Shown in pieces: positions 1 through 56,440 of a stretch of 56,440 nt of DNA. The translations under genes were made by a program, and so were the position numbers. The notes beneath the pieces are model-generated. The model had not been told where the DNA came from, did no database searches, and saw nothing but the letters and a program-made list of their open reading frames with translations. This stretch comes from Octopus bimaculoides (lineage: Eukaryota): NCBI RefSeq assembly GCF_001194135.2, contig NC_069005.1, forward strand, positions 20,198,460 to 20,254,899. Reading direction: 5' to 3'. The number at the start of each line of letters is the position of its first letter. Positions within the stretch are counted from its first letter, which is position 1.

Positions 1-206
1 ATATATATGAATATTCATGACAAACACAAGTTTACATGTGTATGTATATAAAAAAATTCTAGAAATTTAAAATAAAATATAATGTCAAATTGAATTTCTA
101 TGAAACATTTGATATCTGAACTGAATTAAATTGGTCAAGATCTCTGGACATATCTCCCTCCTCCTCCTCTTCTTATTCTACCGTCCACAGAAACCTGTTG
201 ACCAGG

Positions 207-1161
207 TCAAAGAATTGTTTGATAATTAAGAGACATGAAATACCGTCCAAAGATATGTCTAATGTTAGAGGAAGCACCATCGACAGAGTAGATATCTGTG
301 TCCAAGCGCTCGTTTGGCTGTTTCAGGTACTGCGAGCCCCGATAATCAAACAGCCACTCTTCTAGGAACTGCTCTTTGTTCAGCTCACAGATGTTGTGCA
401 GCACACAGCATGCTTCTACGATCAGGGCGGCATTATCAATTTTAAGAATCTGCTTCCTCAGCAGACACTGCCAGCGTCCCTTCAGACGACGGAAACTGGT
501 CTCTATCACAGTGTTGGCATTGTCCAGTCTACTATTGAATGTATTTTGCATGACTGTTAATTTTCTGCCACTACTACTACTACCATTACTGTTGCTGCCA
601 GCCTCAAAAGGCACCATCAGCCAATTCAACAACGGGTACTGTGTGTCCCCGATGAGTACGATTGGCACTTCCTTGTCCCCCATCTGCCGATACTTAGGAA
701 CAAACAATTTACTGTTTCTTCCATGTTCATAAACTTTGGAATTTGAAAACACGTGGATGTTATGCAAACGACCTGGCCATCCTGTGCTGATGCTGGTAAA
801 ACAGAACTCATCGTCGGCAACAGCTTGCAGTACTATCGACGCCCATCCACAACTATTGTAGTAGTCCGTGCTGTTGTCCTGAGGAGTGAGGATTGGTACA
901 TGGGTGGCATTGATCACACCAGCACAGTTCGGGAAGCCCCACCGACTCTCAAAGCTCTCAATCACACTTTCAAGTTGCTTGCCTCTTGGAATGTAAATGT
1001 ATTTTTTACTGAGTACTTTCACAATCGACTGGCACACCGACCTTAGAATCGAATGCGCACTTGATATTGCAATACCAAACATGTTTTCAGCAATCCGATA
1101 ATCACAGCCAGAAGATAGGATATAGACTGTTACAGCGACCCATTTTTCAATAGGAAGATTC
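207..1161 (-). CDS. Harbinger/PIF transposase-derived protein (HARBI1/ALP1-like, DDE_Tnp_4 fold), coding exon 2
   Basis: Translation has family motifs GFPNCAGVINATH, SIVLQAVAD, GWPGRLHN, LIGDTQYPL, VIETSFRRLKGRW and ACCVLHNICE. Acceptor ttttgttttgcag|G lies at 1162/1161; stop ends at 207. Confidence 0.9.
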
Positions 1162-1239
1162 CTGCAAAACAAAACAAAAGGAAAACAATATATTATTGGT
1201 TTTATACAAAGACTTAAAAGCAGAAATTTGGGAAGGCAA

Positions 1240-1400
1240 TGATGGTGATGGTGGAGCAGATGATGATGATGATGGGGTGATGATAGAGCTGATGATGATG
1301 ATGATGATGATGATGAAGTGATGGTGGAGCTGATGATGAAATGGTGGTGGTGGTGACGATGATGATGATGAACTAGATGCCCCTCTTCTGCCACCACCTC
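1240..1400. repeat. Intronic (GAT/GGT)n trinucleotide microsatellite
   Basis: gatgatgat/ggtggtggt runs upstream of the exon-2 acceptor of the HARBI1-like gene. Confidence 0.85.
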
Positions 1401-3555
1401 CACTATTAAGAACCACTCTATTACAATAACATTGTCTCTTTTTTCTCAACTCATAGTTTTAATTGGTTTCCTGATGCTTACTGTATTAAATATAAAATAT
1501 GTTAAACACTAAAATATATTATGGCTGGAATTGAAATGTAGGATGATCAAAGCTGAAACGAACACCTGTTGTTAGATTAAGGCTAGCATGGGGCTAAACG
1601 ACAGAAACCTCTCTATGATAAAAAAAAGTGGTTTCAAATTTTGGCACAAGGCCAGCAATTTGGGGGAAGGGATAAGTCTATTACATCAACCCCAATGTTC
1701 AACTGGTACTTAATTTATCAACCCTGACAGCATTTGAACTTAAAATTTCAAGTAAGAGGAAATGCCACCAAGCATTTTTCCCAGCATGGTAATGATTCTG
1801 CCAGCTTACCACCCACTTCCGCTAAGCTAAAAAAATATTAACATCGGCAAGCCACAGTAATACTAGGAACAGGTGCAGCAATGTGGTTGCGAAGCTTGCT
1901 TCCCAACCATACAATTTCAAGTTCAATCCAGCTGTGCAGTACCTTGGACAAGTGTCTTCCACTATGGTGCCAGGCCATCCAAAAGTCTTCCAATCAAGGG
2001 GAATGCTGGCCTCCTCGCCTTGCCAATGGGGTGGCATCATTTGAAAGAAAAAATGGTGTAAAGCACATTCTGATCAATGATGTATAACAACAATAGTCTG
2101 GTTGATCAAATAGTATATCATTATGATCATCATTTAATGTCTGTTTTCTATGCTGGCATGGATTACACGATTTGACAGGAGCTGGCAAGCAGAACTGCAC
2201 TAGGTTCCAGTCTGATTCGGCCTGGTTTCTACAGCTGATGCCCTCCCTAATGCCAACCACTTTACAGGGTGTGCTGGATGTTTTTACATGATCCTTTTCA
2301 CATGATACCAGCACAGGGTCCTTGTAGGCCAATCACCTTCAGCAGGGTAGCAGCATTAACACTTCTGCTGTGGAGGATGCTGCTTGAGTACAGCAAGGCA
2401 CCAGATATTTCAGACCTTTGTCATCTCCTCCATAAGATTCAGTGTCCTGAGATCATCCTTCAATACTTCATCCTATGTCTTCTTTGGTCTCCCTCTTCCA
2501 GGAGTTCCACCTACTTTGAGGGATCAGTACTTTTTTATGGAGCTGTGGACATCCATCTGCATCACCTGACCAAACCAGTGCACTCTCCTCTTTCGCAGAC
2601 TGCATCTAATTCCTCTTATGCCTAACGTCTCTCTCAACACACTAGCACATGTACAGTTACATTGCACATCCAGTGGAACATACTAGCCTCATTCCTCTCT
2701 AGCCTTAATTGAGTGAATGAAATGTACATCATTTACCCAGAGAATCCAGAAGAATCCAACAGGAACGAATTGTATTCAACCCTGATAATAATTATAAAGA
2801 ATGTTCTTCAATAACGATATACGAATATAAACTTAAACCTGGTATGTGGTGCAGAAACGAATGTCATCTACTATTAAAGCTTGATATTCACGATCCTCAT
2901 CATCATCATTTAACATCTGTCATCCATACTGGCTTGGACAGTTTGACTAGGGCTGGTAAGCTGAAAGGCTGCACCAGGTTCTAGTCTGATTTGGTATGGT
3001 TTCTACAGCTGGATGCTCTTCCTAATGCCAACAACTCTGAGAGTGTAATGGGTGCATTTATGTGCCACCGGCATGGGTGCCAGTTGCATGACACCAGCAA
3101 CTGCCATGACTACAAATTCACTAGGCTTGATGGATCTTCTTTCTCAAGCACAGCATATTGCCAAAGTTCTCAGTCATTTGTCATTGCCTCCGTGAAGTGC
3201 AGCACTCGAAAGGTGTGTTTTACATGCCACCAGCACAGATTGCTAGTTCTGCAGCACCTGCATCAAACATGTTGCCTCTGTGAGGCCCAATGCTCAAAAG
3301 ATGCTTTTTACATGCCCCAGTTTTGTATGTATGTATATATATATATATATATATATATAAATATTCTTTTATTCTCTTACATGTTTCAATAATTTGACTG
3401 TGACCATGCTGGAGCATTGCCTTGAAGGGTTTTAGTAGAACACACCGACCCCGGGACTTATTTTTTTAAGCTTAGTACTTATTTTATCAAACAGCTAATT
3501 TACAGGGACATAAGCACACCAACACCAATCGTTAAACAGTGTTTGGGGGACAGAG

Positions 3556-3591
<36 letters not shown>

Positions 3592-4714
3592 GACAGGCTT
3601 CTCTCAGTTTCCATCTACCAAATCCACTCACAAGGTTTTGGTCAGCCCAACACTATAGAAGACAGTTGCCAAAATGCTACACAGTGGGACTGAACCCAGA
3701 ACCATATATATATCTTCTATCTTTTACTTGTTTCAGTAATTTAACTGCGGCCATGTTGGGGTACCACCTTGAAAGGATTTTTAGTCAAACAAATCATTAC
3801 CAGGACATTTTTTTAAAGCCTGGTATTTATTCTATCAGTCTCTTTTGCCAAACCACTAAGTTACAAAAACGTAAACACACCAACACCCATTGTCAAGCGG
3901 TGGTAGAGGACAGACACAAAATCACAAACACNNNNNNNNNNNNNNNNNNNNNNNNNNNNNNNNNNNNNNNNNNNNNNNNNNNNNNNNNNNNNNNNNNNNN
4001 NNNNNNNNNNNNNNNNNNNNNNNNNNNNNNNNNNNNNNNNNNNNNNNNNNNNNNNNNNNNNNNNNNNNNNNNNNNNNNNNNNNNNNNNNNNNNNNNNNNN
4101 NNNNNNNNNNNNNNNNNNNNNNNNNNNNNNNNNNNNNNNNNNNNNNNNNNNNNNNNNNNNNNNNNNNNNNNNNNNNNNNNNNNNNNNNNNNNNNNNNNNN
4201 NNNNNNNNNNNNNNNNNNNNNNNNNNNNNNNNNNNNNNNNNNNNNNNNNNNNNNNNNNNNNNNNNNNNNNNNNNNNNNNNNNNNNNNNNNNNNNNNNNNN
4301 NNNNNNNNNNNNNNNNNNNNNNNNNNNNNNNNNNNNNNNNNNNNNNNNNNNNNNNNNNNNNNNNNNNNNNNNNNNNNNNNNNNNNNNNNNNNNNNNNNNN
4401 NNNNNNNNNNNNNNNNNNNNNNNNNNNNNAAACTTTTGTCTAGAATCAATTACTAGCCTGATAGACCCCGCTATGTCAAGATGGACTTATATATTCTTCC
4501 TCACATTTGGATTTTATATATGCTCTCTCCCACTTGGATTTAATATGTTGCCACATTTATAATATGTCTTTTTTCTACATTTTCTACATTTTCGTGCAGC
4601 TAAAGATTGCTCTTCATATTGCATTTAAGGTAATGCTCACATTACTTAAATAAATTGAAGTAGCATGAAACGTGCGTACTGCAATCACTTTTGAAATCCG
4701 TGTTGCTTATTATT

Positions 4715-4750
<36 letters not shown>

Positions 4751-5073
4751 TATCCTTTAGTCAAAGTGCGTTCGAAAGTTCATGATCGTAAAACTGAGTA
4801 TATCTCAATAAAAAACTTGAATGAGGAATGAGGTACCGAGTAGGGACACCTCACCCCATTAGTATTTATGGATCTGCCTTAAATAAGTTGGCACGTCATG
4901 CAATGTTAACTATTCCATAGTTTTATACACTTGCGTGTATGTGTGTATGGTGGGATTTGGTGTTTATTAAAAATATCTTTAAAATATTGGGTAATAAAAA
5001 CAAAGCACTTGACATGAGTTTATATTGAAAACACAACTGTGTCCATCCTTTTCAAGCTCCATACCTTTTATAG

Positions 5074-5290
5074 CAGTGGTTCTCAACCATTTTTTGCCTA
5101 TGGACTCCTTTAATTCCTATTTCACTTCGGGAAACCCTCATAAACAGTGTTTTAAACATTCCATTATATTTTTATAATTAAATATTATTAGGAATTGTAT
5201 TAAAAAATTTTGTGTATTGCAGAAGCAAAAGCAATTTATTGCAAATAAACTTTAACAAAATCTTATATGTACTCAGTTTGAGAACCACTG
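5074..5290. mobile_element. hAT (Charlie-like) MITE
   Basis: TIRs CAGTGGTTCTCAA / TTGAGAACCACTG; imperfect 8-bp TSD ttttatag / cattatag. Confidence 0.75.
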
Positions 5291-5724
5291 CATTATAGTT
5301 TCAAACTAAGCAGAAAAGAGGAGTAATTAAAGGAGTAGAGGGGAAATCAGTAATTGAAAGATAGAACATGTTTCCGTTATAAAAACAAACAAAATCGTTA
5401 AGGCGTCGGAAAAGAATCACATGCAGCATTCCTTCCGTTTTTTTTCACATTCTGAATTCCAATTCCGCCGAGGTCGACTTCGCCTCTCATCCTTCCGAGG
5501 TCGATAAAATAAAGCACCAGTCAAGTACAGAAGCCGGTATAATCGACTAGGCCCCTTCACCCAAAACTGCTGGCCAGGTGCCAAAATTAGAAACAACACA
5601 CACTCATACATGAAATATACAAGGTGAATGTGACTTCGAATTTTCACCAGAGAGAGAAAGATGTATATATATATATATATATATATCATTATTATTAAGG
5701 TTGATTGTTATGTCGCAATGTGTG

Positions 5725-5758
<34 letters not shown>

Positions 5759-6802
5759 NNNNNNNNNNNNNNNNNNNNNNNNNNNNNNNNNNNNNNNNNN
5801 NNNNNNNNNNNNNNNNNNNNNNNNNNNNNNNNNNNNNNNNNNNNNNNNNNNNNNNNNNNNNNNNNNNNNNNNNNNNNNNNNNNNNNNNNNNNNNNNNNNN
5901 NNNNNNNNNNNNNNNNNNNNNNNNNNNNNNNNNNNNNNNNNNNNNNNNNNNNNNNNNNNNNNNNNNNNNNNNNNNNNNNNNNNNNNNNNNNNNNNNNNNN
6001 NNNNNNNNNNNNNNNNNNNNNNNNNNNNNNNNNNNNNNNNNNNNNNNNNNNNNNNNNNNNNNNNNNNNNNNNNNNNNNNNNNNNNNNNNNNNNNNNNNNN
6101 NNNNNNNNNNNNNNNNNTATTTTGGGGAGATGAAACAATCCTTTACATTGCGTTATTATATTTATATTGACTACCTACAGTAAGGAATTTGGTACGTATA
6201 TATATATATATATATCTCCCCAAAATACGCATTCTTCCTTCTACACACACACACACCTATATATATATATATAAGTAGAATCCTGGTTTAAGCGCTTCAT
6301 ATAATTCTTTATAACTTTTTTACTTTATATATGCGTGCGTGTTACTACTCAGAGTTTCGCGAATATCGCTGATAGCGTTAAATTTTTTTTTTCTATCAAC
6401 GATGTTGCAAAAAGTTTAGTAGTAACAAGAGAGCAGGTAATCTCTAATTTACAATAAATATGTACATTCGACTTCTGTAATAAAGTAGTTTTTCGTCCCT
6501 TAATAAGCTCGTGTGTGTGTGTACAAAATGTTAATCAGTGGTTGTCGTCAACGAAGATGACTTTGTCCACAGTGATTTTAACCTGGCGAGGCACATTTCT
6601 CTCTCTCCCTCTCTCTCAGATTATACAGTTGCAAGCCGAAAACGAAAGAAAACGGATAGGAATGGAATGGATCAAGAGAAGAACAGGAACCTAGTTCGTA
6701 GTGGTGCTTACTATCAGTTAAGTACATTCATACATATATGGATGTGTTTACACACACGTGCACAGATAGATACATACGTATTATATATATACACATATGA
6801 AT

Positions 6803-6898
<96 letters not shown>

Positions 6899-7029
6899 GC
6901 ACACACATATATACATGTATAGGTGTATACTGATTGGGTTTTTTTCTTTTTTTTTGTCACTTAAGTTTAATTTTGATTTCGATATTTGGTCTTCGTTTAG
7001 AATGTTTTACATAATAACCAAAACTCTAC

Positions 7030-7388
7030 CTGGGCATATCTGGAATGGAATATTCTATATCAGATCTGATACAGTTACACAGATATTCAAAAGTTTGTTT
7101 GGACATTCTGAAATTCTCAATCCAATCCTGAGAAGAGAATGTGTTCTGTACAATATGGTCCCACCAGTAGGAGTAACGATTCTTAGTCCAAACCACTCTG
7201 TTGGTGGACGGTTCCAACAAGAGTGTAGGTAATATATTAAATACGAAATACATCCTTTGGCTTGATTGGAATCTAGAAAAGGCTCGGATTCGTCTGAAGT
7301 GCCGTTTTTTCATGTGGTAGCATCTTTTATCGGCTTCTAATCGTCTTTTTCTGATCATTGCGAATACAAATGCGAGTAGTTCAGCCAT
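7030..7388 (-). CDS. HARBI1/ALP1-like protein, coding exon 1
   Basis: ORF from ATG 7388 contains the Harbinger N-terminal motif WIENFRMSKQTFEYLC. Donor AG|gtagag at 7030/7029 is phase 2 and joins exon 2 in frame (…DMP-R-NLPIEKW…). Total 1314 nt = 437 aa + stop. Confidence 0.85.
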
Positions 7389-7491
7389 TTTGAGATGATT
7401 TGATGATTAAAGAAATAAAAAAAAAACAAAATAAATAAACAAATTATCAAAGAAAAGCGGATGTAAACAAGTGAGAAGCTAAGCCTTGCCA

Positions 7492-7499
7492 CCGGAAGT
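7492..7499 (+). promoter_or_regulatory. ETS/GABP-type site CCGGAAGT about 100 bp upstream of the HARBI1-like start codon
   Basis: Exact CCGGAAGT in a locally CpG-enriched segment; function is inferred. Confidence 0.4.
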
Positions 7500-9354
7500 G
7501 GATAACTCAATCGGTGATTTCCTTTCATAAACGTCGGCTGCATTCATTTCATTATTACCGTAATCCCTCAGTTTATCACAGTTTTTCCTTACCTATTTTC
7601 CCCCCAGACTCCATTGTAGCTTTCCACCGCTGAAATATCCTTAAAGAAATATCCACAGTAGGGCATTAGAATAGCGCTATACTATAGCAAACACTCTTGG
7701 CTAGGCTGAGTATAGGTCTATTATGTTTGCTGTGGAAAAACATTCTCGCAATTCCATGTCTCACTAGGAAAAAAGTTTAAAAAATTGGATCCTACGCCCC
7801 ACGTTGGTAATCATTGGTTTAGCGAAACACGATATAATTAGCTTTTCACCTGTTCAAAGCATTTTCATAAGCTTGTCCTAAACGTCATAAATTAGTGTAA
7901 TAAAATATTTCGTTGCTATCTTTACAAGTTGGAGATGATTAGTTTCGATTGAAGATTTCTATAAGACTTTTGTAATTAAAGAGTTATCTGCTTGGCTTTT
8001 ATTTATACCATTAAATATTTGGAAGTTAATTTTGTTTAGTGTGATCATAGAATGTATCCCATTCAATGCAAACGAGTATCATAGGTGATCTACAGAGTAC
8101 ATTATAAATAATTTTTAATACGACTGATGCCTGTTTCTAAATTAAATTTATCTCCATCCTGTGTGTCACATATATGCATTATCTCTTGTTTCATACGTTC
8201 TGAGTAATATAAAGCTTTTCATTCGTGAATATCATTGATACCCTGATCGTTCAAAGTGTTAGGTATGTATATCGTATATGGTGCATGGACGCCAGGGAAA
8301 CAAGTCGTGCGTATCACATGTTATACGTCAGGTCGGGCAAATAGTTGAACAGACCAAATAATTATTTCTAACCTTTGTACAAGGATAAGAATTTGAATAG
8401 GGTGGAGGGATGGGTAAGTTGATTAAATGGAGGTCAGATTTTGTATTGCACTTTATTTTATTAACACCAGTAGGATGAAACGTAATGCTTACTTCGACGC
8501 AATTTGAACTCAGACCTTATAGAGCCAGAATAAATTGCTTCAAATTTTGGTACAAGACCAACAGTTTTACAGAGAAGTAGATAATCGATTACATCGAATC
8601 CAGTACATGGGTGGTACTTTATTTTATCGACCAGAGTGAAATGAAAAGTAATGTTAACCATGGCGGAATTTGAACTCAGAAATTATAGACTCAGAATAAA
8701 TACCACAGGGAATTTTGTCCGGTGCTCTAGCGATTCTGCTAATTCACTGCCCTTACCGGGGAGGCATCTAATAAAAATACAGTAGTTTTTATTAACCTTA
8801 CTATAAATAAAGAACTGTACTATCGGTCATGGCAAAATACACTTCAAATATAGTTTCGCAAAAGAAAATTAAAATTATATCTCTGTTATAATTTTAATAA
8901 ATTTCTTTTTCTTTTCTTTTGTTTTATAATGTGTGGTGTATATTGTAAAGTTTTTTATTTACATTAAAAAACAATAAAACATTGCCCCTAGGTTGTCTTC
9001 GGCTTAATTAATTTTCCGTGTTGAGAGAAAAACATCCCTTCTAATAGTCAATTGAATTAAGGGTTTGCTGTTCTGAATTTGGGTTATGTAATTATTTGTT
9101 ATTTAACTTTAGATTAGATGGGTTGATAGAATATATTACCAGTCAAGTAGTGAAATTTTATTCAAAATACAACATATCCTCACCAACAACCTGTCGCTTT
9201 CTTGGAAAAAACATCGTATTTAAAAGAAAATATTATGCATTAATCTAGATAATACATTTTGAAAACGTTTATCAATTCGTTTTGCAAGATTCCTGATGCG
9301 AAATCGTGTTAAAACAGATATTGTTGTGTTTCGGGATTTTTATTCTATTCTTTT

Positions 9355-9740
9355 ATTTGTTTCAGTCATTTGACTGCGGCCATGCTGGAGCACCGCCTTT
9401 AGTCAAACAAATCAACCCCAGGACTTATTCTTTGTAAGCCTAGTATTTATTCTATCGATCTCTTTTGCCGAAGCACTAGCTTACGGGGACGTAAACACAT
9501 CGGCATCGGTTGTCAAGCGATGATGGGGAACAGGCACAAATACACAAACATACACACACTCACATATTATATATACGACGGGCTTCTTTCAGTTTCCGTC
9601 TACCATATCCACCCACAAGGCTTTGGTTGACCCGAGGCTATAGTAGAAGACACTTGCCCAAGGTGCCACGCAGTGGGACTGAACCCGAAACCATGTGGTT
9701 GATAAGCAAGCTACTTACCACACAGCCACTCCTGCGCCAC
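9355..9740 (-). mobile_element. tRNA-derived octopus-type SINE
   Basis: Minus-strand head ggcgcaggagtggctgtgtggtaag…gttcagtcccactgcgtggcacc. The same family recurs many times in the window (e.g. about 3390-3720, 26935-27260, 34845-35210, 39125-39420, 43270-43500, 45300-45610, 47470-47830). Confidence 0.75.
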
Positions 9741-10437
9741 ATTTTATTATTTACTTATTTATTTTGCCAAATAAACACACGCACTATATTTTTTTCTTCA
9801 TTCGTTTATTACTTTTGTTTTATTATTTTAACGCTTGTCTATTGTCCTGAAATCTTTCGTCGCACAAAGTGTCGCTGAAGCGGTCACAGATGCGTGACAA
9901 AAGATTTCCGGACAATGAACAGGCGTTAAAATAATAAAACAACAGTAATAAACAAGTGGAAAAATATATTTATATATTTATATATATATAGTGCNNNNNN
10001 NNNNNNNNNNNNNNNNNNNNNNNNNNNNNNNNNNNNNNNNNNNNNNNNNNNNNNNNNNNNNNNNNNNNNNNNNNNNNNNNNNNNNNNNNNNNNNNNNNNN
10101 NNNNNNNNNNNNNNNNNNNNNNNNNNNNNNNNNNNNNNNNNNNNNNNNNNNNNNNNNNNNNNNNNNNNNNNNNNNNNNNNNNNNNNNNNNNNNNNNNNNN
10201 NNNNNNNNNNNNNNNNNNNNNNNNNNNNNNNNNNNNNNNNNNNNNNNNNNNNNNNNNNNNNNNNNNNNNNNNNNNNNNNNNNNNNNNNNNNNNNNNNNNN
10301 NNNNNNNNNNNNNNNNNNNNNNNNNNNNNNNNNNNNNNNNNNNNNNNNNNNNNNNNNNNNNNNNNNNNNNNNNNNNNNNNNNNNNNNNNNNNNNNNNNNN
10401 NNNNNTATTCGTTTCAGCCATGCAGCTGCAGTCATAT

Positions 10438-10479
<42 letters not shown>

Positions 10480-10784
10480 TATGCACATATATATGCACAT
10501 ATATATATATATATAATATAGGATAAAATCTTTATGAGAATTTATCAAGTAGTCAGTGTGAAAAAAACCTCATAATGAAAAAAAATTCATCATTTTTTTC
10601 CATAAATATATATAATTTATATAAAGGGCATTAACTGTGTAGTAATGCCTCACGCTTCGAGGGACTAAATAAGTCAAAAACTACCAATATATATATACTA
10701 TAATAATACTCTTGTGTTTTTCTCCGTCACAACATATGAATGAGAACGGAAGGAGTGATGGCAAACTGGTAGTTTCTTTGGGAT

Positions 10785-10890
10785 AATGTGGAAGTAGTGG
10801 AATTGACAAGTAATCTAAGACTTCTTACAGAAGGTCATTCTGATGAAGGAGAGTTTGCTAATTACTTTCTTGGTGTAGGAAACACTGGTG
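10785..10890 (+). mobile_element. Helitron/PIF1-like helicase fragment
   Basis: VEVVELTSNLRLLTEGHSDEGEFANYFLGVGN resembles the PIF1/Helitron helicase segment L..NMR…F…LL.IG. Confidence 0.5.
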
Positions 10891-11169
10891 GCAACACTGA
10901 CATAATAACACATTATAATATAGTCAGTATGAGAGAAAAGGGAGTCACTGTTTTTGCTCATAACAACAAGAGAATGGAATTCACAAGGTGCTTGTAATAA
11001 GTCATAACTTTTATTATTGGAAGTATCAGGAAATTATCCATAACAGTCCCTGACCGGAAAGTCCCCTGGAATTGTCTTGCCAGTTTGTCTTCATTGATGC
11101 CTAGAGTCTCCCTGAAAATGTCCTCACAATTCCCTGCTACTAATCATCTGTAAATATCTAAAGTGTAAC

Positions 11170-11340
11170 ATCCACCAATCCTATTGCCCAGCTTGTAGAG
11201 GACTGAGTGCCTGACTGTCTCCGCTTCGGAGGTGTCTGACACCATAATGGTGATGTCATCTGCATATGCAGACGCTGCCTTCATCGACTTTTGTAAGTTT
11301 CACTTGAAAAGGAAAGTGAGGATGGAGAGGGAGGTGCTGT
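11170..11340 (-). mobile_element. Non-LTR reverse transcriptase fragment (L1/Tx1-like)
   Basis: Minus-strand translation contains SAYADDITIMVSDT (YADD motif). Confidence 0.5.
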
Positions 11341-11859
11341 CCTCGAGTGAATTTATGAAAAGGTGGGTGAAAATGGCAAGAGTGACCTGTGAGTCGGAAG
11401 AAAGAAGTTGAAGAGGGCTCTTGGATGGTGGGATTCCTTGATTATCTCTAGAGGTCCTCCTGAATCAGGGGGATCCCATCACAATCACTTTTTAAAAATT
11501 TTCTAGTGTCATATACGATGTATACTTTCCTTATCTAATGTATACGATGTATACTTTTTATTTTATCTTGAACCAGTAACCCCACTCAGTAGCACTGCCA
11601 GGCCAAAAGCATCAGGAAATTATCCATAACAGTCCCTGACCGGAAAGTCCTCTGGAATTATCTTGTGGTGGGATGGTGTAGCAAAATATGTCATTGAGGT
11701 AGCAGATGAAATAGGCATGTGGACAACATCAAAGTAAAACAAGTTATTTTACTAAATTCTTTGTTATATTTAAAATTAATTGAAAGAAACACAGAGCATC
11801 TCAACAGAAATATGGTAATGAAAGGGTTAATTGCCATCTCTTTTCTGGTTTTTCTATCC

Positions 11860-12800
11860 ATTTCCTCAAGCTCATTTTTGTCCATGTGATGACTGTATCA
11901 CATTAAGGAAACAACTCGTGTGTTCATTGCTCTGATCTTGTTCTTTCCATTGAGTCTACTTCTCATAATTAATTAGATTCTTCTGAGATATTCTCACCTA
12001 AAGATTTCCTTCATCTCACTCTCCTTGATTTTGTCACACTCCAAAATACCCAGATACTCATATCTATCAGTCTCAGCATCCTTGATTTTCTCATTATTGG
12101 GTAGTTCTAAACCATCAGACGATACTACTTTACCTTTTTTTTTATTATAAGCATATCACACTTTTTAGTCCCAAATTCCATCCCAATATCCTTCCTGAAT
12201 ATCTGCACTATTGAGACCAGACCATTTATTTCATGTTCAGTCTTCCCAAAGGTCTTAAAGTCATTCATATATAACAGATGATTTAATTTTTCTCCACTTT
12301 TCAAGGTGTACCCCAATGTCGCTTTCCACAATATCAGCCCGAGGAGTATCATACAAATCCCAAACAGAATTGGTGATAGGCTATCTCTCTGAAAAATGCT
12401 CCTCTCGATGTTAACCCTCGCCAAAAATTGTCCACATGATGTTAACTCCATATTCCAGTTCTTCATTGATCTAATAAAATTTAAAATGTCATCACTCAAA
12501 CTTAAACTCAAAACTTTTTAAAACCAGGAATGGGGAACCATATCATACACTTTCTTATTATGGATCCACGCCATACCCAGGTTAGTATGTATTTCCTTGC
12601 AGTCGTTTAGTACCATTCTGTCTATCACAAGTTGATCTTTTGTCCCTTGGCTTTTCTTCCTGCATCCCTTCTGTTCCACTGGCAATTTGTCATTCATTTC
12701 CAGGAACCTATACACAGAAGTGGATATCATCAACTTCCACGGTAAATATGGTGAATGTTGCCTCTGATAGGACCCTATGGGGAAAGAAGGTGCTTGAGAA
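11860..12800 (-). mobile_element. Degenerate R4/Dong-like non-LTR retrotransposon RT region
   Basis: Fragments [47 protein letters not shown] and LNHLLYMNDFK with frameshifts. Confidence 0.7.
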
Positions 12801-13130
12801 TTCTACCCCACGATTCTCCCAGGAATAGTGGATGGAGATGCGAATCTTAACGAACGCAAAGGTAAGTTTTGTGTGCCCTGAAGAGAAATGAGCTCTGATG
12901 GACGTTTCACATAGGTGTCTTCTTTAGAGAAGGAGAGAGAGAGAGGGGGAGAGAGAGAGAGGGGGAGAGAGAGAGATGTATTTTGGTTCATTTATTTTCC
13001 TTTATTTATTATTGAATAAATGCTTCGTTTATTTTCAATCATAGTTACTCTAATGAAATAACATAAAATAAAGTAACGCTCAAAATCGGTTTCTAACTTT
13101 ACTTAAAAAAAAAAACATAAAAACTGGAAA

Positions 13131-13257
13131 ATGTCGGACGAAGCTTTTCGAAAAGCTGGATTAAATATTGATGAATTAAATAATATACGGTTATTAGATC
13201 CTGATATATTTCAACAGAGCTCTGAACTGAAGGACGCTTGCAAAGAATTTACAGACA
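13131..13257 (+). CDS. IFT20: Intraflagellar transport protein 20, coding exon 1
   Basis: MSDEAFRKAGLNIDELNNIRLLDPDIFQQSSELKDACKEFTD resembles the IFT20 N-terminus (AGLHFDELNKLRVLDP); donor gtaagt at 13258; 127 nt. Confidence 0.93.
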
Positions 13258-15399
13258 GTAAGTTTATTTATTTTGGTTACTTTATGTAATCTTTGAAGAG
13301 AAATCATTTCTCCATAGAAGTAAAACAAGACATTGTTTTGTTGGTAACCAAGGGACATCAATGTAATCAAAATAGTTGGTAGAGATGTAGTTTAGCTTGT
13401 TAAATTAATACTATTTCAGTGAACGAAAGTAATTATCAAATTACAACTGATAATTATTACGTAAATATTGTGCAGCAACGAAAGCTGTAGATATAAAAAT
13501 AGAAGGTTTGTTAATGATTTTTAAAAAAAGTTTAAGTTCGACTTCGGTGCGTCTATATGTATATATAACTCGATAGATCCTGATCTAACGTAGGATCTTT
13601 TACTAGCTAGAAATAACAGCTATATGTCCCTCAAGTCACAGTCACCGTCGTAAAGATGTGGTTCTGGATTCTCTGCACAGAGAGAAAAGATGTTTGTTTT
13701 ATCACGGCTGACCTGGAAGCTAAACAACAAAAAAAAACATGAAAGAAATTTCGTGTAACCTGTGAATCATAGAAAATATTAGGATCAGACAACGTAGGGG
13801 CCGAAGCCCACATTTTGGGGAGTAGCGAAAAGTGGGGACGGGGTTAGGGTGAAGAATCTACAAAATTCACTTCCCTTCCAAGAAACATAGCGATTTTCAT
13901 ATGAGTCGAACTTAGGACGTCAAGAAACGCAACTAAAATCGGTAGGTAAGTATTTTCGATGAGAAGCAGAGGAAAAACAATCCGGAATTTATTTAGAGTG
14001 TCGTCCATGAAATTGAAGACGAATAATTTGGCTACTTAGCGCCATCCGAATGGTATCTTCCATTTGTAGGTCAGCAAGATTACAGCATATTTTGGGGTTA
14101 AACAACAAGTGATTATTAAACGTCTTAGCATTTTCCATTCATGTTCACACACGCCTTAGATGCACTGACCGAATCTTCTCTTACACCTCCCCTCTTGTAC
14201 CTTTTGAGTTTGTTCTGGCACTCCATCACTACCATTTTTATCTCGTTCCCAACTACTCCCATCCACACCTTTATGTAATGTTAGGTAGCCATTATCTCCT
14301 CCATAACAACACACCTGTGCTCGTCTCTCTATCATACTTTAGCCTTTCAACACCTTGCATAAATCCACCTGCCTCTCTCACATGTACATTTAGTTGCAGG
14401 GGGACTTTTTCCTCCCCCCCCCCTGTTCTTTGCTGTCTTACAATAAGTTACTTGGCGGCCTCACTAGTGTTAGTGATATGAAAAAAAGCACTCAGTACAT
14501 ACTGGTTAGTTTTAGGAAGGGCATCTAGCCATAGAAATCATGGCAAAGCTGATACTGGAGCCACTAGATCATGTCAAACTGTCCAACCCATGCCAGCATA
14601 GAAAAAGGGACATTAAACAATGATCGTGATGAAATATATTGTGGGGAGGACTGTTTCCTTTTATTAGTCATTTGATTGTGGCCACCATGGAATGCAACCT
14701 TCACGTGTATCCTACTTAGTTATATCAAACCCTAAATACTTGTAGACTAAGAAGGCATGGTGGTCTGGTAGCAAGGGTGTCGAGTTTTTGATCCTAAGGT
14801 TATGCACTTGATTCTTGGACCAGGTAGTACATTGTTCTCTTGAGCAAGGCACTTCATTTCATTTCATGTTGCTACAGTCATATCAACTGAAAATGAGTGT
14901 CTGCCAAGTGCTGGTCCAATTCCCATTCCTTCCAGCTCTCACAGTCAGGATGTTTGCTGGCTGAAGGATAGAAGAATCAAGAGGGTGCTTATGCCTGTTT
15001 TCGACTACATATGTCCCTAAAACAATTAGCAAAACCTTGGTTCATGTTACCATGTCATCCTTCATTCTGAGCGACAGCCAGAGTTTAGTTACTTGCAGAC
15101 TAATGGTACTGTATTTTATCGATCCCCACAAATATGGAAGGCAAAGTCATTCTGAATGAGATTTGAACATAGAGGGATGAACTAAATACCATATGATTAT
15201 TATTATTATTATTATTATTATTAAGAAGTGTCAATGGGATTAGCCCCAACCCCCAAAATTTCAGGCCTTGTGCGTGTAGTAGAAAGGATCATTACTATTA
15301 TTAAGAAGGTGGTAAGCTGGCAGAATTGTTAGCATGCTGGATGAAATGCTTAGTGGCATTTCGCCCATTGCTATGTTCAGAGTTCAATAACTACCAACC

Positions 15400-16000
15400 T
15401 GTACTGCAACTCCCCTGGTATTGTCTTCACATCTCTCAGATACTTTCTGTTTTTTTTCTGCCAACCAACATGAAATCAATCTCTGTCTCATTCCCTCCTG
15501 CACTGAAAGTCACCTTCCTTTTCTCTGTTTTCCTAAACCATGTGTTCACCATACACAACTGTTTCTCATCGCAAAACTCCAATAGCATCCTTCCTTCCAC
15601 ATTTCTCTCCCCGATTCCATTTCCCCCATGCACACCCTCAAAGCCCTGGATCCATTTCCCAACATGTCCATTAAAATCACCCATGCCCAAAACCAATTCA
15701 TCTACACATTCACCTTCCTCTTCCTCAATTCTTCACACACCTCAGTTCCCCTTCCATGCAGACTGCCTACATTCCAACTTCCCAACATCGTCCCAAACTT
15801 TCTAGGAGCTGCATTTTCTATAGGGAGCATGCCCTTGCTTACCCCCAACCTTAGTTTCTAGACATGAGTGGTCCCAAGACCAAGGCTTCTACCACGATTT
15901 TTAAGAAATGTGGTGGAAAACTAGCTTGGAAGGCAGGGATACTACTCCCTGAGACCCCTTTTGGAGCCCCTCTACCTATCAATTCTACAATCCACCACCT
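15400..16000 (-). mobile_element. RTE-clade LINE endonuclease fragment
   Basis: GDFNGHVG…GVHGGNGIGERNVEGRMLLEFC…VNTWFRK…EIDFML. Confidence 0.8.
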
Positions 16001-16070
16001 TGGTGTTATCATTGTTATTCATGTAACTTACTATGTACTAAACCCGTGATGTTTTGTTTGTTTATTTCAG

Positions 16071-16156
16071 AAATCGAGTCCTTTCATAAAATCGTAGCGT
16101 CTGTCATTGCAGTAGTTGACAATGTTGCAAAGGAAGTGGAAAAAGAGAAAATGAAG
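16071..16156 (+). CDS. IFT20: IFT20 coding exon 2
   Basis: ttatttcag| (K)IESFHKIVASVIAVVDNVAKEVEKEKMK |gtacat; 86 nt, phase consistent. Confidence 0.92.
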
Positions 16157-17682
16157 GTACATCTACCTCATTACTTCTCAAACTTTTTAAACCATTGCTT
16201 CTTTTTCTCTCACTAATATCTATTCAATGCCCCACCACCACTAGCTATGATAATCATGAATATCGATATATATGCACCATATTAGATTAAATACACCACA
16301 TAGAAATACTGATGTTTAGGCATTAACCCTTTAGCATTCAGATTCCTGTGTTAAATGTAATGTTTATTCACAGTGTTTTGAATTAATCATCCATTATCTT
16401 GTAGCTTCTTCAAATGTTGGGCCTCAGGGATGCAAGGACAAGTGACCAAGACCTTGGTGATATGCTGTGCTTGAGAAGCCCAGTATACCCTTCATTACCA
16501 CCCGTCTGATAAAGATACACCAAGCACATGCACCACAACCATATGTGCGCGACATGGTGGTCTCATATCAGGATAAACAGCGCATGACCTTGCAGGTGGG
16601 GCCCAGTTAGAATTTTCTTCAGGTCAAGTAGCCCATCCTACTCAAAAGGTCACTGAATAAGGTTTGTTTTAAGGATGATGAACGAAACACCCATATTTCC
16701 AGAGGTGAATTATTCAAACCTCAAAGAATTCCCCTCAACACATAGCGATGATGCTCCTCCACTACTTCTGCTCATGATCAGAAATGCACATATCATCAGC
16801 CACCAAGGGACATGCTCAACTGGTTAAGGTCAAACAACTGACAAGCAAATCTGTGGTATTGAGCAGAATATTTGTGTAGCCCATCTTTTATACCAAGACA
16901 AACCAATGTACATGATAACACTATCAATCAGTTAAGATCAGAAGTCATGAGAGCCACTGTCTGGTAGAGTGCCAAGCTGGCAGAATTGTTAGCACACCAG
17001 GCAAAATTCTTAGCAGCATTTTATCCATCTTTATGTTCTGAGTTCAAATTCCACCAAGGTTGACTTTGCCTTTCACCCTTTTGAGGTTGATAAAGTAAGT
17101 ACCAGTTGAGCATCGGGGTCAATGTAATTGACTTAGCTCCTCCCCTGATCTTACTGGCTTTGTCCCAAAATTTGAAACCAATATTACTGAAAGTGGCAAA
17201 CTGGCAGAATCATTAGAGCATCAGACAAAGTGCTTGGTGGCATTTCATCCAGCTCTTTATTCTGCTCTGAGCTCAAATACCATCAAAAACAATTTTACCT
17301 TTCATCCTTGCAAAGACAACAAAAAATACAATACCCATCACGTACTGGGAATAATGTAATCAACTTTCCCAACTCTTCAAAATTGTTGTCCTTGTACCAA
17401 AATTTGAAAGATTTACTACTATTGAGGGTGATGAGCTGGCAGAATTGTAGAAGGGTTGGGAAAAGAATACGTATTTGTTCCTACTAGAGTCATTTTTACC
17501 TTTCATCCTTTTGAGGTTGATAATAAAAATACTACAAATTGAACACAGGAGTTAATGTAATCAACTTCACCCACTCCTTAAAACTGCTATCCTTGTGTCT
17601 AAATCAGAAGCCATTATTATTATTGCAGTTGTTTTTATTATTCAAGAAATCATTGTTTGTATTATATGTTTCCCTTAATCAG

Positions 17683-17786
17683 GCAATTGGTTCAAGGAAC
17701 ATGCTGAAATCCATAACGAAACAGAGAGAAGCAGAACAGATGCAACTTTTGGCACTGATCACAGAAAAAACAATGCAGTTAGAAAG
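17683..17786 (+). CDS. IFT20: IFT20 coding exon 3
   Basis: cag| [34 protein letters not shown](R) |gtcaga; 104 nt. Confidence 0.95.
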
Positions 17787-19536
17787 GTCAGAGTCTACTT
17801 TTTCACATTTTTTTAATACTTACCAAGTCTGCAGGAAACAGCAGAGCCTGAGCTTTGTAGGCCCTCCAAGATCAGTGAGTTTGATGCCATTAATGTTCTG
17901 TTTAAACTGTTGTAGCTCAACACCTGCAGGAATGACATGAGTAGAGATTCCAGGGGCACCTTGACTGAGGCCTTATAAGTGGATTTGGTAGACAGAAATT
18001 GAAAGAGGCCTGGCATATGCATGCATATCACAATCATCATCATTTAATGTCTGTTTTCCAAGATGGCATGGGTTGGATGGTTCAACAGGAACTGGCAAGC
18101 CAGAGGGCTATTCTATGCTCTAATGTCTGCTTTGGCATGGCTTCTGTGGCTGGATAACTTTCTTTCTGCCAACCATTTTACACAGTGTAGTAGATGCTTT
18201 TTACATGGCACCAACAACAGTGAAGTCACCAAATAACCTACAAGATGATGCTCCGCAACCAAAGGGTGGAGAGCACTGTTGGGAGACAGAGAAAGGTGTT
18301 TTGCATCAGAGAGGAAACATGGCTACCTCAGGTGGGGAGTACACATGTCACATAAAAGGCGTCCAGTACATTCTGTAAAGTGGGTGTCATTAGGAAGGGC
18401 AGGCGGTAGAGCTTGGCGCAGTCTTCTGACTTGCCAGATCCTATCAAACCATCCAACCCATGTCAACACAGAAAATGAATGTTACATGATGATGAGGATA
18501 CATATACATGTGTGAGTCTCCTTGTCTTGACATCATGTGATAGTTGTAAATAAATGTCACACAAGCAGTGTCCTTCACCTTTCACTTCCAGTCTTCTGTG
18601 AAAATGTGTCCACTCATGGAGAAATATTACTTTAGTCAGAAACAGGTGAAGATTGATGACAATAAGGGCATCCAGCCATGAAAGCTCAGCCTTAATGAAT
18701 CCAATCTATGTGAACCATGACTTATCTCATGCTCTTTATTTACCTTAGCAGTGTTAGAGACACCATGAAAACAGGGTCACACACGCTACTCTTCCTGTCC
18801 CTCATTGACAAAGACATTGCAGAAAAATACAAAACAAAGGACAACAGTCTTTCACAAGTTGTAATTGGCCCCAGAAGAATGAAAGCTACTGTCAAATCTT
18901 GCTGTGATCTGAACATCAAGAGACATGTAAATGCTGAAATCTTACTCCACTGCTGTTATTATTATTCTTTTCTACTCTAGGCACAAGGCCCAGAATTTGG
19001 GGGGAGTGGGCCAGTCAATTAGATTGATCCCAGTACACTACACTGGTACTTAATTTATCGATCCCGAAAGGATGAAAGATAAAGTCAACCTCAGTGAAAT
19101 TTGAACTTAGAACGTAAAGGCAGACGAAATACCGCTAAGCAATTTGCCCAGTGTGCTAACATTATTATTAATGTTGTTAAGGCAAAGAGTTGGCAGAATC
19201 GTTAGTGCACTGGGCTAAATGCTTAGCAGTATTTCGTCTGCCACTACGTTCTGAGTTCAAATTCCACCAAGGTCGACTTTGCCTTTCATCCTTTTGGAGT
19301 CATTCATTTGTAGTATTCTGCAAAAAACATGTCTGGCCATCGGGAAATATTATCTTGCTTGGAAACAGGAAGGGTATCAAGCCATAGAAAATCTGCCTCA
19401 ACAAATTCCTTCTCACCCATGATGGCATAGAAAAGTGAACATTAAATGATGATATATGAATTCTTACAACAACTACTATCATACCTTTACTCTATTTCTT
19501 GTAATGAAATTGTTTTTCCTTGTCTTTTATTTTCAG

Positions 19537-19618
19537 ATTACGCATCCAACATGAAGCTTTGTTAAAACAGGAAAGAGATCAAAATGAATTTATTGAACAG
19601 TTAATGCTAGAAAAATAA
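19537..19618 (+). CDS. IFT20: IFT20 coding exon 4 (last)
   Basis: ttttcag| (R)LRIQHEALLKQERDQNEFIEQLMLEK*; four exons sum to 399 nt = 132 aa + stop. Confidence 0.93.
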
Positions 19619-19783
19619 TGGGCATCTTTTTTGCAGAAGGTTCTTCAACAAAAATCTATTTTATATGTGGTTTGAAAAAAAAAAAAATATATATATATAT
19701 CAATCATGTAAAAATTAATTTAATATTCTCCCACCCCCCATCCTCATGTTTGAAAAGAAATTATTTTCTATTAAAGTTCTTTC

Positions 19784-19789
19784 AATAAA
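19784..19789 (+). terminator. Candidate polyadenylation signal for IFT20
   Basis: AATAAA about 165 nt after the stop codon, followed by U-rich sequence. Confidence 0.4.
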
Positions 19790-21439
19790 ATGCACATTTT
19801 AAACTTTTCGAATCATTTTACTTAATATATTTAATGGTAGATATGATGGATGTTTTGCTACTCCACCAAAAAAAAATGTCCCAAAAAAATCACCCCAGGT
19901 CTAATATGCAAAGTTGTGCCCCCCATATACTTTAATGCTCTAAAACCTATTTATTTCCTGAATATGTGCTACTGAAATCCTAGTGCATCTGATATGCCTG
20001 TGTGTTTTATGCCATTAAATATGGTAGGTTTTATTTTTTTTCCTATGTATGCCTGGATTGGATGGATCTCACAGTATCTTGTCACCTACCAACTCTTAAG
20101 GGATACATCATACAGTAATGGACTGCATGACATTTTAATGTACTACCAGGACAAGAGATATTGTCTTCAGTCGCACTAAAGAGTACCTTCTATTCTCTTA
20201 TTTCATTTACTGAACTATTTTAGTTCTGATTTCAGTTACTGCCCTCTTAGCTCCTCGACACCTAACCTCTGATGTGGCTCATGGTGGCTAGGAGATATTA
20301 TCACTAAGACGTTTTGGTATCACTGATTCAATACTGACTTACTTAACATCAGACGTTTTGATGCTTCTCTTTGTGTGTGTGTGAACATATTTCTTTTTAA
20401 ATATATCAAGAGAAGGAAAGAGTTTATGTCATTTATGTTCAGTTGATAAATTGTAATCTCTTCCCCCCTCTCTCACTCTGTGTGTGTGTGTGTGAACATA
20501 TTTCTCTTTATGAGAGGGAAAGTGTTTATGTCAATCATGTTCGTTAATAAAATGTGATAAACCAAAACAGGTTGACTGTCCAGTAAGCTGTGCCAAATCA
20601 CCAACATCCAAATAGCTGTACCTGATCGTCTCATGGTGTCCACATCTTTAGATTTTGTTTAGTAGACACAGAGATGGTTTATCACAAGTGATGGGTGGCA
20701 ACAGGAAAAGCAACCAGTTGTGCAAAATCAACCTTGATGAATTCTAACCTATGCAAGCATGGAAAAATGAAAGTAAAAATGATATAAATGACAATACTGT
20801 TCGCCTAAATAAGTTGCCTGTACTGAGACTTGCAGGAGTCCATAATTCCTTTGTTTTGAAATAAAGCAAATTTAGATTACATAACTTCTGAAATATCAGA
20901 GAAGGTAATCAAATAATCAATCCATCAATCAATAAACAAATTGATAAATCTTCTGTTATTTTGTTCCCCAAATCAACATGACAATGTGAAGCCAAGGCAG
21001 ATCATTAAATTGCCAACCTTATGAGTGGATTTGGTAGACAGAAACTGAAAAAAGTGCATTATGTGTGTGTGGCTCCATCTAGCCATGCTACTTTGTCACT
21101 AGCAGGGCAACCACTACCTATACCTAAAGTCTCTCTTGGTACCTCACTCTATTGCTCTCCCCCACCAACAAGGCCCATTAGCAATGACAGTACTACAATA
21201 TAAGGTGTAGCTAGCTTGCTCACTTCAGAAATATAACAAGGGTACTTGCCAGTTAATTATCAGCACTAGTTTATCTTTGCATAATCAATAGTCTATACCT
21301 CAATTTCTTCCCATGCTAGATGCAGCAGGTGTGAAGTGAATAAGTGACAGTAAGTTAAAACTTAAATGAAACTTATTTGAACTTATATAATGTCAGGCAA
21401 ACATGCATCCAAACCTTTTTCAAATGCAGAATGTTATCC

Positions 21440-23380
21440 TCCATCCCTGTGTTCTCTTTTGCTACCCCTTCCTCACCCTTAGAAACGGCACACTCAACAT
21501 GGGCACATTGAAAGGTGAGTCTGGTGAGATTGTTGAGATGCTGGAATGAAACATATGGATGTGTGTTGCATCTAAAAAGGGAGCTTCTGCCAGTTTGCTC
21601 ACAGGCAAAGAGCATAAGTATAAAATCTGGGTCGGCAATAGTGATGGGGTTAGTAGTGTGGACATACTTCTATCTGAGAAATGGGTTGATAAGGCAATCA
21701 AAATAGGCAGTGTGTGATAGGATATTTAGGCTTAAACTAGTTTTGTAAAGTGGAACTGCAACTATTATTTCTGCCAATGCTCCTCAACCAGGGCTACCAG
21801 AGGAACAGAAAAATCAATTTTATCAGAACTTTTTGCAGACTACTCCAGCGACAAATGACAGTGGCTGGTAATTTCAAAGGACGTGTTGGGCAGCATCCAG
21901 GTGGCTTCCATGGAGGCCATGGATTTGATTCCTACAACAAGGAGGGAACCAGGCTGGTGGAGTTCTCTAATGAAAATTACTTTATGACCTGCAATAGTAA
22001 CTTAAGGAAACCAGCTAGTCACCTGTTCGCCTATCAATCTGGTGGACAAACAAGCCAGATTGACTACATTCTCATCAGAAAGCAGGAAAGATGGTTGCAT
22101 CATCATCAAATGCAAAAACCTTCCCAAGTGAAGAGTGCACCCCTCAACATGGGTTGAAAATAGCCAATCTGGAAGCTTAAGGATCCTCTGAATAGTCAGA
22201 GATTTAGTAGTACAGAGAACAACAGGAGGTTTCTATGGGACAACAATGAGGGCTACAGACCAAATTTGTGGGTAGTGCAAAATCCATTCCAGATCTAAGG
22301 TAACATTTGCAGTGGAACAGTGTAGTAGGCAGGGCCATTAGAGCAAAGAAACAGGGCTGGAAGTGGAACTATAACAGGAGCTAAAAGACGGGCTAGGAAA
22401 CGCATGTTTTGCCAGGGGAGAAGCAGAAAAGAAGAAGTTTGCCAATGTTCAGCAGCTTGAGGTTTTTCAGATTGCAAGACTGTGTGAGAGAGAAAATTGT
22501 GATGTAGGAGAGAAGTGTTTACATGAATGATGGATCACTAGCAGTTAGTGATTCTGCAAAGTAAGAGGCTTGGAAATGCCATTATGAAAGGCTGCTAAAT
22601 GTAGAGAATACGTGGGAGAAGAGTCTGCTTAATATGGACCCAGTTATCCGAACTGACAGTAACTTGGTAGATAAAGAAATTAAGGATATGAAGACTGGGA
22701 AAGCTCCCAACCCTTCAGGAATCTCTGCTGAGATGCTTAAAATACCTGGCAGAGTGGGATATGGTCTTGTCACCTGTAGAGACAATCAGGTTGTCATACT
22801 GAATGACTGGTGTAGCAGCATTATAGTCAACTGCTACAAAGGTAAAGGTGACACTTTAGAAATAATTACAAAGGTATCAAATTGCTGGAAAAGGTCATGA
22901 AAGTTACAGAATAGGTCATTGCTAAACTTATTAGGAAGAGAGTTAGCCTGGATGAGATGCAGTTCAATCTTGAACCAGGGAGAAGCACCACTGATGCTAT
23001 CTTCCTGATAAGGCAACTGCAGAAGAAGCATTTAACCAAGAAAAACCTCTGTACTTGGCTTTTGCAGACCCAGAGAAAGCCTTTGACAGAGTCCCCCGCT
23101 ACCTCCTCTGGTGGTCAAGGCAGAAGCTAGAGATAGATGAGTGATTAGTGAGAGCTGTACAAGCTGTATACAGGGATGCTGCCAGTAAGGTGAAGGTTGG
23201 CAATAAGTTTAGCAATGAATTTAGTGTTCACCAAGGATTGGTTCTCAGACTCCTCTTGTTTATCGAAGCCCTCCAGGCCATAACAGAGGAATTTAATATT
23301 GGCTCCCCTTGAGAGCTCCTCTACACTGATAACCTTGTTCTTATAGCTGAATCACTACTTGAACTAGAAAGGAAAGGAAA
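21440..23380 (+). mobile_element. Degenerate RTE-clade LINE (endonuclease + RT)
   Basis: GGFHGGHGF…NKEGTRLVEF…SQIDYIL; KTGKAPNPSGISAEMLK; GRSTTDAIFLIRQLQ; KAFDRVP; many stops and frameshifts. Confidence 0.85.
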
Positions 23381-23601
23381 ATTTGGGTTTAAGAAGCATC
23401 AGTCATGAAAGCACCAATGCCAGTACCAATGCAGGGTCATGTAAAAGCACATTGAGGTGGTTGGCAGTAGGAAGGGCATCCAGCCATAGGAACCATGCCA
23501 AAACAGACAATTGGAACCTGGGCAGCTCTCCAGCTCCAGCTCAACTGTCCAGCCAAGCCAGCATGGAAAACGAACATTAAACAACGATGATGAGATTTTA
23601 C

Positions 23602-23665
<64 letters not shown>

Positions 23666-24416
23666 TTATATAATAAAAACCACAAAGTCTTGTAAAATAC
23701 AGTTAAGCAGGGTTTCTTAGCCGAATTATGAATATATTTTATTTATCAAGCTGATAAAAACAATGTGTTACTATCTCCTTGCCTTGACATCAAGCAATAG
23801 TTGCAAGCATGAGAAATAGAGAGGGCGATGGAGAGTGGGGGGGGGGGTTTAATTTCCAATTGTGTTCGCATTGTCAGTCAGCTATATACAATAATTATGT
23901 TTACCTCTCTCATATATTGAAGTTCCATAGTTCACTAATTTTGTGTGAACACCAGTGGAAATAATTAAAATGAGAAAAAAAAAACCCCACCTTACTTGAA
24001 AATCAAGCAAACGCTGATGACTGGAAGGACATCCAGGCACAGAATACTGCCTGAATAACTTATGTCCAACTCATGCCAGCATAGAAACAAAAAGCAGATC
24101 ATCACAATCACTTAATATGTTTTCGATGCTGGCATGGGCTGAATGATTTGGCAGAAGCTTGCAAATCAATAGGCTGCATCAAACTCTGTCTTCTTTGGCA
24201 TGGTTACTATGGTTGGATACCCTCCGTAATGCCAACCACTTTATGGAGTGTACTGGGTGCTTTTTATATGACACCAGCACTGGTGAAGTCACTAAGTAAC
24301 TTGAAAGGTAAGACTCCCTCAACTGAGTGGCAAGTGATTTGAGCAAGGTGGATTTGTACTAGGTGAGGAGAGGTTAGAGTAGGAATAGAGGGACAGAAAT
24401 AGGAATCTTGCATTAA

Positions 24417-24619
24417 CCCTTTAGTATTTAAACAGGCCATATCTGGCCAAAATATTCTGCTTGGCCACATCCAACATCTCACATCTATCCTACAATACCA
24501 TTCTAAAAATAAACAATCACATCGTCAAAATCTTGAAGCCACAAGATAATGCATGATTAATTCAAAACAATGTGAATAAATAGGCATTACATTTGACAAT
24601 AAATCTGAATGCTAAAAGG
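24417..24619. mobile_element. piggyBac-like MITE
   Basis: TTAA followed by CCCTTTAG…; right end ctgaatgctaaaagg. Partial copies near 16325 and 34700. Confidence 0.6.
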
Positions 24620-24974
24620 TGAGAGGAGATTCATGGCTACCTCAGTAGGAGAGAAGATACAGAAAATGTGATTAATACTAGATATAGTGATGACAATGAT
24701 GATGGTAAAACAAAAATTCAGTAAAGCAAACCTTGAAACATCTCAAAACTTTATTTTCTGTTTTTATTTTTATTTTTCATATTTTTGGTTGTAGTTTTTT
24801 TTTTGTTTGTTTGTTTGTTTGTTTAAAATCTTCACTGCTCCATTCTTACATCAACTTTTTTGCATCAACTGTAATATTTCTGTATGTGCATCTCTGTCTG
24901 TGTCTCCCTCGATATCATCTCCCTGCATCCATCCATCCGTCGATTTTGGTTTGTAAAGGCAGTTCAAGTGAGTA

Positions 24975-25157
24975 CTATTTCTTCCGAAGCCTGTGCCTGT
25001 CCAGCCTCTCTTCTAAGTCTTCATCGCTGTGATAGACGGTCGCCATTGAGCCACTGCGTGACGGCATAACAAAGTCCTTGTCAGGTTTTATATCGACATT
25101 TTCATAACACAAAACATTTAAAGTTTCCTCAAAGATCCTTGCTTCCGGATAATCAAC
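24975..25157 (-). CDS. KCTD10: KCTD10/BACURD coding exon 5 (last)
   Basis: cag| VDYPEARIFEETLNVLCYE…HSDEDLEERLDRHRLRKK*; five exons total 861 nt = 286 aa + stop. Confidence 0.9.
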   Translation of the reverse strand, partial: VDYPEARIFEETLNVLCYENVDIKPDKDFVMPSRSGSMATVYHSDEDLEERLDRHRLRKK

Positions 25158-25806
25158 CTGGAATGTTTGATGGTGCAAAAAGGGAAGTAAAGAAAGATTA
25201 AAACATGTAGGACTACATTCAATATGAAGCATAACTCCCTACCAATACTACCAGACTCTTATTCCATTACCTGATTAGAAATAACCTCTCATCAACTGAG
25301 AAAGCCATCTCCAGCAATGCTACACCCTTCCCTCAGTTTTAGCAGGGAAGGGTGTAGCATTGCTGGAGATGTCTTTCAAGTTACCAATGGTGCCATTACC
25401 AAGTCCTGAAGTCCATAACAAATACCACCTGTAGGTTTAGGCACTGCACATCTAACCAATGAAAAAGAAAAGTATTTTCATTGGGGGCAGAAGACGGATC
25501 AAATCTTCAGGCCTGAGAAAGCAACTGTAAGTTCCCAGAAAGTGTTGCCATAATATCTCTAAAATCAGACATGAGGTTGTTCTCAGAAGCTTCTCCAAAC
25601 ACATTATCTAATTAGGATTCTCTGTTAACAAGAAGGACCATACTGAGGAGGTAAATGAGAGGAAGAGAGCAAAGTATGCTGATCTATTGGGAAAATGTTG
25701 GAAAACCAAGCAGAAAAAGAGGATTAGCAGTAAGTCCTGATTACTACAGGGGCCAATAGGTGAAGGACCATCAAGTTGGCCACCAAAGTAGTGGAAGTGG
25801 TTTTAA

Positions 25807-26028
25807 CCCTTTTGATACTAACCCACTTGAGACCATCCCTGGTTCTTTGACACAAACTTCTTATTTTAAAGTGTCCTAAATTAAAACCTTGCATCTAAAT
25901 TCCATGTTAATTTATGTTCCAAACACCAGCTTAATATTGAAAAAGTTATTTTACTAAATGCATCATTATTTTGTAAATCAACTGAAAGAAAAGCAGTGTA
26001 TTTTAATAAAAATATGGTAACAAAATGG
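25807..26028. mobile_element. piggyBac-like MITE (second family)
   Basis: TTAA on both sides (25803-06, 26029-32); ends CCCTTTTGATA… / …TAACAAAATGG. Confidence 0.6.
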
Positions 26029-26711
26029 TTAATATACTGATATATATTTGTCTTTTGTTATCTTCCAAACACCATCTTAATTTACTGAAATACATCTGTC
26101 ATTAAGAAAAGGATACTTTGGATAATTGTTGTCTCAGATAACCATATCTAAACTGCCTTTGGTTATCAGTCTGTTTGACCATACTTGTCAGTACATAAAG
26201 AACTAGATATATTTGTTTTAAAGTGATCTGAATTAAAACCTTCCATCAAAATTTCTTGTCAATTTATGTTCTAAACACCAGCTTAATAACAAAGTTATTT
26301 TACTAAATTCTACAGTATATTAAAAATTGAAATAAAGGCAGTGTATTTCAACAGAAATCTGCTAACAAAATGGCTAATATACCAATATACATTATAGTCA
26401 TTTTGTTATCTTCCAAACCCCATCTTAATTTACATTTGTCTTTAAGAGAGGAGTGTATGAGATAATTGCTTGTCCCAGATAGCCACAGCTTGATTGACTT
26501 TGCTTAGAGGTCCGTTTGCCCAGGGCTGACCAGGAGAAACAACTACTTATGTTTATACAAAGTTTTGTCCTCTGGAATCAAAGAGATGGCATGTTAATTG
26601 GGTCTTCATTCTCCATCTATAACCCTTTTGATATCAACCCACCTGAAACGGCCCCTGGTTCTTTAATACAAATTTACTGTAAAATCAAAATTAAATGGAA
26701 ATTGTAGTTGT

Positions 26712-26935
26712 GGCCAATGCCAGTGCCACCCGACTGGCTCCCATGCTGGTGGCACACAAGCACCATTCATGCATGGGTTGTTGCTAGTTCCGCCTAACTG
26801 GCTCCCTGTGCCAGTGACACGTAAAAAGCACCATCTGAACATGGTCGATGCCAGCCACACCGCCCCGACTAGCTCCTGTGCCAGTAGCACATAAAAAGCA
26901 CCATCTGAACGTGGCCAATGCCAGTGCCGCCTGAC
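26712..26935. repeat. Imperfect minisatellite (about 60-75-bp units) preceding a SINE
   Basis: Recurrent gccaatgccagtgcc…ctggctcc(c)tgtgccagt…aaaaagcaccatctgaac. Confidence 0.65.
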
Positions 26936-27359
26936 TTGCTTACCAACCACATAGTTCCGGGTTCAGTCCCACTGTGTGGAATCTTGGGCAAGTGTCTTCT
27001 ACTATAGCCTCGGGCCGACCAAAGCCTTGTGAGTGGATTTGGTAGACGGAAACTGAAAGAAGCCCGTCGTATATATGTATATATATATATGTGTGTGTAT
27101 GTGTTTGTGTGTCTGTGTCACTTAGCGGTTCGGCAAAAGAGACCGATAGAGTAAGTACTAGGCTTACAAAGAATAAGTCCCGGGGTCGATTTGCTCGACT
27201 AAAGGCGGTGCTCCAGCATGGCCGCAGTCAAATGACCGAAACAAGTAAAAGAGTAAGAGTAAAGAGTAATGAAAAGAAAGAGAATAAAATGAAAGAGATA
27301 ATAAAAGAGATGATCAAAGATGGAGAGGAAGAGACTAAAACATGGCAGACAGATATTAC

Positions 27360-27558
27360 CTTGGTGTGTTTTTTGTCAGTACCATATACTATTGATGTAC
27401 AGCAGACTTCGCCAACCTTCTGGGAGCGACTGTAGAAGTACCAGCAACATATTTCAACGGTGCCAATGACATCCTTGATGAGCAACAAACGGTTGCTGAA
27501 CTGAAGTGACAGCTTGTCAAAGAGCTCGATATTCTTCAGAAAGTTATCATCTGAGTTA
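27360..27558 (-). CDS. KCTD10: KCTD10/BACURD coding exon 4
   Basis: ttgcag| [20 protein letters not shown]…IKDVIG…EICCWYFY…[17 protein letters not shown] |gtaata; 199 nt. Confidence 0.93.
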
Positions 27559-27894
27559 CTGCAACAGAAAGGATATAGATAGGTTGTTAAACAGATATAC
27601 AGAAAGACAGATATAAAGAGAGACACACACACGAGAAAGAGAGAGAGAAAGAGAAACCAATCAAGAGGCCATACACACTCTAAAATACTACCATCTGGAA
27701 AATAGAAAGATATGCTGAATGCTATAGTCCTAAGTATGTTATGACTGAAAAAAAGACAGTTCAATCATAGTTGTTAACCTGATTAAAATAAACCTGAGCA
27801 AAAATTGAACTCTGCAAAATACCGCAAGCATTCTGTCCTGCGCTCTACTAATTCTGCCATCCAGATACATTGTAACGTTGAATGACGGTTCAGA

Positions 27895-29600
27895 CACACA
27901 CACTGTTCCTGCACATCTGCCATATACAAAAACTATTTTCTCTGTTAATCTACCTGTTATTCCACTGCACCTCTATGTGTTCATAGCTTACACTGGGTAC
28001 ATCAAATGGATTTCCTAACATCTTTCCAATATATCAAGCAGGGCCATTTACCTGACAGAAACAGTATTCTTCACTTTCTTGCTAACTACAACTTTGTCTT
28101 TACCAGATTAGCTTCAAGGCCCTTTGATTCCAGGTTCTGCTACAGATTCCACCATAAGAACAAGATCATTAGCATATAGTAGTTCCCAAGGACAACCAGT
28201 CTTAAATTCCTCTAGTTTGGCTCAGGAAGCATCCTAGAAGTTGTAGATAAATTCTGTTACTTAGGTGGCCAAATTAGCAGCGGAGGAGGATGTTCTACAA
28301 GTATAGCTGCTAGAATAAGAATAGGATGGAGAAAGTTCAGAGAACTGTTACTCTGATTAGCAACAGATGGGGATCTTTCTGATTTGGCAGGCGCCATTTC
28401 TTATTTATGTTTTATTTAATGTGTTTTCTACTGAAACACTTTAAAACTTCGTATACTTGTATATTTTGTCTTAGAGAACAGAGAAAAAATTTTTATATTC
28501 GAAGTTATTTCATGTTAAAAGTTGTCGTATTTCGGTAATTTCAACCAATCACTGACGCCTATTGAGGTGAAAACAATTACTGCTGTGGAATGTAAACAAC
28601 ACGTTCTAGCGGTGTAATGGGATCTTTTCCCTTGAATAAAATTAGTGCCGTTGTTTGTCAACAACAACTATTGGCAGTACTGTTATTTATGACATTGTTC
28701 GTGCGTTTGTACTGGCTTTAGGGTTTGGGTTTTAGAGTTAGGGTTGCCAAATTTGGTGAAAATCTNNNNNNNNNNNNNNNNNNNNNNNNNNNNNNNNNNN
28801 NNNNNNNNNNNNNNNNNNNNNNNNNNNNNNNNNNNNNNNNNNNNNNNNNNNNNNNNNNNNNNNNNNNNNNNNNNNTAAAACCAGTACAAACGCACGAACG
28901 ATGTCATAAATAACAGTACTGCCGATAGTTGTTGACAAACAATGGCACTAATTTTATTCAAGGGAAAAGATCCCATTACACCGCCACAACGTGTTGTTCA
29001 CAAACCACAGCAGTAATTGTTTTCACCTCAATAGACATCAGTGATTGGTTGAAATTACTGAAATACGACAATTTTAACACGAAATAACTTTAAAAAGATA
29101 AAATTTTCTCAATAACACTAAGGGTAAAAGATGTTTTATATGACACATTCTACCAGTATCCCAAGTTTGAAAGTGTTTCGTTAAGAAAAAAAGTGGCGCA
29201 CGCCAAATCAGAAAGATCCACAGATGGTACCTCTCTCTGAGTGAAAAGCAGATTATATGATGCTTGTGCATGAACAGGTATGTTACATGACAGTGAGACA
29301 TGGGCCATGAATGAAGAAGACCTGCAAAGATTGGAGAAGGAAAAAGTTAATATGCCCTAATGGATTTGCAAGATGCAGTGTGAACACACAACTAAGTGTA
29401 AATGTTTTTAAGAGAAATTAGATATAGCATGTAAGAGAGAGAGAACTGCAATGGTTTGGTCATGTGATGTGTATGGATGATGAGAGCCAGATAAAGAAGT
29501 GATCATTTAAGATGGAGGGAACTTGCAGAAAAGGGGAGACTCAAGATATAGGATGAAGTAGCGAGGGCTAAACTCAAGATGCTGAACCTCAGAGAGGAGA
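27895..29600. mobile_element. RTE LINE remnant with an inverted 5' segment, interrupted by a foldback element
   Basis: 27895-28213 encodes CPWELLYANDLVL…CSGITGRLTEK on minus. 28214-28370 and 29228-29600 encode LEVVDKFCYLG…RIRIGWRKFRELL…SRLYDAC on plus. Confidence 0.75.
28371..29219. mobile_element. Foldback/palindromic non-autonomous DNA transposon with 8-bp TSD
   Basis: Ends GGATCTTTCTGATTTGGC / GCCAAATCAGAAAGATCC; arms of about 340 bp are mutually inverted; TSD ACAGATGG at 28363-70 and 29220-27. Confidence 0.85.
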
Positions 29601-30309
29601 TGACAATGGAATGTCTGGCAATATGTATTATTTGCTCTCCACCACAAATGTACCAGACTACATCCCATCATGCACTATGCCTGTCTCTCACTCAGCCTAA
29701 TCCCCACCTTGTTATTTCCGTCTCCCTCTGTTAACTGTCATTATTACTCTACTACTCATCCCTCCACCTACTCTCTTCTGCATCTCTATCCACCCCACAC
29801 AATTCATGCCTCATTGGCCATTACCCTTCAACCCTACCCAACTTCTTTTATAGCAGTAGGCTGCTTCCCCATTCCTTCTTCTCTTCCCCACCTTACAATA
29901 CTACATTAACCCCACCCACTTATACTTACTTATCTTGAGCCTTGTGGGACCACCTAAACACCTTGTCTCCTATCTGCCTCTTCGCACTCCCACTGATCCT
30001 TCACTCCCTGCCCTACAGAATGTGAAGAACCATACAGCTCTTCTACAAGGATCTCTTCTGGCCTACTTCTCCCATACTCTAACCATGCTTCACCACTTCC
30101 TCAGGCTTCATAGTCATGTGAGCGGCACAGCAACCTCAACAGTGATGATGACACCAAAAAAAAATGCACCCAGTAAAGTGGTAGGCATTAGGAAGGACAT
30201 GTAGTTGTAGAACCAAGCCAAAGCAGACACTGGAGCAGGATGCAGTCCTTGGGCCCATTGGATTCTGTCAAACCCATACCAGCATGGAACATGGACATTG
30301 ACTGTATAC

Positions 30310-30349
<40 letters not shown>

Positions 30350-30899
30350 NNNNNNNNNNNNNNNNNNNNNNNNNNNNNNNNNNNNNNNNNNNNNNNNNNN
30401 NNNNNNNNNNNNNNNNNNNNNNNNNNNNNNNNNNNNNNNNNNNNNNNNNNNNNNNNNNNNNNNNNNNNNNNNNNNNNNNNNNNNNNNNNNNNNNNNNNNN
30501 NNNNNNNNNNNNNNNNNNNNNNNNNNNNNNNNNNNNNNNNNNNNNNNNNNNNNNNNNNNNNNNNNNNNNNNNNNNNNNNNNNNNNNNNNNNNNNNNNNNN
30601 NNNNNNNNNNNNNNNNNNNNNNNNNNNNNTATATGTATGTGTATCTGTGTTTGTTCCCCCAACATCGCTTGACAACCGATGCTGGTGTGTTTACACCCCC
30701 GTAACTTAGCGGTTCGGCAAAAGAGAGTGATAGAATAAGTACTAGGCTTCCAAAGAATAAGTCCTAGGGTTGATTTGCTCGATTAAAGGCGGTGCTCCAG
30801 CATGGCCACAGTCAAAAGACTGAAACAAGTAAAAGAGTAAAAGATATGTATATATATATATACTTTGTTTATAAAGCAGATAAATAGATATGAACTTAC

Positions 30900-30952
30900 T
30901 TTGTGTATGAATACTTGTTATTGTGACGATTACAGCTGAGTTTGATCACAGG
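30900..30952 (-). CDS. KCTD10: KCTD10/BACURD coding exon 3 (53 nt, absent from the ORF track)
   Basis: cag| PVIKLSCNRHNNKYSYT(N) |gtaagt matches the family segment PAVKLLYNRSNNKYSYT; phases fit both neighbours. Confidence 0.9.
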
Positions 30953-32356
30953 CTGTGGATGAGAAGAACAAATAATATTATTCATAATGGAAATAATAAT
31001 CCTTTCTACTGTAGGCCCAAGGTTTGAAATTTGGGGAGGGTGGAGTAAGTCAATTACATCGACCCCAGTGTTTCATTGGTACTTTATTTATCAACCCCAA
31101 AAAGGATGAAAAGAAAAGCAGAATTTAAACTCAGATCATAAAGACATAATAATAATAAAAATAACAATGATGTTTCAATTTAAGCACAAGGCCAGTTACA
31201 TCAACTCCAGTTCTCGACTGGTACTTAATTTTATTAACTCTAAAAGGAGAACTTTGGAGTATCAAAAATTTCATGTTAAATGCAGGAATTGGAAAGATAG
31301 TGACAATGTATGAATGTTTACACTAGATATTATATACTACATCAACTTTCATGAGATAGGTCAACTTATACACCAAGATGACTTTGGAGGGCCAAAACTT
31401 CTGTGAAATGCAGCAAGATTTGGAAAGACTGAGCTGATGTTTGAATGTTTACGTATGTGTATACTACATACTGTTACACTGACTTGCATACCAGAAAATA
31501 TGGTATGTTGAATATTTTCAATATAAGAATAAAATATGTTGGATTACCATCGTCCAACTATGAAGATTCAGTTGTTTGAGATGGATGGAATTACCTGCTC
31601 CTGAACTGACGTGTAAATGTCTGAGTATTCCACAGACATACATGTACGCTTAACGTAATTCTCATGCAGAATCAGAAATGACACTGTCACAAAGTTGTGC
31701 CATTTGAATTACAGGTAATGATCCACCTAATGGGCTCCCTTACAGTTTCCATCATCCCAATTTCATTCACAAAGTATCATATTGAATTGAGGCTATAAAA
31801 AAATAACATTTGCCCAAAATGCCATGCAGTGAGATTTGAACTAGGGATCACATGGTTGCAAAGCAGACTTCATCACAATTTATCTACAAAACTACAACAT
31901 GATACTGCACATACTCAAAGCACACAAGATGCACTCATTAATGCAGTGAAAACACCATCATTTAATATTCATGTTCCATGCTGGCATAGGATGGATGGTT
32001 TGACAGGATCCAAGGACTGACTTGTGCTCCATGTCAGCTTCAGTATGGTTTCTAAGGCTGGATGCCCTTCCTAATGCCAACCACTTTACAGAATGTACTG
32101 GGTACTTTTTTGCACCACCAGCACTAATGAGGTCGTCATGTAGCTTGCATGATTATGAATCCGAGAAGGGATATACAGCAACTGTATATAAGATGAGGAA
32201 TAGAGAGGGGGTAAAGAATGAGAGAAAAGGGACAAAGCAGAGGAGAGAAAACTGCTGAAAATTATTATAATCCTTTCAACTAGAGACATGAGGCCTAAAA
32301 TTTGGTGGGGGTGATGTAGTTCATTATCTCAACCCCAGTACTTAACTGCTATTTAT

Positions 32357-32925
32357 TAGGTTGTTCTGAAAATAATGACCAATTTTAGAAAATTTTATTC
32401 TGGAAAAATTAACAATAGAAATGTTTTGATTAGTTAAAGTATGAGCAGTGAACATCTATGCATCTCTGCTATCGATCAATGAGATTATTTATGCCTTGTT
32501 GATAAAAACTTATTGGCTTTGATGCTAAGAAATCTTTGAAAGCTGATTCCATCAGACAGTCACCTTAATCTTTTGCTGATGCAACTTTGGCTTTGGGAAA
32601 TGTTTGGGGACTCATCATGATCAAGCCATTGACCTGATCACTTACGGTTATCATAAAGGATCTGCTTTTCGTCACAAGTGACCATTTGGTCAAGAAAAGG
32701 ATCATTGGTATTTTGCAGAAAGAGTATCGAGCACACTTCAAAATGCCATACTTTTTGACTTTCATTGAGCTCATGCAGTACCCATTTATCAAGCTTTTCC
32801 ACTTTACCAATCTTCTGCAGATTGTGTGAGACCATTGCAGTACCGACACCAAGTGCCTGAGACGTTTCTCTGACACTTTGAGGCAGGTTTTGTTCAACAA
32901 TTGCTTTCAATTGTTCATTTTCAAC
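32357..32925 (-). mobile_element. Truncated mariner element
   Basis: HNLQKIGKVEKLDKWVLHEL…FLDQMVTCDEKQILYDN; TIR-like ttaggttgttctgaaaata at the left end. Confidence 0.8.
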
Positions 32926-33097
32926 TATAGGCATAAGGCCTAAAATATGAGGGGAACAGACTAGTCAATTACATCAACCCCAGTGATTCACTGGTACTTA
33001 ATTTATCGACCCCCGAAAGGATGAAAGGCAAAGTCGACCTCAGCAGAATCTGAACTCAGATTCTGCCAGCTCGCTGCTTTATATAATAAGAATTTAC

Positions 33098-33354
33098 CTT
33101 GTGTGTGTTGGCAAACAGGTTCTGTTCCTCCTCTGTTGATGTGAGCAACGGGACCTGGCAGCTTGGCTGCACCTCTCTCTTCTTCTTTAGAGCTGGTTCG
33201 ATGATGTTAACGAGGTCTTGTACAATGTAGTAACGGGCCTCTGCCTCTAACTCCATCAGTCCAATTTCTGTGTCTGGCAGGGTTGTGTGGTTGTCCCGCA
33301 GGAAGTTCAGAATTGTATCAAAATGTTTTCCACTGCGATCTATCAAGATCCAAC
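33098..33354 (-). CDS. KCTD10: KCTD10/BACURD coding exon 2
   Basis: cag|GT TGG: WILIDRSGKHFDTILNFLRD…EARYYIVQDLV…CQVPLLTS…THK |gtaaat; 257 nt. Confidence 0.92.
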
Positions 33355-34410
33355 CTGAAAAAAAAAACAAACCAAAATTCTTTAACTGTTTTCAGATCAG
33401 ATTTCAAATAACAATTCATTGCTTATACATTGTCATTATCATTTTAATGTCAACTTTTCCATGCTTGCATGGATGATCAGATGGAATTTGTAAAGGTGGA
33501 TTTTGTATGGTTGAGTGCCCTTTCTATTGCCAACCCTCAACTATTTCTAAGCAAAGTAATATTTCTCTATGCCAGACAGGTTTCCAGAAAATATTGGAAA
33601 TAAATGACATTGCTGGTATGACTGACACTCACAACTATCAGGTGTTGTCAAAACAACACACACAAGCTTCTTTCAGTTTCCATCTATTAGATCCACTCAC
33701 AAGGCTTTGGTCAGCTCAAGGCTACTACAGAAGACACTTAACTCAAGGTGTCATGCAGTAGGTTTGACTCCAAAACCACATGGTTGGGAAGCAAACATCA
33801 GAACCAAGTAGTCATGCTTGTTCAATATCAACAAAATTCAAATCATACAAGATCTTGTCATTATCCCTTCTGAGTCTGTGTGCTTGTTGATCAACCTGCC
33901 AAAGTCCAAAATCTATAACACTGACAGAGGAATGGAAGCAGGACAGTCTTGTCTAACACCATTTTCACCAATAAAACATACAACTACCTCCTCATTAATT
34001 CATGCACAACAATTAGAACTTTAACATGTTTCCCTCATTATGCTCCCTATTTTTTTCAGGTATTCCCCATAACATTTGTTTCCATTGTCAAAAGCTTTCT
34101 GGAAGTTGACAAAGTTAATGGCTACTATACAATTTGTACTCAATGGTCTTTTCAATCACGTGTTGCAACACAATCATGCCATCTGTGCATGATTGCCAGC
34201 TCTGAAATTGATGTATTAAAATTTAATAATGATTTTTCTCCTTTGTCTTATTTAATATAATCCCTGAAAGTAGCTTACTGGTCACCATAAGCAGAGATTC
34301 TCTTCCTCTCCAGTTTGAACAATCACCAATATCATCTTTCCTTTCATAGTGACCACCTCTTCTGCTATTTTTCATTGCTCCAAATAATAGGTTACACAGA
34401 TTAAGTAATG

Positions 34411-34556
34411 GATGGGTATTTCATCCGACTCGCACCCTAACCGCAGCGGACGGAAAGGCCGACGGTCGGCCGGTAGTCGCCCCGCCGGTCACCGCCGTGT
34501 AGCCACAGAGTTGATCGGAGTGGCTGAATTCAGACCGACGCTTAGGTAGCGGAAAG
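34411..34556. other. 146-bp GC-rich insertion flanked by a 15-bp direct repeat (probable retroposed RNA fragment)
   Basis: ACAGATTAAGTAATG at 34396-34410 and 34557-34571. Insert is 91/146 G+C (about 62%, hand count) in an AT-rich intron. Confidence 0.75.
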
Positions 34557-35000
34557 ACAGATTAAGTAATGATGTCTCTCCATATTTAAAAAGCTGACCA
34601 ACCAGATATTCCATCTACACCAGATGGCTTTGTTGATTTTCACTGATTACAAAGCTTCCCTCAATGAGATTTTGCTGACATCTATGTGAAGATCATTTAA
34701 CCATTTAGCATTTAAACCAGCCAGATCCAATCTCACACACCTACCCTACAATGTCATTCTAAAAATAATCTCACCATCAAAACCTCAAAGCTTACAAGGT
34801 AATGCATGATTAATTCAAAACGATGTGAATAAATAGGTGCAAGCATGGCTATATGGTAAAAAGTTTGCTTTCCAACCACATGACTCCAAGTTCAGTCCTG
34901 CTGCATGGCACCTTGAGCAAGTGTCTTCCACTATAATCTTGGGCTGCCCAAAGCCTTGTGAGTGAATTTGGTAAATGGACGGAAACTGGAAGCAGCCAAT

Positions 35001-35044
<44 letters not shown>

Positions 35045-36191
35045 AGTTTGTCCCCCACCACTGCTTGACAACCAGTGTTGATGTGTTTATGTTCCCATAA
35101 ATTAGCAGTTCAAAAGAGATAGATGGAATAGGTACCAGGCTTAAAAAAAAAAGTACGGAGTCAATTTGTTTGACTAAATTTCTTCAAGGTGGTGCCACAA
35201 GTAAAAGATAAACAATTATATTAGACAGAGAAATCTGAATCCTAAAGAGTTCATTAGTGTATAAAAGCTCAATAGTGTATGTAGGTGGATTTACGATACT
35301 TTGAAATGTTCCAGCCTAGTTCTAGTTTTCATTTTCTGTCCTTCACACTTGTCATTTTTACCTTTTACAAGCAGAAGCCTGGCTGCCTCATTAAGAATTT
35401 GATTTCATGATTACATGATTTCAGGTTCAGTCCCATTGCACAGCACCCTGGGAAAGTGTCTTCTACAAGTACTCTGGGTTCACCAATGTCTGATGAGTGG
35501 ATAAGGTAGGCAAAAACTGAAATAAGTCTGTCATATGTGTGTGTTCAGGTGTCCTGTCATTAAATGCTACTTGTAAACAAACATACAAGCAGAGCAATGT
35601 CGTTCATTAGCTACCTCACATAGAAACATGCCCAACCATTGTGCTATTCAGGTTCAAAGGACTATGGACAAAATACTGTTGCTTGGATATGGGAGAAGGT
35701 TGGAGGCAGGAAGAGCATCCAGCCACAGAAAATCTACCCCAACGAATTTTAACTTGATCCATGCAAGCATGGAAAAGTGGGCATTAAAACAAGATGATAA
35801 TGATTCAGTTAATTAAGACACCCTACGTATTTCAATTAACATTCATTATAATTAAGAATCCTCATGCATTTCAATTAACCCTTCATCCAAGTATCACATG
35901 ATACACAGGACATGTTTCCTTGGTGTCCAAGCACTGTATATGATACACATTCCCAATATTTTTTCAACCAATAGAGTAAATTGGGACTTGGGGAAAGCTT
36001 TATATTACTCAGAATATATGAAAAAAGGGCTAACTTAAATTCTGAAAATAAGCATAGATGTTTAGGACAAACTTATGAAAATACTTTGGACCAGCAAAAG
36101 GTTAATATTCAGAATGATTATGAATCTCAGTCAGTCAATCAGTGTCTCTCTCTCTCTCTTTCTCTCATATATATATATATGTATATATGTA

Positions 36192-36281
<90 letters not shown>

Positions 36282-36784
36282 TATATATATATATATTAGT
36301 ATTCAATATAATCAAAACATTGGAGGCAGTTTAATGATGTATCTATATTTGTTGTTTTTTAACCCCAGGTCAGTCCTGATTGAGTAAACCTATGATCAAA
36401 TAGATTCCATTTATATCAACAGTCAATACCTTAGACCAACAAGGGAGATTATATGGTCGCTTGACTTGCTAGAAATAACAGTCGAAATGACTTCATATTA
36501 CATCTGATCTAGGAAAATGAAAGAAACACAGTCTTTTAGATAAAGTAGTTTACACAGCCTGAACTTGGCAGTTCAGTACAAGAGACTGATAGCATAAGTA
36601 CAACTCTTAACTCGTACTGGGGTTGATTTGTTTAACTAAAAACCCTTCAGGGTGATGTTCCCGTTTGGCCACAGTCCAATAACTGAAACAAATAAAAAAA
36701 AAATAGAAGGTAGACTGCCAGGCATCCCAAACTCAGAGATCCCCAGTACTCTCTTTGCAGACACCAGGTGGGAACTACTGCAGT

Positions 36785-37176
36785 TGTTGTTGTTGTTGGC
36801 ACTCCGTCGCTTACGACGTCGAGGGTTCCAGTTGATCCGATCAACGGAACAGCCTACTCGTGAAATTAACGTGCAAGTGGCTGAGCCCTCCACAGACATG
36901 TGTACCCTTAACGTAGTTCTCAGGGATATTCAGCATGACACAGTGTGACAAGGCTGACCCTTTGAATTACAGGCACAACAGAAACAGGAAGAAAGACTGA
37001 GAGAAAGTTGTGGTGAAAGAGTACAGCAGGGTTCGCCACCATCCCCTACTGGAGCCTCGTGGAGCTTTAGGTGTTTTTGCTCAATTAACACTCACAACGC
37101 CCGGTCTGGGAATCGAAACTGCGATCCTATGACCGCGAGTCCGCTACCCTAACCACTGGGCCATTGCGCCTCCACC
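36785..37176 (-). mobile_element. Well-preserved tRNA-derived SINE with TSD
   Basis: Minus head GTGGAGGCGCAATGGCCCAGTGGTTAGGG…GTTTCGATTCC (A/B boxes); (CAA)n tail; TSD ACTACTGCAGT at 36774-84 and 37177-87. Confidence 0.85.
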
Positions 37177-37651
37177 ACTACTGCAGTAGGGTGGGATTAA
37201 AGGGAGATTTTGACTGTTTTCTCAGGAAGCTTACGTAACTACCTAAAAACTCGTTAGCTTTGTGCCAGACGTTTCAGGGACTACATTAGATAATAAAGAC
37301 CCCTTAAAATAAGGTGTTTGTGGCTGTAATGCCTGGCCTGGAGCTAAACAACATGTTTATGTTGAGTGATAGAGATAGAGCCTAAGACAAGAAACATAAC
37401 TACAAAATAGTTAACTGGGAGTGAACAGGTACAATGAATGGACTCGGCTGATTACAGGTGTGCTGTGAAGGTGGTGGTTGTGGGAATAGGTAGAGAGGAG
37501 GGTTAGTCATTCTGGAAGTGAGCTGTAGGTATGTTATTAACGGGGGGGGGTGTAATTAGAGTAGTTAAGGTGAGTCATGAAACTATTTAGGTGATTGACA
37601 GAGAAAGTGTAAAGCAGGGAAGAATAAGAGGAGTAAGGAGGGAGGGAGAGA

Positions 37652-38590
37652 NNNNNNNNNNNNNNNNNNNNNNNNNNNNNNNNNNNNNNNNNNNNNNNNN
37701 NNNNNNNNNNNNNNNNNNNNNNNNNNNNNNNNNNNNNNNNNNNNNNNNNNNNNNNNNNNNNNNNNNNNNNNNNNNNNNNNNNNNNNNNNNNNNNNNNNNN
37801 NNNNNNNNNNNNNNNNNNNNNNNNNNNNNNNNNNNNNNNNNNNNNNNNNNNNNNNNNNNNNNNNNNNNNNNNNNNNNNNNNNNNNNNNNNNNNNNNNNNN
37901 NNNNNNNNNNNNNNNNNNNNNNNNNNNNNNNNNNNNNNNNNNNNNNNNNNNNNNNNNNNNNNNNNNNNNNNNNNNNNNNNNNNNNNNNNNNNNNNNNNNN
38001 NNNNNNNNNNNNNNNNNNNNNNNNNNNNNNNNNNNNNNNNNNNNNNNNNNNNNNNNNNNNNNNNNNNNNNNNNNNNNNNNNNNNNNNNNNNNNNNNNNNN
38101 NNNNNNNNNNNNNNNNNNNNNNNNNNNNNNNNNNNNNNNNNNNNNNNNNNNNNNNNNNNNNNNNNNNNNNNNNNNNNNNNNNNNNNNNNNNNNNNNNNNN
38201 NNNNNNNNNNNNNNNNNNNNNNNNNNNNNNNNNNNNNNNNNNNNNNNNNNNNNNNNNNNNNNNNNNNNNNNNNNNNNNNNNNNNNNNNNNNNNNNNNNNN
38301 NNNNNNNNNNNNNNNNNNNNNNNNNNNNNNNNNNNNNNNNNNNNNNNNNNNNNNNNNNNNNNNNNNNNNNNNNNNNNNNNNNNNNNNNNNNNNNNNNNNN
38401 NNNNNNNNNNNNNNNNNNNNNNNNNNNNNNNNNNNNNNNNNNNNNNNNNNNNNNNNNNNNNNNNNNNNNNNNNNNNNNNNNNNNNNNNNNNNNNNNNNNN
38501 NNNNNNNNNNNNNNNNNNNNNNNNNNNNNNNNNNNNNNNNNNNNNNNNNNNNNNNNNNNNNNNNNNNNNNNNNNNNNNNNNNNNNNNNNN
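37652..38590. other. Assembly gap (largest of about 11 N-runs), flanked by GA-rich repeat
   Basis: Run of N. Several other gaps abut (AT)n or (GT)n microsatellites. Confidence 0.95.
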
Positions 38591-40238
38591 NGAGAGAGAG
38601 GAAAGAGAGAGGAGAGAGAGGAAAGAGAGAGGAGAGAGAGGAAAGAGAGAGGAGAGAGGGAGTGGGGAGAGAGAGAATGGAGAGAGAGAGTGGAGAGAGA
38701 AGCGGGAGAGAGAGTGAAAGGGGGGAGAGAGTGAAAGGGGAGAGAGAAGGAGAGAGAGAGAAGGGGAGAGAGAGAAGGGGAGAGAGAGAAGGGGAGAGAG
38801 AGAGAGAGAAAGATAGAGAGAGCGAGAGAGAAGAGCAGAGAAAGAAAGAGAGAGAGAGAGCTTGGCAGAGAGAAGGTAGTCCAGTCAATCGGTTGCTGGG
38901 TTACCAGTCAAACACCTGGCAATACAAATCCTGTAATCAACACTTTGTTGAATGCCAAATCAGTCCTGAAGCTCAAGTGAACCTATGACTGGAGACATTC
39001 CAGCCATGACCATCCTGGCAACCTTTCAGAGGAAATGTAGGACTACATGATCCAATATGTCCTGTCTTGTCATTTAAAATGGTAATGGCAGTGGTTCCCA
39101 ACCTTTTATCTTTTAATTTTTACTGGTTACAGTCATTAAACTCTGGCCATGCTGGTGCACTGCCTTGAAGCATTTTAGTTGAGCAAATCTACTCCAGTAC
39201 TTTTATTTTTTTTAAGCCTGGTTCTTATTCTATCGGTCTCTTTTACCAGCCCACTAAGTTATGGGGGCATAAACACACCAACACCAGTTATCAAGTGGAG
39301 GGAGGGGAACAAACACAGACACAAAGACACATAACAGACTTCTTTCAGTTTCCGTCTACCAAATCCACTTACAAGGCTTTAGTTAGCCTGAGGCTACAGT
39401 AGAAGACACTTGTCCAATACAACTTTTCTTTTCAAGCTGAGTGTAATATGAGGAAGATTTGGCTGGTATTTCCAGCAGATGTAATGCCAGCATAGCAGCT
39501 CCATCAGTGACTTGTTATTTTGCATAAATTATGACAAATTCAATATGGAAGCAGACAAACTATTTACATCAGACAACTGCAAGTAATAATCCATCTTCAA
39601 AATCAACCTACAGAAGTCAAAAAGTCAATGCTTTATTACCAATGACCCCTTTTATTCAAATGAACTTTCCCACAAACCTCAAGCTTTTCAATGGTTTCAT
39701 CACCATCATCATTTTAACATCCACCTTTCCATGATGGTATAGGTCAAATAGAATTTGTTGAGGCAGATTTTCTATAGCTGGATAGGTGCCCTTCCAGTTG
39801 CTAACCCTCACCCATTTCCAAGCAAGGTAATACTTCCCCATAACCAGACATGAAATAAAGAGACTGGAAAAGAAAGGGGCTCTATTTGCATGATGATCAC
39901 ACTCATATCTCATGATGTCAAGACAAAGAGGCACAAACACACCACCATCTAACATCCATGTTCCATGCTGACATGGGTTGGATGGTTTGACAAGATTCAA
40001 GAAGTCCAAAAACTGCATAGTGCTCCAGTGTCTGCTTTGGCATAGTTTCCACAGCTGGGTGCCATTCCTAACACCAACCAATTTACAGTGAGTACTGGGT
40101 GCTTTTCTCATGGTACCAGCACGAGTAAGGTTGCCAGGCAGCTTGCCAGTCTGTGGAAATCAAAGTGAAGGGAGAGGGTGGAGACAGAGAAGGTTCTTGT
40201 AAGGGAGCTATAAGGCTTTTCGCATTTAGGAGTTGCTA

Positions 40239-41476
40239 AGGTGTTCAGAAAGTAATTGCACTTTTTTCACCACTATGAAATATGAACTAACCAATCACAT
40301 CAGAGCCAAAGTCGAATGGGCGGAAACTGTCAAGAAATAATATATCAGCTCTTCTATTCATCTGTGTGTCATTCATAGTTATTTTGGTAATTAATCCCAT
40401 GGACAGTAAGAACTTTATGAAACAACATATTTGCCATTGCTTACTGTATGAGTTTTGAAAGAAAAGTACCACTAGAGAAGCAATGGAAAACATTTGTAAA
40501 GTGTATCCAGATGCAGTGAAAGCTCGTACATGTCAGCTGTGGTTTAAAAAATTTGAAGATGGTGATTGTGACATATCCAACAAACCTCACTCTGGAAGAC
40601 AACTCACTCTGAATGACGACCTTTTGAATGACGACCATTGTTTTGGATCCACATCAAAGCACCAGAGATTTGGCATAAAAATTTAATGTCATGTTCAACT
40701 ATCCACAAACATCACAAGCAAATTGGGAAAACATGCAAAGAGGGAATTTGGATTCCACAAGAGCTTATGCTTGAGAACTAAACAAAACGTTCCACCATTG
40801 GCAGCAGTCTTCTAACCAGGAATAACAACCTGTCATTTCTGCAGTGCATTGTTACAGGTGATGAAAAATGGGTTTTGCATCAGAACAGAAAATGGAAAAG
40901 ACAATGGTTATCACATAATGAGAAGCCAGTGCCAACACCAAAACCAGAACTCCATCCACAAAAATCCTTGCTCTGTGTTTAGTGGAACGTGAAAGGTATT
41001 GTTCATTATGAGCTACTGCAACATGGAAGGACCACCAATGCAGATATCTATTGCCAACAACTTGATTGTGTAAATTGGCCAGCTTTGGTAAACAGAAAAG
41101 GTGATAATTCTCCAGCATGTCAATGCATGGCCACACTCTTCAACACAAACCAATAGTTAGGATGGGAAGTTCTTCCACATCCTTCATACTCACCTAACTT
41201 AGCACCTACTGATTTGCATCTGTTCCAATCACTAAAACATTTTAGAAGAGGTAAAACATACAGAAAGAAAGAGGAAGTTGAAAATAATCTTTCAGACTTT
41301 TTTCAGGAAAAGAAATAGGTTTCCTTGAACGTGGCATAAAAGAGTTATTTTCCCATTCGGCTGCAGTCATTAAAAACAATGGTAATTACATTCTAGATTA
41401 AAACTATTCAGATAAATGTAGTTTACATTTGTTTTTATATCCTTTCTGGTAAAATGCAATTACTTTCCGAACACCC
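40239..41476 (+). mobile_element. Full-length, inactivated mariner (D,D34D-type) transposon
   Basis: TA-flanked TIRs aggtgttcagaaagtaattgca / tgcaattactttccgaacaccc; 1238 bp; fragments TCQLWFKKF…HSGR, IVTGDEKW, HPSYSPNLAPTD with stops and frameshifts. Confidence 0.9.
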
Positions 41477-41960
41477 TAATAGAAATGAATTAGTAATAGC
41501 CACAAAGAAATTCATATATATAGAGCTAATAGTGAGGGATTATCAATCTGAGCAAAATACTTCATAAGCTTTCTGTTGGCACACCATGCTAACAATATAA
41601 GTGAAGAACTCTAGGTAATCTTGTGGCAGGGTCCAAGGTTATGGTTCATCCCAATAACCAGAAATGACTGATAAAAGTAGCATTAATTTTCTTAGGTCAT
41701 TCAAATTTAGTCAATAGACCAATTGAGTAAACCTATCAGTAACATACCTATAATGACTACTAGAAATGGCTGTAAACCTAATTTGCTCCAATAAAGGAAA
41801 AATATGTAATGACCATTATTTTTAACTTGTTTTATTTATTTATTTATATATATATATATATAGTTCAAAAAAACAATAACAAAAAAAACAAAAAAACAAC
41901 AAAGTGAGGACGTGATATGGATAGTATTATTGGACGCTCAGGAAAGGAAAGAGAGAGTGT

Positions 41961-41992
41961 ATGACGTTTCGGGCGTAGCCCTTCGTCGGAAA
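41961..41992 (-). ncRNA. Degenerate minimal hammerhead-like motif (Penelope-type terminus)
   Basis: Minus strand CCGACGA-A-GGGC-TAC-GCCC-GAAACGTC: U4C in the core, palindromic ACGT stem III, and no convincing stem I. Confidence 0.35.
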
Positions 41993-44051
41993 GATGGAAA
42001 GTTCGGAGAATGGAAGAACGGAGAAAGAGGAAAATGGTACCGATGCCCACGAGGTAACATGATGAAAAGACCGGAAGAGGAGGTGGTGNNNNNNNNNNNN
42101 NNNNNNNNNNNNNNNNNNNNNNNNNNNNNNNNNNNNNNNNNNNNNNNNNNNNNNNNNNNNNNNNNNNNNNNNNNNNGTGTGTGTGTGTGTGTGTGTGTGT
42201 GCATGGTTTGGTGGTTTATCTGTTAGTGTGTTTGTGTGTGTGTGTGTGTGTATGACGTAGTGGAAGAAATTAGTAGCAGGACTGGTTAGTGGACGCTGTA
42301 GACAGTGTAGGTAGAAGGTCAACAGGTGGTTATTTGGGTGTGTGTGTGTTCGTGTTTGTGTGGGGTTGTCGGTGTTAGGTACGTGTACGTGTGTGTGTGT
42401 ATTTTGTACACATACATACACACACACATTGTAAAGTGGTTGGCATTAAGAAGGGCATCCAGTCATACAGACGAAGCCAAATTAGACTGGAACCGGTGCA
42501 GCTCTCCAGCTTTCCAGCTCTGATCAAACTGTCCAACCCATGCCAACATGGAAAACGGACATTAAAGGATGACACACACACACACTGAGCAGTTACTGAA
42601 AAATTGATGACAATTTAAAACCAACAAGATCTGAGAAAGGACGGCCTTCCCTCAAGAAAAGACAGCTCAGAGTCAAGAACAGTAGAGAAAAGCCATTGGT
42701 CTATACTCAATAGGGAATGAAAGGCTGAAGTAAGTATGCAAAGACACCCATGATTTGGTTGATCTCGAGTCCTCCACAAGTTCAAAATGATTGAAAATTC
42801 CTGGGTTTTAACATGTTAGAGATATACTAAATCTGAATAAAAAAAGCAGGAATGATCATACCTCAAACATTTTGTTGTCATAATTATACAGGAACAGGCA
42901 TGGTTGAGTGAGTAAAAAATTCACTTCCTGACCAACGTAGTTTTGGGTTCAATCCCACTGCATAGTCCCTTGGGCAAGTGACTCTTACTATATACTATAG
43001 CTCCAGATTGACCAAAGACTTGTGAGCGGATTTGATAGAAGGAAACTGAAAAAAGCCCAGTGTGTGCATGCATGTGTGTGTGTGTGTGTGTGTGTGTGTA
43101 TACATGTAGCTCTCTTTGTCTTGACATCATATGATGGCTACAGAAAATCCGCTTCAATGACTATCACTCGAGTCCTGCCAACACAGAAAAGAGGACAATA
43201 AAATGATGATGATGATGATGAAACCTCTCCATACACACAATTATTCTTCAAAAATTTTTATGTAGGCACAGACATGGCTGTGAGGTTAGAAGTTTGCTTC
43301 CCAACCACATGGTCCTAGTATGAGTCCCAGTGTGTGGCACTTTGAGAAAGTGTCTTCTACTATAGCTTCAGACCAACCAAAGCCCAGTGAATGAATTTGG
43401 TAGGTGGAAACTGAAAGAAGCCCATCATATATGTGTGTGTGTGTGTGTGTGTGTTTGTTCCCCACCACCGCTTGACAACCAGTGGTGGCTTGTTTACATC
43501 TCTGTGACTCAGTTTAGCTTAAGAGAATAAGAACCAGCATCCTCATCATCATCATTTAACATCTGGTCTCCACGCTGGCATGGGTTGGATGGCTTGACAT
43601 GGGGCTGGCTAGCAGGGAGCTGTCCACACTCCGACTGTCTGTTGTGGAATGGTTTCTACAGCTGGATGCCCTTCCTAATGCCAACCACTTAAAGTGTGCT
43701 ACGTGCTTTTTACATGCCACTGGCATGGGTACATTAATGCACCACTGGCATGGGTGCATCGACACAGCACCAGCATGGGTGCTTTTTAAGTGGCATTGGC
43801 ACCTGAAAGGTCAAGCCTTTATGTGTGGAAGACACTGATTCTACTTAGCTTGATGTGTTTTATCAAGTACAGCAAATCTCCACATCTCCTGATCCCTTGT
43901 CATTGCCTCATTGGGGCCCAGCATCCAAAGATCCTTTCTCACCACTTCATCCCCCGTCTTCCTGGGTCTCAATTCATTTAACTAAAACTTTTTAAAGCAG
44001 TACCCTAGTATGGATGCAGTCCAATGACTGAAACAAGCAAAAGATACTTAC

Positions 44052-44220
44052 CATCAGAGTCTGTAAGAACTTCCATCCTGCCAGAGAACATGGCCCGTAG
44101 CATCGTATCATGTTTGGTGAGTGTCTCTATTGTGGTCAGGAAGAGTTTACCGCCGACATTTAGCTTCACATATTTCGAGCTGTTTGTCTTTTGTATCACA
44201 GTCTTATGTTCTCCAGACAT
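44052..44220 (-). CDS. KCTD10: BTB/POZ adaptor for CUL3 (KCTD10/TNFAIP1/KCTD13, BACURD family), coding exon 1
   Basis: [56 protein letters not shown](G); donor gtaagt at 44051. The symbol is given at family level because the three vertebrate paralogs are co-orthologous. Confidence 0.9.
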
Positions 44221-47095
44221 GGATACAGCAACACAAGCAGGCTGGCTGCACGACTAGCTAGCTACTACACGTGTGTGTGTGTGTGTGTGTGAATTGGCAA
44301 GGAATGCTTCTCGAGGGATCGAGAAATTGGCCGGATATTGGGGGTGAATGTTGGTTAAAAAAGTGGATACTAAGGTAAAATAAAAAAATCTAACACTACT
44401 AACACTGACTGAAACATCAGATTGTGAAATTCAAGATAAAAACTTTTGAATGTAGTTTGCAAAAGAGCCAGAAACACTTGGGTAATCATTAAATAATATA
44501 ATACTATTACTGGCACTTAATTAATCTCTGATAATGTCAAGTAATCTAAATCACTATTTTCTTTAAATTACAAAAAAAAATTATTCAATAAAATAGATTT
44601 CTTAAATAATTAACAATATTAAATTAAATCAAATTAAAGTTTGTTGACTTCAGTCCCACAGCCAGCAAGGGGTTGAAAAATAGGCAGTGGTAATTGTGGG
44701 AAAGGAAATGGGAAGTTGCTCTTGGTGGTGGTCGTGTATTTTATCTGGTTGTGGCTTAAGTGGTAGTAAATAGGTAGGTAAGTTGGCGGTGGACAGTTGA
44801 CTGAGCTATTCAAGTAAATATCCACAGACAGATTGTGTGTATGTGCCTGTAAAGATGGATGTCTGTTCAATTGATTAGACGTTTCCAAAACTGTTCTTCA
44901 ATAAAAACCATTTCAGTTCTGTTTACGGAGTTTTTTTTGGTTCTTTCCCCCCCTTTTTGCAGTTTGTCCTGTATTCACATTAGATTACCAACACCCTGTA
45001 AAACAAGAAAAGATATGTTAATTATAGATCTCACTGGGATAGAAGACTGATGTTTAGAAAGCGTGAGTGAGGGCCAGTGACAGAAAGATAGAGACAAAGT
45101 GGTTCAGGAGAGGAGGGGAGAAATTACACATGTAAACAAATGTAACTCCACACACATACACAAACCGACATAGAAACACAAATTGTCACACAAACACACA
45201 AACATGTAGACAAAAACTGCCACAAAAGCATACATACATACACATAAAGCTGAACAAACACACACAAGCTAACTCACAAAAAAATAAGAACACACTATTG
45301 TTATACAAATACACACAAGATAGAATAAGTACTAGACTTTAAAAAAATACTGGGGGTCAATTCATTTAACTAAAAACTTGAGGCGGTACTCCAGCATGGC
45401 CACAGTCAAATGACTGAAACTAAGTAAAAGATGAAAAAGATATACACACGCAATGGGCTTCTTTCAGTATCTGTCTACCAAATCCACTCACAATGCTTTA
45501 ATCAGTCTAGGACTATAGTAGAAGACATTTGCCCAAGATACTGCAGTGGGACTGAACCTGACACCACATAGTTAGGTCACAGCTTCTAATCACACACCCA
45601 CCAGCACCTATACATATATAAGAATATTTGTTTACATTTGTGCTCCATAAAAGTTGTGAACTACAAGTAGTGTTGTCACTTCAGTCAACAAATCAACTTG
45701 TTCACTTGGCACCTCTGAAGCCATGTGAAATAAGAGATCCCCCACTTGAAAAACAAGTAAGGGTTAATAACAGAGAGAGCATCCAGCTATAAAACAATGC
45801 CTCAATAATACATTCATGTAACCCATGCTAGCATGGAAAAATGGATGTAAAACAAACGAGAGACTCTTAATGTGGTCGTCTACTTTCCTGGAAATAGCAG
45901 CCAAATCTCCCTCAAATTACACCCTACCATATCAAAACAAAAAGGGAGGGGATATGTTGGATAATGTAATCCTAGATATACAAAGAGCAAGAAAGGATGG
46001 TGTAGTTGCATGGCTTTTCATCACAATCACAGTCAAGGATGACCTGTAACCAAAACAAGAATAACTCGGTGAACCTTAAGCTTTGATTACAAAGTATACA
46101 AAAATAAACATTTTTCATCTTAATGTTAGTTTTGTTTCATATTGAAAAATAATTTATTTTATGATCTACCATTGTTTATATTTTTAATTACATATATGGT
46201 GGCACCAAAATCTTAAGTGCTTAGAGCCTCAATCTGGCCTTGCTGTGAACTAAAGACATTTGTGAACATCTCAAGCATTGAGGGACTTCTAAATCAAACA
46301 TTGCTCCTTAACTCCACATCAGCCACTCCATGACTAAAGGCATTCCAGTCATGACCTTCTTGTATTTTAAACTACATCATCTAAAGTGTCCTTCCCTTTT
46401 CTTAGGACTATAATGTGTAGTAAGAACCAGATTTGGCTACTATTTTTGGCAGGCTGAGCAATAACATAGAAGCCTCCTTGTTGACTCAATGTCTACTTTC
46501 TTGGTCTGGTGTTAGAGAAGTGGCAAGCTAGAGAACTGCACTAGGTTCTGGTTTGATATGGCTTCGTTTCTACAGCTGGATGCCCTTTCTAATGCCAACC
46601 ACTTTACAGAATGTACTGGGTGCTTTTAACGTGGCACAGACACAAGTGCTTTTTATAAGGCACCAGAACTGGACTCTTACAAGCCAATCTTCTTCACCAC
46701 TAATGTACAGCACTAACATTTGATCACTGTAAATAAATTATCCCTGCAGGTTGTTCAGAAGAAATTGTGGAACCCTCAGGAGAGTCCACCACATTCACAT
46801 CACATTATAAAACCATTACAACAGCTGGTATTTGAAGTATGACCATGAAGAGCAGCAACTAAATACTGCAAATATTTTGCCCAATGTTCAAAGCCAGTCA
46901 AACAGATAACAGCAGTAAATTTGAGGGTCCAGACCTGTCATATGCTATTAAGAGACAATCGTCTGAAGTGCACCCCAGCCTCTTACATTGCAATGTAAGA
47001 ATCGTACATGTAATTTACACAACTGACACTGTTACACACTGCAACCTAAGTTTGCTTGAGAATTACATTAAGGTATGATTGCCCACTGAATACTA

Positions 47096-47222
47096 AAGGG
47101 TGTCCACATAGTCTGGGTACATGGGGATTAACAAGTACTTTAAGAAATTATTATTTCTTATAGTTAATTGTTTATGTTATAATTTTATTTACTCCATGTA
47201 CCCAGACCTTGTGGACACCCTG
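47096..47222. mobile_element. Tc1/mariner-type MITE (127 bp)
   Basis: TA-flanked TIRs (a/c)agggtgtccaca…gtctgggtacatgg / ccatgtacccagac…tgtggacaccctg. Confidence 0.75.
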
Positions 47223-49860
47223 TAGCTCAATTACATTTGTTTCTAATTACAATTGTTTCTAATTTAGGAACAAGAATAACAATTCTGAAGGGAGGGAGGG
47301 AGTCAATCACATTTGACTTGTACCTTATTTTATCCAGCACAAAAGCATGAAAGGCAAAGCTGACCTCAGCAGAATATGAACCCAAAATGTATAAAAGTGT
47401 TGAATACAAATACCACACGGCATTACTAACTACCCACAACCCCCGTTCCGTCAACACCCTAACGATTCTGCCATGGTTGTGTTGTAAGAAGCTTGCTTCC
47501 CAACCACACGGCACTGGGTTCAATCTCGTGCAGTGGGACTGAAAGTGTCTTTTACTATAGCCTTTAGCTGACCAAAGCCTTGTGAGTGGATTTCGTAGAC
47601 AGAAAGTGAAAGAAGCCCGTTATGTGTGTGTGTATGTATGTCTTTGTGTCTGTCCTGCCACCACTGCTTGACAACCGGTGTTGGTGTGTTTACGTCCCCG
47701 TAACTTAACGGTTCGGCAAAAGATACCGATAAGTACTAGGCTTTAAAAAAAAAGCAGTCCTGTGGTCGATTTGTTCGACTAAAAAACCCTCCAAAGCGAT
47801 ACCCCAGCATGGCTGCAGTTAATGATACAAATAATAGAGAAAAGAATTTGGCGCAAAACTGACAAATATGAGGAGTTGGGTAGGAGATTACCTCGACCTC
47901 AGCATTTGACTGGGACTTTATTTCATCCACTCCGAAAAGTTGAATTCAGCAGGATTTGAACTCAAAATATAAAAGTGACGGATACATAATACTGCAAGGC
48001 ACATTTTTTTCCCCGACGCTCCAACGATTCTGCCAGGAGGCGTACACTTCAAATTAGGAGCCCCACTTTTGTTCCTCACAGGCTGTCTGGAGATTACATT
48101 AGAGCTACGAATATTTGTGCGACACACATCCAACGTTATACACTTATAACAAAAGGAATATGAGAATTTTTTTGTTTCGTTTTTTTTCGATCGCACAACT
48201 GGAATGCTCAGAGCAGAATAATAGAATCAGACGCTAGATCCATTTACAACAGAATTAAAGAATTCCAATTTCACACTTCCCATGTCACCACTTCCGCTTG
48301 TTATTTATTCCAACATCAAACGAGATTAAACAAACCTATTATTAAAAAGCATTCCAAAATCATCCCTTCTAAGTTTAAGAGTGTCTAGGTGTATATTTTA
48401 TTATCCAATATGAACCTTCTTGTTGTTGTAGTTAATGTCTTACCCCCTCACTCAACCACCAATCGAGCAAGACTATGATCCAAGTTGTTCTAGCCACGAC
48501 TATCTCATCTTTCTATGTCTTGGACTACACTGTATTGTGTTCCTGTCCTTCCTTGTTTAATACGGAAAAGCTTGATTTTAAGGAGATTTGGCTGCTATTT
48601 TCTGACTCGTTATTTTGTTATTATTCCGGACAAGAAATTAATCCCCGACCTTAAAACGAAGGGGTTAACAAAATCTTTAAGAGAGAGACAGAGATGTTTT
48701 CTTCTAATTAAAAAGTACTCCATTTATTTTCGTACACACACACAACCTTTGGCCCACCACCACCACAATTATCATCGTCTAATATAAGTGAAGAAGCGGA
48801 AATAAAGAAACATTACTCATACGAGACAAAAGTTGTGACAATTGAAAGGAGTGTGCAATGATAACAAAATACCGATATGTATGTGTACGTACACATGTAT
48901 GCATATATGTATGTCAGTGTAAGTAAGGGGTACAGTACAGGATTGGGTAGGTGTGGGTATGTGTGTGTATACGTATTCGATAGCGTTCAAGGATGATTCA
49001 TACATTTCGACTGTATGCGTGAGTGTAAATAGGCAGACGTGTCGAATATGTACTCCACCCCTTATATGTATGTATATGTGTGCGTGTCTGTAAATGTATG
49101 TATATACATACATGTTTGACTGTAAAGACATCTACTACACACATACACAGAATTAATGATTATTAGTACACAAGATTTAGAAGAAAAAAAAACAAGAAAA
49201 CTAATAACGGACCACCATTAAACATAGGGTGTATAGTCACACAAACATACACAGTGGGCAGTTTGATATTGTACAAGTGTATGTGCGGGGGGTGTCAACA
49301 GCATACAAAGACATACATAGATACACATATTTATATACAGCTAAATGTAATTAAAGTACTATATGTGTATCTCTCTCAATATATAAATATATATATATAT
49401 ACACACAAACACACAATTAAAGGCGATTAGGCCACTACATCATATAGATATGTTCGTGTGTATACGCTCACATACAGACTAAGGATGTACGCATTTTACA
49501 CACAGGAAACGGTTGTTTATAAGAGAATGTTAAAAACTCGAGTGGAATCGAAATGTAAACTAAATGATGGTTTGCTTTTATATCCGTCATGAAATTTATT
49601 CGCTAATGCCGCCAATGTATTTTAAAACATTGGAAGTTTGTCTTCTTTATTTGTTATCAGGGCCAAGACATACTTTACCAAACAATACAAAAGTAACGGT
49701 TATATACATGCGTATGTGTGCATACATATATACATGTATGTATATACATACATGCGCGCGTGTGTACATATACATATATATACGCGTATATTATGAGTGA
49801 CAATAACAAAACAAATGTTTAACAATTGAAAACATAAATAATAGACATAAGAACTCTTAC

Positions 49861-50050
49861 TTTGGTTTGTTATTATTTTTCTTCTTTTTTTAAAGGGGGA
49901 AGGTGAAAGAGACTGAGGAAATGGAAATGTCCTGATAATATAATATATCTATATATATATTATATACTGGTAATAAAAAATTAAATCCGGCACCAAATTA
50001 GTGTGGAAGCAGGAAGAAGTTAGGAGAGGACTTTAGAGATGCTTTTAAAG
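49861..50050 (-). other. Putative non-coding first exon of the KCTD10-like gene (5' end approximate)
   Basis: Minus-strand donor CAAA|GTAAGA at 49861/49860 lies just downstream of the CRE/ETS cluster. A strong acceptor (ttttttattttaccttag, 44370) lies upstream of ATG 44220. Inference only. Confidence 0.35.
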
Positions 50051-50072
50051 AGAGAGGAGCGCCATTAGCCGA

Positions 50073-50199
50073 TGACGTCACAAGTGACGTTTTCATAAAA
50101 ACAACGGTGACGTCAGTACCCTTGAAGGAGGAGAGAGGAGAAGGCGACGAAGAAAAGAACAAAAACAACAAAAGGAAGCAACCCGGTTTCGTACCGGAA
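50073..50199. promoter_or_regulatory. CpG-enriched promoter-like segment with CRE and ETS motifs
   Basis: TGACGTCA at 50073-50080 and 50108-50115, TGACGT at 50085-50090, CCGGAA at 50194-50199. Confidence 0.55.
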
Positions 50200-52278
50200 A
50201 TTAAAGTCTATTCCGACAGACGGCCGGATGGAAAAGCGAGGTTGCTTTTTTTTTTTCATGTTTCTTAAGAAAAATAAGCATAACTACAGTTTAGTGCCCC
50301 ATTCCTATCAGTTGATTTTATTACTGCACAGCTTCTTGAAGATATTTTTCATATTGAAATTTTGCACAGATACATTTTCGAGGGTGTAAATTATTTTCTG
50401 AAGAAGTTTCAGATCATATTCTATTAATATATATCGGCGGTTATGTAGTTAGATTGTGTGCCACCAGGGCAGCCTTTGAGTTACAGCGGCTGGAACTCTT
50501 CTGTTTGATTGCCAGCAAAAATGGGGATGGAATCTATGGAGAAGAAAGACATAGGAATACATCAGACAAAGTAGTGAAGAGGTTGTTCAGCCTCACAGGA
50601 GAGAAGATAACAAACCAAGATAAGTGACAATTTGCTGTGCTCGAGAAGATGTATCCATCTAAGCTGAAAGAAAAATGATATCCTAAAAGCATATCATTTA
50701 TGCTCCTGCATCCAAATGCATCTTCAAAACACCTGTCCACTATTTTCTCAGCTCTTGTATTTCTTTGTGAGCAGAACTGCATATATTTCATCCTTTTGTG
50801 CCACCAGTTATCCCTCATCTTGGAACTACTTCCCTTGTCACCCATCCTGATCCTGTATTCTCAACATCATCCCTTACCACATTATTTTCTATGGAACACT
50901 TCTACACCCAGAACACACTCTTATACCTGCCATCAATGCTTTCTCTCCACTTTTGTTTGTCTCTTACCATATCCATCCCTATATACCTCTGACTTCTGTT
51001 CCTGTCACTGTACACTTCCTCTCTAACTCCCAATCACTTTTCACATCATCTCTTATTTCTCACCTATCTACACTTTTATTATACTGTTGCTCATCCTTTT
51101 CCCGCTTTTATGTATTGCCACTATCACCTCCTCCTCCCTCATCTATTCCTGTTTTCTTTTATCTCCCCCCCCCCCCAAAAAAAACAAAAAAACTGAGATT
51201 TCAGCAATGACCATGCACCTACCTATGTCCACTATTCTCTGCACTCACCTCTATCAACATCTCTAACAATTTGTTACTCTCCCTTCTCACTCAAGTAAAC
51301 CTACTTATCCAGTTGTCCTCAATTCTCTGAGCCTTTCCTTCCTTTATACCTCTTGTATGTTGACGGTATGCTCTTACACCTCATCGCCACCATCCTTTCT
51401 CCCTTTCCAGCTGGGATAGCCATGTTTCTCCTCTACAGCAAGTCATCTACTCCTGTTCCTCTCTCTTATTTTAGCCTTCCAACACTTTGCACAAAACCAC
51501 CTCTCTTAATTCTGTACCCTTCCTCAGTCCTTGGCAGATCTTCATTTCAGAACATGAAGAGCCTAAAGAAATGCCATCTTTTTTTTTTAATCTTTTATCG
51601 TTTACTTGTTTCAGTCATTGAATTATGACCAGACTAGGACACCACCTTGAAGGTTTTCATCAAAACAAATCACCTCCATCCTTGTACTTACATTTTTTAT
51701 TAAGTCTAGTACTTATTATTCTCTCTTTTGCTGAACTGCTAAGTTACAGGGACACAAACAAACTGGTTGTCAAGCAGTGTACATATATATATATATATAT
51801 ATATANNNNNNNNNNNNNNNNNNNNNNNNNNNNNNNNNNNNNNNNNNNNNNNNNNNNNNNNNNNNNNNNNNNNNNNNNNNNNNNNNNNNNNNNNNNNNNN
51901 NNNNNNNNNNNNNNNNNNNNNNNNNNNNNNNNATATATATATATATATATATATATACATCTCATCATCATTTAATGTCTGTTGTCCATGCTTGCATGGG
52001 TTGGACAGTTTGACCAGGCTGGAAGGCTGCACCAGACTCCAGTTTGATTTGGCATGGTTATCTATGGTTGGATGTCCTTCCTAATGCCAACCACTCAGAG
52101 ATTTTAATGGGTGCTTTTGCATGCCACCAGCATGGGTGCCATTTGCATGACACTGGAATGTATTTACGTGCCACCGGCATAGGTACCAATTTGCGTGACA
52201 CTAGTATCTGCCACGACTGCGATTTTATTCATCTTGATAGGTCTTCTTCTCAAGTATGATATAATGCCAAAGGTCTTG

Positions 52279-52446
52279 AAAGGAACTCAGCCACTTTGCT
52301 TCCATGAGGCCCAATGCTCAAAAGGAACTCATCCTCCTTGCCTCTGTGAGGCCCAACACTCAAAGGGAACTCAGCCACTTTGCCTCCATCAGACCCAATG
52401 CTCGAAAGGAACTCAGCCACTTTGCCTCCATGAGGTCCAACATTCA
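52279..52446. repeat. 42-bp tandem repeat, about 4 copies
   Basis: Unit aaaggaactcagccactttgc(c/t)tccatgaggcccaatgctc(a). Confidence 0.8.
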
Positions 52447-52564
52447 AAAGATGTTCTTTACATGCCACCAGTATGGGTGCACTTGGCTTGACAGGTCCTC
52501 TCAAGCACAGCATATCACTAAAGGTCTCGGTAACTAGTCATTGCCTCTGTGAGGTTCAAAGTTC

Positions 52565-53770
52565 GAAGATCATGCTTCACCTCATCCTATGTCTTCCTGG
52601 GTCTACCTCTACCACGGGTCCCCTCCACAGTTAGAGATTGGCACTCCTTTATACAGCTATCCTCATCCATATGCATCACATGACCATACCAGCACAGTCG
52701 TCTCTCTTGCACACCACATCTGATACCTCTCGTGCCTAACTTTTCTCTCAAGACACTTACACTCTGTCCAACATGCACACTGACATTGCACATCCAGCAA
52801 AGTATACTGGTTTCATTTCTCTCAATCCTACGCATGTCCGCAGCTGTCATAGCTCATGTTTCACTGCCATGAAGCATAGCTGTTCGCACACAGGCATCAA
52901 ACAATCTGCCTTTCACTCTGTGAGAGAGGCCCTCTGTTACCAGCAGGGGTAGGAGCTCTCTGAACTTTGCCCAGCCTAATCTTTTTCTCACAGCTACATT
53001 CTCAGAGCATCCACCTCCGCTACTAACTTGGTCACCTAGATAATGGAAGCTATCTACTACCTCTAGCTTTCCCCACTCGCAGTTGTTGGAGTCTATTTTC
53101 AGTGTTTATTGTACCTATGCATCTTCCACATACAAAAGTTAGTTAACCTTCCTCTGATGTTGCTGTACCTTTTATGTGTCCAAAGCTTACACTGGGTGCA
53201 TCTTATGGAGTTTCTACCTACACCAGATTGAGCAGGGCTGTCTACCTGAAAGGATTTGTGATTTGTCTACCTTCCTACTTACTATGACTTTTTGCTAAGT
53301 TAACTCAAGGGCCCTTTGATTCTAGACGTTGCTTCCATATCTGGAACTTCTCTATAGTTCAGGTAGTGATTCAGCTCTAAGAGCAAGGTCATCAGCATGG
53401 AGGAACTCTCAGGGGCAACCTGCTTTGAATCCCTCAATTATTGCCTTGAGGGCTATGATGGACAAGAGGGGGCTGACCACCAATCCTTGGTGAACACCCT
53501 ACTTGTACCCTGAATTCTTCACTGTACTTGTTGTCCACACTCACCTTACTGGTAGCATCCCTGTACAAGGCTTGTACAGCTAACACCAACCATTTTTCTA
53601 TCCCTAGTTTCCGCATTGACCACCAGATAAGGAGTCACGGTACTGTGTCAAAATCTTTCTCCAAGTCAACAAAAGCCAAGTACAGAGGTTTATCTTTAGC
53701 ATTGTTATTATTTCTCCTGCAGTCACCTTACCAGAAATATTACATCAGTGGGGCTTCTAACTGGCACAAA
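52565..53770 (-). mobile_element. Degenerate RTE-clade LINE RT and 3' region
   Basis: MRKLGIEKWLVLAVQALYRDATSKV…; MRRIERNETSILCWMCNV…RRLCWYGHVMHM…GRGRPRKT. Confidence 0.85.
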
Positions 53771-54732
53771 ACCAAGGTGTATATATATNNNNNNNNNNNN
53801 NNNNNNNNNNNNNNNNNNNNNNNNNNNNNNNNNNNNNNNNNNNNNNNNNNNNNNNNNNNNNNNNNNNNNNNNNNNNNNNNNNNNNNNNNNNNNNNNNNNN
53901 NNNNNNNNNNNNNNNNNNNNNNNNNNNNNNNNNNNNNNNNNNNNNNNNNNNNNNNNNNNNNNNNNNNNNNNNNNNNNNNNNNNNNNNNNNNNNNNNNNNN
54001 NNNNNNNNNNNNNNNNNNNNNNNNNNNNNNNNNNNNNNNNNNNNNNNNNNNNNNNNNNNNNNNNNNNNNNNNNNNNNNNNNNNNNNNNNNNNNNNNNNNN
54101 NNNNNNNNNNNNNNNNNNNNNNNNNNNNNNNNNNNNNNNNNNNNNNNNNNNNNNNNNNNNNNNNNNNNNNNNNNNNNNNNNNNNNNNNNNNNNNNNNNNN
54201 NNNNNNNNNNNNNNNNNNNNNNNNNNNNNNNNNNNNTTCTCATAATTGTTTTGCTAATCCAATAACAACAATACAAAGTATGTAGCCCTTAAAATGGTTT
54301 TTGTGCATTTATAGAGAATACCAAACTGTCTTACACAGGATATTGTTTTTAGGAATTCCCAATAAGTTATGAATACCCAAATTGTGAAGTCAGTTATGTA
54401 ATAACAAGAAATTAGTTACCTGATAGTAAGAATTCAAATAAAGTTGCCCCAAAAAGGGCTTTAATGCATTCCCAGAGTTTATAAAACATAGGAGGAATGG
54501 GTTATTTCTCTTGGTTTTTAAAATAAAATATATTAGATATATATAAGGATCCCTTCCAGGGGCCTTAGTATCGATTTTTTTTTTCAACAATCTGAGTATG
54601 CTGTGAGGTTTCCAGACATGAGTTCTACTCACATGTCAAGTTTCATGAAAATTGATAAAACAATGTAGGAGTAAGCTAACAACTCCACAAACACCCCCCC
54701 AGACAGAATTTCCCACATATGTAGTAGATATG

Positions 54733-54778
<46 letters not shown>

Positions 54779-55382
54779 TATGTATCTGTATATATGTCTG
54801 TATGAGTTAGAGGTTATAAACCATCTTAGGGATATTAAATATCCAATATACTACTAGATGTATACCTTCGTATTTTTAACCAAGTGCTTACTATTATTGC
54901 ATGGCAATATTGCATTCGAATACTAGTTATGAGTGGGGGTAAATTGGAAATTTACCCAGGATTTATAAGGGAAATAAGAAAATGGAAAGGATATAAAATC
55001 AACAAACAATAGCCAGTAAACATTCCATTATATCTATTTATTAAATGATAACAAACGTGTTTAAGTGGTACAAGTAAACGAATGAGATCAGCCAATAAAT
55101 ACGTAAACAGATATATAGAGAGAGATGAATGAATAATAATAGATGAGTGTACAGATTACAAATCACTTATGGCCATTTCTACCATGTGGCCTCAGAATCT
55201 TCCAAGTCTACCTAGAATTTACTCACAAGGTATTGGAATCTTATATGTATACCATTCTGCCTAAATAATGTATCTACAAATGCAATATCCCTGCATATCT
55301 CACATCTATTTTCATTCCTCCACTTCACTCTCTATTTCATATCTTATCTAGAATAACTATTGCTTTACCATTTTCTCACACC

Positions 55383-55430
55383 GTCTTCGATGAAGGGATA
55401 TAATAAATATCCTGGAAACAGCTGTAAGAC
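55383..55430 (+). ncRNA. Mutated copy of the same hammerhead
   Basis: GTCT-TCGATGA-AGGGATA…TATCCTG-GAAACAGCTGTA-AGAC; the core CUGAUGA is altered to UCGAUGA. Confidence 0.5.
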
Positions 55431-55647
55431 CTTCTATTTATAAATGTTCTAAAATCTTCACAGCCTTGGTTTTTTATCTCATTCTGAAAAAAAATTTTTT
55501 TATATATACACATGCTGATATATGACCTTCGTCAGACTCCTTATTCGCATAATCACTGAACTTGGAGCTTAACTATGGTCTGTCCATAGCACTTACTCAG
55601 CATTACCTGACACCTTTGGGTCTTATTGACACCATTATCTCTCATAG

Positions 55648-55703
<56 letters not shown>

Positions 55704-56078
55704 CATATATGTGTGTGTGTGTGTGTATGTATATGTATACACATGTATATTTATATGCATGTATATATTTATACACATGTATATTTATATATATATATAT
55801 AGGTTATGAGAGGTAATGGTGTCAAGAAGACCCAAAGGTGTCAGGTAATGCTGAGTAAGTGCTATGGACAGACTANNNNNNNNNNAAGAAGACCCAAAGG
55901 TGTCAGGTAATGCTGAGTAAGTGCTATGGACAGACTATAGTTAAGCTCCAGGTTCGGTGATTATGTGAATGAGGACTCCAACGTAGGTCATATTTCAGCA
56001 TGTGTATATATAAAAAAATTAACAGAATGGGATAAAATCCAAGGCTGTGAAAGATTTCAGAACATTTATAAATAGAAG

Positions 56079-56126
56079 GTCTTACAGCTGTTTCCGGAAT
56101 ATTTTATATATCCCTTCATCAGAGAC
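56079..56126 (-). ncRNA. Type I hammerhead ribozyme (Penelope-type, palindromic stem III)
   Basis: Minus strand GTCT-CTGATGA-A-GGGATAT-ATAAA-ATATTCC-G-GAA-ACAGCTGT-A-AGAC: stem I GUCU/AGAC, intact core, 7-bp stem II, GUA cleavage triplet. Confidence 0.7.
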
Positions 56127-56440
56127 GGTGTGAGAAAATGGTTAAGCAATAGTTATTCTAGATAAGATATGAAATAGAGAGTGAAGTGGAGGAATGAAAA
56201 TAGATGTGAGATATGCAGGGATATTGTATCTATGCTTGGAATGACCAATTTTAAATACTATTGGAACTTAATCACAAGGTACAGGGATCTTATATGTATA
56301 CCATTCTGCCTAAATAATGGAACTGAAGATAAAATATCCCTGCATATCTCACGTCTATTTTCATTCCTCCACTTCACTCTCTATTTCATATCTTATCTAG
56401 AATAACTATTGCTTAACCATTTTCTTATACTATCTCCAAT

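What the first reader, a model, noticed from the sequence alone, without database searches (positions are those of the whole stretch)
207..7388. Intron-containing Harbinger transposase derivative with a broken catalytic centre: candidate domesticated ALP1/HARBI1-like gene
Seen: an intact 437-aa two-exon ORF with a 5.9-kb GT-AG intron, an ETS site upstream, and no TIRs that I could find, in a window where every other TE-derived coding sequence is degraded. Seen: the usual IDG(T/S)H motif reads INATH (N204) and G.xHD reads GRLHN (N254), while GD (D292) and IE (E340) are kept. Established: Harbinger transposases were domesticated as vertebrate HARBI1 (partner NAIF1) and plant ALP1 (partner ALP2), a catalytically degenerate PRC2 antagonist. 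Inference: this may be an independently domesticated, non-catalytic chromatin regulator in a cephalopod lineage.
Basis: partly seen in the sequence, partly recalled or inferred. Interest (0 to 1): 0.78.

Follow-up and report, generated by a model that had tools for sequence, protein, structure and literature searches.

The report
Octopus gene tamed from Harbinger transposase
This is a real, intact two-exon octopus gene that began as a Harbinger "jumping gene" enzyme, has lost the residues needed to cut DNA, and has been kept by selection at the same chromosomal spot in Octopus and the paper nautilus Argonauta. It is a new lineage example of a known process; what it does is untested.

Summary
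Splicing 7388..7030 to 1161..207 (minus strand, GT-AG, phase 2) gives a 437-aa protein identical to RefSeq XP_014775530.1 (Octopus bimaculoides LOC106872888). Both N gaps lie inside the intron, and the gapless O. sinensis locus is collinear across them.

The protein is a DDE_Tnp_4 (PIF/Harbinger-type) transposase homologue. Of the 119 non-octopod homologues aligned, 96 carry D/D/D/E at four acidic positions. Octopus has N204/N254/D292/E340 and Argonauta hians has G/N/D/D.

Orthologues sit head-to-head with IFT20 in O. bimaculoides, O. sinensis and A. hians, with the same intron position and phase. The KCTD-like gene beyond IFT20 is also shared with A. hians.

- O. bimaculoides vs O. sinensis: 48 synonymous and 8 non-synonymous changes, omega about 0.04-0.05 (LRT p = 8e-19).
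- Octopus vs Argonauta: 75% amino-acid identity with saturated synonymous sites.

No TIRs, no second copy and no adjacent Myb-like gene were found, although the nearest mobile relatives carry one.

Verdict: a domesticated, almost certainly non-catalytic Harbinger transposase gene at least as old as the Octopus-Argonauta split. It arose independently of HARBI1 and ALP1. A chromatin or PRC2 role is analogy only. It is a new member of a known kind, of moderate interest.

The parts
7030..7388 (-). Exon 1 coding part (aa 1-119 plus two bases of codon 120). It encodes a long basic N-terminal helix and the start of the helical DUF8040/HTH-like region.
   Evidence: AF2 helix 2-58. This is the most conserved segment between Octopus and Argonauta (87%), although only 22% among mobile relatives.
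1162..7029 (-). Single GT-AG intron, phase 2, about 5.9 kb including two N gaps (3932-4429, 5759-6117). It is filled with microsatellites and SINE-like repeats.
   Evidence: Collinear with the 4.9-kb O. sinensis intron at about 85% identity. Same position and phase in A. hians, where the intron is 1.66 kb.
207..1161 (-). Exon 2 coding part (aa 120-437 plus stop). It holds the rest of the helical region and the RNase H-like DDE_Tnp_4 core.
   Evidence: It is 96% identical in nucleotides to O. sinensis, against about 85% for the intron.
393..911 (-). DDE_Tnp_4 domain (aa 204-376). Altered acidic positions: N204 (911-909) and N254 (761-759). Retained: D292 (647-645) and E340 (503-501). R336 of the family is N here.
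   Evidence: Pfam E = 4e-28. Column states in the homologue alignment. Strand/helix placement in the AF2 model.
7389..7544 (-). Conserved proximal promoter / 5' leader block, with the ETS-like core ACTTCCGGT at 7491-7499.
   Evidence: Nearly identical in O. sinensis; homology stops abruptly at 7544. Only CCGGAAGT in the window. The extended motif ACTTCCGGTrGCAArG is also upstream of the A. hians gene.
13131..19615 (+). Neighbouring IFT20 gene, head-to-head (exons 13131-13259, 16061-16156, 17680-17787, 19535-19615). It serves as the synteny anchor.
   Evidence: IFT20 is annotated in the same place in O. sinensis and A. hians.
24978..27449 (-). Last two exons of a KCTD-like (BTB_2) gene (27357-27449 and 24978-25160). 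It serves as a second synteny anchor.
   Evidence: 92-100% amino-acid identity to the end of the BTB_2 gene that lies beyond IFT20 in A. hians.

Best explanation
An ancient PIF/Harbinger-type transposon inserted next to IFT20 in an ancestor of Octopus and Argonauta. It lost its ends and its Myb-like second gene, and acquired or kept one intron and a host promoter. Its transposase gene was then retained as a single host gene.

The protein keeps the transposase fold and most family-conserved positions. It has lost at least one, probably two, of the acidic residues that bind the catalytic metals, plus several conserved basic residues. It therefore most likely no longer cuts or joins DNA.

Selection acts on the protein, and most strongly on the N-terminal basic helix and the C-terminal tail, which vary freely in mobile relatives.

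By inference from the other domesticated Harbinger transposases (HARBI1-NAIF1, ALP1-ALP2, HDP1-HDP2), it most likely works as a non-enzymatic nuclear adaptor. It would bind a Myb/SANT-type DNA-binding partner or another protein complex.

Shown: gene structure, orthology, purifying selection, loss of catalytic residues, loss of transposon hallmarks. Inferred: loss of activity, nuclear adaptor role, any chromatin function.
For: (1) The spliced model equals RefSeq XP_014775530.1. It matches DDE_Tnp_4 at E = 4e-28.

(2) Orthologues.
- O. sinensis XP_029651090.1 is 98% identical. The locus is collinear through flanks and intron.
- A. hians locus L005 has exon 1 at 10001-10359 and exon 2 at 12022-13627, one open frame of 654 aa. 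It is 75% identical over 435 aligned residues.
- The gene order KCTD-like / IFT20 / this gene is the same in Octopus and Argonauta.

(3) Selection.
- Obim-Osin: Sd = 48, Nd = 8, NG86 omega = 0.039. ML GY94 omega = 0.05, LRT against omega = 1 is 78.6, p = 8e-19.
- CDS is 95.7% identical, against about 85% for the intron.
- Obim-Ahia: pN = 0.137, pS = 0.87, LRT = 428.

(4) Active site.
- 96 of the 119 non-octopod homologues aligned have D/D/D/E/R. Octopus has N/N/D/E/N and Argonauta G/N/D/D/S.
- In the AF2 model (pLDDT 90.6), N204 lies on the first strand of the RNase H-like sheet. D292 lies just after strand 288-290, and E340 on helix 323-349. These are the canonical DDE positions. N254 starts the first helix.
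- Octopus departs from the family at 18 of 93 highly conserved columns. All 18 are also non-consensus in Argonauta and 11 are identical, so the changes predate the split.

(5) Transposon hallmarks are gone.
- No TIR within 2.5 kb either side.
- No second copy in the window or L001, and no Myb relic in the window (weak fragment query) or among ORFs of 90 aa or more in the downstream flanks of L001 and L005.
- The nearest relatives P0025 and P0036 each carry a convergent Myb_DNA-bind_4 gene 60-80 bp after the stop and have no intron. P0005, also intronless, is followed about 390 bp on by a Myb-like ORF recognised by eye only.

(6) New constraint. Octopus-Argonauta identity is 87% in aa 1-60 and 67% in aa 381-431. 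Mobile relatives share only 22-25% there.

(7) A conserved ETS-like promoter motif is present in all three species.
Against: - No expression, localisation or interaction data could be consulted. No spliced transcript contig was on record.
- Genome-wide copy number in octopods was not testable.
- Loss of activity is inferred from residues only. D292 is retained in all three species, and E340 is kept or conservatively replaced by D, which could reflect a residual metal site or merely fold constraints.
- No Myb/SANT partner was identified.
- The neighbour-joining placement of the octopod branch is weak. The best sister group (P0005/P0025/P0036) appears in 35% of 200 bootstraps. The source element subgroup, and full independence from the degenerate vertebrate genes of the same family, are therefore not rigorously shown.
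- The Octopus-Argonauta synonymous distance is saturated and shifted by GC3 (0.74 vs 0.47). Omega on that branch is qualitative only.
Confidence: 0.85

Rival explanations
1. It is still an enzyme: a nuclease or recombinase with a variant active site (N/N/D/E in Octopus), as has been suspected for HARBI1.
For: The fold is predicted with high confidence. D292 is retained in all three species, and E340 is kept or conservatively changed to D. The strong purifying selection is compatible with an enzyme.
Against: The first acidic position is N in Octopus and G in Argonauta. The glutamate is D in Argonauta, and the HD aspartate is N in both. The site is therefore not even conserved among the orthologues. 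Conserved basic residues (R119, R127, K224, K303, R336, R351) are also replaced. A study cited in PMC4671723 found that mutating one residue of the DDE triad of the rice element Ping drastically reduces transposition.
Confidence: 0.06
2. It is just an old immobilised transposon copy or processed relic drifting neutrally, and the intact ORF is luck or an annotation artefact.
For: The window is repeat-rich and the gene is TE-derived.
Against: There are 48 synonymous against 8 non-synonymous changes at an orthologous locus, with omega = 1 rejected at p = 8e-19. A 1965-nt open frame is kept in Argonauta despite saturated synonymous sites. The intron diverges three to four times faster than the CDS.
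Confidence: 0.01
3. It is not an independent octopod event. It belongs to an older domesticated family shared with the catalytically degenerate vertebrate genes of the same clade (coelacanth, caecilian, squamate and teleost proteins).
For: Several vertebrate groups among the 120 best hits also lack the acidic residues. In 47 of 200 NJ bootstraps the octopod sister group contained one of the sequences flagged as lacking the full D/D/D/E set. In 31 of these it was P0079, of unknown origin, and in 11 the coelacanth and caecilian proteins.
Against: The replacement residues differ in every group (N/N/D/E; C/C/D/E; S/H/D/E; G/E/G/E; G/S/D/D). The closest sequences, at 40-47% identity, are intact two-gene mobile elements. 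No orthologue was seen in any other mollusc or invertebrate. The squamate and teleost groups are not among the 20 sequences most often found in the octopod sister group.
Confidence: 0.06
4. It specifically acts like plant ALP1, as an accessory subunit that antagonises Polycomb Repressive Complex 2.
For: Only the parallel: a Harbinger transposase with a degenerate triad (ALP1 has DGA for DDE, PMC4671723), and the RefSeq name given to the O. sinensis protein.
Against: ALP1 is a land-plant gene, so there is no orthology. Pfam Plant_tran matches only marginally, at 22.5 bits against 98.5 for DDE_Tnp_4. In plants the link to PRC2 runs through ALP2, a Myb-derived partner (PMC7282668), and no such partner was found here.
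Confidence: 0.08

Closest known systems
Insect PIF/Harbinger-derived genes (DPLG, APLG1-2, LPLG1-2, BPLG1-2; PMC9710019)
   Same: Lineage-restricted, single syntenic genes derived from the transposase. They lack TIRs and TSDs and are under purifying selection (dN/dS 0.04-0.33). Some have a conserved two-exon structure, and some are 'transposase-only' domestications without an adjacent MADF gene.
   Different: A different phylum and an independent event. The octopod gene sits head-to-head with IFT20 and carries taxon-specific low-complexity loop insertions, which are very large in Argonauta. No expression data were examined here.
Vertebrate HARBI1 (partner NAIF1)
   Same: A host gene derived from a Harbinger transposase. 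It interacts with a Myb-like-derived partner that imports it into the nucleus (PMC9392472). Its biological role is still unknown.
   Different: HARBI1 is confined to jawed vertebrates. It is generally described as keeping the DDE residues (own knowledge, not checked here). The octopod protein has lost them and is closer to mobile elements (40-47%) than to any named vertebrate protein. No partner is known.
Plant ALP1 (partner ALP2) and HDP1/HDP2
   Same: Domesticated Harbinger transposases with a degenerate triad (ALP1 has DGA) that act as non-catalytic subunits of chromatin complexes (PMC4671723, PMC7282668, PMC5339849).
   Different: These are plant genes of separate origin. Their PRC2 and histone-acetyltransferase association rests on genetics and proteomics that have no counterpart here. 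The RefSeq label 'ALP1-like' reflects similarity only.
Mobile two-gene Harbinger-type elements from marine metagenomes (P0005/L002, P0025/L003, P0036/L004)
   Same: The same protein family (DUF8040 + DDE_Tnp_4) at 40-47% identity, with the same overall length and predicted architecture.
   Different: They have an intact D/D/D/E/R set and no intron. L003 and L004 carry a convergent Myb_DNA-bind_4 gene right after the stop, and L002 a Myb-like ORF about 390 bp on. Their clusters hold several near-identical members. The octopod gene has none of these features.

Membership tests
PIF/Harbinger-type (PHIS superfamily) transposase protein family | Significant match to the DDE_Tnp_4 catalytic-core profile | tested here: met
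   PF13359 E = 4e-28, 98.5 bits, aa 204-376. Also found in the A. hians orthologue, E = 3e-17.
PIF/Harbinger-type (PHIS superfamily) transposase protein family | Intact acidic catalytic residues (DDE, plus the conserved HD aspartate) | tested here: not met
   N204/N254/D292/E340 in Octopus and G/N/D/D in Argonauta, against D/D/D/E in 96 of the 119 non-octopod homologues aligned.
Mobile Harbinger element | Terminal inverted repeats and TWA target-site duplication flanking the gene | tested here: not met
   Only one chance 11-mer was found between the 2.5-kb flanks in O. sinensis. The long inverted pairs are microsatellites. The window itself has only 206 bp after the stop.
Mobile Harbinger element | Second gene for a Myb/SANT-like DNA-binding protein next to the transposase gene | tested here: not met
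   Present in L003 and L004 by Pfam, and as a Myb-like ORF recognised by eye in L002. No annotated gene and no ORF of 90 aa or more other than low-complexity or repeat translations lies in the 10 kb downstream in O. sinensis or the 8.7 kb downstream in A. hians. A tblastn with the partial, mostly low-complexity L002 Myb-like ORF found nothing in the window or L001. The full Myb proteins of L003 and L004 were never searched, because that script failed.
Mobile Harbinger element | Multiple similar copies in the genome | not testable with these tools
   No whole octopod genome could be searched. There is no second copy in the 56-kb window or in L001. The 90% protein cluster holds only the two Octopus orthologues, and no other protein above 47% identity was found apart from Argonauta.
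Domesticated transposase gene (criteria of PMC9710019) | Orthologues at a syntenic position in diverged species | tested here: met
   Beside IFT20 in O. bimaculoides, O. sinensis and A. hians. A KCTD-like gene lies beyond IFT20 in both Octopus and Argonauta.
Domesticated transposase gene (criteria of PMC9710019) | Purifying selection on the coding sequence (dN/dS significantly below 1) | tested here: met
   Omega = 0.04-0.05, LRT p = 8e-19. Against Argonauta, pN = 0.137 and pS = 0.87.
Domesticated transposase gene (criteria of PMC9710019) | Evidence of transcription or translation | not tested
   Only Gnomon-type predicted models exist. No transcript contig with this product is on record.
HARBI1 orthologue | Member of the jawed-vertebrate HARBI1 clade, with NAIF1 as partner | tested here: not met
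   [quoted passage not shown] The proteins labelled 'HARBI1' among the hits are similarity-named relatives at 30-36% identity. A tree with a bona fide HARBI1 sequence was not built.
ALP1 orthologue / PRC2 accessory subunit | Land-plant ALP1 clade; physical association with PRC2 through ALP2 | not testable with these tools
   The ALP1 clade is restricted to land plants (PMC4671723), so orthology is excluded on taxonomy. PRC2 association needs wet-lab work.

The most novel reading that the evidence does not exclude
The octopod gene may be a 'transposase-only' domestication that no longer depends on a Myb-like partner. In this reading its newly constrained N-terminal basic helix and C-terminal tail, together with expandable acidic/Gly/Ser-rich loops, form a new interaction module. 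That module would have been recruited into an octopod-specific nuclear regulatory function, from a compact promoter region shared with the cilium gene IFT20. It would be the first functionally relevant Harbinger transposase domestication described in molluscs.
Probability: 0.25. Interest if true: 0.6.

Novelty: new member of a known kind. Interest (0 to 1): 0.45.

Why it matters
Harbinger transposases have been tamed repeatedly, in jawed vertebrates, insects and plants. Where the function is known, they have become non-catalytic subunits of chromatin complexes.

This gene extends that pattern to octopods, animals whose genomes are famously repeat-rich and whose lineage-specific genes are of interest for their unusual biology. 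I found no paper describing a domesticated Harbinger transposase in a mollusc.

It offers a clean comparative case:
- three orthologues with fixed synteny;
- a catalytic centre that decays differently in each lineage while the fold is held;
- N- and C-terminal segments that gained constraint after capture.

That pattern says which surfaces to test for the new function. It also corrects database labels: 'ALP1-like' and 'putative nuclease HARBI1' are similarity names, and the Argonauta gene is split into three partial models.

Tried and rejected
- PDB by sequence: no hit at E <= 1. Foldseek of the AF2 model against PDB: nothing below E = 0.17, with piggyBac transposase and retroviral integrases as the weak top hits. 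No solved relative is available to map the active site. Model coordinates are not returned, so residue distances could not be measured.
- Squid, cuttlefish or Nautilus orthologues were sought in three ways: a full-length search, an exhaustive representative search and an N-terminal profile of the three orthologues. Nothing turned up beyond Argonauta.
- I tried to reach decapodiform loci through IFT20. The only non-octopod IFT20 hits closer than the gastropod and bivalve proteins (75-78% identical, unnamed, possibly cephalopod) lie on about 1-2 kb Logan contigs, probably transcript-derived, so synteny could not be tested.
- The newer O. bimaculoides assembly was fetched to close the N gaps. It has the same sequence and the same gaps.
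- Myb partner: tblastn with the partial L002 Myb-like ORF against the window and L001 gave only noise. A genome-wide partner search was not possible.
- TIR/TSD of the related element in L003, to learn its subgroup (Harbinger vs Nuwa): no convincing ends.
- NJ tree: poorly resolved for the long octopod branch. No ML program was available.
- P0357, labelled HARBI1, proved to be a truncated relative of the same TE-like family, not a usable HARBI1 reference.
- Literature searches by accession and by HARBI1 + octopus found nothing relevant.
- The 398-aa ORF at 207..1403 listed mechanically is rejected as the gene. Its first 80 codons are a (CAT)n/Ser microsatellite in the intron, upstream of the acceptor.

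Full report
**What is there.**

On the minus strand an ATG at 7388 opens a 359-nt exon that ends at 7030 and is followed by GTAGAG. A pyrimidine-rich tract and AG at 1163-1162 precede a second exon, 1161..207, that ends in TGA. Joined in phase 2, they give 1314 nt with a single terminal stop and a 437-aa product. That product is residue-for-residue identical to RefSeq XP_014775530.1, 'uncharacterized protein LOC106872888' (formerly 'putative nuclease HARBI1') of Octopus bimaculoides. The window is a stretch of O. bimaculoides chromosome record CM046625.1. The gene model is therefore real but not new. Its interpretation is what needed testing.

**The assembly gaps.**

The runs of N at 3932-4429 and 5759-6117 both lie inside the 5868-nt intron (1162-7029), so no codon crosses them. 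A scaffolding error could in principle have brought two unrelated exons together. The gapless O. sinensis locus L001 rules this out.
- It carries the same two exons 4.9 kb apart.
- Its intron is collinear with the window on both sides of each gap: window 6895-6214, 5758-4708 and 3766-3370 match L001 10947-11635, 11999-13040 and 13544-13933.
- The first gap (359 N) corresponds to about 360 bp in O. sinensis.
- The stretch around the second gap is about 440 bp longer than in O. sinensis if the estimated 498 N is taken at face value.

The protein also aligns across the splice junction without any gap to intronless relatives. The newer O. bimaculoides assembly holds the same gaps.

**Family and active site.**

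Pfam places aa 204-376 in DDE_Tnp_4 (E = 4e-28), with a marginal Plant_tran match. The 120 best database hits were aligned. Apart from the O. sinensis orthologue, they are 30-47% identical proteins carrying DUF8040 + DDE_Tnp_4.

Of these 119 non-octopod homologues, 96 carry D, D, D, E and R at the columns that read N204, N254, D292, E340 and N336 in the octopus protein.

An AlphaFold2 model built on this alignment is confident (mean pLDDT 90.6). Its element order is that of an RNase H-like core:
- N204 is on the first strand (199-209).
- D292 directly follows strand 288-290, in the typical 'hydrophobic strand then D' context (IVLIGD).
- E340 is on the long helix 323-349.
- N254 begins the first helix after the third strand.

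From established knowledge of DDE enzymes, positions 204/292/E340 are the canonical triad and 254 is a fourth, near-invariant acidic residue. Whichever three are catalytic, at least one is lost.

More broadly, the octopus protein departs from the family at 18 of 93 columns that are at least 85% conserved. These include six basic residues (R119, R127, K224, K303, R336, R351). No solved structure of this family exists to refine this.

**Orthologues and synteny.**

O. sinensis XP_029651090.1 is 98% identical (428 of 436 residues). Its locus aligns with the window through the upstream region, the intron and the 3' end.

[quoted passage not shown] Its locus L005 shows that the annotation cut one gene into three models.
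- Exon 1 is 10001-10359, with donor GTAGGT.
- Exon 2 is 12022-13627, with acceptor CCCAG|G.
- Together they form one open frame of 654 aa with no internal stop.
- The intron is at the same codon and phase as in Octopus.
- The extra length comes from three in-frame low-complexity insertions in loops. One of them lies at the site of the Ser/Asn/Gly-rich loop that is already octopus-specific relative to mobile relatives.

In all three species the gene lies head-to-head with IFT20. In Octopus and Argonauta a KCTD-like BTB_2 gene follows IFT20 in the same orientation.

About 155 bp upstream of the ATG is almost unchanged between the two Octopus species. It contains the window's only CCGGAAGT. The extended motif ACTTCCGGTrGCAArG recurs 240 bp upstream of the Argonauta ATG, as the only copy in that 22-kb locus.

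**Selection.**

| Comparison | Result |
|---|---|
| Obim-Osin differences | 56 nt: 48 synonymous, 8 non-synonymous |
| Obim-Osin NG86 | dS = 0.20, dN = 0.008, omega = 0.039 |
| Obim-Osin ML (GY94, F3x4) | omega = 0.05; omega = 1 rejected, LRT 78.6, p = 8e-19 |
| Obim-Osin nt identity | CDS 95.7%; aligned intron about 85%; all collinear non-coding blocks about 87% |
| Octopus-Argonauta | 75% aa identity, pN = 0.137, pS = 0.87, LRT 428 |

These substitutions arose at an orthologous locus after speciation, so the constraint is on the host, not on a transposing lineage. The two Octopus species are reported to have split about 34 My ago (10.1101/2023.05.16.540928) or 13-33 My ago (PMC13282606).

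Against Argonauta, synonymous sites are beyond saturation. This is aggravated by a GC3 shift from 0.47 to 0.74, so omega there is only qualitatively far below 1.

Constraint is uneven in an informative way.
- aa 1-60, a long basic helix, are 87% identical between Octopus and Argonauta but only 22% among mobile relatives.
- The C-terminal tail, aa 381-431, is 67% against 25%.

**History of the active site.**

Argonauta reads IGATH, LHN, GDTQY and VMDTSF, which is G/N/D/D.
- The HD-to-HN change and ten other departures from the family consensus are shared with Octopus. All 18 departing positions are non-consensus in Argonauta. The protein had therefore already left the transposase sequence space before the Octopus-Argonauta split.
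- The first aspartate became AAT (N) in Octopus and GGC (G) in Argonauta.
- The glutamate became GAC (D) in Argonauta only.

The former metal site thus keeps drifting while the surrounding fold is held. That is what one expects of a non-catalytic protein.

**Transposon hallmarks.**

- Between the 2.5-kb flanks of the O. sinensis gene there is only one chance 11-mer in inverted orientation. The long inverted pairs are microsatellites.
- There is no second copy of the protein in the window or in L001.
- The nearest relatives are genuine mobile elements, mostly from marine metagenomes. P0005, P0025 and P0036 are intronless. P0025 and P0036 are followed, 60-80 bp after the stop, by a convergent Myb_DNA-bind_4 gene. 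P0005 is followed about 390 bp on by an ORF that looks Myb-like by eye.
- Nothing comparable follows the octopod gene. No gene is annotated, and no ORF of 90 aa or more beyond low-complexity or repeat translations, in the 10 kb downstream in O. sinensis or the 8.7 kb downstream in Argonauta. A tblastn with the partial P0005-locus Myb-like ORF found nothing in the window or in the O. sinensis locus. The better Myb queries from L003 and L004 were not run, because that script failed.
- The only other TE-like ORF confirmed in the window is a degraded fragment, RVT_1 at 12125-12511, below threshold.
- Genome-wide copy number could not be tested. The 90% protein cluster holds just the two Octopus orthologues, and no other protein above 47% identity exists in the collections apart from Argonauta.

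**Comparison with known cases.**

The gene meets the published criteria for PIF/Harbinger domestication: synteny, purifying selection, loss of TIR/TSD and, as far as can be seen, single copy (PMC9710019). It resembles the insect 'transposase-only' events most closely, including a conserved two-exon structure and omega of 0.04-0.3.

It is not HARBI1, which is reported only from jawed vertebrates (PMC9392472). It is not ALP1, a land-plant gene with DGA for DDE (PMC4671723). The RefSeq names are similarity labels.

My neighbour-joining tree puts the octopod pair next to mobile elements (P0005, P0025, P0036), but with only 35% bootstrap support. The coelacanth and caecilian proteins appear in the octopod sister group in only 11 of 200 replicates. 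The squamate and teleost groups are not among the 20 sequences most often found there. Each of these vertebrate groups has different replacement residues. Independence from HARBI1 and ALP1 is therefore safe. Independence from every other animal domestication is likely but not rigorously shown.

**Mechanism.**

*Shown:*
- a selected, intact, catalytic-centre-deficient transposase fold;
- its own conserved promoter motif;
- no linked Myb gene.

*Inferred:*
- It no longer cleaves DNA.
- It serves as a protein or DNA-associated adaptor. The conserved basic N-terminal helix is a candidate nuclear-import or binding element, with clusters RKRR and KKRHFRR invariant in all three species.
- It may still use the surface with which Harbinger transposases bind Myb-like proteins.

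A role in chromatin regulation is a reasonable guess from ALP1/ALP2, HDP1/HDP2 and HARBI1/NAIF1, but nothing here tests it.

**Verdict.**

It is extended from one genome to three octopods and to a date before the Octopus-Argonauta split.

It is a new member of a well-known kind, since Harbinger transposases have been tamed repeatedly. The gene is already present as an automatic model but, as far as I could find, is undescribed in the literature. Interest is moderate.

Noticed in passing
proteins P0096-P0102, P0119 (squamates); P0104-P0107, P0114, P0115 (teleosts); P0055 (Latimeria); P0069 (caecilian): Within the same DUF8040 + DDE_Tnp_4 family, several vertebrate groups also lack the acidic residues, each with its own replacements (G/E/G/E; G/S/D/D; C/C/D/E; S/H/D/E). 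One group carries a zebrafish-style gene name (zmp:0000000634). These may be further, separate domestications.
   Followed up: partly
L005 10001-13627 (Argonauta hians BAAFZT010000066.1): The deposited annotation splits one 654-aa open reading frame into three partial models (10001-12373, 12419-13124, 13286-13627). The ORF carries three large in-frame low-complexity insertions (Gln/Asp/Gly/Ser-rich) in loops of the transposase fold.
   Followed up: yes
L005 coding sequence vs window 207-7388: GC content at third codon positions of the aligned codons is 0.74 in Argonauta against 0.47-0.53 in Octopus. This pushes the proportion of synonymous differences (0.87) above the saturation limit. The cause is unknown; it could be a regional GC shift or biased gene conversion.
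   Followed up: partly
window 13131-19615 (+) and 24978-27449 (-): IFT20 (four coding exons) lies head-to-head with the gene, 5.7 kb between the two ATGs (only 1.1 kb in Argonauta). The last two exons of a KCTD-like BTB_2 gene lie beyond it. The order and orientation are the same in Argonauta.
   Followed up: yes
window about 1200-1400 (-): A (CAT)n / Ser-codon microsatellite immediately upstream of the splice acceptor stays in frame with exon 2. It inflates the mechanical ORF to 398 aa, with a His- and Ser-rich false N-terminus.
   Followed up: yes
window 9343-9738, 26935-27256, 30634-30853, 39203-39417, 3597-3859: Copies of a short interspersed repeat (77-95% identical to copies in the O. 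sinensis locus, including in the intron). Abundant TA/CA-type microsatellites border most assembly gaps.
   Followed up: no
L001 5922-9828 (O. sinensis), corresponding to window 7544-7654: O. sinensis has about 3.9 kb of extra sequence inserted directly upstream of the conserved promoter block, where O. bimaculoides has about 110 bp. Homology resumes abruptly at the block. This suggests that only the proximal 155 bp or so is needed.
   Followed up: no
window 12125-12511 (-): A degraded reverse-transcriptase fragment (RVT_1, 23.5 bits, below the Pfam cut-off) lies between the gene and IFT20.
   Followed up: partly
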